DNA from: Candidatus Dadabacteria bacterium
Lineage (GTDB): Bacteria > Desulfobacterota_D > UBA1144 > Nemesobacterales > Nemesobacteraceae
Assembly: GCA_009840385.1 (NCBI GenBank)
Contig: VXNX01000009.1
Location: forward strand, 101,585-165,584
Reading direction: 5' to 3'
DNA length: 64,000 bases
Shown: in pieces, positions 1 through 64,000 of the stretch
How positions within the stretch are numbered: position 1 is the stretch's first letter
Layout of the letters: each line of letters starts with the position of its first letter
Notes under the pieces: generated by a model
Seen by the model: the letters and a program-made list of their open reading frames with translations, nothing else
What the model was told of the DNA's origin: nothing
Database searches by the model: none
Made by a program: the position numbers and the translations under genes

Positions 1-1292
1 GAATACCCAGGGGGGTTCTGCTGGTCGGTCCCCCGGGAACGGGAAAAACCCTTCTGGCAAAAGCCATAGCCGGAGAAGCGGGAGTACCGTTTTTCATAAT
101 AAGCGGAAGCGACTTTGTGGAGATGTTCGTCGGAGTGGGAGCTTCGAGGGTAAGGGACCTGTTCATACAGGCCAAGAAAAACGCCCCCTGCATAATATTC
201 GTTGACGAACTTGACGCCGTGGGAAGACACAGGGGAGCAGGACTCGGAGGAGGCCACGACGAAAGGGAGCAGACCCTTAATCAGCTTCTGGTCGAGATGG
301 ACGGCTTCGAAGGAAACGAGGGAATTATAGTCATGGCCGCCACTAACCGCCCGGACGTGCTCGACCCTGCCCTTCTCAGGCCGGGGAGGTTCGACCGCCA
401 AGTTGTCGTTCCGAGGCCCGACGTCAGGGGAAGAGAAGCTATCCTGGTCGTTCATTCAAAAGACACCCCGATAGCCGAGGACGTAGACCTTTCGGTTATC
501 GCGAGATCCACCCCCGGTTTTTCCGGAGCCGATCTTGAGAACCTGGTTAACGAATCGGTTCTTCACGCGGCCCGCCACGACAAGGAGCAGGTCTCCATAG
601 AGGACTTTGAATACGCAAAAGACAAGGTGACCATGGGAGTTGAGAGAAAAAGCATGCTGATAAGCGAGAAAGAAAGGAAAATTACCGCCTATCACGAAGC
701 CGGGCACGCGCTTGTGGCGAAACTCACTCCCGAGGCCGATCCCATACACAAAGTAACGATCATACCGAGAGGGATGGCCCTCGGGGTAACCCAGCAGCTG
801 CCCCTCGAAGACAAGTACACCCTGTCGAGAAGCTATCTCGTTTCCACCATAAAGGTGCTTCTGGGAGGCAGGGCCGCGGAAGAACTGGTGTTCTCCGAGA
901 GAACCAGCGGTGCGGCCAACGATCTTGAGAGAGTTACCGACATAGCTAGAAAAATGGTATGCGAATGGGGAATGAGTGAAGTCGTGGGCCCAGTAACTTT
1001 CGGCAAGGGAGAGCAACAGCCTTTTCTTGGCAGGGAAATCTCGAGAAAAAACGATTACAGCGAAGATACCGCGGTGCAGATAGACCAGGAAACAAGAAAG
1101 ATCGTAAACGAAAGCTACAACGAGGTGCTGGGGCTCCTCAAAGACAATCTCGATATTCTGCATGAACTCTCTTCCCTGCTTCTTGAAAAAGAGGTAATAG
1201 ACTCGGCGGAACTTGACGAACTGGTGTCAAAGATGCGAGAAGAGTTCAGACCGGAAGTGAAAAAGCCGTTTGATATAACAAGCAGGGTCTGA
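1..1292 (+). CDS. ftsH: ATP-dependent zinc metalloprotease FtsH, 5'-partial (gene begins upstream of the window)
   Basis: The same frame is open to the window start and reads [28 protein letters not shown] (Walker A) before the listed ORF start. HEAGHA zinc-binding motif and a C-terminal M41 protease region are present. Confidence 0.93.
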
Positions 1293-1362
1293 TCCCCGTG
1301 GCTTTTTCCCACAGCGCCGCTGTCTTTCGGCCGCCTTCACCATAACCGGGAGTGAGAACCGT

Positions 1363-2250
1363 TTGCTAAAGCACTCAGTCCACAAAGCAAATCAGAACGC
1401 GTCGGGATCTCATTTTATAAAACTCGGTTCAAAAAAACTGGATCTGAGCAGAAAACCCCTCGTAATGGGAATCGTGAACGTGACGCCGGACTCTTTCTAT
1501 GACGGCGGAAAGTACGACGATACCCGGAGCGCTATCCGCAGAATCGCCTCCCTTGTCAAAGACGGGGCCGATATCATCGATATAGGGGGAGAGTCCACGA
1601 AGCCGGGTTCGCTGGGAGTGAGCACGGAAGAGGAACTCGAGAGAGTCATACCCGTAATAGAAGCGGCTTCGCGGGAATTTGACACCGTGATATCGGTAGA
1701 TACTACAAAGGCGATCGTCGCCGAGGAGGCTCTCAGTCGGGGAGCTTCGATGGTAAACGATATAAGCGGACTTAGATTTGAACCCCAAATCGCGCAGAAA
1801 GTATCGGAGAACGGGGCCGCCATCATACTAAACCACACAAGCTCCCGACCTGCGGACATGCAGAAAAAGACCTCCTACAGTTCACTTATTCCCGATATAG
1901 CAGACTCTCTTTCGAATTCAGCCCAAACGGCCATGGCGGCGGGAGTGCCGCGGGAGAACATAATAATTGACCCCGGAATCGGGTTTGGAAAAACCACCGA
2001 GCAGAACCTCGAGATCATAAGAAGGCTTGAGGATTTCTGCGAACTCGGGTTCCCGGTCTGCATAGGAACCTCGCGAAAATCCTTTATAGGGGAAATTCTG
2101 GGGAGCCCTCTTGCGGATCAAAGATTGATAGGATCCGTTTGTTCAGTAATAATATCAATGCTCAAAGGCATTTCTATCGTAAGAGTTCATGATGTACTTG
2201 AGACAACTCAAGCAATCAGGACGGTAAAAAGCATATATGGGGTCAACTAG
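1363..2250 (+). CDS. folP: dihydropteroate synthase
   Basis: GIVNVTPDSFYDGG and IDIGGESTKPG pterin-binding motifs. Conserved position directly after ftsH. The true start may be one of several in-frame starts before MGIVNV. Confidence 0.85.
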   Translation: MLKHSVHKANQNASGSHFIKLGSKKLDLSRKPLVMGIVNVTPDSFYDGGKYDDTRSAIRRIASLVKDGADIIDIGGESTKPGSLGVSTEEELERVIPVIEAASREFDTVISVDTTKAIVAEEALSRGASMVNDISGLRFEPQIAQKVSENGAAIILNHTSSRPADMQKKTSYSSLIPDIADSLSNSAQTAMAAGVPRENIIIDPGIGFGKTTEQNLEIIRRLEDFCELGFPVCIGTSRKSFIGEILGSPLADQRLIGSVCSVIISMLKGISIVRVHDVLETTQAIRTVKSIYGVN

Positions 2251-2253
2251 CAG

Positions 2254-3051
2254 ATGACAGACTCTACGATACAGAACTTTCGATTCTTCTCAGACAGCCT
2301 GGACATCCTGATCGTCGCCATAATATTCTTCTACATACTGAAGGCTATAGAGGGAACCAGAAGCTCGCAGATTCTGGTCGGACTCGTGGCAATGGTAGTT
2401 CTCTATTTCGCCTCGAGAAAATGGGGATTTTTCACGCTTAACTGGGTGCTCACCCACTTTCTCGGCTTCGTAATACTGATAGTAATCATCCTCTTCCAAG
2501 ACGACATAAGAAGGGGTCTTGCGAACATAGGAAAGAAACCTCTTCTTTTCAGTTTTGCAAAACAGAGTGCGAACGAGACGGTGATAGAAGAAGTTGCGGA
2601 CGCATGTTCTTTTCTCTCTTCAAACAAGATGGGGGCACTCATAGCCATCGAGAGGCAGGAAAGCCTCAGGATGTTCCCGGGAAGACCTATTAACGCCAGC
2701 TTATCAAGCGAGATGATCATAAGCATCTTCAATCCGGCATCCCCCCTTCACGACGGGGGAGTGATAATCAAAGACGACGTTATTGTTTCAGCCGGATCCT
2801 TTTTCCCGATCAGCACGGATCTTGAGCTTGGAACGGAACTCGGAACAAGGCACAGGGCCGCCATAGCGTTGTCCAGCGAGACTGACGCCGTCATAGTAGT
2901 CGTGTCCGAGGAGACGGGAAAAATTTCGCTCGCGGCGGGAGGAGAGCTTAAAAGAATCGCTAACGAGAAACTCCTCAGGCCAGCTCTGGTTTCTGAACTG
3001 AGCGCCGAGAGTCCGAGCATTGTAAAAACAACCCAACCGGGAAAAGCCTGA
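2254..3051 (+). CDS. cdaA: diadenylate cyclase CdaA (c-di-AMP synthase)
   Basis: Hydrophobic N-terminal region followed by a DAC domain with HDGG/DGA and TRHRAAIALSSETDAVIVVVSEETG motifs. Begins the cdaA-cdaR-glmM synteny. Confidence 0.85.
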   Translation: MTDSTIQNFRFFSDSLDILIVAIIFFYILKAIEGTRSSQILVGLVAMVVLYFASRKWGFFTLNWVLTHFLGFVILIVIILFQDDIRRGLANIGKKPLLFSFAKQSANETVIEEVADACSFLSSNKMGALIAIERQESLRMFPGRPINASLSSEMIISIFNPASPLHDGGVIIKDDVIVSAGSFFPISTDLELGTELGTRHRAAIALSSETDAVIVVVSEETGKISLAAGGELKRIANEKLLRPALVSELSAESPSIVKTTQPGKA

Positions 3052-4010
3052 TGGAGAAAAAACCCTTTTTTCAAGGTCTTGCCAAAAAGACAATAGCGGT
3101 GGCGCTGGCGGTAATCCTGTGGGCATTTACCAACTTCGAGCTCGACGTGGAAAGGGATCTCAGGGTTCCGCTGCACCTAAGCGGTCTGCCCGAGAGCCTT
3201 ATTATTACAAACAAGCAACCCGATAGCGTTGACCTCTCCCTCAGGGGACCGAGAAACCTGCTGTCTTCCTTTGACTACTCGAACAAATCAATTCCCGTTG
3301 ACCTGCAGAAAACAGAACAGGGCGTTCTCAAAATAGACTTGAAGCGAGCGGCATCGCAGGTAGTTCCAAGAGGAATCGATATAGTCGCGGCGAGACCTAC
3401 GAAACTTTCCCTCAACATAGACAGGCTAGTAACGAAGAAATTCAAGGTAAAACCCGTGCTGGGAGAACTGGATTCCGGTTACGAGATATCAAAAGACATA
3501 AAGGTCGTCCCGGAATCCGTGGAGGTAAGAGGACCCGCTTCACAGCTTGCAACACTAGAGACCATAGAAACGGCGAAAATAAAGCTTGAAGGCGAAAAAG
3601 CCGAGTTCACGGCGCCGGCGCAGCTCCAGCTGCCCTCGCAATACATGGAAGTTCTCGAAGGCGATCATGTTAACGTAACGGTTCACATAAAAGAGATAAT
3701 ACTGACCAAAGAATTTCGAGATCTTGACATAGTCCCCCGTAATTTCGGGGAGCTCGAATACAGCACGAACTCAGAACTCAAGGCCACTTTGGTGTTCGAC
3801 GGTCCGTACAAGACCATAAATAATCTTACGAGCAATGAGATCAAAGTTTTCATAGACGGTGCAGAGATGGGAGAGAGCAGGCAGAAGAGGCTCAGGGTAA
3901 AAGTGCAATATCCAAGTTCAACGAACCTGCTGAAACTTAAGAGCCTCTCTCCGAGAACTATCAGGGTTAGGGTCAAAGCGCCCCCTGTCGAAGAATCCCC
4001 CAAGACGTAA
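3051..4010 (+). CDS. cdaR: CdaR / YbbR-like regulator of CdaA
   Basis: N-terminal TM segment and repeated beta-rich YbbR-like segments. Lies between cdaA and glmM as in the canonical operon. Start overlaps the cdaA stop. Confidence 0.6.
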   Translation: MEKKPFFQGLAKKTIAVALAVILWAFTNFELDVERDLRVPLHLSGLPESLIITNKQPDSVDLSLRGPRNLLSSFDYSNKSIPVDLQKTEQGVLKIDLKRAASQVVPRGIDIVAARPTKLSLNIDRLVTKKFKVKPVLGELDSGYEISKDIKVVPESVEVRGPASQLATLETIETAKIKLEGEKAEFTAPAQLQLPSQYMEVLEGDHVNVTVHIKEIILTKEFRDLDIVPRNFGELEYSTNSELKATLVFDGPYKTINNLTSNEIKVFIDGAEMGESRQKRLRVKVQYPSSTNLLKLKSLSPRTIRVRVKAPPVEESPKT

Positions 4011-4013
4011 ATC

Positions 4014-5393
4014 ATGAATTCTTTATCCGAATTTCCCGAGAGAAAGATTTTTGGAACCGATGGAATAAGAGGGGTTACCAACACCTATCCGATGACGCCC
4101 GAGATATCGCTTGCCCTCGGAAAGGCGCTCACAAAATATCTGTCCGAGAAAACGGGCGGCAACGTGAAAATACTAGTCGGCAAGGACACCCGCCTTTCAG
4201 GTTACGTATTTGAGCAGGCGATAGCTTCCGGCATAACCTCCATGGGAGCCGACGTGCTGCTCGTGGGCCCCCTGCCCACTCCGGCGATAGCCTTTCTCAC
4301 CTCGAACATGAGAGCCACGGCCGGCGTGGTCATATCCGCGTCCCACAATCCCTATACCGATAACGGAATAAAAATATTTGACTCCACGGGCTTTAAGCTC
4401 CCGGACGAAACGGAGATGGAGATAGAAAACATGGTTCTTGGAGGAGAGCGGATAATCCCCCCTCCCCTAACCGGAAAGGCGAAAAGAATCGAGGACGCGG
4501 TCGGACGTTACATAGTGTTTCTCAAAAACACTTTTCCCAAGGATCTCACGCTTGACGGATTGAGAGTCGTGGTCGACTGCGCCAATGGAGCCGCGTACAA
4601 GGTCGCGCCCATAATTTTTCAGGAACTCGGGGCGCAGGTAATAACAATCGGCACGGAACCGGACGGCACAAACATAAACGTCGACTGCGGAAGCCTCAAA
4701 CCGGAGATACTTTCTCAAGAAGTCGTGCGAAGCGGCTCAGACATAGGGATAGCCCTTGACGGAGACGCCGACAGGGTCGTTTTCTGCGATGAAAACGGAA
4801 ACGAGGTTGACGGAGACCACGTTCTCGCGATCTGCTCATCAGAAATGATGGAAGCAGGAATCCTGTCAACAGACACGGTGGTGGCTACGCAGATGAGCAA
4901 CATGGCCCTTGAGAATTACCTGAACAAAAAGGGACTTAAGCTTGAAAGAACCCGCGTGGGAGACAGATACGTGGTAGAAGCCATGAGAAAGCTGGGGGCA
5001 AATCTGGGGGGTGAGAAATCGGGTCACCTGCTCTTTCTGGACCACTCAACCACGGGAGACGGTCTGCTCGCCTCGCTTCAGATTCTTAGCATAATGAAGA
5101 AAAAGGGGAAACCGCTCTCTGAGCTTGCCGGGATAATAGACATGTTCCCGCAAATACTCAACAGCTTGGAGATCAGGGAGAAAAAACCGTTTGAAGAGAT
5201 CCCCGGACTTGTTGAACTCGTCAGGGAGTCGGAAGACATTCTCGGGGATAAAGGAAGAATCAACCTCAGGTATTCCGGAACTGAACTGCTCGCGCGCGTC
5301 ATGGTGGAGGGAGAGAGCGAAACCCTGATAAACAGAATCGCCTCCCGCGTATCTTCCGTAATAAGTGAAAACATAGGAACGGGGAACCCGTAG
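4014..5393 (+). CDS. glmM: phosphoglucosamine mutase
   Basis: SASHNPYTDNGIK phosphoserine loop, DGDADR motif, length 459 aa. Confidence 0.9.
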   Translation: MNSLSEFPERKIFGTDGIRGVTNTYPMTPEISLALGKALTKYLSEKTGGNVKILVGKDTRLSGYVFEQAIASGITSMGADVLLVGPLPTPAIAFLTSNMRATAGVVISASHNPYTDNGIKIFDSTGFKLPDETEMEIENMVLGGERIIPPPLTGKAKRIEDAVGRYIVFLKNTFPKDLTLDGLRVVVDCANGAAYKVAPIIFQELGAQVITIGTEPDGTNINVDCGSLKPEILSQEVVRSGSDIGIALDGDADRVVFCDENGNEVDGDHVLAICSSEMMEAGILSTDTVVATQMSNMALENYLNKKGLKLERTRVGDRYVVEAMRKLGANLGGEKSGHLLFLDHSTTGDGLLASLQILSIMKKKGKPLSELAGIIDMFPQILNSLEIREKKPFEEIPGLVELVRESEDILGDKGRINLRYSGTELLARVMVEGESETLINRIASRVSSVISENIGTGNP

Positions 5394-6107
5394 ATGAAGA
5401 CCAAACTGAACGTAAACATTGACCACGTAGCCACCCTTAGACAGGCGAGGATGGGAAGTGAGCCGGATCCCGTGGCTGCCGCCATGGCGGCCGAACTTGC
5501 CGGAGCGAGCGGAATAGTGGTTCACCTGCGGGAAGACCGCCGGCACATTCAGGAAAGAGACCTTTCTCTGCTGAGACAAACGGTGCAAACCAAGCTTAAC
5601 ATGGAAATGGCCGTCACGGATGAAATGATCGACATTGCAAAAGAGACAGTCCCTGACGTCGTAACCCTAGTTCCCGAGAAAAGACAGGAAATAACAACTG
5701 AAGGAGGGCTTGACGTGCTCGGGGATACGCAGAGAATTGCCGCCGGTATCGAAAAGCTAAAAGACTCCGGACTGTTCGTAAGCGTATTCATAGATCCCGA
5801 TCCCGACCAGATAGCGGCCTGCGCGCAGACGGACGCCGACATGGTCGAACTTCACACCGGAAGTTACGCAAACGCCCCTAACGAAACCGAAATGATGATG
5901 GAGCTTGATAAGATCAGGAAATCGACGGAGGATGCCCTCTCTCACCGGCTCAGGGTATCAGCCGGTCACGGACTCAACTACGTTAACGTGACGGCGGTTT
6001 CAAGAATCGACGGGGTTGAGGAACTTAACATCGGTCACAGCATAGTTTCACGGGCGGTTTTCTCGGGAATGGAAAAAGCCGTAAGAGATATGATTCAATT
6101 GTTATAG
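5394..6107 (+). CDS. pdxJ: pyridoxine 5'-phosphate synthase
   Basis: [13 protein letters not shown]-terminal signature, about 237 aa. Start abuts the glmM stop. Confidence 0.9.
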
Positions 6108-6141
6108 GATTCTTACTATAACAGAGCACAGGTACGAAAAT

Positions 6142-6519
6142 ATGGTTTCAGGCATAGGAATTGACATGGTTCGCAACAGTCGCATAGAGAACCTTATTGA
6201 TAAATGGGGAGAGAAATTTCTTCGGAAAATCTTCACCGACGACGAACTTGCGCAGGGCGGCAACGGTAAAAACAGAAATATAAGCTACGCCGCCAACTAC
6301 GCGGTTAAGGAGGCTTTTGTCAAGGCGCTTGGAACCGGGTTCAGACGGGGTATAAAGTTCCATAACATAACGGTCAAACGGAACGAACTTGGAAAACCCT
6401 TCATAGACCTTCGGGGAAGCACAAAAGAAATCGCCGAACAAAGGGGCCTAACCAAAATTCACACCACCATATCACACGACGGGGAATACTCCGTTGCCGT
6501 AGTTATACTTGAAGACTGA
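6142..6519 (+). CDS. acpS: holo-[acyl-carrier-protein] synthase
   Basis: GIGIDMV N-terminal motif, 125 aa. Conserved pdxJ-acpS pair. Confidence 0.85.
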   Translation: MVSGIGIDMVRNSRIENLIDKWGEKFLRKIFTDDELAQGGNGKNRNISYAANYAVKEAFVKALGTGFRRGIKFHNITVKRNELGKPFIDLRGSTKEIAEQRGLTKIHTTISHDGEYSVAVVILED

Positions 6520-6563
6520 TTCCTTCAATTCAAGTTTCCGGCCTGCCTGTTGGGGAAGCCAAA

Positions 6564-7838
6564 ATGTTTGAAAATCTGAATAAACTCCGCCTCAAAGGGG
6601 TGGACAGCGTAAAACCGGGACTCAAAAGGATCACCTCGGTTCTGGAAGAACTGGGATCCCCCCACAGAAAAAAAGATTACGTCACCGTTGCCGGAACCAA
6701 TGGCAAGGGCTCCGTGGCGGCCTGTATCGCGGCAATATTAGAAGCAACCGGTTACCGAGTCGGCCTGTTTACCTCCCCTCACCTGATCAACGTCACTGAA
6801 AGGATAGAGGTGAACGGAGAGGAAGTCTCCAAGGAGGAACTTGAAAAGACCCTCGGCACAGTTTTTACCGCTTGCGCGAAACTCCAAGTGCAGCTCAGTT
6901 ACTTCGAGTTGCTCACCGTGGCCGCATTTCTCTATTTCAACCGTAAATCAATAGATATAGGCGTGCTTGAAGTGGGAATGGGCGGGAGATGGGACTCGAC
7001 AAACGTATGCGACCATCTGGCAAGCGTTATAACGAACGTGTCTTTTGACCATACCGAATACCTGGGAAACACATTGAGGGAAATTGCCACGGAGAAAGCC
7101 GGAATAATTAAGAAAAACGGGCTTGTGGTAACCGGATGCACGGGCGAGGCCCTCTCCGTAGTCGAGCAGAGGTCCCGGGAAAACTCGGCGAGATGTCACA
7201 GAATCGGAGCGGAGTTCAATTACAGCGCAAAAGAGGACCTAAGCTTTGATTACATGGGATCGGAATGGAACCTCCCGGGGCTTAAAACCGCCCTTTCAGG
7301 CACGTACCAGATTGAAAACGCGGCAATATCAGTAGCAACGACCGAACTGCTGACAATGCACACCCGCTACAAAACAGATCCGGAAAAAGTAAGGAAGGCC
7401 CTCGCGGAAATCAGCTTAAGGGGGCGAATGGAATATTTGGACAGGGAAGTTCCCGTTATAATCGACGGCGCTCACAACGTCGCCGCGGGTGAGAATCTCG
7501 TCAAGTCACTTGAGGCTTGTCACCCTGGAACAAGATTCAACTTCCTGATAACGATGCTTGAGAACAAAGACATCGGAGGTTTCACCGAAACACTTTCTCG
7601 CATTTCAGGAAAACTGATCATAACGGAACTTGCCGGGGAAAGAAGGTACCTGGGAACGGAAAAGATCCTGGCGCTTACCCAGGGACGGTTCGACTCGGTC
7701 GAAACGGTAAAAGATCCATGGGAAGCATATGAAAAACTTCTCGGTTACGGAGAAGCGGCCTGCGTTTGTGGCTCCTTCTACCTCATAGGTTATCTTAAAG
7801 AGACAATTGAAAATGAAAAAGCTCTCAATAGTAAGTAA
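6564..7838 (+). CDS. folC: folylpolyglutamate synthase / dihydrofolate synthase (Mur ligase family)
   Basis: VAGTNGKGS P-loop, central and C-terminal Mur ligase domains, 424 aa. Confidence 0.8.
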   Translation: MFENLNKLRLKGVDSVKPGLKRITSVLEELGSPHRKKDYVTVAGTNGKGSVAACIAAILEATGYRVGLFTSPHLINVTERIEVNGEEVSKEELEKTLGTVFTACAKLQVQLSYFELLTVAAFLYFNRKSIDIGVLEVGMGGRWDSTNVCDHLASVITNVSFDHTEYLGNTLREIATEKAGIIKKNGLVVTGCTGEALSVVEQRSRENSARCHRIGAEFNYSAKEDLSFDYMGSEWNLPGLKTALSGTYQIENAAISVATTELLTMHTRYKTDPEKVRKALAEISLRGRMEYLDREVPVIIDGAHNVAAGENLVKSLEACHPGTRFNFLITMLENKDIGGFTETLSRISGKLIITELAGERRYLGTEKILALTQGRFDSVETVKDPWEAYEKLLGYGEAACVCGSFYLIGYLKETIENEKALNSK

Positions 7839-8847
7839 CGACCTTTTCCTGGCTCACCAGAACCCTCCCGGACACCCGGAGTGTCCGGAAAGGCTTCTGA
7901 GCATCCTGGGGGCGCTTGAGAGTTCGGGTCTTCTCGCGAAAACGGTCCCCATGGAGACAAGACCCGCAACAGAGGAAGAAATCACCCTCACTCACAGCAA
8001 GCCCTATTTCGACATGGTTAAAGGCACTTCTGGAAAGGAATTCTCGCAACTGGATCCCGACACGTCGACGTGCGAGGTCTCGTTTGACGCGGCGCTCGCC
8101 GGCAGCGGGGGACTTATATGCTCGGTAAACGATATTCTCTCGGAGAAAATCGACACGGCCTTCGTACTTGCCCGACCTCCCGGACATCACGCGGAACACG
8201 ACAGGGCGATGGGGTTCTGCCTGTTTAATCACGTTGCGGTCGCTGCGGCCCACCTGCTGGCCAACTGCGGTCTTGAAAGAGTCCTGATCATAGACTGGGA
8301 CGTGCACCACGGAAACGGAACACAGCACATCTTCTACGAATCGGACAAAGTGCTCTTTTTTTCAGTGCACCAGTTCCCGTTTTACCCCGGCACCGGAAGC
8401 CTTAAGGAACTTGGATATAAGGGCGGGCTCGGATACACGCTTAACGTCCCCTGCCCCGCGATGCTTGGCGATGAAGACTACCTTAGAATATTTACGGAGA
8501 TACTCGCGCCCGTGGCGGAGCAGTACGCCCCGGAATTCATTCTCATCTCTGCGGGCTTTGACGCCTATCAGGTCGACCCGCTGGGAGGAATGCTGCTTAC
8601 CTCCGAGGGGTTCGCCAGACTTACAAGGTTCGTTATGCAACTTGCTGAAGAACACTGCCACGGAAATATCGCCTTTTTGCTCGAAGGTGGCTACAACACG
8701 GCGGAAATGGGACTGATCATGCGGTCTGTCATCGAGGAGATACTCGATCTTAAGGTGTCAGATACGGGTTTTGACCCTAAGCGGACGACCTGTGAACATA
8801 CCGTCTCCGAGATCAGAAGAATTTATTCGAAATACTGGAATTTCTAG
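7807..8847 (+). CDS. histone deacetylase-family protein (AcuC/AphA-like deacetylase)
   Basis: DWDVHHGNGTQ and PPGHHAE motifs of the arginase/deacetylase fold. 5' end overlaps the folC 3' end by about 30 nt. Confidence 0.75.
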   Translation: MKMKKLSIVSNDLFLAHQNPPGHPECPERLLSILGALESSGLLAKTVPMETRPATEEEITLTHSKPYFDMVKGTSGKEFSQLDPDTSTCEVSFDAALAGSGGLICSVNDILSEKIDTAFVLARPPGHHAEHDRAMGFCLFNHVAVAAAHLLANCGLERVLIIDWDVHHGNGTQHIFYESDKVLFFSVHQFPFYPGTGSLKELGYKGGLGYTLNVPCPAMLGDEDYLRIFTEILAPVAEQYAPEFILISAGFDAYQVDPLGGMLLTSEGFARLTRFVMQLAEEHCHGNIAFLLEGGYNTAEMGLIMRSVIEEILDLKVSDTGFDPKRTTCEHTVSEIRRIYSKYWNF

Positions 8848-8885
8848 AAGAATTAGCAGAGCCTGGTGATATTTCAGGCAGAGAT

Positions 8886-9695
8886 TCAGCTTTTTCTGTA
8901 GTCGCTTCCCTCGATGAAAAGCGGGGTGCACATCTCATAAAGCCTGGAAGCTATTCTCTCCCCCACCCTGTCCTCAAGTATTTCCGTTTTATTCCTGGAT
9001 TTTTTGGGCAGAGACTCCCTAGCCACGTAATTGGTTGTAACAAGGGTTTTCTTTGAGGAGTTATAGCGCTTGGAGATGAGCTGATCGAGGATGTTCTGCT
9101 CCCATTCGGAACTTCTGCCTTTTCCCATCTCATCTATCACCAGGATCTCAGCGTCTATAAGCGGTCCTATTATCTCGTTTTCGGGAATTCCCTCGGAATA
9201 GGCCTTCCGCAGATCTCCAAGCAGAAAGAAAAAATCGGTAAACACGCATTCAACGGCCTTCTGAAGCGTAAGCTCCGCTATAACCCCTACGGCAAGGCGC
9301 GTCTTGGCGAGACCGGGTCCCCCCATGAGCAGAAAGCCTTTTTCCTCCGGGTATTTATCGACAAACGACTTCACGTAGGTCATCGCTTCATACTGGCTCG
9401 GGTCGCGAGGGTCTATATCGTCTGACTGCAGGACGCCTGCGTACTTTGATGGAATTTTCGCGTTGTTGTACCTTCTGATCTTAAGCCTTACCATCCCGCA
9501 GAGTCCGCAGCGCTCAAGATATCTGTAACCCCTTTCGTTCTCCAAAAACACCGTTCCCGACCCCCCGCAACTACTACATTCGGAAACGCAGTCACAAATC
9601 TGCGCACGGGCATACTGACCGTTCTCAGAGGAAATCATGTATCCCCTGCCGGAGCATCCTCGGCAACCGGTAGCTATATGTTTTCTGGTGGCCAT
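8886..9695 (-). CDS. DnaC/DnaI/IstB-like AAA+ ATPase with N-terminal Cys-rich zinc finger (putative helicase loader)
   Basis: Cys cluster CRGCSG...CDCVSECSSCGGSG. Deviant Walker A GGPGLAKT, Walker B LVIDEMG, and TTNY sensor region typical of DnaC-like loaders. Confidence 0.4.
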   Translation of the reverse strand: MATRKHIATGCRGCSGRGYMISSENGQYARAQICDCVSECSSCGGSGTVFLENERGYRYLERCGLCGMVRLKIRRYNNAKIPSKYAGVLQSDDIDPRDPSQYEAMTYVKSFVDKYPEEKGFLLMGGPGLAKTRLAVGVIAELTLQKAVECVFTDFFFLLGDLRKAYSEGIPENEIIGPLIDAEILVIDEMGKGRSSEWEQNILDQLISKRYNSSKKTLVTTNYVARESLPKKSRNKTEILEDRVGERIASRLYEMCTPLFIEGSDYRKS

Positions 9696-9696
9696 A

Positions 9697-10371
9697 TCAC
9701 TTCATAGTGAAGACATTATTTATACCAAGGGTTTCACATACAATCTCATCTCTAAAGGCATTGAGGGTTCTTCCCTTCGCATCCTCGTCGTAGAGCTTTG
9801 CCTCGCTGGGAAGTCTGTTTCGTGCGGCGGCCGTTATCTGTTTCTGTCTCTCGACGGAAAGACCTCGGAAAACATCTTCAACGAAGTCCCGCCACAAAGA
9901 GTCGAACTCTTTGTATACGTTGGTGGAATCCAGACTGTCCGTCTCGCGAACTTTTCGTCTGAGTTCCTCGTATTTCCCCCTTATATCCTCTCTTTTTTCC
10001 TCGATTATGATCTTATCGAGCTTCTTCAGGATATTTTCTATTATACTGCTTTTGGCAAAAGCGGCGCTTCGCGGTTCCACTTGCCTTGATTCCGGTTCTG
10101 CCAACTGGATCTTAAGATACTCTTCAATCTCCTGTCTTATATTGAAAAGCCCTCTTGGATCCCGGGCCCCTCTCTGCCTTTTTTTCTCGAAACCGTAGGC
10201 TATGGCCTTAATCACCATCTCCTTTGAAACGGATCTTTCACCAAGCTCCCTTATAAAGCCGTAATCCCTGGCCGAGAGCATAAGGCCCTTTCCAGCAAGC
10301 CCGAGAAAATACCGCTCTATGTCTGCTATGTAGTTTCTCTCTTCGGACTTCATCTTCCCCCGGAAAAACAC
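9697..10371 (-). CDS. hypothetical protein, possibly DnaD-domain-like replication initiation protein
   Basis: Weak resemblance to the DnaD C-terminal domain (DYGFIRELGE...KEMVIKAIAYGFEK). Lies immediately upstream of and on the same strand as the DnaC-like gene. Confidence 0.25.
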   Translation of the reverse strand: MFFRGKMKSEERNYIADIERYFLGLAGKGLMLSARDYGFIRELGERSVSKEMVIKAIAYGFEKKRQRGARDPRGLFNIRQEIEEYLKIQLAEPESRQVEPRSAAFAKSSIIENILKKLDKIIIEEKREDIRGKYEELRRKVRETDSLDSTNVYKEFDSLWRDFVEDVFRGLSVERQKQITAAARNRLPSEAKLYDEDAKGRTLNAFRDEIVCETLGINNVFTMK

Positions 10372-10390
10372 GCAGCCCCAACGTCTCCCA

Positions 10391-11065
10391 CTACCCCATA
10401 ATCTCGCGCATGGCCGACATCGTATCGGCGTAGTTCTCTGTCTTGTATATGCCCGAGCCCGTCACCACTATGTCCGCTCCGGCCTCGACCACTTCCCCTA
10501 TATTCTCGAGATTTATCCCGCCGTCAGCTTCGATAAGCGGTTTCTTTCCATCCATTCCGTCAAGAAGAGACCTGAGATCCCTTATTTTCGACAGCATCTC
10601 GGGAATAAACTTCTGACCCCCGAACCCTGGCTCCACGGTCATTATCACTATCACGTCTATAAGCTCCATCAGCTTCTCCTCTATCACGCCGATGGGAGTC
10701 GCAGGGTTAAGAGCCACCCCCGTCATAACCCCTCTCCACCTGATGGATGAGAGCGCGCTGTAAAGAAGGTTGCAGGCCTCCATCTGGACGGTGACGATCT
10801 TCACGTAAGGAGCCCCGGCATCTATGAATTTCTCCGTGAATTTCTCGGGACTATCAATCATCAGATGTATATCCATCTGGGGCGGTGACTCCATCCGGGC
10901 AATCGCCTCCACTACGGGTATTCCTATGCTTATGTTCGGAACGAAATGCCCGTCCATAACGTCCACGTGTATGAGGTCGGCGCCCGCCTCGCAGACGGCA
11001 TTTACCTCGTCTTCGAGGCGAAGGTAGTCGCACGACAGTATTGAAGGAGCCAAGAGTTTTTTCAT
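10391..11065 (-). CDS. rpe: ribulose-phosphate 3-epimerase
   Basis: SILSCDYLRLEDEV and VDVMDGHFVPN motifs, 224 aa. Confidence 0.9.
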   Translation of the reverse strand: MKKLLAPSILSCDYLRLEDEVNAVCEAGADLIHVDVMDGHFVPNISIGIPVVEAIARMESPPQMDIHLMIDSPEKFTEKFIDAGAPYVKIVTVQMEACNLLYSALSSIRWRGVMTGVALNPATPIGVIEEKLMELIDVIVIMTVEPGFGGQKFIPEMLSKIRDLRSLLDGMDGKKPLIEADGGINLENIGEVVEAGADIVVTGSGIYKTENYADTMSAMREIMG

Positions 11066-11145
11066 TTAATTTTCTCCGCAGAGTTCAAGTGGGATTCCCT
11101 TGTATTTTACCCGATAGTAAACCCGCAGCCACAAGGCGACAGATT

Positions 11146-11174
11146 GTTGACAGAAAAACCAGAATAATTATATT
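11146..11174 (+). promoter_or_regulatory. sigma-70-type promoter for metK (-35 TTGACA, 17-nt spacer, -10 TATATT)
   Basis: TTGACA at 11146-11151 and TATATT at 11169-11174. GAGG ribosome-binding site about 8 nt before the ATG at 11198. Confidence 0.35.
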
Positions 11175-11197
11175 ACTTGGACTTTTGAGGTCACTTA

Positions 11198-12391
11198 ATG
11201 CCCCCTAAAAACTTCATATTCACCTCAGAATCCGTAACGGAAGGCCATCCGGACAAGATTGCGGATCAGATATCAGACGCCATACTCGACGCCATGATCG
11301 AGCAGGACCCTGATAGCAGGGTCGCATGCGAAACACTGATCACAACCGGCCTCGTGGTGATCTCCGCCGAGATAACGACAAAAAGCCAGGTCGACGTACG
11401 GCAGGTTGCAAGAGACACGATAAGGGAGATCGGCTATACCGACAGCACGATGGGATTTGACGCGGACACCTGCTCTGTTGTCCTGACGATCGACAGGCAG
11501 TCCCCTGACATAGCGCGTGGAGTCAACAAAAAAGGGAGCAAGGGCAAGCAAGGGGCTGGTGACCAAGGACTCATGTTCGGCTACGCGTGCGATGAGACCG
11601 AAGAGTTCATGCCCTCCCCCATACTCTATGCCCATAAGCTGGCCAAGCGCCTTTCCGAGGTAAGAAAAAAGGGGGTTCTGCCGTTTTTAAGGCCGGACGG
11701 AAAAAGCCAGGTCACCTTCAGGTATGAAAACGGGGAGCCGGTGGGAGTGGACGCGGTAGTCATATCATCCCAGCACTCAAAGGACGTCTCGTATGCGGAC
11801 CTTAAAAATGGAATCAGGCAAGAAGTAATAAATCACTGCATGAAGGACCTAATTTCGAAAGATACGAAAATTCACATAAACCCCACGGGGAAATTTGTAA
11901 CCGGGGGTCCCGTGGCGGACACCGGCCTCACGGGAAGAAAGATCATAGTCGACACCTACGGCGGATGGTCAAGACACGGCGGCGGGGCGTTTTCTGGAAA
12001 GGATCCCTCCAAGGTCGACAGAAGCGCGGCCTATATGGCAAGGTACGTGGCGAAAAACATAGTCGCGGCCGGCGCGGCCTCGCGCTGCGAAGTGCAGCTC
12101 GCCTACGCCATAGGAGTCGCGGACCCGGTTTCGGTAATGATAGACACCTTTGGAACGGCCGTCGTGGCGGAAGAGAAGATCTCAGGTGCAGTAAAGGAGA
12201 TTTTTGACGATCTTACTCCGGAGGGAATAATCTCGCAACTCAGACTCAAAAGACCTATTTACAAAAAGACCGCTTCTTACGGACATTTCGGGAGAAAGGA
12301 AAAAACTTTCTCGTGGGAGAAGACAGACAGAGCAGCCAAACTTAGAAAGGCACTGGGCCTGAGCAAGAAACATCCGCGCCGCGGACGGTGA
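11198..12391 (+). CDS. metK: S-adenosylmethionine synthetase
   Basis: [17 protein letters not shown] and [19 protein letters not shown] signatures. Confidence 0.95.
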
Positions 12392-12410
12392 AAAAGCAAC
12401 GGAGGAATAA

Positions 12411-13667
<1,257 letters not shown>

Positions 13668-13673
13668 GATTAA

Positions 13674-14567
13674 ATGGATGAGCACCTCGATTCGTTCCTT
13701 GTATACCTCACGATGAACAGGGGCCTTTCGAAAAACACCATTGAATCCTATTCAAGGGACATATCCTCCCTCGCGACTTTCCTCGACAAAAGGGGAATAT
13801 CAGACCCCGTCGCGGTAAGCGAACCTGATATAGCCGCTTTTTTCGACCACCTGAGGAAAAAAAAGCTCTCCCCCAGAAGCGTGGCGAGAAACATAGTTTC
13901 CCTGAAGCAGTTTTTCAGGTTCCTGCTCACAGAAAACGTCATAACCGAGGATCCCCTGAGAAACACGGTCTCTCCCAAGCCAGCGAAGACCCTTCCCCAC
14001 ACTCTCTCCCTTGACGAAGTTGAGAGGCTTCTTCGGGAGCCTGAAAAAGGCAAGTCCAACGAGGCGCTCAGGGACCGCGCGATGCTCGAGGTTCTCTACG
14101 CCACCGGGGTCAGGGTATCAGAGCTGATCTCACTTGAGCTAAACCGCATCAACCTTGACCACGGCTACGTCATCACCCTCGGCAAGGGAAGCAAGGAAAG
14201 AATAGTTCCGATAGGTGATGCAGCCATCAGGAAAGTAAGGGACTATCTCTCAGACTCAAGACCCAAACTTCTTCGCGGCAGGAACTCGGAGTATCTTTTC
14301 GTAACCTCGAGAACCGCCTCCAAGATGAGCCGTCAGCGCTTCTGGCGCATGATAAAAGACTACGCGCTCTCAGCCGGCATCCACTCCCACATAACTCCTC
14401 ACGTGCTCCGCCACTCTTTCGCCACGCATCTGCTCGAGCGGGGAGCCGACCTGCGGGCGATACAGGCCATGCTCGGCCATTCAGACATATCCACGACCCA
14501 GATATACACTTACGTTGAGAAAGAAAGACTGAAACGCATACACGAAAAATCTCACCCAAGAGCGTAA
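13674..14567 (+). CDS. tyrosine site-specific recombinase, XerC/XerD family
   Basis: C-terminal HVLRHSFATHLLERGADLRAIQAMLGHSDISTTQIYT with catalytic Tyr. Housekeeping context upstream of scpAB. Confidence 0.85.
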   Translation: MDEHLDSFLVYLTMNRGLSKNTIESYSRDISSLATFLDKRGISDPVAVSEPDIAAFFDHLRKKKLSPRSVARNIVSLKQFFRFLLTENVITEDPLRNTVSPKPAKTLPHTLSLDEVERLLREPEKGKSNEALRDRAMLEVLYATGVRVSELISLELNRINLDHGYVITLGKGSKERIVPIGDAAIRKVRDYLSDSRPKLLRGRNSEYLFVTSRTASKMSRQRFWRMIKDYALSAGIHSHITPHVLRHSFATHLLERGADLRAIQAMLGHSDISTTQIYTYVEKERLKRIHEKSHPRA

Positions 14568-14577
14568 ACTTATAGAT

Positions 14578-15243
14578 ATGAACTATAGTTTTTTCATAAT
14601 ACTGGTCCCCGTAATTCTCTTTTCCCTTACCATACACGAGTACGCCCACGCGCTTGTGGCCTACAGGCTCGGGGACGACACCGCGAAAAGACAGGGAAGG
14701 CTTTCGCTTAATCCCCTCGTGCACCTTGACCTCCTGGGGACCCTTCTGCTTTTCATAGTGCATTTCGGGTGGGCAAAGCCCGTTCCCGTGGACCCGAGAA
14801 ACTTCAGAAACCCGAAAAAAGACATGCTTCTGGTCGCCCTTGCTGGCCCCGTATCCAACATTCTGACGGCGATTGCTGCGGCCGTGATTCTAAAGGCGGT
14901 ATTTGAGAACTTCGCGACGATACCTCCGGGAAGCGGGGTCGACGTGGCCGTGCGGATGCTCGTGTGGTTCATATACATAGGGATAGTGCTTGCCGTTTTC
15001 AACATGATCCCGGTTCCGCCGCTTGACGGCTCGCGGGTGCTCTACGGACTGCTGCCCGACAGTCTCGCTTACAGGTACGCAAAATTTGAAACCTACGGAA
15101 TATTCATTCTTTTCGCCTTCTTTTTGTTCGGCGGAAAATTTTTGGGTTACTTTATATTCGTTCCCGTGGGTATCTTTATACAAATGTGTAATTTCAGCCC
15201 GAGCGAACTCGAGATCCTTGTCCGGGCTATGAATCCACAGTGA
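14578..15243 (+). CDS. M50-family membrane zinc metalloprotease (site-2 protease-like)
   Basis: HEYAHALVA HExxH motif and NMIPVPPLDG motif. Multiple TM segments. Confidence 0.7.
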   Translation: MNYSFFIILVPVILFSLTIHEYAHALVAYRLGDDTAKRQGRLSLNPLVHLDLLGTLLLFIVHFGWAKPVPVDPRNFRNPKKDMLLVALAGPVSNILTAIAAAVILKAVFENFATIPPGSGVDVAVRMLVWFIYIGIVLAVFNMIPVPPLDGSRVLYGLLPDSLAYRYAKFETYGIFILFAFFLFGGKFLGYFIFVPVGIFIQMCNFSPSELEILVRAMNPQ

Positions 15244-16001
15244 TCACCGAGAAAAACGGAAAAACCGAGGACCAGCAGTCAGCCTACAGCGTACGGCTCG
15301 AGATGTTCAGCGGGCCCCTCGACCTGCTGCTCCACCTCATAAAGAAAAACGAGGTGGACATCTACGACATACCAATCGCCGATATAACCGAGCAGTACCT
15401 TGAATATCTGGACTTTCTGAAAGCGGTAAACCTCGAGGTCGTCGGAGAGTACATGTCCATGGCGGCCGAACTCGGGTACATAAAATCGCGGATGCTTCTT
15501 CCCAGAATAAAAGACGAGGATGAAGAAGAGGAGGAGGATCCCAGGGAGGAGCTTGTAAGGCGGCTGCTTGAGTATGAGAGGTACAGAGACGCGGCGGCGG
15601 AGCTCGGAGGGATGGAAATCCTCGGAAAAGACGTTTTCCTAGCGGGTTATGACCGCAAGGAAATGTTCGGAGAGCCCGCGGAAGAAACGGAATTTGTAAA
15701 ATTCGATCTCTGGACCCTGGTAGATACTTTCTCAAGGATATACAACGACAACAAGAAGTCGCAAACCGAAGATATATTCTTCAGTCTGCAAACCTACACG
15801 GTTGAAGAGAGAAAAAACCAGGTAATTGAGATAATGAGAAGGAAAAAAGAAGTTCTCTTCGAGGATCTTTTCGAAGGGGATAAAAACCGGATGAAACTCG
15901 TGGTAACCTTTATCTCGATACTGGAACTGCTGAAAGACGGTGTTCTGGATGTTTTTCAGCCGACTTTCGAAGAACCCATAAAAATAATTCTGAAACAGTA
16001 A
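15240..16001 (+). CDS. scpA: segregation and condensation protein A
   Basis: LLHLIKKNEVDIYDIPIADIT N-terminal signature. GTG start overlaps the stop of the upstream gene. Confidence 0.85.
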   Translation: MITEKNGKTEDQQSAYSVRLEMFSGPLDLLLHLIKKNEVDIYDIPIADITEQYLEYLDFLKAVNLEVVGEYMSMAAELGYIKSRMLLPRIKDEDEEEEEDPREELVRRLLEYERYRDAAAELGGMEILGKDVFLAGYDRKEMFGEPAEETEFVKFDLWTLVDTFSRIYNDNKKSQTEDIFFSLQTYTVEERKNQVIEIMRRKKEVLFEDLFEGDKNRMKLVVTFISILELLKDGVLDVFQPTFEEPIKIILKQ

Positions 16002-16002
16002 A

Positions 16003-16554
16003 ATGAACGACAGAAGCCCTCTTGTAAACATAATAGAATGCTTGATATTCGTATCTAAAACCCCTCTTACAATTCAAGAAATATCGAATTCGCTAAAGGG
16101 CTTCGAGGAAAAGGAAATAAGCGACGCACTAAGTGAGCTCGAGGAGCAGTGGGATGGGATGGGAAGAAGTTTCATCCTAAGCAACATCGCCGGGGGCTAC
16201 CAGTTCAGAACCCGCCCCGAATATTCTGAATACATAGTCGAATTTAACAAGGAAATAAAAAAGTTCAGGCTCTCAAAGGCCGCCCTCGAAGTGCTGGCGA
16301 TAGTGGCCTACAAGCAGCCCGTTACGAAAATCGAGGTCGAGAAGATAAGAGGAGTGGACTGCTCGAGCAGCGTAAGCGTGCTCCTCGAGAGAAGGTTCAT
16401 TGAGATATCCGGAAGAAAGGATGTTCCGGGAAAACCTTTTCTCTACAGGACAACTGACCTTTTTCTTGAGACATTCGGCCTTAAAAACATAAAGGATCTC
16501 CCCACCGTGAAGGAAATCGAGAAGATTAAGGAAGATCTGGGGGAACCCGGGTGA
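16003..16554 (+). CDS. scpB: segregation and condensation protein B
   Basis: Tandem winged-helix ScpB pattern (LEVLAIVAYKQPVTKIEVEKIRGV), 183 aa, directly after scpA. Confidence 0.8.
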   Translation: MNDRSPLVNIIECLIFVSKTPLTIQEISNSLKGFEEKEISDALSELEEQWDGMGRSFILSNIAGGYQFRTRPEYSEYIVEFNKEIKKFRLSKAALEVLAIVAYKQPVTKIEVEKIRGVDCSSSVSVLLERRFIEISGRKDVPGKPFLYRTTDLFLETFGLKNIKDLPTVKEIEKIKEDLGEPG

Positions 16555-16613
16555 CCGACACGCCCTACGCAACCATCTTAATGGCAAATAGTGAATCTGC
16601 GGACGTATTTCGA

Positions 16614-16931
16614 TTATCTGGTGGCTCGCACGTGAAGCTTAACGCCTTCATGTTTTTTTAAAGATGCAAGCAGAGAGGAAATACTCTTAAGACTCGGATT
16701 TCCTCTCGGACTGAGCATGCGCATCAGACTCTTCGGGTTTTTTTGCGTAAGAATTCCAAGTTCCTGAAAACCGATTGTCGCGTTAACGTAGTCTCGCAGC
16801 AATACTTTCCCCACGTCGATTTCATCATTGAGTACGCACTCAATCGCTTCGGTCAGAAGTCCGACGCGGAACTCGGGGTCTCTCATTGCACGCTCCTTTA
16901 CGATCTCCCTGAAACTACGCGTTAATGCCAT
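16614..16931 (-). CDS. putative addiction-module antidote protein (HTH, HigA/COG3636-like), apparently orphan
   Basis: C-terminal HTH region GFQELGILTQKNPKSLMRMLSPRGNPSLKSISSLLASL resembles the probable addiction-module antidote family. No toxin ORF precedes it. Confidence 0.45.
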   Translation of the reverse strand: MALTRSFREIVKERAMRDPEFRVGLLTEAIECVLNDEIDVGKVLLRDYVNATIGFQELGILTQKNPKSLMRMLSPRGNPSLKSISSLLASLKKHEGVKLHVRATR

Positions 16932-16983
16932 TGTTTTCTCCCTTTTCTTGGATTTTCAGATAAATTCTCGGGATTTCGAACTT

Positions 16984-17466
16984 TTATTTCCGGGTTTTCT
17001 CTTCTCCGTAGAACATGGTACCAAGACAGACCGCCTCAGCTAGGTAGTCAAGTACTTCCTTTTCCTTCTCCCGCATCGCCTCTCTTTCCTTTTTCCTCTT
17101 GTGATCGAATCCGAGCAGGTGCAGAACCGCGTGAACCAAAAGCAGGCGCAGTTCCTCTTCAACGGTGATCTCAAGCTTTCGGGAGTGACGGACGGCCGTT
17201 TCGTAGGATATCACTATATCGCCCAGAAGATAGGGGGTCGCTTCGCTTCTCTGCGGAAAACAGAGGACATCCGTAGTCGCGTCAATCTGTCTGTATTGCC
17301 TGTTAAGCTCCCTCATGTCCCTGTCGCTCACAAGCGAGACGCAAAGCTCGCTTCGGGCGGAAAGATCAAGATATAGGAGTATTTTCTCAATCAGGCGGAT
17401 CAGATTTTCCATGGCGGGACCATCAACAAATTCCTCCCTGTCCACTACGGATATTTCCATCTTCAC
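16984..17466 (-). CDS. ybeY: endoribonuclease YbeY (rRNA maturation factor)
   Basis: HAVLHLLGFDH metal-binding motif, 160 aa. Confidence 0.85.
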   Translation of the reverse strand: MKMEISVVDREEFVDGPAMENLIRLIEKILLYLDLSARSELCVSLVSDRDMRELNRQYRQIDATTDVLCFPQRSEATPYLLGDIVISYETAVRHSRKLEITVEEELRLLLVHAVLHLLGFDHKRKKEREAMREKEKEVLDYLAEAVCLGTMFYGEEKTRK

Positions 17467-17469
17467 CCC

Positions 17470-18351
17470 CTATATGGCAATACCCATCTCACTGAGCCGG
17501 TAGAAAACCAGGGAAGTGTAATATGTGCAGGGGAAAACGAATATCAGACTGTCGAACCTGTCAAGCACTCCGCCGTGTCCCGGGAGCAGAGAACCCGAGT
17601 CTTTTACCCCAGCTCCTCTTTTTATGGTGGATTCGAAAAGGTCGCCCGCAACCGCTGCCACGACTATTATTATGGCGTAAATAACCACCCAGACCGCGGG
17701 AAGAGGATTGCTGAATATCATGTTCACCACAAAGGCGCTTACGACTGAAACAACGAATCCCCCGATGAGCCCCACAACGGTCTTGCCAGAGCTTATGTGA
17801 CGCGCAAGCTTCTTTTTACCGAAGCTTTTTCCGAAGAAATACGCCCCGGCGTCGTTAAGAAAAGTGCATGAAACGGCAAGTACCACAAGGAAAAAGCCGA
17901 CATCCTCGGGACCCCTTTCGAGGAACCCGTAGCTCCCACCACTCGCGTTGCTCGAAATATTTCTAAGCAGCACCCCGTGGGCCAGCATCCAGCCGAAATA
18001 TATAAGCGGCAGAAGGGTCATGCCAAGGTCCTGCAGACAGTCGCTGAAATCCTTTTTGCGAAATTCGAGAATTATGGAGAGAAATATCAGGAAGGTGAAG
18101 AAAAGACTCATGAGCATGAAGTCAAAAAACGCACTTATGATCAGAAGCAGGGAAATGGCCGTGATATAAATCTTTCTCGTCTTCCGTATATCGGGACCCG
18201 CAAGCGCGAAGAACTCAAGAGAGCACAAGGCCCCGATCAGACAGATGAGAGCGAGATAATAAACTCCCCCGTGGTAAAATATAAGGAGAAGTATCGGTAC
18301 GGCCACTACGGACGTCACGATTCTCGTGATCAGGTTTCTGTTTTCCTCCAT
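17470..18351 (-). CDS. cdsA: phosphatidate cytidylyltransferase (CDP-diglyceride synthase)
   Basis: C-terminal CdsA signature [28 protein letters not shown]. Polytopic membrane protein. Confidence 0.8.
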
Positions 18352-18404
18352 GCTGCGTTTACCCTTGCGTTAAACCGCATAAAAATTAAACGATAGGAGA
18401 ATCA

Positions 18405-19163
18405 ATGCAAATAACGCCGCTTTACTCAGGTACCCGCCGCCCGATGAAAATTCTCGTGCTTGCCTCGGGGAGAGGGACGAATTTCGAGAAAATACACTCA
18501 CGGCAGACAGAACTTAAACAAGACGGCGGGAAAAACTACGGAGCCGTAGAGCATGTTTTTTCAAACAGCCCCGGAGCGGCGGTTCTCGCAAAAGCAGAAG
18601 CGCTCGGAATCAGCACCTCCTCCATAAATTCCGAGAGCTTTTTTGGCGACCTGGGAAAACACCCCTCAGATGAGGATGGACGAGTTCTTTACGATTCGTC
18701 CGTAATCTCGCATATCGAAGAGCTTTTTGAGCCCGACCTCGTGGTGCTGGCCGGATACAGGAGAAGGCTTAGCCGTCTGTTCACCGAGAGATTCCCGAAC
18801 AGGATCGTAAACCTCTACCCCGGAGACACGACCAAGGATTACCTCGTAAGAGGCAAAATCGCGTGCGTTCAAGCGTTAGAAAACGGGGAAAAGGATATAA
18901 GATGCACCGTCTATCTTGAAAACGACCCGGAAACGAGGTTCGGAACCGTGATCGCCCAGTCAGCCGACATATCGCTTGAAGGCTTTGGTATGGGGGACGT
19001 GGCGGCGATGGAAGAGAAAATCAGAGAACAGGGCGAATGGAAACTGTTTCCCTTCGTGGTCCATGACCTGATCGCGAACGAAAGGGTCGCTATTGACGAG
19101 GAAAACAATATCTATGTAGACGGTTTGCGGACCGGGGAAGCCGGTTTTTCGCTTTCATCCTAA
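18405..19163 (+). CDS. formyltransferase, PurN-like (phosphoribosylglycinamide formyltransferase family)
   Basis: MKILVLASGRGTNF N-terminus and LVVLAGYRRRLS...NLYPG region resemble the PurN formyl-transfer fold. Longer than canonical PurN. Confidence 0.55.
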   Translation: MQITPLYSGTRRPMKILVLASGRGTNFEKIHSRQTELKQDGGKNYGAVEHVFSNSPGAAVLAKAEALGISTSSINSESFFGDLGKHPSDEDGRVLYDSSVISHIEELFEPDLVVLAGYRRRLSRLFTERFPNRIVNLYPGDTTKDYLVRGKIACVQALENGEKDIRCTVYLENDPETRFGTVIAQSADISLEGFGMGDVAAMEEKIREQGEWKLFPFVVHDLIANERVAIDEENNIYVDGLRTGEAGFSLSS

Positions 19164-19993
19164 CCTGCGTCCCTTAGTCTCTTAAGAAACTCAACGTCTT
19201 TTGCCACTTCGGGAGGAGGCATTTCCACTATCATGTCGAGATTTTCGAAAAACGGATTCTCGATCATGGACCTGAAGCAGTCGATTCCTATCTCTCCTTG
19301 CCCGGGATGTTCGTGGCGATCCTTATGAGAATTGAATCCGGCCTTGGAATCGTTCGCGTGAACAAGCCTTACGGTTCCAGGAGCAAATACTGTGTTGATG
19401 CACTCTACAAGCTCCTTCACGCCCTCAGAGGTCCTTATATCGTATCCGGACGCAAACATGTGGGCCGTGTCTATACAAACCCCGAGACCCCCATGTGCCA
19501 TGCGCTCCAATATCAGGGAAATCTCCTCAAAGCTCACTCCTATCGTATGCCCCTGGCCCGCGGTGTTCTCAAGCAGAAGCTGAGTTTCGCCGCTATAACC
19601 CCGGAGAACCATCGAGAGGGAGTCGACCACATTGCTTATCGCAACATCTCTTTCCATTTCCTTGGCGCTTCCTATATGAGTCATCATGTACTTCACCCCA
19701 AGGGCGCTTGATCTCTCAAGCTCCTCCCTTACCAGATCCACGCTTTTTTTCCTGAGATCCTCCTTCCCTGAAGCCAGGTTTATGAAATAAGGGGTATGAA
19801 CATAGTAATCGCTTATAGCGACCTCACTGCAGTTTCGAAAAAAGGCCTCAAGCAGGCCCTCATCAAGCTCAGGGGGCCTGCCGCCCCTTGGGGAGCGGGT
19901 AAACATCTGAAAGCACTCGCATCCAAGCTCCCTCGCCCTCAGCGGAGCATTCTCAATCCCGCCTGCTATTGAAACATGTGCTCCGAATTTCAT
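19160..19993 (-). CDS. nfo: endonuclease IV (AP endonuclease, Nfo)
   Basis: MKFGAHVSIAGG start and TIM-barrel AP-endonuclease family-2 motifs (HANDSK, HxxxGxG). The listed ORF extends 39 codons further upstream; the internal ATG at 19993 fits family alignments. Confidence 0.8.
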   Translation of the reverse strand: MKFGAHVSIAGGIENAPLRARELGCECFQMFTRSPRGGRPPELDEGLLEAFFRNCSEVAISDYYVHTPYFINLASGKEDLRKKSVDLVREELERSSALGVKYMMTHIGSAKEMERDVAISNVVDSLSMVLRGYSGETQLLLENTAGQGHTIGVSFEEISLILERMAHGGLGVCIDTAHMFASGYDIRTSEGVKELVECINTVFAPGTVRLVHANDSKAGFNSHKDRHEHPGQGEIGIDCFRSMIENPFFENLDMIVEMPPPEVAKDVEFLKRLRDAG

Positions 19994-20065
19994 CCCAGTC
20001 AGTCCTCGTTTGACAAATTCACCCCGTAAATATAACTTGAATGCAGGTTTACAAGGAGTGGTGAG

Positions 20066-20629
20066 TTGACCCCGACAAAGGCTTTTGTCACAAAGGGCGT
20101 GGGCAAGCACAAAGAGAGGCTCTCAAGCTTTGAGCTTGCCTTAAGGAATGCGCGGATCGCAGAGTTCAATCTGGTCAAGGTTTCAAGCATATTTCCCCCG
20201 GGCTGTCAGCTCGTAAGCAGAAAACAGGGACTCACCATGCTCTCCCCCGGGCAAATAGCGTTTGTGGTAATGAGCGAGAATTCCACGAACGAGCCCAGCA
20301 GGCTCATCGCCGCGTCCACCGGCCTTGCGATCCCGAAGGACAAGACACACTACGGATACATCTCCGAGCACCACAGCTACGGGCAGAAAGAAACCCTCGC
20401 GGGGGAATACGCAGAGGATCTTGCCGCCTACATGCTCGCCACCACCCTTAACGCTCCCTTTGACCCCGATAAAAGCTATGACGAACAGAAAGACATATGG
20501 GAGATAAGCGGACACAAGGTAAAAAGCAGAAACATAACGCAGACGGCCGTAGGAGATAAAAACGGACTCTGGACAACGGTTCTCACCGCCGTGGTTTTCT
20601 GTTCTTATCAGGCAAATACGGTCAGCTAG
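20066..20629 (+). CDS. pdaD: pyruvoyl-dependent arginine decarboxylase
   Basis: [37 protein letters not shown] matches the PdaD/AaxB family, including the Ser-Ser self-processing site. Apparent TTG start. Confidence 0.75.
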
Positions 20630-22298
20630 CTCCCTTTATCAGCTCTCGGGCAACTTCAAAAGTTTTTTCGGAAACACTTTTTCCGGCAAGCATCCTGCCT
20701 ATTTCCAAGACCCTCTCCTCTTCGCTGAGGGCATCCACCGAGACATCCGTACCACCCTCGCCAAACTCCTTCGCCACAAGCAGGTGGGTGTTCGCGAACT
20801 TGGCAACCTGAGGCAGATGCGTTATACACACTACCTGGCTTTCATCGGAGAGATTCCTTATTTTCTCCCCTATGCTCTCGGCCACGACTCCCCCTATTCC
20901 GGCATCCACCTCATCGAAGATGAAAATCGAGCCGGCATCGCCCGTGGAAACGAAGCTTTTAAGCAGAAGCATTATTCTTGAGAGCTCCCCTCCAGAGGCA
21001 ACCTTGTTAACGGGTCTTGACGGCTGGTCAGGGTTGGCTGAGAAAAGAAACTGCACGTTGTCTCGGCCGTCTCCCGAGAGGTCTTTTTCGGTAAATCCCA
21101 CCTCAAAGCGAGCGTTTTTAAGCCCCACCGACTCGGCCTGATCGCAGAAAAGGTCCTCAAGCCGCTTAGCTCCCGCCTTTCTCTTAGCCGATATAGAGGA
21201 TGCTACGGCTGAGACCTCTTCTCTCAGAGAATTCCTCTTTCGCTCGATTTCCCCCAGCATCTCAGCCGAGTTCTCAAGACCCTCGAGCTCGGATTCTATC
21301 TGCTGCTGTTTTTTTATTATTTCCTCGATCGAGTCCCCGTGCTTTCTCTTAAGCCTCCCTATCTCCTCAAGCCTCAAGAGCACTTCCTCGAGTCTTTCGG
21401 GATTGTGCTCGATTTTCCCCGCAAACTCGCTGAGGCCATAGAAAACATCCTCGGTTTCTATAAGTACGGCCGCGATTCTCTCGCGAAGCTCCCCGAGAGA
21501 GGAATCAAGGTCGGAAACATCCTCAAGACGCGAGAGGGCCTGCTTCAGAAAACCCACGGCCGAACTCTCTCCTTCATACAAAAGCCCAGTCGCATTGGCG
21601 AGAGAAGATGAGAATCTCTCCGAGTTCTCAAGCCTCACTCTCTGCGCTTCAAGCTCTGAGTCCTCATTCGGCGCGGGAGAGACTTTTTTTATCTCCTCTG
21701 CCTGGAACCTGAGATAATCCTCTTTTTCCGCCCCTTCCCGCTCTTTTTTCCTAAGGGCCTCAAGCTCACTCTCCAGACGCACAAGCCCGGCGTATGCGGC
21801 CTTGTATTCAGAGACTTCATGTTCAAGTTTAGAAAAAGTGTCTAAGTAACTTAGATAATTGCTCTTCTTGAGGAGACCCTGGTGTTCATGCTGACCGAAC
21901 ATGTTAACCAGACCATCGGTCACTTCCGAAAGCGTCCCGAGCGTCACTATCGAACCGTTTATGTATATCCTGTTCTTTCCGCCCGGGTTAAAAACCCTTT
22001 TTATGACAAGTTCCCCTTCTGAGTCTGCGATGCCGAAGTGCTCAAGTTTCTCCCCTATACCAAGATCCCCCGGAACTTCGAAAAGTGCTTCTATCGATGC
22101 CTGTTTCTCGCCTGATTTGACTTGGTCGGCGGTAAACCTGTCGCCCAGAATTATATTTATCGCATCCACGATCAGGGATTTCCCCGTGCCAGTCTCCCCC
22201 GTGATTATGTTAAGGTTGTCCCCGAAACTGATGGAAATATCGTCTATTATGGCGAAATTCTTAAGCCTGAGCTCAACAAGCATCTGTTTTCCAAGCAC
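20622..22298 (-). CDS. recN: DNA repair protein RecN
   Basis: N-terminal Walker A GETGTGKS, long coiled-coil, C-terminal signature and Walker B ([13 protein letters not shown]). 558 aa. Confidence 0.9.
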
Positions 22299-22325
22299 CC
22301 CGCTGCGTCTTTGCGCAATCGGGAT

Positions 22326-23621
22326 TCAGCTTCTTACTTGACCGTCTCCCCTTACCACGAACTTAGAAGTCGTGAGTTCCTCAAGCCCCATGGGACCGAA
22401 CGCGTGCAGTTTGGAGGTGCTTATGCCTATCTCGGCACCAAGACCCAGCTGGAAACCGTCATTGAACCTGGTCGACGTGTTGACCATGACTGCGGAGGAA
22501 TCCACCTCTTTTACGAATTTCTCAGAGTTTTCAGTGTCTTCCGTAACTATGGCATCTGTGTGCATGGAACCGTAAGTCTGTATATGGTCTATCGCCTCAT
22601 CGATCGTCGCAACGATTCTTACGTTGAGGACAAGGTCAAGATACTCCTCATACCAGTCCTCTTCGGCGGCCGAGGCCACCTGGGGAAGAAGTTCCCTTGT
22701 GTTCTCGCATCCCTTTATTGTGACTCCTTCTCCTTCAAGCCTTTTTATGGCGGCGGGTAGGAAGTCGCCCGCTACCGAGGAGTGAACAAGCATGGTCTCC
22801 ATAGAGTTACACACCCCGGGTCTCTGGACCTTCGCGTTTCGGCATATTTCTTCGGCCATTGCGAGGTCGGCGTGCTCATCCACGTAAACGTGGCAGACGC
22901 CCTTGTAGTGCTTGAGAACCGGAATCCTCGAGTTCTCTGCGACAAACCTTATAAGCCCCTCCCCTCCCCTGGGGATAATGAGATCTATTTTGTCTTCAAG
23001 CTTGAGCATCTCGGTCACGACCTCCCTGTCTGCAACCGGGACGACCTGTGCCGTGTAGGGAGAAAGACCGCTTCGGGAAAGGGAATCGGCCATAAGCCGG
23101 GAAATGGCCAGGTTGGATCTTATCGTCTCGGAACCGCCCCGGAGGATTACGGAATTGCCCGACTTGACGCATAGTCCCGCGGCGTCGGCCGTCACCCCGG
23201 GTCTTGACTCGTAGATGATTCCTATGACGCCCAGCGGAATCCTTTTTTTCTCAACCGAAATTCCGTTCGGCCTGTCCCACTTCGCCGATATCTTGCCCAC
23301 GGGATCAGGAAGTTCAGCTATCTCCCGCAGCCCGTCGGCTAGGGCGCTTATCCTCGAGGGGGCAAGCCTCAGGCGGTCGACAAGGGCGGCCGAGAAGCCT
23401 TTTTCCTCGGCGTCGGAAACATCCTTTGCGTTCTCAGAGAGCAGGTTGTCGGTTTCTCCCACCAGAAGTTCCGCGAAACGCAGAAGAAAGTCGTTTTTCT
23501 GGGAAGACGGGGCGGAAGCCAAAACTCTCGAGGCTTTTTTGGAATTCTCGGCAATGCCGCTGATCAGCTCCGCAGGGCTCATCGAGTCAGAAGACCCCGA
23601 TTCATCGTTTGAAAGAGACAT
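22326..23621 (-). CDS. proA: gamma-glutamyl phosphate reductase
   Basis: Aldehyde dehydrogenase fold with ProA-specific motifs (VILRGGSE, catalytic Cys region), 431 aa. Confidence 0.9.
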   Translation of the reverse strand: MSLSNDESGSSDSMSPAELISGIAENSKKASRVLASAPSSQKNDFLLRFAELLVGETDNLLSENAKDVSDAEEKGFSAALVDRLRLAPSRISALADGLREIAELPDPVGKISAKWDRPNGISVEKKRIPLGVIGIIYESRPGVTADAAGLCVKSGNSVILRGGSETIRSNLAISRLMADSLSRSGLSPYTAQVVPVADREVVTEMLKLEDKIDLIIPRGGEGLIRFVAENSRIPVLKHYKGVCHVYVDEHADLAMAEEICRNAKVQRPGVCNSMETMLVHSSVAGDFLPAAIKRLEGEGVTIKGCENTRELLPQVASAAEEDWYEEYLDLVLNVRIVATIDEAIDHIQTYGSMHTDAIVTEDTENSEKFVKEVDSSAVMVNTSTRFNDGFQLGLGAEIGISTSKLHAFGPMGLEELTTSKFVVRGDGQVRS

Positions 23622-23718
23622 CTGTGTTTCTCAGAAAGACTTTAACGCAATTTTACTATTATGATCTATAACCGCAAATAAATGAAGCGGCCGCGGAGAT
23701 ACGGCGCCCAGGTTCCCC

Positions 23719-24321
23719 TTATCCTATATTCACCGCGTCGCGCGCGATCAGGTAATCGAGTATCTGCTGTTTGCACTCCTCGATCGAGTGTTTCTCCGTG
23801 TCAATCACGATTTCGGGGTTCGAAGGTTCCTCGTACGGGTCGTCAATCCCCGTAAATCCCTTTATGACCCCCTCCCTGGCCTTCTTGTAAAGGCCCTTAA
23901 CGTCCCGCTGCTCGCACTGCTCGACCGAGCAGTCGACAAATACCTCGATGAACTCCCCTTCCTCCACAAGCTCCCTTATGGCGTCACGGTCTGCGCGGTA
24001 AGGAGAAACGAAGGCGGAGAGCACCAGAACTCCCGCGTCCATGAAAAGCTTCGATACCTCCCCTATTCTCCTTATATTCTCCTCGCGATCCTCGGCGGAA
24101 AAACCAAGATCCTTGCAGAGACCCATTCTGACATTGTCTCCGTCCAGTATGTAGGTGCGGTGGTTTCGCTGTATAAGTTCCTTTTCGATTTCATTGGCAA
24201 GAGTGGATTTCCCAGAACTCGGAAGTCCTGTGAACCATAGAATCAGGGAACCGTGGCCGTTTAGCCTTCTTCTGTCCTCTTTGGTAATTTCATGCTCGTG
24301 GGGAATAACAAACCTTTCCAT
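23719..24321 (-). CDS. cysC: adenylyl-sulfate kinase
   Basis: [16 protein letters not shown]-loop and the APS kinase family pattern, 200 aa. Confidence 0.85.
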
Positions 24322-24489
24322 TTATGTTGCCTCCAATGATTGTAAGATGCGGATATGATTTAAAAAAGAGAAGGGAAAACGGATTAAGACAGTCAAGCTT
24401 TTCGCGCTAATTCCTCTTTCTTCCCAAAGCTCTTGGGGCAACATTATACAGCACGGAAACAAGGGTTGTCCACACCAGTGGGAATTCGC

Positions 24490-26124
24490 TTAATCAGAGA
24501 GAAAATCCGCCCGGGTGAGGCGGGGTTTTTCTCTTCGCAGGCTTCTGCACAAAATTGCGAAAACAAGGAGCGCGGCGGGCAAAAACCGGGCAAGCATCCC
24601 GCTTCGAGATGTATATCGCACCTGCTCTTCCGCGGCGATTGCGCATCCCGAGCCACCCTGTCCCGTCTCCCTCTCCGGCGGCGGCATGGAATCCGGCAAA
24701 GTGGTATCCGGCTCCGGATCATTATCCCGGTTTGTGACCAAAACGTCAGCAGGATTAAAACCACGATAGAACCTGTCCCGACTCTCAGCCCTCTCAAGCA
24801 GAATGACGTAGCGCTTCGGCCCGTCTTCTTCACCGTCATCATTGACGCCGCTCACCGTAACCGTCTGCGCCATGGTCCAGTTAGCGGGCGTGAATTCAAG
24901 CGCCCGGGTATCGGCTACCCCCTCATCCGGATCGCTGCTGCGCACGGGGATTAGGACGCTGCTTATCGGCTCTGATTCAAGCTTCACCGAAAATGTCGCC
25001 GTCCCGCCGTCTTCCGTGGTAACAAGCCCCGAAGTCGGCGTGACGGTCACTCCAGTCGGCACGCAGGACGGCGGAAAGCCGTCGTCACTGATTTCCCAGC
25101 CCATATCCCTTAGCATGCCGAAGCTAAGATCCATATCTCTTGGAAACGGGTAAAGGTATTCCATAATGTCATCCGTATCCGTGTGAACATGGGTTATGGA
25201 GCTACCCCTGTCAAAACTTGAGGGGGCGTGAAGTTGCGGGCGGCCGTCTGAATCTATGCCGGCGGATTTAAGTTCAGCCATGCGTTGCCCGTAACTGCAA
25301 GAGCTTTCCCTTCTGGGACTGGGCCGCACTGTCCCATCCCACAGGAGACCGGTCTCCGAAGTAGCGGCCCGCCTTCTGCCCGGCGGTTCAAGGTTAACGA
25401 CAAATTCGCTGTCGGCTTCCGAATACATCTGCACATCGTAAATCCTTTGCCATTGCTCTATATCGATCCGAGTTCCGTCCTCCACATCAAGCGTCACTTG
25501 AGGAAAAGAACCGTCCTCCTGCAGAGAAGAATGAAATCCAAGCCCGTGAATAATCTCATGTATGGCGAGAGTGACAAAATCTACGGAAAACGACGGCGCC
25601 TCGTCGGTAAAACCGTAATAAAAGTCTGAACTCCTGGAGAACTCCATGATGAAATGAGGAATCGATTCATCCAAGAGTTCTCTTTGCGCGATCTTTTCCA
25701 CAAGCGCCGGGGGATACCCTATGTGATGCAGTTCCCGAGGACCGTAACTCAGAATCCGCCGCATGCGCGTAGTCGCGACCACGGTTTCATCTTTGAAGGA
25801 TTTGAAAAATGTCTCAACCCGGATGACATTCGCTCCGGGCAGCTTGTCCTCGAGCAAGCTGGCGGCATGCTCAAGGGCGTTTCTTCTCGCTTCTCCGAGC
25901 GTACTCGCGCTGTTGCCGCTGCGGGCGAGCAGATCCTTGTCTTCCTGCGTCAGTTCGGTCGGATCGTTAAACCCGACCCCCGCAGCGTCGGTGTAGAGAA
26001 ACCGGATTGTGACCGCGGTCGAGTGGGGAACCGCGGAGAGGAGGGTCAGGAGAAAGAAAAGGAATCCGGCCGAGAATACATCCGCCTTGAGTGGCTCGAT
26101 AAAAAATAATCTGAACTTACTCAT
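24490..26124 (-). CDS. secreted metzincin-like zinc metalloprotease with C-terminal membrane anchor
   Basis: N-terminal signal peptide (MSKFRLFF...). HEIIHGLGFH matches the metzincin HExxHxxGxxH motif. A beta-rich Calx-beta/cadherin-like repeat region. C-terminal hydrophobic helix followed by basic residues. Start placed at the internal ATG. Confidence 0.5.
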   Translation of the reverse strand: MSKFRLFFIEPLKADVFSAGFLFFLLTLLSAVPHSTAVTIRFLYTDAAGVGFNDPTELTQEDKDLLARSGNSASTLGEARRNALEHAASLLEDKLPGANVIRVETFFKSFKDETVVATTRMRRILSYGPRELHHIGYPPALVEKIAQRELLDESIPHFIMEFSRSSDFYYGFTDEAPSFSVDFVTLAIHEIIHGLGFHSSLQEDGSFPQVTLDVEDGTRIDIEQWQRIYDVQMYSEADSEFVVNLEPPGRRRAATSETGLLWDGTVRPSPRRESSCSYGQRMAELKSAGIDSDGRPQLHAPSSFDRGSSITHVHTDTDDIMEYLYPFPRDMDLSFGMLRDMGWEISDDGFPPSCVPTGVTVTPTSGLVTTEDGGTATFSVKLESEPISSVLIPVRSSDPDEGVADTRALEFTPANWTMAQTVTVSGVNDDGEEDGPKRYVILLERAESRDRFYRGFNPADVLVTNRDNDPEPDTTLPDSMPPPERETGQGGSGCAIAAEEQVRYTSRSGMLARFLPAALLVFAILCRSLRREKPRLTRADFLSD

Positions 26125-26416
26125 AGTACCAAAGCCGCTTCGAGCTTTATCCCCCAAGGAAGTTCAGATCCTCAAAAGCGCTGAAGCGAGGTTTCGTTGT
26201 GGGAAGAGGCGCACAGCTGCTGTTTTCAGCGTAGTTATAAGCCGTCGCAGACGGAGTATGCCTTGGATCACCCTCTTTCAAATCCGCTTCGGACATTATA
26301 TAACAAACCCTTGATTCTTGATACCATAATAATTAGAATCTAGTTCCGAAAGCGGCGCAGGATTTCCCGGCAGCGCTTCCGCATAGTAACCGGAACCTGG
26401 TTCTCAAGAGCAGTTT

Positions 26417-26854
26417 ATGGCTTCTGAACGCAAAGACAAGCTTGTGAGTCTGAGACTTCCCCCAAGTCACTACAATTATCTGCGTTCACGTGCGCGCGCG
26501 AAGAGAATAACCCTAAGCGAATTCATGAGGACGATTATTGAAAAGGACCAGAAGGAATCCGGAGACAATGAGCCTACCCTGACCGAGGTGATCATTTATC
26601 TGAGAAAGCTCACCGATTCGCAAAGAGGCGAGCTTTTAGACAGAATAGAGGGCAGCGAAAAAAGAAAGATCACATCTTTCATAAACGACGTAATCAGCCG
26701 GGAACCCGACATTAAAGGGAAAAAACTGTGCAGGGTGGTAAGCAAGGAGCTCAACCTGCCTGAGACTCTGGACCTCAGGCGCAAGGTCTACTTGAGGCTC
26801 AAAAGCTTCAGAAGAAAGAAAAAACTCGTGGAAGGCCTTGAAAACAAATACTAG
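26417..26854 (+). CDS. hypothetical protein with N-terminal ribbon-helix-helix-like DNA-binding region
   Basis: LVSLRLPPSHYNYLRSRARAKRITLSEFMRTII resembles CopG/Arc RHH. Basic C-terminal tail. Confidence 0.3.
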   Translation: MASERKDKLVSLRLPPSHYNYLRSRARAKRITLSEFMRTIIEKDQKESGDNEPTLTEVIIYLRKLTDSQRGELLDRIEGSEKRKITSFINDVISREPDIKGKKLCRVVSKELNLPETLDLRRKVYLRLKSFRRKKKLVEGLENKY

Positions 26855-26959
26855 ATGCGATACGGAACCCCGGTTGAATCAGCGAAACCCGCTCTGAACA
26901 CAGATCTGAAGTTAAAAATAAAACACTCATTCCCAATCGCATAAGCATGGAGGCAAAAA

Positions 26960-27379
26960 ATGGAAAGAACATTGTCGATAGTAAAGCCTGACGGTGTCGA
27001 GAAGAACCTGATCGGCGAAGTCCTGCGAAGGTTCGAAGAGAAGGAAATAAGCGTTGTCGCCGTAAAAATGATACGTCTTTCAAAAAGGCAGGCCGAAGGA
27101 TTTTACCATGTGCACAGGGAAAGACCTTTTTTCTCAAGCTTAACGGACTTTATGTCCTCCGGACCGTGCGTAGTAATGGTTCTTGAGGGCGAGGATGCCA
27201 TCTCGAGGGTAAGGGCCATCATGGGCGCCACGAACCCGGAGGAAGCGGATCCCGGAACCATAAGGAAGGATTTTGCTTCCGGCATAGAAAAGAACATAGT
27301 TCACGGGTCCGACTCGCCGGAATCGGCCGCCTACGAAATAGGGTATTTCTTCAATCAACTTGAAATAAACGGCCGATAA
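26960..27379 (+). CDS. ndk: nucleoside diphosphate kinase
   Basis: [13 protein letters not shown] start and NIVHGSDS active-site His motif, 139 aa. Confidence 0.9.
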
Positions 27380-27423
27380 GGTTCCAACCGCGGGCCGCTT
27401 CGGCCGAGGAGAAAAAGCAGGTC

Positions 27424-28386
27424 GTGTCTAGAGAGAAAAACACCGGCGCCCACCCGGTCACAGTACTTAAAAGCTCCCAGCCCCTTCTGGCCGAAGAGTT
27501 CATCGAAAAACTTAAAGAAAACCTCTCGGCCGCTTCCCCGAAGCTGCTTTTTGAGAGCAAAAACCTGGACGACGTGTCCCTCCCGGAAATACTTGAGGAC
27601 GCGCGGACCCTGCCCATGTTTCACGAGAAAAAACTCATCGTTGCAAAGGGTTACGACGGGCTGGGGAAAGACGATCTTGATCTCCTAAACGAATATTCCG
27701 CCTCTCCAGCTTCTTTCTCCGTGCTGGTTCTGCTCTCCCAGGGGTCCCGGAAGGGTAAAAGCAAACCCGCAAAGAGCATCAGGCTCGTTGACCTTGACAG
27801 CGGCAGCAATGTTGACCGGGAGATAAGACGCCTCGCTGAGAAACTCGGGGTGGTTCTCGCCCCGGGAGCCGTCGGGTTCATAAAAACCATGCTCGGCGAA
27901 GATATGAACCTCATCAGGAATGAACTTGAGAAAATATCCCTTTACCGTAAAGGGGAAAAAGCCATAGGCGAGGAGGATTTAAGGGAGCTTATGGAAAAAC
28001 AGAGTACTGAGAACGTATTTTCTCTTTCAACAGCACTTTCAAACAGGGATCTAAAAGGATCTCTAAGAATACTCAGGGAACTTGAGAAAAACAGGGAAGA
28101 CCCCCTGTCCATACTCTACATGATAGCCTGGAGATTCCGCCAGATATTCAAGGTCTCGCAGTTTCTTCGGGAAGGAAAATCGGACGAAGGGATCGCCAAA
28201 GCCATCAAGACATCCCGAGGGGCCGTCTTTTACCTTAAAAAAAGCGTGCGCAACTTCAGGGAAAACGATCTTGGCAGGATACTTGGGCTTATAGAGGAAA
28301 CGGACTTCGGAATCAAAAACAGTTCCGGGAACAATTACATACTTCTTGAGAAACTTCTGCTGGGGATCTGCTCGCAGGAAACCTAG
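27424..28386 (+). CDS. holA: DNA polymerase III delta subunit
   Basis: Size and domain pattern of HolA (N-terminal Rossmann-like region, helical C-terminus). Adjacent to rpsT as in many genomes. Confidence 0.6.
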   Translation: MSREKNTGAHPVTVLKSSQPLLAEEFIEKLKENLSAASPKLLFESKNLDDVSLPEILEDARTLPMFHEKKLIVAKGYDGLGKDDLDLLNEYSASPASFSVLVLLSQGSRKGKSKPAKSIRLVDLDSGSNVDREIRRLAEKLGVVLAPGAVGFIKTMLGEDMNLIRNELEKISLYRKGEKAIGEEDLRELMEKQSTENVFSLSTALSNRDLKGSLRILRELEKNREDPLSILYMIAWRFRQIFKVSQFLREGKSDEGIAKAIKTSRGAVFYLKKSVRNFRENDLGRILGLIEETDFGIKNSSGNNYILLEKLLLGICSQET

Positions 28387-28664
28387 GAACCAGCGCTCTG
28401 GCTAAGATCTGAAAGCTTCTTTGAGAACCTCGATACGTATCTTGAGGCTTTTTTCTTGTGAATAACCCCTTTCGTGGCGGCCTTGTCGGTGAGGGAAACC
28501 AGTTCCTTGAGAAGAGTCTGGGATTGTTCGATATCCTCGTTCTCAACAACTTCCGAGTAACGCTTGATCTTGGTTTTAAGAGTGGACGTTACGAACCTGT
28601 TTCTCTCCCGTCTTTTAAGATTCTGGCGATGCTTTTTCTGCGCCGATTTCGTTCTAAGGCCCAT
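28383..28664 (-). CDS. rpsT: 30S ribosomal protein S20
   Basis: MGLRTKSAQKKHRQNLKRRERN, a highly basic 93 aa protein. Confidence 0.9.
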   Translation of the reverse strand: MGLRTKSAQKKHRQNLKRRERNRFVTSTLKTKIKRYSEVVENEDIEQSQTLLKELVSLTDKAATKGVIHKKKASRYVSRFSKKLSDLSQSAGS

Positions 28665-28993
28665 AAAAATCCTCCAGGGTTTAAAAATGAAGGTTGAATT
28701 CTACATCTTCTCCCCGCATTGTCAATAAGAACTAAAGGGGATTATATATTTACCTGCCCGGATGGTATATAATCGCTTTTCGCTATAAGACGACGAGATA
28801 TTGTTGAAACTACTTTTTGCATTGCAACCCTAGCATCATAATTAGACATTCAGATTCAGAGGATGTATACAAAGATATACTCTTTAATAGAGAACAAAGC
28901 ATAAACCTAATCCAGCCATTTCTTTCAGACCCTTTAATCTTTCCGGAGCGCACATATGCCATTCAAGACTGAAAGAACCTCAGATGACCGAAG

Positions 28994-29485
28994 ATGACCG
29001 ATTTCCTCATACGGCTTGAAACGGACAGCGACCGGGAAGGAATTGAAGAACTTCTGCTTGAGGCCTTCCCTTCTCCTTCTGAAGCGGGGCTCGTGCGACA
29101 GTTGCGGGAAGACGGCGATGTGGTGTTCTCCTTAGTCGCCGTAGAAGGTGGGAAAGTCATCGGCCAGGCCCTTTTCTCCAAACTGCTCGCGCCATCCGGC
29201 GCGTTGGCTCTGGGTCCAGTTGCAGTTACGGAAAGCAGACGCCGCCGGGGAATTGCCGCTACCCTAATCGAGAACGGGCTCAAACGGGCAAGGGATGATG
29301 GCTGGACGGCGGTCGTAGTACTTGGCGACCCGCCCTATTACCAGCGTTTTGGATTCAGCCAAAAGACCGTGGAGGGTATGTCATGCCGATATGCCGGACC
29401 TTACCTGATGGGACTGGCTCTTGCGGGAAGAGGATTCGAGGGAACGCGCATCGAATACGCGCCCGCCTTCTCGAAGCTTTCATGA
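28994..29485 (+). CDS. GNAT-family N-acetyltransferase
   Basis: RRRGIAATLIENGLKRARDDGW acetyl-CoA binding motif A, 163 aa. Confidence 0.7.
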   Translation: MTDFLIRLETDSDREGIEELLLEAFPSPSEAGLVRQLREDGDVVFSLVAVEGGKVIGQALFSKLLAPSGALALGPVAVTESRRRRGIAATLIENGLKRARDDGWTAVVVLGDPPYYQRFGFSQKTVEGMSCRYAGPYLMGLALAGRGFEGTRIEYAPAFSKLS

Positions 29486-29588
29486 AAAAGGTCTGTTCAT
29501 ATGCCCCTGGTTCGCACTAGGAGCCCTGCCGCGGCGTCTTTCCTGCATTCCAGGATTGACAATGTCGGGGCGCTTTTCTGTGCCATAC

Positions 29589-31019
29589 CTACCGTGACTT
29601 CTTTCTCGGACGCCTTTTCATAATGTGGGTGCTTGCCCCGTATATGCCTTCTGCCGCCTCCATAATGGTCTCGGTGAGAGTCGGATGAGGATGTATTGAA
29701 AAAGCTATATCCTCAGCAGTCGCGCCCATTTCAATTGCCAGTACGGATTCCGATATTAACTCCCCCGCCTGCGGTCCGACAATTCCGACGCCGATCACCC
29801 TCCCGGTCCCCTTATCGGTTATGAGCTTCGTCAGGCCATCGGTCCTGTTAAGCGTAAGGGCCCTTCCCGATGCCGCCCATGGAAACTTAGACACATTCAC
29901 TTCCATCCCCGACTCCTTGGCCTCGCTTTCGGTAACCCCGCACCAGGCGATTTCGGGGTCGGTAAAAATTACCGCCGGAACGGCTCTTGGGTCGTACTGG
30001 GTCTTGGCTCCGGTTATAACCTCCGCCACGATCTTGGCTTCATACGTCGCCTTGTGGGCAAGCATGGGTTCCCCGGCAACATCCCCAATGGCAAAAATCG
30101 CCGGATCGGCGGTTCTTCTCTGTGAATCCGTTTCTATAAAGCCCTTCCCGTCCACCTCGACCCGGGTGTTATCAAGGCCGAGACCTTCCGTGTTCGGCAC
30201 TCTTCCGACCGAGATCAGGACCTTTTCGTATTTCTCGTGGAAGCTTTTCCCGTCGGCTTCAAATGAAACTTGAACTTCGTTGTCTAACTCATTGATAGAA
30301 ATCAGCTTTGTCTCAAGCATTATGGAGCGGAATTTCCGGTCGAGCCTCTTTTTAAGGACCGCCGCAAGATCCCTGTCAACCCCCTGGACGATCCCGGGAA
30401 GCATCTCGACAACGGTGACCTCGGTGCCGAGAGAAGAGAAAAACGTTCCAAGCTCAAGGCCTATGTAGCCTCCGCCAACCACGAGCAGGCTCTTCGGAAT
30501 CTCTCCCAGGGACAAAGCGCCGTCTGAATCGACCACGTTCGGGGAACTGAAATCCACTCCCGGGATTCTCCTCGAGACAGAACCCGTGGAGATAACGGCG
30601 TTTTCGAACACTACTTCCCGCTCCTCGCCGGAGGCCGTTACGACGCGAAGGGTGCCGGAAGAGGTAAAAGACGCCCTTCCCCGCAGGTAATTTACTTTTC
30701 TCGCCCTAACAAGCGTGCGAAGCCCGCCCGTTAGCTTTGAGACCACCTCGTCTTTCCACGAAAAAAGCTTCTCGGGGTCAATCTCCGGTTCCCCGTAGCT
30801 AAGGCCGAAATCCGCCGCGTCCCTTGCCTCCTCGGCTACTTTTGCCGCGTGAAGAAGTGCCTTTGAAGGTATGCACCCCCTGTAGAGACAGACTCCTCCG
30901 GGGTTTAGCTCAGGATCTATAAGCGTTACTTTCTTTCCCTTGTCGGCAAGCGCAAACGCCGCGGGATAGCCCCCGGGGCCCGCTCCTATTACCACTACTT
31001 CCGTTACCACTCTCTCCAT
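29589..31019 (-). CDS. lpdA: dihydrolipoyl dehydrogenase (E3)
   Basis: GAGPGGYPAA FAD-binding site, redox-active GGVCLYRGCIPSK disulfide motif, C-terminal dimerisation domain with HPHPTLTE. Confidence 0.9.
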   Translation of the reverse strand: MERVVTEVVVIGAGPGGYPAAFALADKGKKVTLIDPELNPGGVCLYRGCIPSKALLHAAKVAEEARDAADFGLSYGEPEIDPEKLFSWKDEVVSKLTGGLRTLVRARKVNYLRGRASFTSSGTLRVVTASGEEREVVFENAVISTGSVSRRIPGVDFSSPNVVDSDGALSLGEIPKSLLVVGGGYIGLELGTFFSSLGTEVTVVEMLPGIVQGVDRDLAAVLKKRLDRKFRSIMLETKLISINELDNEVQVSFEADGKSFHEKYEKVLISVGRVPNTEGLGLDNTRVEVDGKGFIETDSQRRTADPAIFAIGDVAGEPMLAHKATYEAKIVAEVITGAKTQYDPRAVPAVIFTDPEIAWCGVTESEAKESGMEVNVSKFPWAASGRALTLNRTDGLTKLITDKGTGRVIGVGIVGPQAGELISESVLAIEMGATAEDIAFSIHPHPTLTETIMEAAEGIYGASTHIMKRRPRKKSR

Positions 31020-31025
31020 CGCCCG

Positions 31026-32378
31026 CTACACCCCTTCGAATATGCTCTCGGGAGAACGCTCAAGCATCTCGCAGAGCCACCTGAGGAACCTGGCCGCCTC
31101 CGCCCCGTCTATAATCCTGTGATCGTAAGAAAGCGAAAGCGGGAGCATGAACCTCGGCGTAAACTCCCCATCAACATACACAGGCTCAAAGGAGGACCTT
31201 GAGACTCCCAGTATGGCGATTTCGGGCGGATTGAGAATCGGGGTAAAGAAGGTCCCCCCTATTCCCCCGAGGTTGGTTATGGTGAAGCTTCCTCCCTGGA
31301 GCCTGTCGGCAGAGAGCTTTTTCTCCCTCGCCGCAGAAGAGATCTCCGTTAACTCGACCGATATCTGCGTTATGTCTTTTTGGTCGACATCCCTTATCAC
31401 CGGAACAAGAAGTCCTCTTTCCGTATCCACCGCAACCCCGATGTTTATGTATTTTTTGTAAACGATCGTGCGGCTGCCCATATGTATGCTTGAATTAAAT
31501 TTCGGGAACTCAGAAAGTGCCCAGGAAAGGGCCTTTACCAGAATCGCGGTTACGGTAAGGTTCCCCCCGGCTTCCGCCACCTTGTCCCTGTTAAGTTTCC
31601 TGAGAGCCTCAAGCTGGGTGGCGTCCGCCTTGTCAAACTGCGTTACGTGCGGGGCCATCCACGCTTGGGAAAGGCGCTCGGCCGTAAGCTTCCTCACGGT
31701 CGAGAAACTCTCGGTAACCGTTTCTCCCCATCTTGAAAAATCCGGAAGTTCGGGTTCCGGAGGCGCCACCGGCTGGGCGGGGAAAGCAGACCTTATTATG
31801 GCCTTGGCGTGAACCTTTACGTCCTTTTCGAGTATCCTCCCGCGGGGACCAGTTCCCGAAACGGATGAAAGCTCTACGCCGAGCTCCCTCGCAAGACGTC
31901 TCACAGAAGGTGCCGCCGCCACTGCGAGAGGTCCAGGAGGGGCGATATCGTCCGCGGGCGCGCTTTTGGGTGGTGAGGTCTGTTTCTTTTCCTCTTCGGG
32001 TTCTTTTTCGGGAAGGGGCGACTGCGCCGCGACGGGTTTTTCCTCTTCTGCGGCCACGGGGACATCTTCTGGGGGTTCCTTGCCTTCATCGTCCCCGTTC
32101 ATTCTCACGAGCACCTGGCTTATTTCCACCGTATCCCCGGCGCTTACGCACACATCGACAATTGTTCCGTCGGCCGGGGAAGGAATCTCGACGGCGGCCT
32201 TGTCCGTTTCCACCTCAAGCAGGGGCTGCTCGAGCGTGACCCTGTCTCCGGGCGAAACGAAAACCTCTATCACCTGCCCGGATTCTATCCCTTCTCCAAG
32301 TTCGGGAAGCCTGAATTCTATCAACTTATTTTCCTCGTCACGTGACCGCGGGGTTGGGCTTCCCCCGGTCGATTCCAA
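31026..32378 (-). CDS. aceF: dihydrolipoamide acetyltransferase (E2) of the pyruvate dehydrogenase complex
   Basis: Lipoyl domain VETDKAAVEIPSP, Pro/Ala-rich linkers, C-terminal catalytic domain with DHRIIDGA. Confidence 0.85.
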   Translation of the reverse strand: MESTGGSPTPRSRDEENKLIEFRLPELGEGIESGQVIEVFVSPGDRVTLEQPLLEVETDKAAVEIPSPADGTIVDVCVSAGDTVEISQVLVRMNGDDEGKEPPEDVPVAAEEEKPVAAQSPLPEKEPEEEKKQTSPPKSAPADDIAPPGPLAVAAAPSVRRLARELGVELSSVSGTGPRGRILEKDVKVHAKAIIRSAFPAQPVAPPEPELPDFSRWGETVTESFSTVRKLTAERLSQAWMAPHVTQFDKADATQLEALRKLNRDKVAEAGGNLTVTAILVKALSWALSEFPKFNSSIHMGSRTIVYKKYINIGVAVDTERGLLVPVIRDVDQKDITQISVELTEISSAAREKKLSADRLQGGSFTITNLGGIGGTFFTPILNPPEIAILGVSRSSFEPVYVDGEFTPRFMLPLSLSYDHRIIDGAEAARFLRWLCEMLERSPESIFEGV

Positions 32379-35007
32379 ATTCGCTTATGGCCTCGTCGAC
32401 GGCTACCTCATCAATCCTGCCTCCCCTCGCAAGCTCATGGAGCGCCGCAATCGCGATGTGACGGTAGTCGACCTCGAAGAAGTCGCGAAGCGCCTCCCGG
32501 GTGTCGCTTCTCCCGAACCCGTCGGTGCCGAGAGAGACAAGGGGCTTGGGGAAATAGGAAGAAATCGAATCGGGAAGGCTCTTAAGATAGTCGGTCGCGG
32601 CAATGAAAACCCCGTCTTCCCCTTCCATGCTCTCTGAAATGTAGCTTTTTCTTCTCTTCTCTCCGGGATTGAGGCGGTTCCATCTTTCCGCCTCCTTCGC
32701 ATCCTGGTAAAGCTCCTTGTAGCTCGTGATGCTCCAGACGTCGGTCGGGACGCCGTAGCCGCTCTCAAGAACCTCTCTCGCCCAAAGAACCTCGTTCATG
32801 ATGGCACCGCTTCCGAAAAGATGGACCTTTTTCCCCGAGTCCTTGAGCGAAGAAGACGCGAACCTGTACATCCCTTTTATTATACCTTCCTCGACCCCCT
32901 CCGGCATGGCGGGCTGCACGTAGCGCTCGTTCATCACCGTTATGTAGTAGAATATCTCCTCCCCGTCCTGGTACATCCTCTTTATCCCGTCGCGCACTAT
33001 CACGGCGATCTCGTAGGAGAAAGCCGGATCGTAGGCCTTTAGGTTCGGATAGGCGTAGGCGAAATGATGGCTGTTTCCGTCCTGGTGCTGAAGACCTTCG
33101 CCAGCAAGGGTGGTACGCCCCGCCGTGCCTCCCACCATGAAACCCCTGCATTTCATGTCGGCGGCGGCCCAGATAAGGTCCCCTATTCTCTGAAAGCCGA
33201 ACATCGAGTAATAGATGAAAAAGGGAATGGTGTTTATGCCGTGTGTCGAGTAGGCCGTGCCGGCCGCTATGAAGGAGGACATGCTGCCCGCCTCTGTTAT
33301 GCCTTCTTCGAGTATCTGCCCGTCCTTTGCCTCCTTGTAGTAAAGAAGGGTATCCGCGTCAACGGGTTCGTAGAGCTGTCCCACGCTTGAATAGATGCCC
33401 ACCTGGCGGAAAAGCGCCTCCATTCCGAAAGTTCTCGCCTCGTCGGGGACTATGGGGACTATCAGATCTCCTATATCCCTGTCCCGCATTAGCCTTGAGA
33501 GCATGTGGACGATCACCATGGTCGTGGCTACTTTCCTCTTGGAATCTGAGGCCTTTTTAAACTCCTCGAACACTCGCTCCGGGATCTTCTCAAGGGGCTT
33601 TGCCCGTACGGTCCGCTTCGGGATGGTTCCGCCGAGGGCCTCTCTTCTTTCGCGGAGATATTTCATCTCCGGGCTGTCGGGAGCGGGCCTGTAGAAGGGA
33701 GCTCTTCTTATTTCCTGGTCCGTAATCGGTATGTAGAACCGGGACCGGAAGCGCTTGAGTTCCTCTTCGTTAAGTTTTTTCTGCTGGTGGGTTATGTTCT
33801 TTCCCTCCCCCGCTTCTCCGAGACCGTAACCCTTTATGGTCTTTGCGAGAATCACCGTGGGAGAACCGGTGTTCTCAACCGCGGCCTTGTAGGCGGCGTA
33901 GACCTTTTCTGAGTCGTGGCCTCCTCTTGCGAGCTTTTCAAGTTCCTCGTCCGTGTGGTTCTCGACCATCTTCAGGATTTCAGGGCGGGTGCCGAAAAAA
34001 TGCTCCCTTATGTATTTCCCGGGAGAAATGGTGTACCTCTGGTAATCCCCGTCAAGGGCCGCTTCCATCCTCTCGACCAGAAAGCCGTCTTTATCCTGCG
34101 CCAGGATCGGATCCCATGTTCCTCCCCATACAACCTTTATCACGTTCCACCCCGCCCCCCTGAAGATCCTCTCAAGCTCCTGTATTATCTTGCCGTTTCC
34201 CCTCACCGGACCGTCAAGGCGCTGGAGGTTGCAGTTGATCACGAATATCAGGTTGTCGAGCTTTTCCCTAGACGCGAGGGTGATGGCCCCCAGGGTCTCG
34301 GGCTCGTCGGTTTCCCCGTCCCCGATAAAGGCCCACACCTTGGCGTCGGTGCAGGGCTTAAGGTCCCTGTCCTCTAGGTACCTGTTGAAACGGGCCTGGT
34401 AAATCGCCATTAGGGGAGAAAGTCCCATCGAGACCGTCGGGAACTCCCAGAAGTCCGGCATGAGCCAGGGGTGTGGATAGGAGGAGAGGCCGTCTCCGCC
34501 GAGCTCCCTCCTGAAATTGCGCATCTGCTCGATAGAGACCGTGCCTTCGAGAAACGCCCTTGCGTATATGCCCGGCGAGGCATGCCCCTGGAAGTAGATC
34601 ATGTCCCCTTCCCGGCCCTCGTCTCCCGCCCTGAAGAAATGGTGGAAACCTATCTCGTAGAGCGTTGCGGCGGATGCGTATGTAGAGATGTGTCCACCGA
34701 TTCCGTCACTGATCCTGTTTGCGCGCACGACCATGGCCATGGCGTTCCACCTTATTATGCTTCTTATGTTGCGCTCTATTTCGTAGTTGCCGGGGTAAGG
34801 CGGCTGGTCCTCAAGGGCGATGGTGTTCACGTAGGGGGTGTTCGCGGCGTAGGGAAGCTCTACGCCTTTTTTCTGGGAGTATATCCGGAGCTTTTTGAGC
34901 AGTTCGGCTGCCCTCTCGCGACCGGAATTCTCGATCACGTATTCAAGCGACTCGATCCATTCCCGGTCTTCAGCTTCTTCTTCCGAAATTTGAGGATCTT
35001 CTTCCAT
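32338..35007 (-). CDS. aceE: pyruvate dehydrogenase E1 component, homodimeric type
   Basis: About 890 aa AceE-type E1 with ThDP-binding motif. Start placed at the internal ATG (MEEDPQISEEEAEDREWIESLEYV), which aligns with canonical AceE N-termini; the listed ORF extends 30 codons further. Confidence 0.9.
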   Translation of the reverse strand: MEEDPQISEEEAEDREWIESLEYVIENSGRERAAELLKKLRIYSQKKGVELPYAANTPYVNTIALEDQPPYPGNYEIERNIRSIIRWNAMAMVVRANRISDGIGGHISTYASAATLYEIGFHHFFRAGDEGREGDMIYFQGHASPGIYARAFLEGTVSIEQMRNFRRELGGDGLSSYPHPWLMPDFWEFPTVSMGLSPLMAIYQARFNRYLEDRDLKPCTDAKVWAFIGDGETDEPETLGAITLASREKLDNLIFVINCNLQRLDGPVRGNGKIIQELERIFRGAGWNVIKVVWGGTWDPILAQDKDGFLVERMEAALDGDYQRYTISPGKYIREHFFGTRPEILKMVENHTDEELEKLARGGHDSEKVYAAYKAAVENTGSPTVILAKTIKGYGLGEAGEGKNITHQQKKLNEEELKRFRSRFYIPITDQEIRRAPFYRPAPDSPEMKYLRERREALGGTIPKRTVRAKPLEKIPERVFEEFKKASDSKRKVATTMVIVHMLSRLMRDRDIGDLIVPIVPDEARTFGMEALFRQVGIYSSVGQLYEPVDADTLLYYKEAKDGQILEEGITEAGSMSSFIAAGTAYSTHGINTIPFFIYYSMFGFQRIGDLIWAAADMKCRGFMVGGTAGRTTLAGEGLQHQDGNSHHFAYAYPNLKAYDPAFSYEIAVIVRDGIKRMYQDGEEIFYYITVMNERYVQPAMPEGVEEGIIKGMYRFASSSLKDSGKKVHLFGSGAIMNEVLWAREVLESGYGVPTDVWSITSYKELYQDAKEAERWNRLNPGEKRRKSYISESMEGEDGVFIAATDYLKSLPDSISSYFPKPLVSLGTDGFGRSDTREALRDFFEVDYRHIAIAALHELARGGRIDEVAVDEAISEFGIDRGKPNPAVT

Positions 35008-35420
35008 TATCCGTGCAAAACGCGGCGGAGCGGGGCCACGGGGGAATTGCAACGCAGAGCAACCGCGTTGTCCTTGCAGTTGAGAATCGGGCCTCAAATG
35101 CTCAAAGCATTACGCCAGACCCAAAGCGGAAACCCGGATTCGAGGAAGCAGTTTAACCGCAAGGGAAAAAATATCACTACTGGCGCAAGACTATTTTAGT
35201 GCCTCTTTTCTCGAGGATTATCTGGAACAACTCTGATGAAAAACACGCCACTGTCCGCTGATCCATATGATGCGGAGGAATTTATTTAGGCCCTTGGAGT
35301 GGTGCCGCGTAAATTTTTAGCCTGATTCCGGTTTATTTTTATCTGTTCAGATAAACCCCCGTGGGATGGAAAAGACAGTTGCCGTAAATCTGGCGGAAGT
35401 CGGATTTGTCTGGAGGTCAG

Positions 35421-37091
35421 TCACTCTTCGGTAGAATCCCATTCACGAGAAGCCCATTCCAAAATCTTACGCTCTCTAAGTCTAATGGCTTTAATTGACC
35501 AGCGTTTATTTGATGCCACTTCAACTGCGATGAGAAGTCCAGTTTCTCTATATTTTTCAAATTTCTTTTTTGAGGGCATGCCGCCCAACCTAGAATTTAG
35601 ACTTGGTGGCAGGAGCAGAAGGTTTCCCAATCTATGTTTAACATGATCGGGTGCGGTATTTTGTGGATAGATATGCTCAATTGATTTAGAGGGGCTTACT
35701 GACCAAATTTTCTCCCACTGTTCATTTTTAAATTTGTTGCCCTTTTGCTTCGTTAGATACTCTTCATATCTGAACATAAAATATCTCAATTCCTCTTGCC
35801 ATCCCTCATAACAGTTTGCGTTTCGCAAGGCTTTTACCGCATCTTCAATTGGGAAATCATTTCCAATTGACCGAATTTCGTTGAATATTTCATCTACAGT
35901 AAGGTTTTCCCGGACTATTTTCCTTGCAAGCCTAGCATACTCACCCACGCGTGTTCGCGCATCGTGGCGAAGCATACCGTAAATTCTAAACGAAACCTTT
36001 TCCCAGATAGACAATAAGCGGGCTTGATCTTTTTTTGTCACTCTTTCGCAGAGGTGTATTGCAACAGCCAGCAAACGTGCCTGTGAAATTCGGGTAACAG
36101 CATTCAGTCGGTGTTTTGATACAACGGCATCACATGCTTTTGTTACTTGTAGAAGCCACCGGGCAACATCCCTTATCTCCCTTGCATCATGTGCTGCTGA
36201 TCGAAATTCGTCCACGGCAGCTTGCTCACTCATTGGACGATTTTGTGGCGTTGACGCACGAAGTGTTGCAGCAAAGCGCAGTGCCTCCGTACTCAGCCCT
36301 TGAGTTAGACCAACTGTGGAGTAAATATCACTCCAAATAATACGTAAATCTTTTATTAATTGTTCGCTATCTGCATCTTCCAGCGTATATGCAGCACCCA
36401 TAAGGATACTCTTGAGACGATCCAGCCAAGACACCTCCATTCCGCGACTGTTGAGTACTTCAAAAACTGTATAAACAGTTTTCTCATCTGATATTTCGTG
36501 CAAAATAAAAGATAGTCGATTTTTGATGTGTCCAACTAAGAGAGTCAATTCATGGCCATTTTCTACCCAATCTTTAACGAACTTTTTACAGTCTGCTATT
36601 GCTGCGAGAAGTTCTCGGTCCGCTAGCGTTTTGCCTTTTTCAGGATCTTCACTTTTACCGTAACGAATGAAATCTGCAAAATGATGGCTTGTATCATGGT
36701 TTGTTTGAAGTAGAAGGAGATTGTCACCACCGACTTTAACCAATAGCTCTTTAAGTTCTCGAGCGGTTAATTCTTCACCGGCATCCTCGCAATTGAGCGC
36801 CAGTCTTATTGCGTTTAATAAAATGATCAAGGTCGTCAGACGTTGTTGACCATCCACTATATCCAGTTTATGGAACTCATGAGTACCAAGTGTTATCTTC
36901 TTCTTCCGAAGACAAACAATAACTGCCATAAAATGGCTCGCATTCTCACCTTGAAGATTATTTATATCTTCAAACAGGTCTTTTCGTTCACGCGAAGTCC
37001 AACTGTATGCACGCTGATAATCTGGGATATTAAATAAACGCCCGTTGAGTAGATTTGCGAAGGTAAGATGCAGAGGTTGAATGTCGATCAT
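35421..37091 (-). CDS. DUF262 (ParB-like) plus DUF1524 (His-Me finger) protein, GmrSD-like type IV restriction endonuclease family
   Basis: N-terminal IPDYQRAYSW and VDGQQRLTTL DUF262 motifs. C-terminal nuclease-like region. 556 aa. Confidence 0.65.
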   Translation of the reverse strand: MIDIQPLHLTFANLLNGRLFNIPDYQRAYSWTSRERKDLFEDINNLQGENASHFMAVIVCLRKKKITLGTHEFHKLDIVDGQQRLTTLIILLNAIRLALNCEDAGEELTARELKELLVKVGGDNLLLLQTNHDTSHHFADFIRYGKSEDPEKGKTLADRELLAAIADCKKFVKDWVENGHELTLLVGHIKNRLSFILHEISDEKTVYTVFEVLNSRGMEVSWLDRLKSILMGAAYTLEDADSEQLIKDLRIIWSDIYSTVGLTQGLSTEALRFAATLRASTPQNRPMSEQAAVDEFRSAAHDAREIRDVARWLLQVTKACDAVVSKHRLNAVTRISQARLLAVAIHLCERVTKKDQARLLSIWEKVSFRIYGMLRHDARTRVGEYARLARKIVRENLTVDEIFNEIRSIGNDFPIEDAVKALRNANCYEGWQEELRYFMFRYEEYLTKQKGNKFKNEQWEKIWSVSPSKSIEHIYPQNTAPDHVKHRLGNLLLLPPSLNSRLGGMPSKKKFEKYRETGLLIAVEVASNKRWSIKAIRLRERKILEWASREWDSTEE

Positions 37092-37162
37092 TGGGAATTC
37101 TTGGAACTGTCTTTTTTGACGTTAAAGTTAGAAAAGTACTGGATTTATATACTCAACTCAAT

Positions 37163-38074
37163 TTAATATGAAAATTCAGAACAGATAGCTTCCCAGATGT
37201 ATTCTGCTGTCTCTTGCGGAGACATGAAATCTACATTATTTGTAAAAGCTAGCATTCCCATGGAATTTAATTTAAGCTCTCCTTCGTGTTCTTCCACAGA
37301 AATTATTTCGTTTGTTGATTTATCTTCACTCACATCTATATGGGTCCCATGTAGCATCCAAATTTCATCTCCCCACATTTGACCGTTTATCCATATTTTC
37401 AGGCTAGTCAATATATTTCCTTCATTGTAAAGAGTGAACAGCACTTTCCTTGTTGTTATCTTTTCGACTTCAAATTCAAAGGTCGGGTATTCATTTTTAG
37501 TTTCACGCACAAATTCACCAATGGCGAAGACTATATGCTCAAAAGATTCCCTAAGAAACTTTTTCTTTTCTTGATCGGAAAACGATCTCCTAAGCTTGGG
37601 TATATAGGACTTTGAGAAATTTGATTTGTTCAGCTTTCGCCCCTCATCTTGTTTCTTTCTTCCGATCTTCTGGAGGAAAAGGTCCACAATCTTTTCAGGT
37701 TCCGTACTTTCTGCAGAAACATATACGATAGTGTTAGGAAGTCCTGGAACATCGCCGGAAAAACCATCAAGACGAACTGGAAGTATATATGCTTCTCCTT
37801 TTTCTTGAATGCTTTTCTCCATAGCGTTTCTAAGCTCCCATACAGTCCACACTTTCTCTAGATAATAATCTGAAAGAATTATTATGCAGTACCGACTATC
37901 AGTGAAATATATTTCTCTCAATTTAACCGATAGATCTTCTCCCCATAGATTAGCGGGATTGAATTCATCATAAAAAACTTCGACTTTTTCCGCTTGTAAT
38001 GCGGTGGCTATAGCTTCAGCGAAATTTCTATTTTCACCCGCAAATGATAAGGCGACATCATATTTATATGTCAT
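37163..38074 (-). CDS. TIR-domain protein (ThsB-like)
   Basis: YDVALSFAGENRNFAEAIATALQAEKVEVFYD...IIILSDYYLEKVWTVWELRN matches the bacterial TIR_2 pattern, including the putative catalytic Glu. About 170 aa C-terminal extension of unknown function. Confidence 0.7.
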   Translation of the reverse strand: MTYKYDVALSFAGENRNFAEAIATALQAEKVEVFYDEFNPANLWGEDLSVKLREIYFTDSRYCIIILSDYYLEKVWTVWELRNAMEKSIQEKGEAYILPVRLDGFSGDVPGLPNTIVYVSAESTEPEKIVDLFLQKIGRKKQDEGRKLNKSNFSKSYIPKLRRSFSDQEKKKFLRESFEHIVFAIGEFVRETKNEYPTFEFEVEKITTRKVLFTLYNEGNILTSLKIWINGQMWGDEIWMLHGTHIDVSEDKSTNEIISVEEHEGELKLNSMGMLAFTNNVDFMSPQETAEYIWEAICSEFSY

Positions 38075-38179
38075 ACATAGTAATCCTTAATCATCTAGAG
38101 TAAGAAGACAAAATATAGGGAACGAAATTGGTAGGGTCGCATTCTTTAGCACATCCATATAATCCTCTTACAAACCTTA

Positions 38180-39031
38180 TTATGTTGTCGATTGTCTCAC
38201 AGCTCCAAGAGTGTGATTGACCGCGAGACGTAGATTGTCTTCTACACGAACTATAGTATCCATGCCATTATCTTCACCCAAACGACGAACAGTAATTGTG
38301 ATGTTAACAGACTCCCCATGAAATTCATCTACAAAAACTTGCTCTCTCCGTAAAAGTTGAGATGAGGTGATTAAGAATGAAATTTCAGGTTCGTCATCTA
38401 AAAAGAGATTCATGGAATTGGATGCAAAAACAAACCGGTCTATATCGGTTGGCAATTCCGAGAAAAGCGTCTGCATGTTTCCAGTTGGCCAATAAATCAC
38501 TTGAATCAGTACTACATACCGAAAACTTTTTCCATGATTGACAAAAGTCCATTCAATTCCCAGTTCATCACCATAACTAGCGACTTCAATGGCCCAATCA
38601 GTGTAAAAATTGGAGATTTCAGCTCTTGCTTGCGCTGGATTCGAGATTCGCGACAAAGACCGTAGCAGAAAGTTGAAACTTCCATCTATATCCTCACGAA
38701 AATCAATACAAGATTTTTCCTTGAGAAGTAAAGGAATTTCACAATCATCAAGTATGATGGGGATTAGTAAAACCGACTTTTCTTCTAATTCTCGTATCAA
38801 TCCGGCACGCAACTCCTTTTTGCACCATTCAGATTCAACAGAGTCCTTAGATAGCAAAACTAGTATCGCGTTCGCATCTCCCAAAGCTTCTTCGATCTTG
38901 GAGATCAAAGAGTCACCCGCATTGAGTTCCCATTTATCGATCCAAACATTCTGCTTTGCTTGAACTAGATTAAGTGCCAAATTCTCAGCGAAATCTCTGT
39001 CGGCCTTGTTGTAACTAATGAATACTGGCAA
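38180..39031 (-). CDS. TIR-domain protein (ThsB-like), second copy
   Basis: MPVFISYNKADRDFAENLALNL...AILVLLSKDSVESEWCKKEL TIR pattern. About 150 aa C-terminal region of unknown function. Confidence 0.7.
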   Translation of the reverse strand: MPVFISYNKADRDFAENLALNLVQAKQNVWIDKWELNAGDSLISKIEEALGDANAILVLLSKDSVESEWCKKELRAGLIRELEEKSVLLIPIILDDCEIPLLLKEKSCIDFREDIDGSFNFLLRSLSRISNPAQARAEISNFYTDWAIEVASYGDELGIEWTFVNHGKSFRYVVLIQVIYWPTGNMQTLFSELPTDIDRFVFASNSMNLFLDDEPEISFLITSSQLLRREQVFVDEFHGESVNITITVRRLGEDNGMDTIVRVEDNLRLAVNHTLGAVRQSTT

Positions 39032-39458
39032 TGTATCTCCTCCAATTTCTAAGTTGGCCCCACACTACTTCACTGAGGGGTAGAAAAATTAGTGTATCTT
39101 TCAAGATACTGTATAATATAAGTATTCTCTATAGTACAATACTACGGTAAGAAGAATTCACCAATGGGTGAAAACATTGAATACTTCTTAAAAAACATCT
39201 CTCGAAGGCCTAGTTGGATAATGGTGGAATTGGTGAACTTACTTGCCATGGGTCAGGTTTACAACGGGCTTCCAGTCGCACAGTAAAAGTAGATTGGAGA
39301 TGGTTAAGAAGAACTTAGGGACCAAAGATCCAAATCTCGGCTTTCTGAATCACCCAGCATATCGGTCCTTACAAAAAACTTCATTGAGATGGTTGAAGTG
39401 AAATTGTCTAATAACTGAATTATAGTCCTATTAACATTCCTCAATTAAAACCACGAAA

Positions 39459-39893
39459 ATGACGCCGGAAGAATATCTCAAGGATCGAGTTGAACAGCAA
39501 ATCAATTGGTACGACTGCAAAAGTACCCTTAACAAAAGATACTTTTACCTTTTACAAATCATTGTTTTGGTAATGTCCGCGGCTGTGCCAGTGGTTTCAA
39601 TACTATCCATAGTTTTTGAAAGCATATGGATACGGCTTGCCATAGGAATATTGGGTGCACTCGCAACTATAGCAACAGGGATTATTTCAATTTGCCAGTT
39701 TCGTAAGAATTGGATTGAATACAGGACAACGGCAGAATCGCTGAAGTGTGAAAAATACATGTTTAGAACTAAAACTGGTTTCTATGCAAAAAGTGGAACT
39801 TTTCCAGTGTTCGTAGAACGAATTGAAGCATTGATCAGCAAAGAGCACAAAAACTGGGAACAACATCTGAGAATCCAGAAACAAGCCGACTAG
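39459..39893 (+). CDS. SLATT-like two-TM protein (DUF4231-like predicted membrane effector)
   Basis: 144 aa. N-terminal WYDCKSTLNKRYFYLLQ followed by two hydrophobic helices and a short C-terminal tail, the SLATT/DUF4231 layout. First gene of the plus-strand operon. Confidence 0.5.
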   Translation: MTPEEYLKDRVEQQINWYDCKSTLNKRYFYLLQIIVLVMSAAVPVVSILSIVFESIWIRLAIGILGALATIATGIISICQFRKNWIEYRTTAESLKCEKYMFRTKTGFYAKSGTFPVFVERIEALISKEHKNWEQHLRIQKQAD

Positions 39894-39928
39894 AAAACAT
39901 TATCTCGCTGGCAAACAAGAGAATAACA

Positions 39929-40900
39929 ATGCCAGAAAATCGAAAAACTGAACTACGCGTTGCAGAAACGGTGCTGCCGTTGCCGTGCTTCTTCCCGTCA
40001 GTTTCAAGTGTAGTAAAAACCGACATGACACCAACTGATCATATAGAGCTTCTCGGTTTTTCCGCACACTCGCTCTTTCTTATTTCGGCATATGATGTTG
40101 CGAACTGCACTTACCAAGACCGAAAGCGCATAAAAACCGCACTTGATAAGAGCAAAAAACACGGGGCAGTAATACTGATGGATAGCGGTAATTACGAGGG
40201 GTTTTGGAAAGTAGACAAAACTTGGAAGGCAGATAATTTCCATGAAGTCGTAAAATCCTGTAAAAATGATCTTTGTTTTTGTTACGACAATCACAATCCC
40301 CCTGATTCCATAGAGACAATTGCGGAGGATGTGATTGCAAGAGTTATTCAAGATCAAAATCACACCAATGGGATCGTGTGTCCGATAATACACGGGGAAA
40401 CCACACTTCTGCCTGGTTCAGCCAAAAGGGTGGCAGAACAACTTTCTCCATTGCTTTTGGCGATTCCTGAACGAGAATTAGGAAAAGGAATAATTGGACG
40501 GATTCGGACTATAAAAAAAATACGAAAATCCCTAAACGATCTGGAAACTTATTGCCCCCTGCATTTGCTAGGTACGGGAGACCCCGTCTCAATCATTGCT
40601 TATTCAATGGTCGGGGCAGACAGTTTTGACGGATTGGAGTGGTGCAAAAGCGTTATAGATCACGAAACAGGTAATCAGCACGATTTTCAACATTGGGACT
40701 TTTTCCGGCATCAAACAAATCGAGAACTGCCGGAGAATTTTCCCCACAAGCAATCAGTCTTGATGCACAACTTGAATTTCTACAGACAGTTCATGAAGGA
40801 ACTACATGACGCTGTAAAGAATGAAGATACAGAAACGTTTCTGCGACGGTATACAACCGAAAACCAGGCTTCTTTATTGGTTGATGCAATCAAACAATAA
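39929..40900 (+). CDS. tRNA-guanine transglycosylase-fold protein, DpdA-like (predicted 7-deazaguanine DNA transglycosylase)
   Basis: ILMDSGNYEGFW (equivalent of the DSGGFQ substrate pocket) and PLHLLGTGDPVSIIAYSMVGADSFDG (equivalent of the LxGxGxP...D.FD segment carrying the catalytic Asp). No CxCxxC zinc site. Confidence 0.65.
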   Translation: MPENRKTELRVAETVLPLPCFFPSVSSVVKTDMTPTDHIELLGFSAHSLFLISAYDVANCTYQDRKRIKTALDKSKKHGAVILMDSGNYEGFWKVDKTWKADNFHEVVKSCKNDLCFCYDNHNPPDSIETIAEDVIARVIQDQNHTNGIVCPIIHGETTLLPGSAKRVAEQLSPLLLAIPERELGKGIIGRIRTIKKIRKSLNDLETYCPLHLLGTGDPVSIIAYSMVGADSFDGLEWCKSVIDHETGNQHDFQHWDFFRHQTNRELPENFPHKQSVLMHNLNFYRQFMKELHDAVKNEDTETFLRRYTTENQASLLVDAIKQ

Positions 40901-41604
40901 TGGGTAAAACGTTCGCAAACCAACTTCCGCTTTCGGTTATTAAAAACGCGATTCTAGATATTTGTATCGTCCTAGAAGAGCAAGAACTAATATTCACCTC
41001 TTCACCAACTTGCAGTGAAGACAATCTTTGGAGAGAACTTGTGTCCTGCATTCTGGGGAGCCGGGTCAGGTTTGAAACCGCTTGTGCTGCGGTAGAGCGG
41101 CTAGACGACATGTGTTTGTTATGCCACTCACGCCGCACATCAAACTTCGACCAATATGAAACTGACATACTGTCAACTCTTTCGGGAAAGTATCCGTTTT
41201 ATAAGCTTCGAGCAAATCAGATACGGCAGGCGGCGGAATCACTTTATGGTTCCGGGGGTTCAATTAAGAGTCTCTTGGATAATACAGTCGATTTCCGTGA
41301 GATGCGGCAATACCTGATATCTGAAATCCCAGGATTGGGACCAAAGCAGTCCAGCTTGTTTCTTCGCAATATAGGATACGCCGACAGCGTTGCTGTTTTG
41401 GATGTTCATGTTCTGACCTATATGAATTGGGTTGGTTTGACAACGGTTCTTGAGAAGTCAATTCCGACTATACGCAAATACGAAACGCTTGAGAACTCTT
41501 TCGTTGAACATTCCCTATCTTTAGGATATTCTCCAGAGCAGTTTGATCTTGCCGTGTGGTTAGTTATGAAGGTAGCAAGGAAGGAATATAAAACATGGGG
41601 ATAG
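40900..41604 (+). CDS. HhH-GPD superfamily DNA glycosylase, Ogg2/AGOG-like
   Basis: ISEIPGLGPKQSSLFLRNIGYADSVAVLDVHVL helix-hairpin-helix Gly/Pro loop plus a downstream Asp, typical of archaeal-type 8-oxoguanine glycosylases. Start overlaps the upstream stop. Confidence 0.55.
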   Translation: MGKTFANQLPLSVIKNAILDICIVLEEQELIFTSSPTCSEDNLWRELVSCILGSRVRFETACAAVERLDDMCLLCHSRRTSNFDQYETDILSTLSGKYPFYKLRANQIRQAAESLYGSGGSIKSLLDNTVDFREMRQYLISEIPGLGPKQSSLFLRNIGYADSVAVLDVHVLTYMNWVGLTTVLEKSIPTIRKYETLENSFVEHSLSLGYSPEQFDLAVWLVMKVARKEYKTWG

Positions 41605-42179
41605 TGACTCTTGTATCCGGAGGTGTCGACTCCATGCTCATGAGCCTTTTTGCTCACGAAGAGGGTGTCGAGTTATTTCCCCTTTTCGTTGATTATGGGC
41701 AGCTTGGAGTATCCAAAGAATGGGAGGCATGCAGGCGACTACACGAACAGTTTGGTCTGCCAGAGGTCACTTATATGGACCTCTCAGGTTTCGGAGAAAT
41801 TATTCCGAGCGGTATTACAGACTCCAGATTGAGAATAAACGAAGATGCTTTCCTACCTGGCCGCAACCTTCTTTTTGTGCTGGCCGGAGCAGCCTATGCC
41901 TTAAAGGTCCAAGCCGATAGCGTGGCAATAGGTCTGCTTTATCAATCGGACCATATTTTCCCAGATCAAGACGAAAAATTCATTGAAAGGTGTGAAGAAG
42001 TGATTGAAACAGCCATGGGAAAACATATTAATGTCATCGCTCCGTTAATAGAGTTTTCAAAAACAGACGTGCTGACTATGGCCCGTGCACGCGGACTAGA
42101 AAACACATATTCCTGTCACGCAGGAGGCGATAGACCCTGCGGGGTATGTATAGCGTGTGTTGAGATTGACAATGCCTAG
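41595..42179 (+). CDS. queC: 7-cyano-7-deazaguanine (preQ0) synthase
   Basis: VTLVSGGVDSM PP-loop and C-terminal zinc ligands CHAGGDRPCGVCIAC, 194 aa. Confidence 0.8.
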   Translation: MGIVTLVSGGVDSMLMSLFAHEEGVELFPLFVDYGQLGVSKEWEACRRLHEQFGLPEVTYMDLSGFGEIIPSGITDSRLRINEDAFLPGRNLLFVLAGAAYALKVQADSVAIGLLYQSDHIFPDQDEKFIERCEEVIETAMGKHINVIAPLIEFSKTDVLTMARARGLENTYSCHAGGDRPCGVCIACVEIDNA

Positions 42180-42193
42180 ACAAAGGAGGAATC

Positions 42194-42697
42194 ATGGGTG
42201 GTAAATACTCAGGTGGTGGCAGTCTAAGCCCAGAACACCTAGAAGAACTTGAGCAGAGTGCCAAGAAATCCATAGAAAAAGGGGTATCTGGAAAGGTAAA
42301 TGCGTTCATAAGCTTTGATTCTGAAGACCTCAATGAAGTTAACTTGCTGCGCGGTCAAGCCAAAAACGAGAATACCGATATCGAATTCAATGATTGGTCG
42401 GTTAAAGTACCCTTTAACAGCGAAAGAGCTGAGTACATTCGACGTCGTATCCGGGAACGTATCAGGCAGTGTTCAGTCACAATTGTTTATGTTTCCGAAA
42501 AGACAGCCAGCAGCAAGTGGGTTGATTGGGAAATAAGAGAGAGCCTTGCTATGGGTAAAGGAGTTGTTGCCATGCACAAAGGTTCTACACCACCCAGACA
42601 ACTTCCAAAAGCGATTAAGGAAAATAATATTCCCGTTGTGCCTTGGAACCAACGGGAATTGGCAAAAGCTATCAAAAAACAGTCGGAAAACCGATGA
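42194..42697 (+). CDS. TIR-like domain protein (DUF1863/ThsB-like)
   Basis: KVNAFISFDSEDLNEVNLLRGQ...CSVTIVYVSEKTASSKWVDWEIRESL fits the DUF1863 TIR-like pattern. Confidence 0.5.
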   Translation: MGGKYSGGGSLSPEHLEELEQSAKKSIEKGVSGKVNAFISFDSEDLNEVNLLRGQAKNENTDIEFNDWSVKVPFNSERAEYIRRRIRERIRQCSVTIVYVSEKTASSKWVDWEIRESLAMGKGVVAMHKGSTPPRQLPKAIKENNIPVVPWNQRELAKAIKKQSENR

Positions 42698-42716
42698 GTG
42701 AAACCCAAAGGTAAAT

Positions 42717-43460
42717 ATGAATATCGATCTTAATAACATAAACCATTTGCCGGAGGCTGAGCAGCATAAGCTTGAATCAATTAGAGACTTGTGCCATCAA
42801 GAAGAATACTCCCAAGAATTAGTCAGACATAGTCGGGTACAGCCATTAGTTCGGGAACTAAATGATTTTTGCATGTCTAATCGAGTTATTGGAATTCACT
42901 ATACTCGTGCAAACAAGACAAGCATAGTTAAGTACGGGTTATTGTGCCGTTCTGGTGATGAGATCAGGGAAACTTTTCTTGAAGAACACGGGAAGCTCTT
43001 TACAGATGAGGAGATATCCAAACTAAAAAGCACTTGGGATAGCACCTATTGTAAAGAAGAGGCTAGTAACCGAGATTTCATGATTTTTTTTAATTTTATT
43101 ATTACCGAAAATCCTTTACATAATGCGGCTACAGAGGATCTCCTGAACCACTATGGAGGTGAACAAATTCCAATATGCTTTTGTCAACCTCCTTTGTTCA
43201 TACAGGGCGGCACCAATAAAAAATGCTCAATCTGCAAGAAACTAAACCAAATAGGTGAACCATTATTAGTTAGATGCTCATTAGACCCCAAAACAGTTAA
43301 TACTTTTACCGAGAATCCATGGGGGAAGATTTTAGTTTCCTCATTTCATGTTGAAGTTAATCCCGAAGCTTGTCGCATAGACCAAGATGGTTATATTAAG
43401 AAGCCAGTTTCCCCTCAGAACATTCTTGAAGTTAAATTACTAACAGATAGTTTCAACTAA
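42717..43460 (+). CDS. hypothetical protein with paired-Cys (possible zinc-ribbon) motifs
   Basis: ICFCQPP...KKCSICKK Cys pairs and no recognisable family. In operon with queC and TIR-like genes (19-nt gap). Confidence 0.3.
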   Translation: MNIDLNNINHLPEAEQHKLESIRDLCHQEEYSQELVRHSRVQPLVRELNDFCMSNRVIGIHYTRANKTSIVKYGLLCRSGDEIRETFLEEHGKLFTDEEISKLKSTWDSTYCKEEASNRDFMIFFNFIITENPLHNAATEDLLNHYGGEQIPICFCQPPLFIQGGTNKKCSICKKLNQIGEPLLVRCSLDPKTVNTFTENPWGKILVSSFHVEVNPEACRIDQDGYIKKPVSPQNILEVKLLTDSFN

Positions 43461-43497
43461 CTTTGGTATATCGCTCTTAACGGATAGCAGTATTTTT

Positions 43498-43902
43498 ATG
43501 GTTACCTTACAGGAGCAAAGCCTAGATTGGGCTCTTGCGCATGTGGAAACATTCGGAGACACGGATGTTTTTCCAATACCCTTTGAGTACGAAGCAATTC
43601 GTCATGATTGGGAGGCATTAAAATTTCAACTTGCCGGACAGGACCTCTTAAAATGGACAGTGCGGCCACTTCGAATCTTGCCGGCACCGAAAGCTCGATA
43701 CGGGTTTCGAATAATAACCCAACTTGACCCTTTAGATTTCCTATTGTTTGCTGCAACTATACGAGAACTCTGTACCTCGATAGAGTCCAAGCGTATCTCT
43801 CCATCCGTAGTGTGTTCGTACAGAGTGGCACCAACGGAGAATGGCCAACTTTTTGACCAAAACTACTGGCAAATTCTCATTTGGGAAGATGATCAAATAT
43901 AG
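43498..43902 (+). CDS. hypothetical protein resembling the N-terminal (motif 0-2) region of a reverse transcriptase, possibly truncated
   Basis: RPLRILPAPKARYGFRIITQLDPLDFLLFAATI resembles the RT IPKxxGxxRPI...D(R)..Q segment. Only 134 aa. Ends about 15 nt from the 3' end of the convergent PHP-ATPase gene. Confidence 0.25.
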   Translation: MVTLQEQSLDWALAHVETFGDTDVFPIPFEYEAIRHDWEALKFQLAGQDLLKWTVRPLRILPAPKARYGFRIITQLDPLDFLLFAATIRELCTSIESKRISPSVVCSYRVAPTENGQLFDQNYWQILIWEDDQI

Positions 43903-43916
43903 AGGGCATAATTTTT

Positions 43917-46900
43917 TTAGGATATTTGATATTTTAAACGCCTTTTAAGAAATGCTGGCTGTGAACCTTCCAAAATATCTACTATTTTTTGATTGATACT
44001 AGGGTTTTCAATCGCGCCTGTTTCATAACTGAATTTGTAATTTTCCGCCTTTTCTAATTTGACGCATATAATCTGTTCAGCATCAGCTCCGACGGCCAGA
44101 TTAGGATTGTGGGTTACTAAAACAACTTGCCTGCTCCTCTTAGCTTTTCTTATACACTGTGACAGAACTCTAAAAATACTCTCATTATCCAAATTATCCT
44201 CAGGCTGATCAATTATGAGAGGAATGGTTTCCTTATCAAGTTGGAGATAAAAAACGAGTAATAACAATCCCTTTTCTCCTGGTGATAGTTCATTAAGATT
44301 TTTGCCGCCTAATTGGAGCTCATATTTTGCCGTCACGTATTCCAACGAAAACATAAAATCGTAAAACTTTTTGCTATCCATAACCTGATCACGTATTAGA
44401 ACAGGTTCCTCGTTATATAACGACATTTCCTGAATCACTCTATCAAAAAATGCGTAAACTGATTCAAAATCGTTCCAATCAACTCCAGCAACTAAGTCCC
44501 TTAAAAGGTTCTGAGGTTCGTTTGTCCCATGGAAGTAACCACGTTTCTTTTTGTTAATAAGTTTCAAGAAATCATCAGCAAACGAGTTATCAGTTACAAA
44601 AGACGCTTTAATTTCAACTGCAAATTCGTCAGTCTTAACAGAGTCAAGTTTGGATTCAACGCTATGTTTAAGCTCGGAATAAAAATTCAGAATTTGTTTT
44701 TTACTTTCAAAAATGTCTTTAACAATCTTTTTTCGTCTCTCACGTGCTTGGGAAATTTCTTCACTTAATTCACGATCAATATATGTAATTTTTCCTCTCA
44801 AATATCTTGTGGTTCCTGATTTTGGATCATCCGCACCACCAAGTATTTCGTCCTTTTGGGCATTCCACACAGCTAATTTCTCTAAATAGCTTTGATATTT
44901 TCTTTGAGGAGTTCCTAATTTGTCCTTTAATTCATTTATTTCCTCGACTAGGTGTGTGATCCCGGATTTTAAATCAGGTAGAGTCTCAAAAAACTCTGGT
45001 TGGGCATCTTTCACAAAATCCAGATTGCTGTCACTTTCAAGTTTCTGGATTTTAGCTTCTACCATAATAATCTGATCCTCAATAGGTTTTGTATTAATCT
45101 TACTTGTAATTATTTTTTCAATATCAAGACCCAGTTCATCACAGATAATCTTTAGTTCAGATCTTTGCCTTTGGATGTGCGTTTCTAATGATGATACATT
45201 CTGCAAAAGTGCTTTTAGTTTTTGCAACAGGTCCTTCTTCTGGGTTAATTCATCAATAAATTTTCTTTCCTCAGATGCTAATTTCTTTCTGCGCAATTCA
45301 AGTTGCTCTATCCGTTCAGTCAACTCTTTTTGCTCTTCAGATTCTTCATCGGGTTTGCTTATCTCAGCAGGCTTGGCTTCCTCCAGCGAACTCAATTCAT
45401 CTTCTCTAGCTCTCAGCTCCCCCTCTAGCCTCTTCCTAAATAGAGGATCAGATTGTTCTTCTAAATCAACTATTCCAATGTTGAGTTCACGAAGTTTAGT
45501 TTTCAGCAGACTGGTTTCCTGCTTGCTTTGCTGAGTTTTAAACTCCTGCAAATCCTTAAATGTTGCCTTCCCCATACGATCAGTTTCTTCAACATGTGAA
45601 AAAACAACATTCTCTATTTCCCTGCGAAACTGTTGAATCTCTATTTCGTTTGTTAGTTGCTCAAAGTAGTTTTGTGGCAGGTAGCGAACGGCTTCAGGCT
45701 GGCTTTCATCAATATCCTCGTCCAGTTGCTTAGAAATAGTTGAACCGCTCTGCCACTTTAACTTCGCCGTAAAATTCTCTGAATATCCGCGTTGCCGAAA
45801 TTTTTTATTATCTTTCTTGTTTATAAGGAAAGAAAAATTGTTTTCCTGTCTGCTATTGCTCAAAAGGCCGATAATATCAACCAAAGCGCTCTTTCCATTC
45901 CCCTTGTTACCAATGATAACAACTAGTTCCGGGTTTAACTGGATATTCACTTTTTTAAACCAATAGCCATTAACTCCGTCGTATCCCTCTTTCTGGTCAA
46001 TTTCTAGCTCCTTCAGAAACTTTGTGGCTTGGTTAGATTTCCTTATCTCAACCTCTGGTTCAGAACCAATATGAACTCTCGCTTCAGGTTCAAAGCAAAT
46101 TTGTTCTAGGCCTCGAAACGTCAGATCCGCTTTAATCCATGTCGGCTCATATCCAGAGACATCTCCTCCTAAACGCTCCAAGTCGTCAAAAGAGTGAGCA
46201 TCGCTTGCAGAGACAACTGGTTTAGGCCGTGATTTACCGTCTTTATAGCGATCAGGTTGTAGAAACCAACCCCTGCTTTTAGAATCACCGAAAAATAAAT
46301 GACTTCCCTTGTCTATCTTGTCAGAAATCAAAACTTTTCGAGGTGCTCTGCTATCAGTACTCCTTATACCATCGTTTTTAGCTGGAAACGCAATAAGGTA
46401 AGGCCTTGTTTCTCCAAAAGTCTCTTCCAAAGCCTCTCTGAGTTCTTCGAAAGAGACGGTCGCTGCCTTATATTGTGATTGGGTTCTAAGTTCAGCACAC
46501 GAAATTCTTGCTCCAGTCTCCTTGTTAGCTGAAGTTTTAAGCGTTAACAAGAAACGATTTATCGAATCTTTCGAGCAAACCTCTGTGTCATTGTCAAAGA
46601 TCACATGAATGTTCGGGTTGCTATTTTCCGGGCTAATTGCTTCAACCAATCTAAACTCAATATTCGGGAAGAAAACTTTATCAGTTTCAGGATATTTCTT
46701 TTTATATTTTTCCAACAAAGAGAAATAGCCATCGGCACTAAAATAATCCGTAATGCCAAATGCTTGAACTAGGGATTTCTCTAAACAATCAATGTATTCA
46801 TCCCACACATTCTCTTCGTTCCCATAAGAGTCAGCTAACTTTGTTCCCGGCGTATGTATATGCAAATCCCAGCGTCGCCACTGAGAACCTTTTTTTGAAT

Positions 46901-46925
46901 TCAAGCTGCTCTTTTTCTTTGTCAT
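43917..46925 (-). CDS. PHP-domain phosphoesterase fused to a Rad50/SbcC-like SMC-type ABC ATPase
   Basis: N-terminal WDLHIHTPGT PHP metal-binding motif. Walker A IIGNKGNGKSALVDIIGL near aa 340. About 200 aa coiled-coil rich in E/K/L/Q. LSPGEKGLLLLVF signature. Walker B/D-loop PLIIDQPEDNLD and H-loop VVLVTHNP. 1002 aa. Confidence 0.65.
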   Translation of the reverse strand: MTKKKSSLNSKKGSQWRRWDLHIHTPGTKLADSYGNEENVWDEYIDCLEKSLVQAFGITDYFSADGYFSLLEKYKKKYPETDKVFFPNIEFRLVEAISPENSNPNIHVIFDNDTEVCSKDSINRFLLTLKTSANKETGARISCAELRTQSQYKAATVSFEELREALEETFGETRPYLIAFPAKNDGIRSTDSRAPRKVLISDKIDKGSHLFFGDSKSRGWFLQPDRYKDGKSRPKPVVSASDAHSFDDLERLGGDVSGYEPTWIKADLTFRGLEQICFEPEARVHIGSEPEVEIRKSNQATKFLKELEIDQKEGYDGVNGYWFKKVNIQLNPELVVIIGNKGNGKSALVDIIGLLSNSRQENNFSFLINKKDNKKFRQRGYSENFTAKLKWQSGSTISKQLDEDIDESQPEAVRYLPQNYFEQLTNEIEIQQFRREIENVVFSHVEETDRMGKATFKDLQEFKTQQSKQETSLLKTKLRELNIGIVDLEEQSDPLFRKRLEGELRAREDELSSLEEAKPAEISKPDEESEEQKELTERIEQLELRRKKLASEERKFIDELTQKKDLLQKLKALLQNVSSLETHIQRQRSELKIICDELGLDIEKIITSKINTKPIEDQIIMVEAKIQKLESDSNLDFVKDAQPEFFETLPDLKSGITHLVEEINELKDKLGTPQRKYQSYLEKLAVWNAQKDEILGGADDPKSGTTRYLRGKITYIDRELSEEISQARERRKKIVKDIFESKKQILNFYSELKHSVESKLDSVKTDEFAVEIKASFVTDNSFADDFLKLINKKKRGYFHGTNEPQNLLRDLVAGVDWNDFESVYAFFDRVIQEMSLYNEEPVLIRDQVMDSKKFYDFMFSLEYVTAKYELQLGGKNLNELSPGEKGLLLLVFYLQLDKETIPLIIDQPEDNLDNESIFRVLSQCIRKAKRSRQVVLVTHNPNLAVGADAEQIICVKLEKAENYKFSYETGAIENPSINQKIVDILEGSQPAFLKRRLKYQIS

Positions 46926-47096
46926 CTGTTGTTCTTACTCATTGCGACAGAAAACCAGCATTATATGGGGGTATATAGACCTAGCTCTTCGTTCTTTTCC
47001 ACTCGCTTCGATTGATTTTCAACACTTACCCACATGCGGCAACTCAGATTCAAAACTACGTACTAAAGTTTAACGATGGGCTTTGCAGAAAAGATT

Positions 47097-48410
47097 TTAA
47101 TCATCTCTCCAGCCTTTTACCTCAAAAGTAAACTCCCCGGTGTCAATATCCTTACCAAGAGAATTCCAGAAATCGCGGTAAAACAATCCAATGAGTTCCG
47201 AAATCTCTTCAGGATTGCCCAACGAATATCTGGGAAATTCTATCAAACTTGGCTGCAATATTGTTGGATACATAGTGTCTATATGCCTGTTATTAGATGT
47301 TATGTATGCAGAGTTTCCTATTGCTCGAATCTCTGCATCGAGAACATATTCGGCAGTAGGAACAAGTGCTTGGTTCCTGACTCGGTCAGCCCAAGCCACT
47401 AGATTAGCAAAGACAACAACTGGAAAACTCCGTGGAAGGTCAAGTTTGCCTCCCGAACCAGCAGCTCTAAGACATGAAACAAAACCTATCTCTATCAAGC
47501 CGTCACAGTGAAGTTCTCTATAGCTATTGTATAAGCGATTCGTGTTTCCAGGACCCCAATCAGATTCCTCTCTCGCCGCGCGCAACATAGGTCGACATTG
47601 AACACTTGCGGAAGAAATTCCCATATCACTCAGAACATAAGGTTCTTGGTTGTCTTGCTTAATATATATCTTTCGCCATGGTTCATTGAACTCACTTACG
47701 ATTGCACTTCGGTGAAAAACCCGGTCAATACGGATTTCATCTCCTATTGGCATGGCGGTAAATCGGATTCCATACGCATCCGTAGGAGTTTCAAGACATT
47801 CAAATTCCTCTTGAAAACGGTTGCGGCGCACTGAAAGCCGTTCATCTAAACGCTCAAGCCCCCGCGCCATGTTGAGTGTCATGTCCTGAATTTCCCGCAT
47901 AGTCATTTTTTCACATCGGTCAAACCGCCGCACGGGACAGACAAGGATTTTTGTAACCCGATGGGGTGCCAGCCGCGAGCGTCCGACACGTATTATAACA
48001 ACACCGCTCTTACCTTGAGTAGGCACAGCGAATATCTCAAGCCTTGGAAGTTGTGGTTCCACGCGGTCACGAAACACAAGTTTGAGACGTTCTGCTAATT
48101 CTTCGCATCGCGGAACCGGCGATATATCATCCGTGACGGCCGGTTTCTTATCAAGATCACATTCTTTGATTCCTAGAAATAAAGCTCCTCCATGCGCATT
48201 TGCAAAGGCGGTAACCTCTTCAAGTATTACATTCTTCGCCCGATCCCCGATTTCATTTCCACCGGACATCCATGGATCGAGAGCACCTTCCTTGGCTGGC
48301 AGGCTCTCCTTAAATTCTATATGTTCGCCTTCTGGAACCCTCGAATCAACAAACGATTTAATGTGAGAACTGTCGATTTGCTCTGAGGGCATGGAAAGCA
48401 ACTCAGTCAT
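47097..48410 (-). CDS. Schlafen/AlbA_2-domain protein (putative nucleic-acid binding, defense-associated)
   Basis: N-terminal EGEHIEFKESL...ILEEVTAFANAHGGALFLGI matches the AlbA_2 (Schlafen-like) domain. C-terminal about 280 aa uncharacterised. Confidence 0.5.
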   Translation of the reverse strand: MTELLSMPSEQIDSSHIKSFVDSRVPEGEHIEFKESLPAKEGALDPWMSGGNEIGDRAKNVILEEVTAFANAHGGALFLGIKECDLDKKPAVTDDISPVPRCEELAERLKLVFRDRVEPQLPRLEIFAVPTQGKSGVVIIRVGRSRLAPHRVTKILVCPVRRFDRCEKMTMREIQDMTLNMARGLERLDERLSVRRNRFQEEFECLETPTDAYGIRFTAMPIGDEIRIDRVFHRSAIVSEFNEPWRKIYIKQDNQEPYVLSDMGISSASVQCRPMLRAAREESDWGPGNTNRLYNSYRELHCDGLIEIGFVSCLRAAGSGGKLDLPRSFPVVVFANLVAWADRVRNQALVPTAEYVLDAEIRAIGNSAYITSNNRHIDTMYPTILQPSLIEFPRYSLGNPEEISELIGLFYRDFWNSLGKDIDTGEFTFEVKGWRDD

Positions 48411-48499
48411 TAAATTGGTACCTCAACCCGTATCAAAATGGCAGGTATGCACGCTTAAGTCAATCAAGATTTAATATTGTTAAGTCTAACGCCAAGCGA

Positions 48500-50419
48500 T
48501 TACTTCTGTTCGGTAAATTCGGCGTCTATAACATCGTCGCCCGAGGTGGAATTCCCCTGACCGGATGCAGAACTTTCCTGTCCACCATCCTCGGCGTCCT
48601 GCGCAGCTTCTTCCTGCTGCTTTTTGTACATCAGTTCCGCAAGCTTGTGAGAGACAGCGGTTATTTTCTCCGTTGCGAGATCGATTTTGCTTAGATCATC
48701 CGACTTAAGGGCTTCCCTTCCCTCTTCAAGAGCCTGCTCAAGTTCCTTTTTCTCATCCTCAGATAGGCCGTCGCCAAGCTCCTGGAAACTCTTGTCGGTC
48801 CTGTAGACGAGCTCGTCAAGCTGGTTTCTTTTCTGAACTTGCTCGCTTTTCTCCTTGTCCTTCTCGGACATCTTCTCGGCTTCCTCGACCATGGAGTCGA
48901 TCTCGTCACTGCTTAGCCCGCTTGAAGCCTCGACCTTCACTTTCTGCTCCTTCTGGGTCGCGTTGTCCTTGGCGGATACGTGGAGTATTCCGTCGGCATC
49001 TGTATCGAAGGTGACCTCTATCTGCGGAATGCCCCTTGCCGCCGCAGGAATTCCCGACAGAATGAACCTCGCAAGCGTCCTGTTGTCGGCAGCCATCTGT
49101 CGCTCTCCCTGCAGCACGTGAATCTCAACCGAGTTCTGGTTGTCCTCTGCCGTGGTGAATATCTGGCTTTTCTTGGTGGGAATGGTTGTGTTTCTCTCGA
49201 TAATGGTGGTCATGACCCCTCCGAGAGTCTCGATGCCAAGGGAGAGGGGAACAACATCTAAAAGAAGCATGTCGGTCACGTCTCCGCCGAGCACGCCCGC
49301 CTGTATGGCCGCCCCCATGGCAACTACTTCGTCAGGGTTTATTCCCCTGCTCGGATCCTTTGCGAAAAAGTCAGTCACGACTTTCTGGACAAGCGGGATT
49401 CTGGTCGATCCGCCGACCAGTATTACTTCGGCTATCTCGCCCGGGCGAAGCCCCGCGTCCTTAAGGGCCTGCTCGCAGGGTTTGAGGGTGCCCTTTATGA
49501 GATCCTCGATCAGCTGCTCGAACTTTGAGCGCGTTATCTTCATCACAAGGTGCTTTGGACCGCTTGCGTCAGCTGTTATAAACGGCAGGTTGATTTCCGT
49601 CTCAACGGTGTTTGAAAGCTCGATCTTGGCCTTCTCGGCGGCTTCCCTAAGCCTCTGCACGGCCATCTTGTCCACCCCGAGGTCTATTCCGGAATCCTTT
49701 TTGAACTCTGAGACGATGTAATCAATGACCCTCTTGTCAAAATCGTCTCCGCCGAGATGCGTATCGCCGTTTGTGGACTTTACCTCTATAACGTTGTTTC
49801 CTACCTCGAGCACGGATACGTCAAAAGTTCCACCCCCAAGGTCGTAGACGACTATCATCCCTTCCTTTTTCTTGTCAAACCCGTAGGCAAGCGCCGCGGC
49901 AGTCGGCTCGTTTATTATGCGTTTTACGTCAAGGCCGGCTATCTTTCCGGCGTCCTTAGTGGCTTGGCGCTGGCTGTCGTTAAAATAAGCGGGAACCGTG
50001 ATAACGGCTTCAGTGACTTCGGAACCCAGGTAATCCTCGGCAGCTTTCTTAAGCTTCATGAGCACGTGCGCTGAGACCTGCGGGGGGGAATACTGTTTTC
50101 CTTCTACCTCGACCCAGGCGTCTGACTTGCCCGACTTTACGACGCTGTAGGCAAGGCCATCCGCTTCGCTCGATATCTCCTCAAACCTTCTGCCCATAAG
50201 CCTTTTGGTAGAGTAGACGGTGTTCTCGGGGTTGGCCACGGCCTGGCGCTTCGCCGGTCCGCCGACCAGAACTTCTTCTCCGTCTTTTAGAAACGCAACT
50301 ACCGACGGGGTGGTTCTCGTGCCCTCCTCGTTGATTATCACTTTCGGCTCGCCGCCCTCAACGATTGCTACGCATGAATTAGTTGTTCCAAGGTCTATTC
50401 CTATTATCTTAGAAGCCAT
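48500..50419 (-). CDS. dnaK: molecular chaperone DnaK (Hsp70)
   Basis: [21 protein letters not shown] and [11 protein letters not shown] signatures, 639 aa. Confidence 0.95.
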
Positions 50420-50445
50420 TTAATTCCTCCTGATTTTTCTTCTTA

Positions 50446-51306
50446 TTAGGGGTAAATTTCAAGTTTTTCGGCCATGTATCCCTTGAGCTTCCCTATGGAT
50501 TCGGCCTGGATCTGCCTTACCCTCTCCTGAGAAATCCCGAGGTCCTGGGCTATTTCATGGAGTTTTCTTGGAGGTTCAGCGAAATACCTCTCGTTTACTA
50601 CCTTCTTCTGCCTCTCTGAGAGCATTTTAAGAGCTTCGCGCAGATTCTCTCTGGCAAGGCTGTCAAACCCGAGTTCGCCGAGCACCTGCTCCTGGTTATC
50701 CGACGGGTCAGGGAGCAACTCCCCGTAAGTAGCTGAGGAGTCGTCCCCGGCGGGACGTTCCGAGAGGGAAAGGTCTCTTTTGGAAGCGCGGACCTGCATC
50801 TCGGAGATTTCCTCTTCCTTAACGCCGAAATGGTCCGCGAGACGGCTTATGTCGTCGTCTTCCATGCGGGCGGCAGTTATCCCGAGCTTGCGCTTTGCCC
50901 CTTCTATTCTCTGGAAAAGCTTTCTCTGAGACTGCGTTGTTCCGATCTTCACGTTGCTCCAGAACTTCATTATATGGTTCTGAATCCTTACCCTGATCCA
51001 CCACACCGCATAGGATATGAGCCTATACCCCTTGTAGGGGTTGAATTTCTGAACGGCACGCATCAGTCCTATCGAGCCTTCCTGAACAAGGTCCATCATC
51101 GGAAAACCGTAAGATTTGTACTCAGAAGCGATTCTTACCACGAACCTTAGGTTCGACACTACAAGCTTGTTGGCCGCTTCAATATCTTCGTTTTCGTAAT
51201 ACCTGACTGCAAGCGCGTACTCTTCCTCTCTTGAGAGAAGTGGATGTTTTTCCATCTCTCGCATGAAAACTGAAAGAGAATCGCACGTTGCAACTGCCGT
51301 TTGCAT
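50446..51306 (-). CDS. rpoH: RNA polymerase sigma-32 factor (heat-shock sigma, RpoH-like)
   Basis: Sigma-70 regions 2 and 4 plus the RpoH box QRKLFQRI. 286 aa. Lies 26 nt upstream of dnaK. Confidence 0.75.
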   Translation of the reverse strand: MQTAVATCDSLSVFMREMEKHPLLSREEEYALAVRYYENEDIEAANKLVVSNLRFVVRIASEYKSYGFPMMDLVQEGSIGLMRAVQKFNPYKGYRLISYAVWWIRVRIQNHIMKFWSNVKIGTTQSQRKLFQRIEGAKRKLGITAARMEDDDISRLADHFGVKEEEISEMQVRASKRDLSLSERPAGDDSSATYGELLPDPSDNQEQVLGELGFDSLARENLREALKMLSERQKKVVNERYFAEPPRKLHEIAQDLGISQERVRQIQAESIGKLKGYMAEKLEIYP

Positions 51307-51652
51307 CTACCATGTACCTCCACTTCTCAAACTAATCATCAAAAGGTGTATGTCAAGGTTTTGGGACAAAACAAAAAACAGAGAAGAATTGATAGAAACC
51401 AAGTTAAGTATTTACCGTAATTTCCTGAAATAAAGTGGTTTTTTTGATTGCCCGGGGGGTAGTGTTCACAAAGCACCTACTTTAAAAAACACAATCCAGC
51501 CGATTCAACGTCAATAAAAGCAAAGGCCTCTTTTTACGCAATTGTCATCTTACCGCCTCCCTAAGCACCAAACAGAATTTTGGTGCCTTCGATAGAAGTG
51601 GACCTCAATCTTAGGACAGTTTTTCATTTTTATAGGTGTGTTCTCAGCATCT

Positions 51653-54600
51653 TTAAGGCACCAGTTTAATTTCTTCCGCCAGTTCCAGATAGCGACAGAA
51701 AGCATTGGCGAGTTGTATCTGTCGAGGCGTCCGGCACTCCGCCTCGAAGACCTGTGGAGAACTGACCATAATTGACAGGCACTTGGCACGCGAGGTGGCA
51801 ACGTTAAGTCGGTTCAGACTGTACAAAAACTCCATCCCCCGCGGTGCATCTTTATGGCTTGATGTTGCTGTTGAATAAATTGCAATTGGTGCTTCTTGGC
51901 CTTGGAATTTATCTACCGTGCCCACCCTAGCTCCCGCTAGGAGTCGCTGAATCTCAAAGACTTGCGCGTTGTAGGGCGTAATGATCAAGATATTGTCAAG
52001 GGTGACAGGTCTTTTGCTACCATCACGGTCCACCCAAGTTGCGTCACTATTCAACAATCTTTTTACAAGTGCTTCTATCGCCAGTGCTTCTTCAGGTGAG
52101 CAATTCTGATTGCCCTCGTGTTCGACGGGCAGATAGTACAAACCTGCGCCGTTGATTGGTCCAGATGCATGGACCACCTGCTGCTTTAGGTCTTTCTTCG
52201 CTTTGAGCTTGCCCTCATAGAAAAGTTCTGATGTATAATTGCAGATGTCGGGGTGCAACCGCCAAGTTTCTTCAAGAAATAGACCCTGTTCAGGTCTTAT
52301 TGTTTGCTTACCAGCTAAAACATGGTCAAGTGCGGAAACGTTAGTGCCATCTGGATGACTACCTTGCATTGGTTGGTCAAGTTGCTGCGGGTCACCGATC
52401 AGCACAACGGTATTGGCAGCCTGCGAGACCGCCAGCACATTGGCTAACGACATTTGTGCCGCTTCGTCGACAAACAGCACATCGATTATCTCAGAAGCCT
52501 CCGGTCGTGCCCACAGCCAAGCTGTACCGCCACCAACATTGACACTACTTCCAAGCATGTCGAACAGCTCTTCATTTTTCCTGGTAAAGCAGAGGCGAGG
52601 TTGCTCATCTTCGATCTCCGCAGCCTTATGACAGCAACGTAAATCCACTCCGCTTTCTTCTGCCGCCGCGATGGCTGCGTCAATCAGATTGCGGATTACC
52701 TTATGGCTATTCGCGGTGATACCGACCGTCTTGCCTTGGTGCACAAGTTCACAAATCATTTGCGCACCGGTAAATGTTTTGCCTGTGCCTGGTGGTCCCT
52801 GAATTGCTAGAATCCCCCCTTCTAGATGACCGCATAGCCGCACGGCTGCGTCAACAGTCGCTTCGCCTTCACGGTGCAACTTTTGTCCACCGATGCGAGG
52901 GGTTTCTTTCAGTAAGAGATCTCGTGCAGCCCGATATTTGCCTTCACCACGCAAGCCGTCACTGACGACATGTTCCGCAAGGCGCACTAGCGAGTCAGCG
53001 AGCACCTGTGTAGAGACATGGTCGTGTGCGAACACAGCGTGAGGGTGGGTCGCCTTGCTATCTTGCCGTTTCTTGATATCAATGGTGTAGTCTTCAAAAG
53101 AAATCGCAGCAACCTTCGCCACTATTTTGTTATCTTCACAATTGCAAAGATTCTCACCGCCGCGGAATTCGTTTTCCTGCGGCGGGAATTTATAGCGATG
53201 AATTGGTGCTCTTTCCGTACCTCCCACCTCATTGACAAAGGTGAGACCTGACAACCCGGTACGTTCATCCATCAGTTCCTCTGCCGAAAGGTCGCACAGC
53301 CGGAAATATTCCCACCATACGGCTTTGTCTTCCCGGCGGTGCCAGTCAATTATGTTGGCCAATACCCATAGTCCCTGTTGTTCTTTATCCCGTTTTTCTG
53401 GATCAGTCGGAATGCCAGCAGTCAGTTGTTCAATCAGCGGATTAATTTTCATAAGCCAGTCAGTGATTCTTTCTGTTGGCGAACCGTCACCCGGTTCTGG
53501 ACGCGGTATATCCGCCCCATCTGCTAGTAACTGACCGCGTTGCGTTTCAAGCCAGTCTCGCAGCCCTGCCACGGAGGCACAGTCATCCTTGTTGTAGACT
53601 AACACCGTGGCTTTGGTCTCCTCCGTAATTGAAGGAATATCATCCAGTTCCAGATTGGCTTGAAGATTTGCAAGTGCTGCATTTGCATCCGGGAGTTGCG
53701 TATTGCGCTTGAAGCCGTAGAACGGTTCCAGGTCTTTGATTGAATAGCTTTCAACGCTGGCACGAATACTGTGGCGCACGACCTGATATAGATCAATAAA
53801 TACGCCGGCGCGCAACAACTGGTCGATTTCTTCTTCTCTCGAGGCATATCTCCCCATCAGCCGTTTTAAGGCTGAGGTCTCGTAAGGTGCATAATGGTAA
53901 ATGTGAAGGTCGGGATATTGCTCCCAACGTTCCATAACGAAATCGACGAAATTCTCGAAGGTCTGCCGTTCTTCAGCGCGTGAGAAAGCCCAGATGTTTT
54001 TGTAAACAGTGTCAGCACTCTCATCATTGAATACATAACCGAACAGATATTCAAGTCCATGTTCTCCAACAAAAGGATCGCCTTCGAGATCGAAGAAAAT
54101 ATCGCCAGGCGAAGGTTCAGGAAGGCAAGAGAGGCCAAAGCCATGCTTAACAGGCAGCAATTCAAATTTACATTTGCCACTTTCTCTCGCCTCGACCTGA
54201 ATGCGGGCCTGTTCGCGTACTCGGTCATAGAAGTTTGCCGAGCCGCGTTCTGGTTCCCATGGCGGTGGCAACGGCAATAGAGCCAAGTCCTGTACCGTCG
54301 TGATGTTGTGCTGTGATAGTTCCTTAATCTGGAGTTTGGATATTCCAGCCACGAGACAAAGGTGATCATCGTCGCGGCGGTGCTTGTCACAGTTTTCCCG
54401 CCAGCGGCAGATATCACAATACTCTTTGGGGTCGGGATAGGTCTTTTCGGCTTCCTGACTTATTAGGAATTCCCGAAGTGCCCGCTGTACCTTGCGAAAA
54501 TACGCGGCATAGTCGGCAAAACGATATTTCCGCGGTTCGAAATCAGACCAAGGGACAACTACGTACATATAATCGGGCGTGACACCTTGTGCCTTCGTTA

Positions 54601-55063
54601 GCAAGTCGGAATAAAGGCATAGTTGCAGAATAGTTCCCGCTCTAGTTTCGCGTGCAAGCTTGGTATCAATTGCCTCATATGACCAATCGCCGATGATACC
54701 CGGCTTTTCGACACGACGAAGAATGTCGGCACGACCACCCCAACCATCACATGAAAGTGCACCTTGCACGATCACAGCGACACCTTGTCTCATCGCCAAA
54801 AGCGTTTCTTCCACCGCTTCTTCGGTAACATACGAACCGTCAATGCGCACGATTCCTAGGCCAGATTGCTCCAGATGGGCGACATAATTTTGTTCATGAA
54901 TGGAACCACGCTTCAACAGGACCTGGAGTAGTGGGTCCCAGACAGTTGGTTTGGCGAGTACCCCTTCGGCCACAGCACGGTCGAGGGTGGATAGATAACG
55001 ACAATTCAAATAACCTACGAGGTCGCTGGCGGTTAGGTCAAATTTGCTGCCAGTTTTTTTCAT
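51653..55063 (-). CDS. RecB-family (TM0106-like) nuclease fused to a superfamily-1 DNA helicase (AAA_11/AAA_12, Dna2/Upf1-like)
   Basis: N-terminal half has a Cys cluster CDICRWRENC...C and IFFDLEGDP, as in TM0106-type RecB-like nucleases. C-terminal half has Walker [20 protein letters not shown] and IGDPQQLDQP SF1 motifs. 1136 aa. Confidence 0.65.
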   Translation of the reverse strand: MKKTGSKFDLTASDLVGYLNCRYLSTLDRAVAEGVLAKPTVWDPLLQVLLKRGSIHEQNYVAHLEQSGLGIVRIDGSYVTEEAVEETLLAMRQGVAVIVQGALSCDGWGGRADILRRVEKPGIIGDWSYEAIDTKLARETRAGTILQLCLYSDLLTKAQGVTPDYMYVVVPWSDFEPRKYRFADYAAYFRKVQRALREFLISQEAEKTYPDPKEYCDICRWRENCDKHRRDDDHLCLVAGISKLQIKELSQHNITTVQDLALLPLPPPWEPERGSANFYDRVREQARIQVEARESGKCKFELLPVKHGFGLSCLPEPSPGDIFFDLEGDPFVGEHGLEYLFGYVFNDESADTVYKNIWAFSRAEERQTFENFVDFVMERWEQYPDLHIYHYAPYETSALKRLMGRYASREEEIDQLLRAGVFIDLYQVVRHSIRASVESYSIKDLEPFYGFKRNTQLPDANAALANLQANLELDDIPSITEETKATVLVYNKDDCASVAGLRDWLETQRGQLLADGADIPRPEPGDGSPTERITDWLMKINPLIEQLTAGIPTDPEKRDKEQQGLWVLANIIDWHRREDKAVWWEYFRLCDLSAEELMDERTGLSGLTFVNEVGGTERAPIHRYKFPPQENEFRGGENLCNCEDNKIVAKVAAISFEDYTIDIKKRQDSKATHPHAVFAHDHVSTQVLADSLVRLAEHVVSDGLRGEGKYRAARDLLLKETPRIGGQKLHREGEATVDAAVRLCGHLEGGILAIQGPPGTGKTFTGAQMICELVHQGKTVGITANSHKVIRNLIDAAIAAAEESGVDLRCCHKAAEIEDEQPRLCFTRKNEELFDMLGSSVNVGGGTAWLWARPEASEIIDVLFVDEAAQMSLANVLAVSQAANTVVLIGDPQQLDQPMQGSHPDGTNVSALDHVLAGKQTIRPEQGLFLEETWRLHPDICNYTSELFYEGKLKAKKDLKQQVVHASGPINGAGLYYLPVEHEGNQNCSPEEALAIEALVKRLLNSDATWVDRDGSKRPVTLDNILIITPYNAQVFEIQRLLAGARVGTVDKFQGQEAPIAIYSTATSSHKDAPRGMEFLYSLNRLNVATSRAKCLSIMVSSPQVFEAECRTPRQIQLANAFCRYLELAEEIKLVP

Positions 55064-55117
55064 AGCTGAAGCACACTGTCTCTATACAATAGCTAAAGAT
55101 ATAACTAGGACGCCACA

Positions 55118-55951
55118 CTAGGTATCTACTAAGATTGTAGCATTGAACCACTCACCCTTCCCGTTATCTGAGGGGATGTGAGGAGCAATGTCGGCAACAC
55201 TGCGAGTATGCAGCTTAGGCGGATCTTTCGCCATATCCCAAAGATGAAATAGATATGCTGTATCCGCCTTTTCAGCCTGCTTCCATTCATTGCGGGTTAC
55301 CCAAAACCTGAGGGGAGAATTAATCGTAGATTTGACTTCAATCATACGACTATCAATGGTACCGTGGTCAGACTTTTCATACGAGAGGACATCATAACCC
55401 GCGAAATTGTCATCGAGTCCTGGCCATTCAACTTCTCTCTCAATCCCCTCACTTTTTAGCCTTATCCGCTCATATTCAATTGTGAGTAACTCAGCAACTC
55501 TAGCTTGCTTCATTTTTTCAAGGTCTGAAATTAGCTTCGCGTGTCCTGTAATGTCGTCCCACCAAGTCACAACATCAGCGGATGGAGGGTCTGCCATCAA
55601 ACCAGCGGCTACAAAAACATCCTGATCATTTGTATCAAGTCCACGCACAAAGCGTTTACGTCCAACTCGCATAGTTTTGGACCAGATTGGTTGGTGCTTG
55701 ATAAGAATCGCTTTAATGCATTCTTGATAAAAGGCTTTTCCATCTGTAGGGCATTCGTCATCAACAAGTGTGTTAAGATAAGAGGATGCCTCTAAATCAA
55801 AGCTGGCACCATCCACCTCAAGACTTTCGATTAGAGGTATGATATCCAAAGTCTTAAGTTCGGGCTGGCGAGCAGAATACTTCCTGATTAACCGTAGTCC
55901 TTCTAATGCAGAAAGAGAAAACATTCGCTCGATCGGAATGAGCGCTGTCAT
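55118..55951 (-). CDS. DUF3883-like (restriction-endonuclease-fold) domain protein
   Basis: C-terminal GYDVLSYEKSDHGTIDSRMIEVKST resembles the DUF3883 / PD-(D/E)xK-like GYD..S...IEVK motif. Start overlaps the SNF2 gene stop by 4 nt. Confidence 0.4.
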   Translation of the reverse strand: MTALIPIERMFSLSALEGLRLIRKYSARQPELKTLDIIPLIESLEVDGASFDLEASSYLNTLVDDECPTDGKAFYQECIKAILIKHQPIWSKTMRVGRKRFVRGLDTNDQDVFVAAGLMADPPSADVVTWWDDITGHAKLISDLEKMKQARVAELLTIEYERIRLKSEGIEREVEWPGLDDNFAGYDVLSYEKSDHGTIDSRMIEVKSTINSPLRFWVTRNEWKQAEKADTAYLFHLWDMAKDPPKLHTRSVADIAPHIPSDNGKGEWFNATILVDT

Positions 55952-57858
55952 GCTTCCTCCATTGGAACATCTCCTGCTCTGTTTTCCATTTCGGCAATTA
56001 AGTCTATGATGTCTTGGAGTTCAACGTCATAATCTATAGGATCATCGGCACTTTCTTCATCCAACGCAATTTCGTGTAGATCTGGATCATCCAAGAGTTG
56101 TTGCATATTGCGGATCTTTTCCACCAACCTACGGCTAACCGAATAATCAATGCTTCCAACTCTTGGAGGTGCTATTGATCTATATACAAAGATATTAGTT
56201 TCCTGATTCGGGGGAAGTCCTAGTCGATGAATCCTGTCAATTGATTGAAGATAGTGTGTGGAAACATAGCTTCGGTCAGCGTATAAAGCATTATGGCAGA
56301 CGGTGTGTAGACTTATTCCTTCACCGGCGGCTGCTGGATTGGCCACAAGAACGTAACAATTATCATCTTCGTGAAATCGCTTGATTCGCCCTTCTCTGGT
56401 TTCGATTTCGTTTGTTGAACCAGATGGAACGCCTCCATGGATAAAAACCGGGTTCAAATCGGCAAGAGAGGAAACGAAATTGTAAATTGTATTGGTAAAT
56501 ATAGTCCAAATGACACATTTTTCACCCGCATTTGCTAATACACGCGCGTCATCCATCACAGCCTTCATCTTGTTTGAATAACCTTCATCCATAACTTGTT
56601 CTATTACTGCAGAATTAATTGATATATAGTCATTTGCCATAGCGGTCAGCGCAAGCACTGGGTTCACCGAGAGTTGTAGTAACCGCATAACGGAGCGTCG
56701 AGCTTTTAGAAACTCCCCCTTAGCCATTCTTCGGCTCAAATTATTGTAGTAGCTTCGAACAAACTCATTGCGAACAATGGAATAGAGTGCAAGTTGTCCT
56801 TCACTCATCGAAACATCGACAAATTTGCGGTTTGCTTTTGGTAGACCCAGCTCTTTTTTTGTCGTTCTGACGTAGAGGTTGCCTAAAACAGTTTTTGGAG
56901 ACTTACCGTGTACGACCTCTAAACCGAGACCGTGTCCAGGCCATAAAAAATCAAGTTGCGACTCTATGTCCGAGGCACTCTGAGGCATAGGCGTACCTGT
57001 CAAAATATCCCGCCTTACTGGCAAAGCTGAAATACTCAAAAGGAATGCTCCTCTTTGGGATTCCCAACCGGCCTTCATTCGATGTGACTCATCCAGAACC
57101 AGATGGGTAGGGGTGGAAGCAATGTGACAAGTTATTATATCTTGCTGTCTAATCAAAAGATCATATGAAATAATAAATCGTGTCGCACCCGATAATAATT
57201 TTTGGCGGTTATCTAGCTCGGACCCATCTAGAAGTGTGAATTGTTCACTTCCATTGTCTGAAGCATCCTCAGTCATACACTCGGAGACAATATCGAGCCA
57301 TACTTGAGTTGCAGACTTTGGTGCAACAACTATCAAATGTTGCCCTGTATGACGCGCCAATAGGTGAAGCGCAAAGGTTACTGTGGTCTTTCCTGCACCA
57401 GGAACTGAAAAGTTTGCACCATTTGCGAGTGAAAGCAGGTGTTGGAGATCACGAAGTTGAAAAGGCTTAAGTCTACGCTTTGTAAAACCTGCTTGAACAA
57501 GTAGGTTTTCAATTTCTTGCTCAGTGATGGTTGAAGACAGACTTTTCCTTTGCTCTTGTGTTGCCTTCACCTGGTTGGCAAACCTCTTCAACTCTTCGGC
57601 AGCCTTACCCTCAGGCCGAAATCGGAAATTTAACGAACGTTGTGTTGCTCGGCTTCCGAATTCGCGAACTAGACTGAGTGTATTAGGCCAAGAAAGTTTA
57701 ATCCGGTTACCAGTATCGATACAATCCACCCCCTTGGAGCGGATTGAGAGTTTAATACGAGACCAGACAGGTGTTTGGGTATCTTCTTCGGAAATAGCAA
57801 GCGTTCCTGTGTAATCATCATTTAGGAGTATCCGGATAGCCGTTGATATATCATTCAT
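55948..57858 (-). CDS. SNF2-family (SF2) helicase/ATPase
   Basis: Walker A PGAGKTTVT, DEAH-like VLDESHRMK, ILTGTPMPQS (SNF2 motif III), and motif VI QSIDRIHRLGL. 636 aa. Confidence 0.7.
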   Translation of the reverse strand: MNDISTAIRILLNDDYTGTLAISEEDTQTPVWSRIKLSIRSKGVDCIDTGNRIKLSWPNTLSLVREFGSRATQRSLNFRFRPEGKAAEELKRFANQVKATQEQRKSLSSTITEQEIENLLVQAGFTKRRLKPFQLRDLQHLLSLANGANFSVPGAGKTTVTFALHLLARHTGQHLIVVAPKSATQVWLDIVSECMTEDASDNGSEQFTLLDGSELDNRQKLLSGATRFIISYDLLIRQQDIITCHIASTPTHLVLDESHRMKAGWESQRGAFLLSISALPVRRDILTGTPMPQSASDIESQLDFLWPGHGLGLEVVHGKSPKTVLGNLYVRTTKKELGLPKANRKFVDVSMSEGQLALYSIVRNEFVRSYYNNLSRRMAKGEFLKARRSVMRLLQLSVNPVLALTAMANDYISINSAVIEQVMDEGYSNKMKAVMDDARVLANAGEKCVIWTIFTNTIYNFVSSLADLNPVFIHGGVPSGSTNEIETREGRIKRFHEDDNCYVLVANPAAAGEGISLHTVCHNALYADRSYVSTHYLQSIDRIHRLGLPPNQETNIFVYRSIAPPRVGSIDYSVSRRLVEKIRNMQQLLDDPDLHEIALDEESADDPIDYDVELQDIIDLIAEMENRAGDVPMEEA

Positions 57859-57907
57859 ATTATTCCCTTACCCTTTTTAATCTTGGCCAATTCCTCGTTT
57901 CTATCGT

Positions 57908-59209
57908 TTACTGCCGTTTTTTTATACTTTCCTCCACTCTCTCTAAAATAGTTCTGATTGACTCAATCTGCTTCAACATTGCCCTTAATGTGTCATCACC
58001 GGCAAGAGTAATATCAATCCCGGCCAGTTTTGTGTGTGCCTGAGACAGTGCTTTCAGAGCTGCTTTCTCTGATTGCTGGTCTTTGTCAAGTTCAATGGCA
58101 GTTTCACAGGATTCTATTAAGGCAGATACAGCTTCTTCCTTTGTAGATTCGTTACGAAGTGCTTCTATTATTGAACTGTAGTTCAAATTGTCTTCTTCAT
58201 TTTCAATATCAATCGCAAAATCATCTTCAACATCCTCGTCTAAATCTGCGGAATTATTGTCAATGGCTAGCTGCGCTTGCAACAATTCAAGCACTTTCGG
58301 CGCCAACTTGCCAAAGGAAGGATTCAAGTTGTAGACACGCCCTGATACTCGATCTCTGTTTTCAAAAAGTGAGAAAGCAATAGCGCGGCTTGCATTTTGA
58401 AGGCTTGGGTCCTTTTTAGCAATACTTTTTGGAATATCTCCGAAAATCTGCTGCCCTTCCGCCGCAACAAGATCATACTGACCGGGTTTCTTGACCCATT
58501 CATTTAGATATAGATCCGCCTCTTCCAGCGCCTGCAGGACCTTTTCGACATCTGCCTTGCTACGCCTCAGGCGATCAGCAACTTCCTTTGTTGTCCGTCC
58601 TTTGTTGACTTGTCTCCGGACCAATCTCGCATCGCCAATCCAGTCATAATCGAGTTTAGTTTCCTGCTTAGCTTGAAGATCGGCTTCAATATCATCTACT
58701 TCATCTCTTGTAGTATCCGGGGGAAGAACCGCACATCGAACATGACTGAAGCGTTCGTTAACTGAACCATCATTATTACGATAGAGTTCACGCATTGCAC
58801 TCAGACGACGATTCCCGTTAACCACTATGCCAGTATAGGTAATCAAAATTGTATCCCGTTGTTCTTCTTGCCTTAGTACATCGATAATCGGCACAACGGA
58901 GGATGTACCTTGTTTTGCAAGTTTCAGAAGAATTTGGTGCTGTCTCTGTTGAGCCGTTGAAGATTCTTGACCTTTCTCAAAGAAGTTTTTGGGTAGATCC
59001 CCAGTAGCAATTTCGCTTTGCTGTGCACTGAAGGTTCGACAGTTCTCCATCCGATAAACCAGCACATCGATTGGTAATGAGATCACCTTCAAAGAGAAGG
59101 GGCCACCCCGAAAGTCGTATATTTTCTCCTGCTCATTCGAGTTCTCCCAGCGTTGTTTAATAAGGACTTCTCGTTCTGACCTAGGTCGTACTCTCACTTG
59201 ATAGCTCAA
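57908..59209 (-). CDS. ParB/sulfiredoxin N-terminal-domain protein (DpdB/DndB-like) with acidic coiled C-terminus
   Basis: ISLPIDVLVYRMENCR and IVVNGNRRLSAMREL match ParB N-terminal box motifs. 433 aa. Confidence 0.5.
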   Translation of the reverse strand: MSYQVRVRPRSEREVLIKQRWENSNEQEKIYDFRGGPFSLKVISLPIDVLVYRMENCRTFSAQQSEIATGDLPKNFFEKGQESSTAQQRQHQILLKLAKQGTSSVVPIIDVLRQEEQRDTILITYTGIVVNGNRRLSAMRELYRNNDGSVNERFSHVRCAVLPPDTTRDEVDDIEADLQAKQETKLDYDWIGDARLVRRQVNKGRTTKEVADRLRRSKADVEKVLQALEEADLYLNEWVKKPGQYDLVAAEGQQIFGDIPKSIAKKDPSLQNASRAIAFSLFENRDRVSGRVYNLNPSFGKLAPKVLELLQAQLAIDNNSADLDEDVEDDFAIDIENEEDNLNYSSIIEALRNESTKEEAVSALIESCETAIELDKDQQSEKAALKALSQAHTKLAGIDITLAGDDTLRAMLKQIESIRTILERVEESIKKRQ

Positions 59210-59221
59210 TAGGTTCCTCCT

Positions 59222-59686
59222 TTACTCAAAAGCAATAATAAAAATAGGAACAGTTATGACACGATCAAACAGTTCTAATTCGCGAATAACTCTCTCAGCG
59301 TTAGCAATGTTATCGCCGATTTCACGCGCGGCTTCTTTAGTAGGAAGAGCTAAAGCAGCTGCCTGTATGCGCCCGTTTTGGAAAAGAAACTGTAATTTTA
59401 ATAAGTCATATGGTGCACGGCTCATGTTTCCTGTCTGAAGCTGAAAAGCAAGACCTTCTTTCTCAGCCGTAACCTCGAGACCATAATCCTGATTAAGTTT
59501 CACTCCCAATGCCCAACCTTCATTGAGAAACTCGGTTTCAACGTGTTCACGAATATGCGGTGTGCACCCTCTGGTAATATTGATTGTAGAAGCTTCAAAT
59601 ATACCAGTCAGCCACTTTCTAAGCCCACGCTGTTCCCACTCCACACTCGCATTATAATGTTTGCCATAGGTAAATGCTAGTTTCAT
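59222..59686 (-). CDS. hypothetical small protein (154 aa) between methyltransferase and ParB-like genes; candidate nuclease/specificity component
   Basis: No confident family assignment. Overlaps the MTase stop by 4 nt and lies 13 nt from the ParB-like gene, so it is operonic. Confidence 0.3.
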   Translation of the reverse strand: MKLAFTYGKHYNASVEWEQRGLRKWLTGIFEASTINITRGCTPHIREHVETEFLNEGWALGVKLNQDYGLEVTAEKEGLAFQLQTGNMSRAPYDLLKLQFLFQNGRIQAAALALPTKEAAREIGDNIANAERVIRELELFDRVITVPIFIIAFE

Positions 59687-60618
59687 GAGTTTCTTTTTGA
59701 ATTTGGATCGTAAACTGGCTCATTCATTGGTCGGGTACGGAGCTTCCCTTTACGTAGATCACGCACGCGACGGCGTGCAATATTGATATAGTTTTTGTCA
59801 AGGTCACAGCCGTATGCACAGCGACCATGCTTCAGTGCTGCAATCGCACTCGATCCAACTCCAAGATAAGGATCAAGGACATTTTGACCCTCATTGGTCA
59901 AGGCCAAAACCAACCGCTCAACCAAGCCAACGGGAAACTGACAAGGGTGTTCAGTTTTTTCTACATGGTTGGACTTCACATTAGGAATGTCCCAAACATC
60001 GGATGGGTTTTTTCCTAAAGGATTACTCGATACACTGCCTTTTTTTGGACCTTTAAAATATTTTTTGTTGGGATACTTGGATGGAACACGAATATCGTCA
60101 AGATTGAATATGTAATCATCAGATTTTGTGAACCAAAGTATAGTCTCATGACGCCCAGAGAATCTCTTCTGGCAGTGTAGACCGTGCCCGAAGGTCCATA
60201 CAATCCTGTTTCTTAGCTTCAAGCCGTGATTTCGGAAAATTGGATAGAGAAGAATGTCGAGGGGGAATATCTCACCACCATCGACATAGTTGCCAACTTG
60301 CCAACAGATTGATCCGTTGGGAGCTAGAACACGTGTGGCTTCCGCAATACAAGCGGCCTGTTCCTTGATGTAAACATCCTGAGATTTTCGAACCTCGTAC
60401 TCTTTCCCGATATTGTAAGGGGGAGAGGTTACAATAAGGGTCATTGATTCGTCATCCAAACGACGCATAAATTTGAGATTATCTTCGCATGAAATTTGGA
60501 CTTTTATATCTCGCTTTAGTCGCCGAGTTTTAGGGTCCTTCGTATCATTAGATGCCGCTCGTCTGGATCGTACTGATTCCAATTCCTTCTCCCGACACGT
60601 ACTACTAAATCTTCCCAA
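59683..60618 (-). CDS. DNA methyltransferase, beta-class amino-MTase (SPPY motif; N4-cytosine or N6-adenine)
   Basis: Motif IV TSPPYN near the N-terminus (preceded by CEDNLKFMRRLDDESMTLIV) and motif I LDPYLGVGSSAIAA near the C-terminus, the circularly permuted beta-class order. The listed start is a TTG, so the true start is uncertain. Confidence 0.75.
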   Translation of the reverse strand: MGRFSSTCREKELESVRSRRAASNDTKDPKTRRLKRDIKVQISCEDNLKFMRRLDDESMTLIVTSPPYNIGKEYEVRKSQDVYIKEQAACIAEATRVLAPNGSICWQVGNYVDGGEIFPLDILLYPIFRNHGLKLRNRIVWTFGHGLHCQKRFSGRHETILWFTKSDDYIFNLDDIRVPSKYPNKKYFKGPKKGSVSSNPLGKNPSDVWDIPNVKSNHVEKTEHPCQFPVGLVERLVLALTNEGQNVLDPYLGVGSSAIAALKHGRCAYGCDLDKNYINIARRRVRDLRKGKLRTRPMNEPVYDPNSKRNS

Positions 60619-60628
60619 GATTAATAAG

Positions 60629-60656
60629 ATTCTACCAGCTTTACACAGCGTATGAA
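60629..60656 (-). promoter_or_regulatory. candidate sigma-70-type promoter for the island-2 operon (minus strand: TTCATA, 16-nt spacer, TAGAAT)
   Basis: Reverse complement of 60651-60656 is TTCATA and of 60629-60634 is TAGAAT, with a 16-nt spacer. This sits immediately 5' of the MTase ORF, which would imply a very short or leaderless 5' UTR if the TTG start is real. Confidence 0.2.
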
Positions 60657-60968
60657 ATTAAAGCTGAGTTCTAAGAAAGAACACGTGTTACCACAAATAC
60701 TCTGCTTAGATATCCTCGCATATACGCTGATAACGTCTTAAATCTTTCGCAAATTAAAAAGGAAGGTGGCATTTCTTCATATATCCGGTGAGAGTCTAAA
60801 ACTCCGGCAACCTCCAAATAGTTTTCTACCTGAATAAATTGTCCGGCATCCCAAGGAAGCTCGTTGAGATCATTTTTCATCAGATTCTTGTTTTCTTTTA
60901 CGACGATAACTTTTATACACTGCTCTGATGAAAAAAGCCCTAGCTTTTACAGCAGCAACTTACTGAAA

Positions 60969-62135
60969 TCAGCCAGCTCTGGCAGCTTCAACCACTTTGG
61001 ACGCGGCTTCCTTCATGTCGGCCCCGGTCTCGATGTCAAGACCCGAATTCGAAAGAATCTCCCTTCCGGCTTCAACGTTGGTTCCTTCAAGCCTGACCAC
61101 TAAGGGAACGTTTATTCCGACCTCAGCCGCGGCCTCAAGGATGCCATCGGCAATGGTGTCGCATTTCATGATGCCGCCGAAAATATTAACGAAGATGGCT
61201 TTTACGTTCTCGTCGCTCAGGATCATCTTAAATGCTTTCGTTACCTGCTCCGTAGTGGCCCCTCCTCCGACGTCAAGGAAGTTTGCGGGTTCTCCGCCGT
61301 GGTGCTTGATAATGTCCATGGTCGCCATGGCAAGCCCCGCGCCGTTAACAAGACACCCTATGTCTCCGTCAAGCTTAATGAAACTTATCCCCGCATCGCT
61401 TGCTTCAAGTTCAAGCGGATCTTCCTCGTCCCTGTCCCTTAACCCCGCGATGTCGCGGTGGCGGAAAAGCGCGTTATCATCAAAGTTAATCTTCGCGTCA
61501 AGAGCAACTATGTTTCCATCGGAGGTAAGAACAAGCGGGTTTATCTCCGCAAGGGAGCAGTCCTTTTCGATAAAAACCCGGTAAAGGGATGAAATAAACG
61601 ATACCGCCTGCCTCACAGCACCGCCCTCAAGGCCCATGAAATAAGCGATTTTCCGGCACTGGTAAGGCTGAATGCCGAGAGAGATATCGACGTGTTCCTT
61701 GATTATCTTCTCGGGAGATTTGGCCGCCACTTCCTCGATCTCAACCCCGCCTTCAGGGCTTCCCATAACGACCACTTTTTCCCGGGAGCGGTCAATCACC
61801 ATGCCGAGATAAAACTCTTTTTCTATACTGGAAGCTTCCTCGATCAGCACGCTGCCCACCGTCTTGCCCTCGGGGCCCGTCTGGTGAGTGACCAGGTTCA
61901 TGCCGATTATCTCATCCGCGGCCTCCATAGCGTCGTGGGAATTGTCAACTACCTTTATTCCCCCTCCCTTGCCCCGGCCGCCGGCGTGAATCTGGGCTTT
62001 TACCACGTATTTTGCAGAGTTAAGGGTATCGAGCACCTCCGAAACCTCATCGGCGCTGAAAACCACCTGTCCGCCCGGAACCCTGACTCCGAAATCAGAA
62101 AGAAGCTTTTTGGCCTGGTATTCGTGTACGTTCAA
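60969..62135 (-). CDS. sucC: succinyl-CoA ligase (ADP-forming) beta subunit
   Basis: [13 protein letters not shown]-terminus, ATP-grasp fold, 388 aa. Confidence 0.9.
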
Positions 62136-62149
62136 TCTGGTGCCCTCTC

Positions 62150-62884
62150 CTATTTCCCCTTGATCTTCCTTAAAAGCCAGGAAAGCGGATCATAATACTT
62201 GTCAACCACTCTCTCCTTGAGCGGAATGATTCCGTTGTCGGTTATGTGTATGTCCTCGGGGCACACTTCAGTGCAGCATTTCGTGATGTTGCAGAATCCG
62301 ACTCCCGCCTCCTCGCGCGCGAACTCCCTCCTGTCAAGGACATCCAGGGGATGCATCTCCCGTTCGGCAATCTTTATCATGAACCTAGGCCCGGCAAACG
62401 CATCTTTTCGGTTGTGGTCGCGAAGTATGTGACAAACGTTCTGGCAGAGAAAGCACTCTATGCATTTTCGGAATTCCTGCCCCCTCTCCACATCCTCCTG
62501 GTACATGACCCACTCGGTATCTTCGGCGGGGGTAAACGGAGGAATCTTTTTGCTTACTTCGTAGTTCCACGACACGTCGGTCACGAGATCCTTTATCACG
62601 GGAAACGCCTTTATCGGGTAGACGGTAATTGTTTCGCCCTCGGCGAAACTGTCCATGCGGGTCTTACAGGCAAGCTTCGGTTTTCCGTTTATCTCGGTGC
62701 TGCAGGAGCCGCACTTGGCCGCCTTGCAGTTCCATCTTATCGCCAGGTCGCCGTCGTAGTTAGCCTGTATGTAGAAAAGCGCGTCGAGGACCACCATCCC
62801 CTCATCTACCGGGACCTCGTACTCCTTTTCCTCTCCACCCTGCGCGTCACCGCGAAAAACTCTTAGCTTGGCTACCGACATCAC
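62150..62884 (-). CDS. sdhB: succinate dehydrogenase / fumarate reductase iron-sulfur subunit
   Basis: 2Fe-2S motif [21 protein letters not shown], plus 4Fe-4S and 3Fe-4S Cys clusters ([20 protein letters not shown]). Confidence 0.85.
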
Positions 62885-64000
62885 TTATCCTCCGTAAACA
62901 GTTTCGAAAGCTCCTCGGGCATCTCCACAATCGGCCTCGTCCCGACATCCATCGCCCCCTCCTTGAAGGAGACAATGAAATTAAGCTTGCCCCATTTCTC
63001 ATCGTCGCTCTCAGGGAAATCAACCCGGCTGTGAGCTCCCCTGCTCTCCTTCCTAGCAAGCGCGCATCTCGCAAGCGCCTCCGAAACGATCAGCATCGAC
63101 TTAAGGTCCCTGCAGAGATGCCATCCCGGGTTAAACATCACCGAGCCCTCTATCTTGAGTACTTTCGACTTCTCCTTCAGTCCCTCTATCTCGTCTATGC
63201 CCTTCTGTATGTTCTCTTCCGTGCGGAACACCCCTATGTAGAGCTGCATCACGTCCTGGAGATCCTGATGGATAGTGTAGGGGTTCTCCCCTTGCGTGTT
63301 GTTAAAAGGCTCCCTGAGCTCGTTTGCGTATCCCTCAACGAGTTCGGCGGGTATCTGTGCGTGGGATTTCCCGCTCGCGTAAGCCGCTGCTCCTTCTCCC
63401 GCCCTTTTTCCGAAAACAAGAAGATCAGAGAGGGAATTTCCGCCGAGACGGTTTGCCCCGTGCATTCCTCCTGCGACCTCGCCCGCGGCAAATAACCCCG
63501 GAACCGTGCTCGAGCAGGTATCTCCTTCAACCTTTACTCCCCCCATGACGTAATGGGTGGTCGGAAACACTTCCATCGGACCTTTCGTTATGTCTATATC
63601 GGCAAATTCCATGAACTGGTGGTACATGCTTGGAAGCTTTCGCTTTACGTAATCGGCTCCCCTGTGGGAGACGTCTAGGAACGCTCCGCCGTGGGGAGAA
63701 CCGCGGCCCTGCTCAACCTCCGTGTATATGGATCTTGCTACCACGTCGCGGGTTGAAAGCTCCATGCGCTCTGGGTCGTATCTCTCCATGAATCGCTCGC
63801 CCTCGCTGTTTGTGAGAATGCCTCCCTCTCCGCGCACCGCCTCCGTAACCAGTATTCCCCTCACGCTCGGGGGCCAGACCATCCCGGTGGGATGGAACTG
63901 TATGAATTCCATGTCTATAAGCTCCGCTCCGGCCTCATACGCCATCGCGTGGCCGTCTCCGGTGTATTCCCAGGAGTTCGAGGTGTACTTGTAGGCCTTT
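62881..64000 (-). CDS. sdhA: succinate dehydrogenase / fumarate reductase flavoprotein subunit, 5'-partial (N-terminus beyond the window end)
   Basis: MEFIQFHPTG and EAVRGEGGIL catalytic region and C-terminal helical domain. The ORF is open to the window edge. Confidence 0.9.
   Translation of the reverse strand, partial: KAYKYTSNSWEYTGDGHAMAYEAGAELIDMEFIQFHPTGMVWPPSVRGILVTEAVRGEGGILTNSEGERFMERYDPERMELSTRDVVARSIYTEVEQGRGSPHGGAFLDVSHRGADYVKRKLPSMYHQFMEFADIDITKGPMEVFPTTHYVMGGVKVEGDTCSSTVPGLFAAGEVAGGMHGANRLGGNSLSDLLVFGKRAGEGAAAYASGKSHAQIPAELVEGYANELREPFNNTQGENPYTIHQDLQDVMQLYIGVFRTEENIQKGIDEIEGLKEKSKVLKIEGSVMFNPGWHLCRDLKSMLIVSEALARCALARKESRGAHSRVDFPESDDEKWGKLNFIVSFKEGAMDVGTRPIVEMPEELSKLFTEDK

Follow-up and report, generated by a model that had tools for sequence, protein, structure and literature searches.

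The gene at 43917-46925 on the minus strand of the window (the whole 64,000-nucleotide stretch of Candidatus Dadabacteria DNA analysed here) is probably a defence gene that works on its own and came in by horizontal transfer; it belongs to the TrlF family, in which it is distantly related to the anti-phage protein Ppl of E. coli. It encodes a single polypeptide that joins a PHP-fold metal-phosphoesterase to a full ABC ATPase of the SMC/Rad50 type, in which some 340 aa of coiled coil separate the two halves; no partner gene is constant among its relatives. The gene is a relative within a known and widespread family and not a new type of system. The original prediction had not recognised the architecture among named defence systems, yet it is the architecture of Ppl and of the curated NCBIfam TrlF family.

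43917..46925, minus strand: TrlF-family (Ppl-like) gene (ORF list and translation; NCBIfam NF045780 match)

The single 1002-aa polypeptide is real, being one unbroken minus-strand ORF that runs from an ATG to a stop codon (ORF list and translation), and each of the motifs previously quoted for it (PHP, Walker A, LSPGEK signature, Walker B/D-loop and H-loop) is found in the translation. Read on the plus strand, 43917-46925 contains stops throughout. The NCBIfam model NF045780, "TrlF family AAA-like ATPase", scores 655.7 bits on the protein against a cutoff of 350 and matches it end to end, with aa 12-1000 aligned to model positions 1-944 of 944. Consistent with membership of the family, the protein contains both the HxH...E...H...DxH core of the PHP domain and an ABC ATPase with all motifs present that is split by a helical/coiled-coil insert. 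The TrlF family comprises 1,787 clusters at 50% identity, occurs in at least 573 species genomes with a patchy distribution over many phyla, and has matches in 1147 plasmid records. A phage collection yielded only seven weak or partial matches, so within it phages are not the main carriers of the family.

E. coli Ppl (L089:2697-5384) also passes the TrlF model (475.5 bits), and the two proteins share one plan: an N-terminal PHP domain and, behind it in the same chain, an ABC/SMC-type NTPase interrupted by a helical insert. Each is encoded by a single gene on mobile DNA or in a defence island. Their homology runs collinearly along the whole length, with three aligned blocks (window protein aa 13-120, aa 236-392 and aa 873-995) at ~22-32% identity, the closest being aa 873-995 at 32%. 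The window protein nevertheless falls outside the narrower Ppl models: it reaches 75 bits on the equivalog model NF042955 (cutoff 1000) and 63.8 bits on the model of Ppl in PADLOC (PDLC02208), the latter match being confined to the C-terminal aa 875-995, whereas genuine Ppl scores 1326.7 and 1778.6 bits, respectively. It is also ~110 aa longer (1002 versus 895 aa) and retains six of the nine canonical PHP ligands expected of a Ppl equivalog, and an anti-phage function that is known for Ppl is here predicted. Ppl is among the systems of Gao et al. (PMC13223576; bioRxiv 10.1101/2022.08.27.505566), and PMC11482910 reports both a phenotype of Ppl against T7 and a gene by which phage counter it. 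It is a validated single-gene anti-phage PHP exonuclease/NTPase of E. coli, and for this protein alone secondary sources such as PMC12904381 describe an ssDNA 3'-5' exonuclease that is inhibited by NTPs and senses 3'-OH ends (primary report, Xu et al., Mol Cell 2026).

The ATPase half of the window protein is made up as follows.

45648..46016, minus strand: N-terminal half of the ABC ATPase head, ~aa 304-426 (conserved residues, model secondary structure, Pfam SMC_N and AAA_29)
45888-45911, minus strand: Walker A, GNKGNGKS, aa 339-346
45666-45683, minus strand: Q-loop (Q418)
44637..45647, minus strand: antiparallel coiled-coil arm inserted in the ATPase, ~aa 427-763 (helices of the AF2 model, Foldseek)
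43920..44636, minus strand: C-terminal half of the ABC ATPase head, ~aa 764-1002 (residue conservation, similarity to Ppl)
44268-44288, minus strand: signature LSPGEKG, aa 880-886
44187-44219, minus strand: Walker B/D-loop, LIIDQPEDNLD, aa 903-913
44100-44120, minus strand: H-loop, VTHN (H939)

Among 73 relatives, G339, G344 and K345 of the N-terminal half and S881, G883, D906, E909, D910 and H939 of the C-terminal half are present in every sequence, while S346 and Q418 are each kept in 70. The full-length AF2 model (pLDDT 82) places long helices across aa 427-763, at 456-516, 530-597 and 649-763. The top Foldseek matches to this model are Rad50 (the best), MukB, Smc, JetC, LmuB and RecN, with those to Rad50, MukB, Smc and JetC covering the heads together with coiled coils. 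Searches of PDB chains, both with the single protein and with a 24-sequence profile, recovered no more than generic motifs of ABC, Rad50 and SMC ATPases, and neither a PHP chain nor a solved Ppl or TrlF structure.

The mechanics of ABC/SMC proteins and the reports on Ppl suggest how such a protein may act. Two copies would engage their ATPase heads around nucleotide, and the head and coiled coil would bind DNA, probably phage DNA in replication or after cutting, at its ends or 3'-OH overhangs. The PHP domain would next degrade the bound DNA exonucleolytically, and infection would be halted. Nucleotide binding may serve as the switch, as reported for Ppl, whose nuclease is inhibited by NTPs and licensed when the phage depletes them.

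The catalytic step of this scheme depends on the N-terminal domain.

46026..46889, minus strand: N-terminal PHP-fold phosphoesterase domain, ~aa 13-300 (motif set HxH, TDY, PNIEFR, H107, AFP, SDAH)
46848-46871, minus strand: HxH motif (WDLHIHTP, aa 19-26; H22 and H24)
46740-46757, minus strand: TDY motif (Y61)
46650-46667, minus strand: PNIEFR motif (N88, E90, R92)
46596-46613, minus strand: H107
46368-46397, minus strand: AFP motif (F180), where AHP is canonical
46188-46205, minus strand: SDAH motif (D242, H244)

The claimed fusion of an N-terminal PHP domain to an SMC/Rad50-type ATPase holds on the evidence of fold and motifs. In the domain searches proposed for it, Pfam SMC_N recovers the ATPase (41.7 bits, cutoff 40), while the Pfam PHP HMM, run at E<=10 over the first 310 aa of this protein and of three relatives, gave no usable match, its best score being an E of 0.19 for PF02811 on the P. 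savastanoi copy. The PHP fold is still assigned. Conservation of its ligands among the 73 relatives is high, with E90 in all, D242 and H244 in 71 and H22 and H24 in 70. Ppl has all nine canonical metal ligands (HxH, D, TDH, E, H, AH, DxH). The window protein has six, the replaced ones being the Asp after HxH, the His of TDH (Y61) and the His of AHP (F180). The six retained ligands presumably include a complete first metal site, following the YcdX-type ligand assignment.

The same three ligands are missing throughout the protein's own branch, here termed Y-type, which accounts for 50 of the 73 sampled relatives and takes in the TrlF genes that are common on plasmids of Klebsiella and Yersinia. 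Its members carry TDY for TDH and PNxE(F/L)R for PGxE, and lack the third-position Asp and the His of AHP; Y61, N88 and R92 are branch-specific and strictly conserved. The replacement of three canonical ligands means that nuclease activity is not assured. The PHP domain of E. coli Pol III alpha, which has a degenerate ligand set, is inactive. An alternative that appears unlikely is that the Y-type PHP domain is no longer a nuclease and instead serves as a nucleotide- or ligand-binding or structural module, the protein using ATP to sense or clamp DNA and exerting its effect, such as toxicity or recruitment of host nucleases, without need of PHP catalysis. The branch-wide absence of three of nine ligands and the blindness of the Pfam PHP HMM to the domain would fit such a role, as would the clearly dead sites (QxG, SDSES) of two other family members (L043 and L044) and the report in PMC12904381 that NTPs bind the PHP domain of Ppl as regulators. 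Against this, the remaining six ligands are nearly invariant, and the strict conservation of Y61, N88 and R92 makes the site look remodelled rather than decayed. Under the preferred reading of an active defence nuclease, a branch with only six of the nine ligands may depart from Ppl both in its trigger and in the details of its chemistry, with two metals at the site instead of three. It is possible, if doubtful, that the Y-type is a large branch with a systematically rebuilt PHP centre, perhaps of two metals with the conserved Tyr, Asn and Arg, and that its substrate, chemistry or activation logic differs from that of Ppl. Such a site could, for example, have no NTP gating or cleave endonucleolytically or towards RNA. 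No report of a tested Y-type member was found in the literature.

The location of the gene also fits a mobile defence gene. The defence-island setting of the original prediction is borne out: the gene lies in a low-GC island, the window holds GmrSD, three TIR proteins, SLATT and a Drt8 fragment, and the content of the island differs between close relatives (L086 and L090 were compared). The GC content of the TrlF gene is 0.38, compared with 0.54-0.56 in the flanking dnaK and aceE. DNA similarity to the copy in L086 is confined to 43901-47058 of the window; aceE and dnaK bound a variable defence hotspot, within which the gene travels by itself as a cassette of 3.2 kb.

46926..47058, minus strand: upstream region of 133 bp that moves with the gene, probably its own promoter (DNA similarity to L086; TATAAT hexamer at 46960-46965)

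A consensus scan flagged no promoter in 46926-47058, and for that reason the region is called a promoter only putatively; across 43400-48700, promoter and terminator sites were no more numerous than in shuffled sequence. The window holds no tRNA genes, and no convincing direct or inverted repeats flank the cassette. The neighbourhoods of homologous fusions, which the original prediction had proposed as a check, agree with a defence role. The genes directly flanking 71 homologues encode mainly type I R-M subunits, ResIII, N6_N4 MTase, GmrSD, Mrr and Abi_2, and the largest single neighbour family supplies at most six of the 141 neighbours. Such varied company, with R-M, Abi and GmrSD genes in the majority, is in keeping with a defence gene that, like Ppl, acts alone and has no obligate partner.

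The same observations bear on a rival reading, in which the gene is a paralogue of the SbcC, RecN or RecF kind that serves its host in housekeeping DNA repair. The likeness of the ATPase fold to Rad50, RecN and SMC and the match to Pfam SMC_N would suit such a paralogue, which is however very improbable given the missing zinc hook and Mre11/SbcD-type neighbour, the low GC, the variable island, the R-M, Abi and GmrSD genes beside homologues, and a family that is commonly carried on plasmids and patchy among phyla. The original prediction had named a non-PHP N-terminus and a housekeeping SbcC/RecN paralogue as the findings that would count against it; neither was found, so the object it described is real.

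Its analogy to Mre11-Rad50 holds at the level of fold, as SbcCD and the window protein share a Rad50-type ABC head, an antiparallel coiled coil and a metal-dependent nuclease, the last being predicted in the window protein. In SbcCD, however, the nuclease is a separate calcineurin-like subunit rather than a fused PHP fold, and the genes are housekeeping rather than mobile and island-borne. The coiled coil of the window protein is short, no CxxC zinc hook occurs anywhere in its sequence, and no Metallophos gene is adjacent to it in the variable island. Lamassu LmuB, Wadjet JetC, PARIS AriA, Gabija GajA and Septu PtuA likewise belong to the ABC ATPase superfamily and act in defence, and PADLOC returned weak matches, limited to ATPase motifs, to LmuB (38.9 bits), mad3 (63 bits) and GajA and PtuA (<30 bits). 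The effectors of these systems are separate subunits (Cap4, TOPRIM, HNH and others), where the window protein has a fused PHP domain, and their partner genes LmuA/C, JetABD, AriB, GajB and PtuB are all absent from among its neighbours. The PHP domains of EndoQ, RNase AM (TrpH), PolC and Pol III alpha differ from that of the window protein in having 9-19% identity to it, no ABC ATPase fusion and another ligand set.

The main value of these results is one of annotation hygiene. Genes like the window TrlF are missed by defence finders, though NCBI names the family, because Pfam sees only SMC_N and AAA_21 and PADLOC 2.0 sees only the narrow Ppl branch. Many members of the family are found on clinical plasmids, and mechanistic work was found in the literature for the Ppl branch only. 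A demonstration of nuclease activity and its trigger in a Y-type member would extend immunity based on the sensing of DNA ends and NTP levels to far more genes, without adding a new type of system.

It should be noted that a second gene adjoins the TrlF gene on the same strand, as the original prediction had observed.

47097..48410, minus strand: AlbA_2/Schlafen-domain gene, 437 aa, context and most likely not part of the system (Pfam SLFN_AlbA_2)

The implied tie between the two genes does not survive comparison, as their pairing is not conserved among homologues and the AlbA_2 gene is not a conserved partner of TrlF. The only relevant paper found under the name TrlF concerns Photorhabdus, where trlF and trlG form one operon within a temperature-restriction locus; this is the sole phenotype tied to the name, and the selected mutations lay in trlG and not in trlF. 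The family is named after this TrlF, and an AlbA_2-domain gene adjoins it both there and in the window. In Photorhabdus trlR-trlF-trlG that gene lies immediately downstream, whereas in the window it lies upstream, and no small TrlR-like regulator ORF of at least 60 aa is listed between dnaK and the TrlF/AlbA_2 pair. The AlbA_2 protein was rejected as a TrlG orthologue: its Pfam SLFN_AlbA_2 match covers aa 27-169 only, HATPase_c_4 is absent, and it has no similarity to TrlG-type partners outside the AlbA_2 core.

A two-gene system, in which the upstream AlbA_2 protein senses or binds nucleic acid and regulates or cooperates with the PHP-ATPase as a variant of trlF-trlG, is distinctly unlikely. 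The shared strand, the gap of 171 bp and the retention of the pair in one close relative (L090) speak for it, together with the Photorhabdus operon and the TrlG-type genes (AlbA_2 plus HATPase_c_4) that lie directly downstream of TrlF in four of the 71 homologous loci. Aside from the inverted gene order and the restriction of the likeness to the AlbA_2 core, it is opposed by the TrlF copy of L086, which is 90% identical and stands without an AlbA_2 gene, the DNA similarity stopping at 47058, short of that gene. Seventeen loci carry a homologue of the window-type AlbA_2 gene and only the syntenic L090 among them has a TrlF gene, while the closer TrlF homologues (L087, L088 and L001) have other neighbours. 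The two genes also differ in GC content, at 0.457 for the AlbA_2 gene and 0.38 for TrlF.

In the ORF list, the minus strand carries an unbroken ATG-initiated ORF at 43917-46925 that encodes the 1002-aa protein, and translation of the plus strand over the same interval gives many stops. The original prediction had these coordinates right but left the strand unstated, and all the motifs that it quoted are found in the minus-strand translation. It described a PHP domain fused to an SMC-type ATPase with a coiled coil, and both parts are confirmed, the PHP domain by structure and not by Pfam. Pfam returned only the ATPase (SMC_N, 41.7 bits against a cutoff of 40, and AAA_21), and relaxing the threshold to E ≤ 10 for the N-terminus by itself brought up no PHP domain. 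When aa 1-310 were modeled with AlphaFold2 (24 homologs, mean pLDDT 88), they formed a barrel of alternating strands and helices whose top Foldseek matches in the PDB are PHP domains only (E 3e-6 to 1e-3, probability 1.0), those of RNase AM, Pol III alpha, PolC, and 'PHP-like metal-dependent phosphoesterases'; the N-terminal domain is therefore assigned to PHP from predicted structure, where Pfam failed. In the full-length model (pLDDT 82), long helices at aa 427-763 split the two halves of an ABC head (approximately aa 304-426 and 764-1002), and the best structural matches in Foldseek are Rad50, MukB, Smc, JetC, LmuB, and RecN. The protein is thus a PHP fold fused to a complete SMC/Rad50-type ATPase, with catalytic and ATP-binding residues conserved.

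By profile match, the protein belongs to the TrlF family: it scores 655.7 bits on NCBIfam NF045780 ('TrlF family AAA-like ATPase'; cutoff 350), and its aa 12-1000 align with the whole of the model (positions 1-944 of 944). The family is named for the Photorhabdus temperature-restriction locus trlR-trlF-trlG, where the annotation given to trlF was histidinol phosphatase and the trlG product combines AlbA_2 and HATPase_c_4 (bioRxiv 10.1101/2020.06.02.129163). The E. coli anti-phage protein Ppl, represented by a PGAP-annotated plasmid gene (L089:2697-5384), reaches 1326.7 bits with the Ppl equivalog model and, over its full length, 475.5 bits with the TrlF model. It aligns with the window TrlF in three collinear blocks (the N-terminal PHP part, the stretch from SDAH to Walker A, and the head at the C-terminus), and on these profile and alignment results Ppl is one branch of the same family. 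The window TrlF, at 75 bits against a cutoff of 1000, is not a Ppl equivalog. Since Ppl is an established single-gene defense protein, the claim that this architecture is absent from the named defense systems was incorrect; the window TrlF is a further member of an already known family, with an architecture already known from Ppl. PADLOC 2.0 is without a full-length model for this branch and matches only the C-terminus, and its candidate model PDC-M49A covers only parts of TrlF family members, so that it may represent a related architecture.

Ppl is placed among the systems of Gao et al. (PMC13223576; bioRxiv 10.1101/2022.08.27.505566), and it impairs T7, with Bas63 gp130 acting as a counter (PMC11482910). 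A 2026 review describes Ppl as an ssDNA 3'-5' exonuclease that detects the 3'-OH ends left by a phage homing endonuclease and is inhibited by NTPs bound to both its PHP and NTPase domains, an inhibition lifted by phage-induced NTP depletion (PMC12904381). By analogy with Ppl and with general ABC/SMC mechanics, the window TrlF would act as a homodimer with nucleotide-dependent head engagement, the head and coiled coil would bind DNA or its ends, the PHP domain would degrade phage DNA exonucleolytically, and nucleotide levels would serve as the licensing signal. The primary reference for the Ppl mechanism is Xu et al., Mol Cell 2026. The proposed likeness to a fused Mre11-Rad50 holds in outline. 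SbcCD, however, has a calcineurin nuclease, a hook, and housekeeping synteny, and the window TrlF has none of the three (a sequence scan found no CxxC hook); with R-M and Abi-type genes as neighbors of its homologs, it does not behave as a housekeeping SbcC or RecN paralog.

When the N-termini of 73 family members (loci L001-L089; window aa 19-246) were locally aligned, they fell into two clean types. In the 'H-type' (n = 23, Ppl among them), each of the nine canonical PHP ligand positions is occupied (HxH, S-x-D, TDH, PGxE, H, xHxG/AH, SDxH). The 'Y-type' (n = 50, including the window TrlF and those of Klebsiella and Yersinia plasmids) has HxHTPxTK, TDY, PNxE(F/L)R, H, and SDAH, and it lacks the His of AHP, which reads AFP in the window. 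With only six of nine ligands present, the PHP domain of the window branch might be non-catalytic, and the plainly dead sites (QxG and SDSES) of two TrlFs that have a TrlG-type partner (L043 and L044) indicate that at least some contexts do not require PHP catalysis. Such a loss is nonetheless unlikely in the window branch, as the retained ligands are nearly invariant (H22 and H24 in 70 of 73, E90 in 73, D242 and H244 in 71) and the window's clade shows no variation at the branch-specific Y61, N88, and R92. The retained residues presumably include the complete first metal site of a YcdX-type trinuclear site. The Y-type therefore appears to be a remodeled site that is probably still catalytic. 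In the same alignment, the P. savastanoi copy reads SDPKG.

A word-indexed search recovered 1,689 TrlF clusters at E ≤ 1e-5 (nearly all of the top 120 full-length at ~1000 aa, several named TrlF by their source), and an exhaustive phmmer search of 1.84 billion cluster representatives recovered 1,787 proteins at E ≤ 1e-30. Relatives occur in at least 573 species genomes, with Pseudomonadota, Bacteroidota, Bacillota, Melainabacteria, Planctomycetota, Acidobacteriota, Saccharibacteria, and a methanogen among the matches listed; exact or near-exact partial matches in the sequence searches are labeled Candidatus Poribacteria. Plasmid records with a match number 1,147, of which 197 cover ≥80% of the query, and many are from Klebsiella and Escherichia.

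For 71 full-length homologs, the ORFs immediately flanking TrlF (141 in all) were scanned together with the window AlbA_2 protein, and no family dominates among the 142 sequences. The commonest are type I R-M subunits (S, 6; M, 5; HsdR, 4) and ResIII (6); SLFN_AlbA_2 (5, including the window's own; 4 with HATPase_c_4), N6_N4 methyltransferases (3), GmrSD (2), Mrr (2), and Abi_2 (2) also occur. On annotated plasmids, TrlF adjoins type I R-M and DUF262 in Sulfitobacter, Abi in Klebsiella and Yersinia, and HsdR/M in Companilactobacillus, and only P. savastanoi pPsv48B among these examples has an overlapping downstream AlbA_2-type gene. Such variable, defense-rich settings without an obligate partner are the pattern expected of a single-gene defense system, and the window TrlF is a mobile single-gene cassette in a defense-island context. 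A possible alternative operon context occurs in loci L087 (7341-12368) and L088 (7462-12503), where a small ORF (160-214 aa as called, no Pfam match; 4-bp overlap in L088) precedes TrlF and RES-domain proteins and a type III R-M pair follow.

The defense-island setting originally proposed is borne out in the window as well as by the neighbors of homologs. The TrlF gene (GC 38%, against 56% for aceE and 54% for dnaK) lies inside a low-GC stretch at ~35.2-48.4 kb, with aceE on one side and dnaK on the other, and the features of the region are as follows.

35421-39031 (-): GmrSD/HEC-06-type restriction enzyme (556 aa), then two TIR-domain proteins (303 and 283 aa), at the end of the TrlF-bearing low-GC island nearest to aceE
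39459-43460 (+): six packed same-strand genes, some with start/stop overlaps (domain, PADLOC, and NCBIfam scans)
43498-43902 (+): N-terminal fragment of a Drt8-type defense reverse transcriptase, 134-aa ORF (PADLOC Drt8 positions 2-119 of 493, E 8e-38)
43917-46925 (-): TrlF
47097-48410 (-): AlbA_2 protein, 437 aa
51653-60618 (-): second low-GC island, past dnaK/rpoH

Compared with the loci of two relatives (L086 and L090), the aceE-dnaK interval (35100-48500) is a variable hotspot, and the aceE-side flank to TrlF is ~2.7 kb in L090 and ~8.7 kb in the window.

The adjacency of an AlbA_2 gene to TrlF is real, but a partnership between them is not supported. Functional coupling would fit the recurrence of AlbA_2-type genes beside the TrlF family and the rpoH-dnaK-AlbA_2-TrlF order kept in L090 (AlbA_2 86% and TrlF 89% identical to the window), yet it is quite improbable. 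The 90% identical TrlF of L086 has no AlbA_2 gene and lies ~9 kb from dnaK with wholly different genes between (DUF87, SIR2, transposase, and others); its DNA similarity to the window spans only 43901-47058, the gene plus 133 bp upstream, and ends before the AlbA_2 stop codon. TrlFs that are 72-74% identical (L087 and L088) have RES-domain and type III R-M neighbors instead. No TrlF was found near distant AlbA_2 homologs in L091-L094 or in twelve metagenome loci (L095-L106). By Pfam, the window protein has an AlbA_2 domain alone (aa 27-169) without HATPase_c_4, it shares only a 24-residue AlbA_2 core with a TrlG-type protein, and its gene has a GC of 0.457 against 0.38 for TrlF. Because of this absence in L086, the differing neighbors of homologs, the differing GC, and the minimal shared core, the adjacency is concluded to be a hotspot coincidence, inherited among close relatives. 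The AlbA_2 protein has no PADLOC match and falls in a separate, well-populated family, for which 881 clusters were recovered at E ≤ 1e-5. Its homologs in L091-L106 stand beside DUF5655, SMODS/S_4TM, TIR-RelA/SpoT, MmeI-type R-M, or KAP NTPase genes, and it may thus be an uncharacterized defense gene in its own right. A C-terminal region is conserved in this family as well.

The point at which the Drt8 fragment ends is also where the window DNA begins to resemble the TrlF cassette of related genomes (43901 and 43914), so that the reverse transcriptase gene was apparently cut short at the border of the cassette. The six genes at 39459-43460 encode a SLATT_1/DUF4231 protein, a TGT-like protein (PADLOC TGT, 3e-28), an Ogg/HhH-GPD glycosylase-like protein, QueC, a ThsB-type TIR protein, and a 247-aa protein with no match in the domain, PADLOC, and NCBIfam scans; no named system was assigned to the cluster, in which the deazaguanine-type, TIR, and SLATT genes look like an operon. 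The second island, at 51653-60618, includes a 433-aa protein with no match, an NOV_C protein (277 aa), an SNF2 helicase (636 aa), a BglII-like endonuclease with an N6_N4 methyltransferase, and a 1136-aa protein that joins PD-(D/E)XK, RNase H-like, and SF1 helicase parts and is similar to Mokosh MkoA at its C-terminus.

Follow-up and report, generated by a model that had tools for sequence, protein, structure and literature searches.

Extent and distribution of the cassette

Six predicted genes lie in close succession on one strand of the window (the whole 64,000-nucleotide stretch of DNA that was analysed), which raises the question of how many of them belong together and whether they form a defence system. 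A preliminary description had read all six as a single methylation-based, multi-helicase unit. All six open reading frames were confirmed, with their coordinates, on the minus strand (Table 1). The spacings, in the order methyltransferase (MTase), 154-residue protein, ParB-like protein, SNF2 ATPase, DUF3883/NOV_C protein and nuclease-helicase, are −4, 12, 49, −4 and 54 nt, so both earlier overlaps of 4 nt were correct and the three earlier gaps (13, 50 and 55 nt) were each off by one.

Table 1. Coordinates of the predicted genes and of a putative promoter in the window
Feature	Start	End	Strand	Evidence
RecB-like nuclease + SF1 helicase, 1136 aa	51653	55063	−	TIGR03491, 1.5e-78; AAA_11/AAA_12
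DUF3883/NOV_C PD-(D/E)XK nuclease (predicted), 277 aa	55118	55951	−	PF13020, 1.5e-15
SNF2-family ATPase, 636 aa, predicted dsDNA translocase	55948	57858	−	PF00176, 7.5e-12, and Helicase_C
ParB/Srx-like protein, 433 aa	57908	59209	−	PF18763 ddrB-ParB below cut-off; tblastn to plasmid genes
BamHI/BglII/BstYI-fold protein, 154 aa, without canonical catalytic carboxylates	59222	59686	−	Pfam BglII, 3.3e-5; precomputed BamHI and BglII matches
Beta-class N4/N6 DNA methyltransferase, SPPY motif IV, 311 aa	59683	60618	−	PF01555, 5e-51; PADLOC MTase_II, 1.4e-80
Promoter-like site (putative), TTCATA-16-TAGAAT with extended TG	60629	60656	−	Consensus scan match only; just upstream of the MTase gene, within the shared block

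In a blastn comparison, positions 55117–60728 (minus strand) formed a single block that is 90.6% identical over 5,613 bp to positions 8486–14094 of another locus (L084), and the shared DNA stops at the stop codon of the DUF3883 gene. The L084 copy, which has a 92%-identical ParB-like protein, is located in an unrelated genomic context, with TraT upstream and a photolyase downstream, and lacks the nuclease-helicase. The latter is also missing from all 80 related genome loci, of which 68, from more than 10 bacterial phyla, contain the other five genes in colinear order (8 of the remaining 12 are cut by contig ends). Colinearity on this scale greatly exceeds what chance would produce. Because the five genes are colinear elsewhere, the sixth is missing there, and the shared DNA does not extend past the DUF3883 gene, we treat five genes as the unit and exclude the sixth, and a conserved six-gene system was rejected. 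Gene order, on whose conservation in other genomes the preliminary description had staked its proposal, is thus kept, for five genes. The domain assignment of the RecB-nuclease/SF1-helicase fusion was upheld, but the fusion is an unrelated neighbour, which leaves SNF2 as the only motor of the system, so neither the six-gene extent nor the term 'multi-helicase' applies. The GC content of the fusion gene is ∼50%, compared with 41–44.5% for the cassette and 53–56% for the flank on the sucC side.

The cassette is rare: among 185,579 species genomes scanned, 166 relatives were found. ParB relatives with only 27–28% identity led to the same cassette, and three proteins of the 154-residue family that were sampled independently each lay in it. 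The cassette and a variant of it (described below) were found on plasmids and chromids and beside integrases, relaxases, ArdC and TraG. Cultured carriers are Paracoccus denitrificans DSM 413, Rhodobacter capsulatus SP18, Brevibacillus borstelensis AK1, Bacillus halotolerans, Paenibacillus lautus NBRC 15380 and Bacillus infantis. Most flanks consist of housekeeping genes and are not classic defence islands, and the 125 nearest neighbours were heterogeneous in Pfam and PADLOC scans. All-against-all clustering of the flanking open reading frames gave no cluster present in more than 9 loci, and a seventh, accessory conserved gene was rejected on this ground. Searches for terminal repeats, att sites and centromere-like repeats around the cassette returned short, chance-level matches only. 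Window positions 55117–60728 are probably a horizontally mobile, self-contained, restriction-modification (R-M)-like candidate defence cassette of five predicted genes, with a function that we propose below from their sequences.

A BamHI-fold protein coupled to a methyltransferase

The 154-residue protein, previously listed as a small unknown, belongs to the BamHI/BglII/BstYI family by several approaches. It matches the Pfam BglII family (Table 1), its closest matches in a profile search of the PDB were BstYI (1.8e-4), BamHI (0.029) and OkrAI (0.11), and in a Foldseek search with its AF2 model (pLDDT 95.7) all 16 PDB matches with E ≤ 0.001 were BstYI, BamHI, OkrAI or BglII (TMq 0.67–0.82). The NCBI label of the protein is 'BglII/BstYI family type II restriction endonuclease'.

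The catalytic carboxylates of the solved enzymes are D94, E111 and E113 in BamHI and D84 and E93 in BglII, where Q95 takes the third position. In the alignment of the 154-residue family, the column corresponding to BamHI E111 and BstYI E128 contains Q, H, C, A or T and never D or E (Q in 69 and H in 7 of 76; C in 47, Q in 22 and A in 2 of 71). Candidate Asp positions at residues 65 and 71–73 are unconserved. Acidic residues reach 90% conservation in three columns only, D94, E131 and E136, all located in predicted helices, and by the alignment combined with predicted secondary structure none of the catalytic β-strands contains a conserved acidic position. Since no such residue is left in these strands, the protein is probably non-cutting, and together with the modelled fold this suggests that it is a sequence-specific, methylation-sensitive reader of a DNA site. 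The invariant residues D94, K97, R132 and E136 could form an unconventional site or, alternatively, a partner or dimer interface. Members of the family are 151–160 residues long, which is 40–70 residues below the solved BamHI/BglII/BstYI-type enzymes.

The assignment of the neighbouring gene as an SPPY-containing beta-class MTase of the N6_N4 family was confirmed (Table 1). The SPPY motif (residues 65–68) lies N-terminal of the motif I sequence DPYLGVGSS, and because of SPPY the modification is possibly m4C. The nearest solved relative is M.RsrI (5e-37). Position 60618 marks the longest open reading frame; translation probably begins at the TTG at 60582, which is preceded by GGAGAAGGA and gives 299 residues, the length of the MTase gene call in locus L001. 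The BamHI fold of the small gene changes the picture of the cassette to a Type II pair with a degenerated endonuclease, coupled to a ParB-SNF2-nuclease triad.

The ParB-like protein, SNF2 ATPase and NOV_C nuclease

The assignments of the SNF2 and DUF3883 proteins were reproduced (Table 1). The motifs of the SNF2 ATPase are intact and conserved in 77 orthologues (Walker A GAGK157TT, D256-E257-S-H, and motif VI QSIDRIHRLG), and its top PADLOC match is ZorD (2.8e-16). The predicted NOV_C nuclease retains the motif GYD187 ... E205-V-K207 in 77 orthologues and matches the PADLOC models PDC-S36 (8.6e-12) and PD-T4-1 (1.7e-7). The two proteins are encoded by separate open reading frames in all loci, and in the window the first 4 nt of the NOV_C gene coincide with the end of the SNF2 gene; the same overlap is found in 54 of 78 loci.

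For the 433-residue protein, the label 'ParB-like' is tentative and applies only below curated thresholds. Its N-terminal domain contains an invariant GxxxxGNRRLxAMR motif (core NGNRRLxAMR) and an E175..LQ179 motif, and tblastn connected it to plasmid genes (1e-12 to 2e-14), two of which are annotated as ParB/RepB/Spo0J by PGAP. The PF18763 ddrB-ParB model matched 20 of 26 and 45 of 79 family members, always below its cut-off (best 1.8e-5). A central HTH-like segment is weakly suggested, and the C-terminus is helical and possibly a coiled coil. The sequence profile gave only weak PDB matches (best E 0.026), led by designed helical proteins that align with the C-terminus. The AF2 model reached a pLDDT of only 51 and was left out of the fold search.

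Association of the BamHI-fold protein with the triad

Divergence of the 154-residue protein across loci follows that of the ParB-like, SNF2 and NOV_C proteins closely (Spearman rho 0.85–0.86). The corresponding values for the MTase are lower (0.45–0.56), which may in part stem from its narrow identity range (65–81% in more than 70 loci). In four loci (L074, L075, L082 and L095), the MTase is replaced or relocated and the other four genes remain. The MTase is thus more loosely attached than the other four genes.

These relationships bear on an alternative in which two independent systems adjoin: a Type IIP pair of an MTase with an active BamHI/BglII-like endonuclease, and a separate ParB-SNF2-NOV_C module similar to Hma. 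Such an arrangement would agree with the NCBI name of the 154-residue protein and with the overlap of its gene with the MTase gene (4 nt in 34 of 71 loci), which is typical of Type II pairs. It would also fit the residue at Q84 of the protein, where BglII and BstYI likewise have Q in the PDB profile alignment, at a position that we take to be part of their active site. Moreover, a related ParB-SNF2-DUF3883 triad exists on plasmids without this MTase/154-residue pair. In this variant a different Type II restriction endonuclease-like gene ('X') occupies the same upstream position; its product matches a PADLOC Type II restriction endonuclease model (2.8e-19) and showed no relationship to the 154-residue protein by hhalign and no match in the PDB. 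However, every member of the 154-residue family with an examined context sits in the cassette, always next to ParB-like, SNF2 and NOV_C genes and never in a two-gene unit with the MTase. The protein also co-diverges with the triad and not with the MTase, keeps its place beside the triad where another MTase has been substituted, and has the short chain and altered catalytic strands described above. Two adjoining systems are therefore unlikely.

Proposed mechanism

The cassette looks like an undescribed ATP-driven R-M system that contains a BamHI-like protein without cutting residues. In the mechanism that we propose, the beta-class MTase (possibly m4C-forming) would mark a short site on host DNA as self, and the degenerate BamHI-fold protein would bind unmethylated copies of that site without cutting them. 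The bound protein would then license the ParB-like/SNF2/NOV_C triad as an ATP-dependent effector: the SNF2 ATPase would use ATP to translocate on foreign DNA, and the NOV_C nuclease, translationally coupled to it, would nick or cleave away from the site, by analogy with Type I, Type III and ISP enzymes and HmaA. The least certain step concerns the ParB/Srx-like protein, which we conjecture to join the reader to the motor as an NTP-gated DNA clamp or adaptor, or else to be a safety switch. ParB-type NTP-gated clamps are otherwise known from chromosome segregation.

More broadly, it is possible, and we put this forward tentatively, that the cassette represents an unrecognised class of ATP-dependent restriction. 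A dead Type II endonuclease fold would serve as an exchangeable specificity subunit (BamHI-like here, from another restriction endonuclease-like family in the plasmid variant) and license the conserved triad of ParB-like, SNF2 and NOV_C proteins. Within this triad, a clamp of the ParB type would have been co-opted for immunity, loading or controlling a motor-nuclease. If the cassette works by the mechanism proposed above, it illustrates a route by which restriction systems may evolve: a Type II pair loses cutting and its endonuclease fold becomes a methylation-sensitive reader for a separate motor-nuclease. ParB-like proteins would also acquire a specific part in immune defence. At 5.6 kb the cassette is small, and the few genomes that carry it nevertheless span a broad range of phyla; with cultured carriers, the proposal is directly testable.

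A function that is not primarily anti-phage is improbable as well. The cassette could be a selfish module for post-segregational killing (addiction), or for exclusion or maintenance of plasmids or ICEs, with a ParB-like DNA-binding protein and a remodelling ATPase at its core; its rarity and the location of the cassette and its variant on plasmids and chromids and near mobility genes would suit this, and proteins of the ParB family have a role in conflicts involving plasmids (PMC5512222). Such a role is, however, compatible with restriction, as R-M systems are also addictive, and the combination of an MTase, a restriction endonuclease fold, a translocase and a nuclease is a restriction signature; centromere-like repeats were not found around the cassette. 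Finally, it is very improbable that the nuclease/SF1-helicase fusion is a functional sixth component: it shares the strand and follows after just 54 nt, across a spacer without a terminator-like site, and its domains are common in defence, but its absence from all related loci and from L084, the end of DNA homology before it and its different GC content argue against such a role.

Relation to known systems

The earlier proposal of a new methylation-based defence system is retained as an MTase-linked, R-M-like candidate with five-gene conservation, and not in its six-gene, multi-helicase form. No description of the gene set was found in the full-text literature, a scope outside which subscription-only papers and REBASE fall. 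Neither PADLOC v2 nor NCBIfam release 20 contains models for the signature proteins of the cassette, so pipelines relying on them would report no more than an MTase, a 'Type II restriction enzyme' and, as if unconnected, helicase and DUF genes.

Membership in DISARM, Dpd and Hma was rejected, as signature genes are missing and scores are far below threshold; the preliminary description had likewise matched the locus to neither DISARM nor Dpd. DISARM resembles the cassette in combining an MTase and a SNF2-family ATPase within one operon. None of the six proteins matches DUF1998 (DrmA/DrmB) or PLD (DrmC), in accord with the earlier reading, no DrmE was found, and the NCBIfam DrmD score is 23.6 bits (cut-off 610). 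In Dpd, too, a member of the ParB superfamily, DpdB, occurs alongside SNF2-like helicases. The cassette contains no DpdA/TGT, DpdE scored 15.1 bits against a cut-off of 500, and DpdJ matches the sixth gene weakly. The 433-residue protein has no NCBIfam match and no PADLOC match at E ≤ 0.01, hence none to a DpdB model if the library holds one. Self-marking by the cassette would be base methylation and not deazaguanine. A TGT gene is present elsewhere in the window (39929–40900), 15 kb away in a separate island.

In NTP-dependent, multi-subunit restriction systems that have Type II-like MTases (CglI/NgoAVII, LlaJI, BsuMI) and in Type I, III and ISP enzymes, the motor driven by NTP acts apart from site recognition, and cutting requires translocation. 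The likeness to the cassette is one of concept, and the protein families differ: profile scans of the six proteins detected no HsdS/HsdR, Res/Mod, Z1/PLD or McrB-like proteins, and we know of no ParB-like component in these systems.

With the Type IIP enzymes BamHI, BglII, BstYI and OkrAI, the 154-residue protein has in common the fold, the QTGN/ETGN/QFGK strand-helix signature and, in addition, translational coupling to a beta-class MTase. It differs in its length, its catalytic strands and its constant association with the triad.

Hma pairs a SNF2 motor with a NOV_C PD-(D/E)XK nuclease and a linked methyltransferase, as does the cassette. HmaA is a fusion of the two, and its protection against T4 depends on the helicase domain as well as on nicking by the nuclease domain (PMC11232893); it is accompanied by HmaB (DUF1156 MTase) and HmaC (DUF499 ATPase). 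The PADLOC HmaA match in the cassette (3.3e-7) covers the helicase C-terminal part only, and DUF1156 and DUF499 had no Pfam or PADLOC match there, the MTase being PF01555. In contrast to Hma, motor and nuclease of the cassette are encoded by separate, overlapping genes that are distant from HmaA, and a ParB-like protein and a BamHI-fold protein are present instead of the DUF1156 and DUF499 components.

The cassette comprises five genes and is mobile

All six minus-strand ORFs that the preliminary description had joined into one operon were found where it had placed them, at spacings of -4, 12, 49, -4 and 54 nt (its two 4-nt overlaps agree, its gaps of 13, 50 and 55 nt do not). Profile scans bore out its calls of a beta-class N6_N4 methyltransferase (MTase; PF01555, 5e-51, with SPPY ahead of motif I in the sequence), a SNF2 ATPase (PF00176, 7.5e-12) and a DUF3883/NOV_C protein (PF13020, 1.5e-15). 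The call of a RecB-nuclease/SF1-helicase fusion for gene 6 was also correct; its nuclease is of TM0106 type, and the fusion includes an RNase-H-like domain (TIGR03491, 1.5e-78; AAA_11/AAA_12). With an alignment of the 433-aa protein, 80 loci were retrieved from one-genome-per-species contigs, and the six window proteins were mapped onto them. The proposed operon held for its first five genes, as the MTase, 154-aa, 433-aa, SNF2 and DUF3883 genes recur elsewhere in identical order and orientation (68 of the 80 loci). Gene 6, in contrast, lies outside the cassette; it adjoins the other five in none of the 80 loci, and its sole trace is a partial match of 26% identity on the opposite strand of one locus (L072). 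Among the 12 non-colinear loci, eight are cut by contig ends, in three (L074, L075 and L082) the MTase is of another kind or has moved, and in L072 the SNF2 match is only partial. The overlap of -4 between the MTase and 154-aa genes is present in 34 of 71 loci, and that between the SNF2 and DUF3883 genes in 54 of 78.

Among the hosts of the cassette are Alpha- and Gammaproteobacteria, Azoarcus (Betaproteobacteria), Nitrospirae, Terriglobia/Acidobacteriaceae, Binatia, Bacteroidota (Flavobacteriales, Mucilaginibacter, Chitinophaga), Bacillota, Tepidisphaeraceae, Spartobacteria, Spirochaetes, Latescibacterota and Nitrospinota. Even relatives of the 433-aa protein at only 27-28% identity keep the arrangement (e.g. 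Brevibacillus borstelensis AK1), as do the three members of the 154-aa family picked independently, from Winogradskyella, a Firmicutes MAG and Bacillus halotolerans. No additional flanking gene is conserved in more than nine of the 80 loci, and the nearest neighbours are mixed, comprising housekeeping genes, a few integrases, resolvases and relaxases, and a few defence genes. In the Firmicutes MAG the gene next after NOV_C encodes an AIPR (abortive-infection) protein, and in Winogradskyella Dam-like MethyltransfD12 genes adjoin the cassette.

The contig L084 carries the five genes only, with a 433-aa protein 92% identical to that of the window, in a wholly different setting, flanked by TraT and a photolyase gene. 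The two DNAs have a single block in common, 5,613 bp long and 90.6% identical, which begins ∼110-145 nt upstream of the MTase gene and stops at the DUF3883 stop codon. The GC content of the cassette is 41-44.5%, that of gene 6 is ∼50%, and that of the flank on the sucC side is 53-56%. Conserved synteny, the shared block and the distinct GC content therefore define a mobile unit of five genes and 5.6 kb, and the cassette is a real and strongly conserved feature.

The 154-aa protein belongs to the BamHI/BglII/BstYI family

The 154-aa protein, previously listed as a small unknown, was assigned to the BglII/BstYI/BamHI family by Pfam, PDB profile and Foldseek comparisons. Direct matches to the BglII endonuclease family are weak (Pfam 3.3e-5; PADLOC REase_II 1e-4), and both NCBI and the precomputed Pfam table label it as a BglII/BstYI/BamHI-family endonuclease. 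The top three PDB sequences matched by the family profile are BstYI (1.8e-4), BamHI (0.029) and OkrAI (0.11). In a Foldseek search of the PDB with the AlphaFold model (pLDDT 95.7, from a 71-sequence alignment), all 16 matches with E ≤ 0.001 were BstYI, BamHI, OkrAI or BglII (TMq 0.67-0.82, E 2e-9 to 2e-5), and the next match had an E of 0.15.

In the HMM alignment, F-Q82-L-Q84-TGN of the window protein corresponds to M-E-F-E-TGN of BamHI, L-E-W-E-TGN of OkrAI and I-E-V-Q-FGK of BstYI, and the residues aligned with Q82 and Q84 are numbered E111/E113 in BamHI and E128/Q130 in BstYI in the published structures. Among 76 orthologues, position 82 is Q in 69 and H in 7; it is C in 47, Q in 22 and A in 2 members of a broader 71-member set, and two distant members have C or T there, so it is never acidic in any of these. 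Nor is there a conserved catalytic Asp at the candidate positions under any alignment: position 65 (BamHI-like spacing) is D in only 33 of 71 members and N in the window protein, and positions 71-73 (OkrAI alignment and predicted hairpin) are T/K/S, I/V/L and T/F. Acidic residues reach 90% or more in just three columns, D94, E131 and E136, and each of these is in a predicted helix. N87, R90, N126 and R132, which align with the DNA-contact region of BamHI, are invariant. We infer from these alignments that the protein binds DNA but that its canonical active site has been lost.

ParB-like, SNF2 and DUF3883 proteins

For the 433-aa protein, labelled 'ParB-like' in the preliminary description, no profile of Pfam, PADLOC or NCBIfam scores at E ≤ 0.01, but membership of the ParB/Srx superfamily is probable. 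Its family, which comprises 1,026 clusters at 50% identity, has an invariant G127...G132-N-R-R-L-x-A-M-R140 motif together with an E175...L-Q179 motif; these presumably resemble the Arg-rich and ENLQR-like boxes of CTP-binding ParB proteins. The sole recurring Pfam family is PF18763 (ddrB-like ParB), matched by 20 of 26 and 45 of 79 members, always below the cut-off (best E 1.8e-5), and tblastn retrieved plasmid genes (1e-12 to 2e-14), two of which PGAP calls 'ParB/RepB/Spo0J family partition protein'. A central HTH and a coiled-coil C-terminus are only hinted at, by weak matches to HTH domains at residues 202-233 (E 0.02-0.03) and to designed helical proteins at the C-terminal end. In 77 orthologues the SNF2 ATPase conserves Walker A (GAGK157TT), D256-E257-S-H and motif VI, and the DUF3883 protein GYD187 and E205-V-K207. 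The cassette has this one motor, not the several of the multi-helicase system first proposed.

The MTase is an exchangeable partner

Co-divergence was assessed by Spearman correlation of percentage identities to the window proteins across 70 loci. Identities of the 154-aa protein rise and fall in step with those of the ParB-like, SNF2 and DUF3883 proteins (rho 0.85-0.86; 0.92-0.94 among the latter three), whereas the MTase is more weakly correlated with the other cassette proteins (rho 0.45-0.56). In Paenibacillus lautus and Bacillus infantis the place of the cassette MTase is taken by an unrelated SPPY enzyme of 474-492 aa on the opposite strand, and in L075 and Bacillus halotolerans the MTase is downstream of the cassette and convergent. 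Loci with swapped or relocated MTases come from some Bacillota and one Rhizomicrobium, and their four restriction-side genes stay in order. The allegiance of the BamHI-fold gene is therefore to the triad of ParB-like, SNF2 and DUF3883 genes, and the MTase is its exchangeable partner.

The start of the window MTase is ambiguous, as the TTG of the longest ORF (60618) is only 11 nt past a promoter-like -10; TTG 60582, preceded by the ribosome-binding site GGAGAAGGA, is more plausible. Only part of a 69-aa ORF between sucC and the MTase gene falls within the shared block, and this ORF is probably not a conserved gene.

Plasmid variants of the triad

Four alphaproteobacterial plasmids (Mesorhizobium, Kozakia, Rhizobium pRL11 and Azospirillum) encode a ParB-like protein of ∼438 aa, a SNF2 protein of ∼630 aa and a DUF3883 protein in cassette order. 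Their SNF2 is 32% identical to that of the cassette over its full length (E 9e-78), as is the N-terminal region of their ParB-like protein, NGNRR included (32%, E 6e-20). The four triads lack both an annotated MTase and a BamHI-like gene upstream, and are preceded instead by the gene of a conserved Cys/His-rich protein, X (281-319 aa), which is unrelated to the 154-aa protein by hhalign and matches the PADLOC Type II REase model REase_II PDLC03501 (2.8e-19). Since the triad is kept while the upstream REase-like gene differs, it looks, from these sequences, like a conserved effector core that accepts different REase-like 'input' proteins.

In L098 a vsr gene is immediately upstream of the variant, and in L096 an IS481 element separates SNF2 from DUF3883. 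On a Streptomyces albidoflavus plasmid (L100), the gene of a 475-aa 'ParB N-terminal domain-containing protein' overlaps that of a SNF2-type helicase (608 aa); no DUF3883 gene is annotated, and ∼1.8 kb downstream is without annotation. This pair may be a third triad variant, in Actinomycetota.

Neighbouring genes in the window

The 1136-aa product of gene 6 combines a RecB/Cas4-like TM0106-type nuclease, an RNase_H_2 domain and an Upf1-like SF1 helicase, and PADLOC MkoA/MkoC match its helicase C-terminus only (2.7e-43). Located between the cassette and an rpoH-like sigma gene, it may be a stand-alone defence candidate of one gene. The window also contains a separate low-GC defence island. A string of overlapping genes encodes a TGT-like transglycosylase, an Ogg-type HhH DNA glycosylase, QueC, a ThsB-like TIR protein and a 247-aa protein without a match in Pfam or PADLOC. 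The TGT and QueC genes match the PADLOC models of those names, and it is unusual for a 7-deazaguanine-type modification set to be joined to genes for a DNA glycosylase and a TIR protein.

Coordinates of the cassette, its variants and neighbouring features
Feature	Sequence	Coordinates	Strand
Cassette, block shared with L084	window	60728-55117	-
69-aa ORF	window	60671-60880	-
Gene 6	window	51653-55063	-
Low-GC defence island	window	35421-48410	
GmrSD/HEC-06 (island)	window	35421-37091	
Two TIR proteins (island)	window	37163-39031	
Ppl-like ATPase, 1002 aa (island)	window	43917-46925	
Schlafen AlbA_2 protein (island)	window	47097-48410	
TGT/QueC gene string	window	39929-43460	+
MTase-less triad variant	L096, plasmid NZ_CP088153.1	3051-8690	
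MTase-less triad variant	L097, plasmid NZ_CP014678.1	599-5493	
MTase-less triad variant	L098, plasmid NZ_CP084698.1	4036-9008	
MTase-less triad variant	L099, plasmid NZ_CP022368.1	4048-9002	
ParB-like/SNF2 pair	L100, plasmid NZ_CP108380.1	4953-8203	
Swapped/moved MTase	L074	7847-9322	-
Swapped/moved MTase	L082	6649-8070	-
Swapped/moved MTase	L095	11400-12851	-
Swapped/moved MTase	L075	~14233-15123	-
AIPR gene	L093, Firmicutes MAG	11147-13279	
MethyltransfD12 genes	L092, Winogradskyella	11334-12032, 13554-14258	

Proposed mechanism and comparison with known systems

In the proposed mechanism, the MTase would mark a short site in host DNA; its SPPY hints at N4-cytosine, presumably as for the MTases of BamHI and BglII. 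On incoming DNA, the degenerate BamHI-fold protein (probably dimeric) would bind the unmethylated site and recruit or license the triad, in which SNF2 would translocate at the expense of ATP and the translationally coupled NOV_C nuclease would nick or cut. The pairing of motor and nuclease has a direct precedent in HmaA (PMC11232893). The weakest step is that of the ParB-like protein, which could act as an NTP-gated clamp or adaptor, or as a safety switch. The predicted function of the cassette is that of a new restriction-modification-like defence variant with an unusual division of labour.

The earlier view that the set is neither DISARM nor Dpd was confirmed: the cassette has no DUF1998 or PLD protein of DISARM (DrmD reaches 23.6 bits, far below its cut-off of 610) and no DpdA or DpdB of Dpd (DpdE scores 15 bits against 500). 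It also has no DUF1156 or DUF499 protein of Hma, and its SNF2 and NOV_C are on separate genes. The 433-aa protein has no model in PADLOC v2 (2023) or NCBIfam release 20 (2026), where those for the 154-aa protein and the nuclease are generic or weak. No published description of the five-gene set was found in the open-access full-text literature. Several carriers of the cassette are cultured, which makes the decisive experiments easy. In concept, the closest parallel to the cassette is restriction by NTP-dependent multi-subunit systems (Type I/III/ISP, CglI/NgoAVII, LlaJI and BsuMI), although those are built from other protein families.
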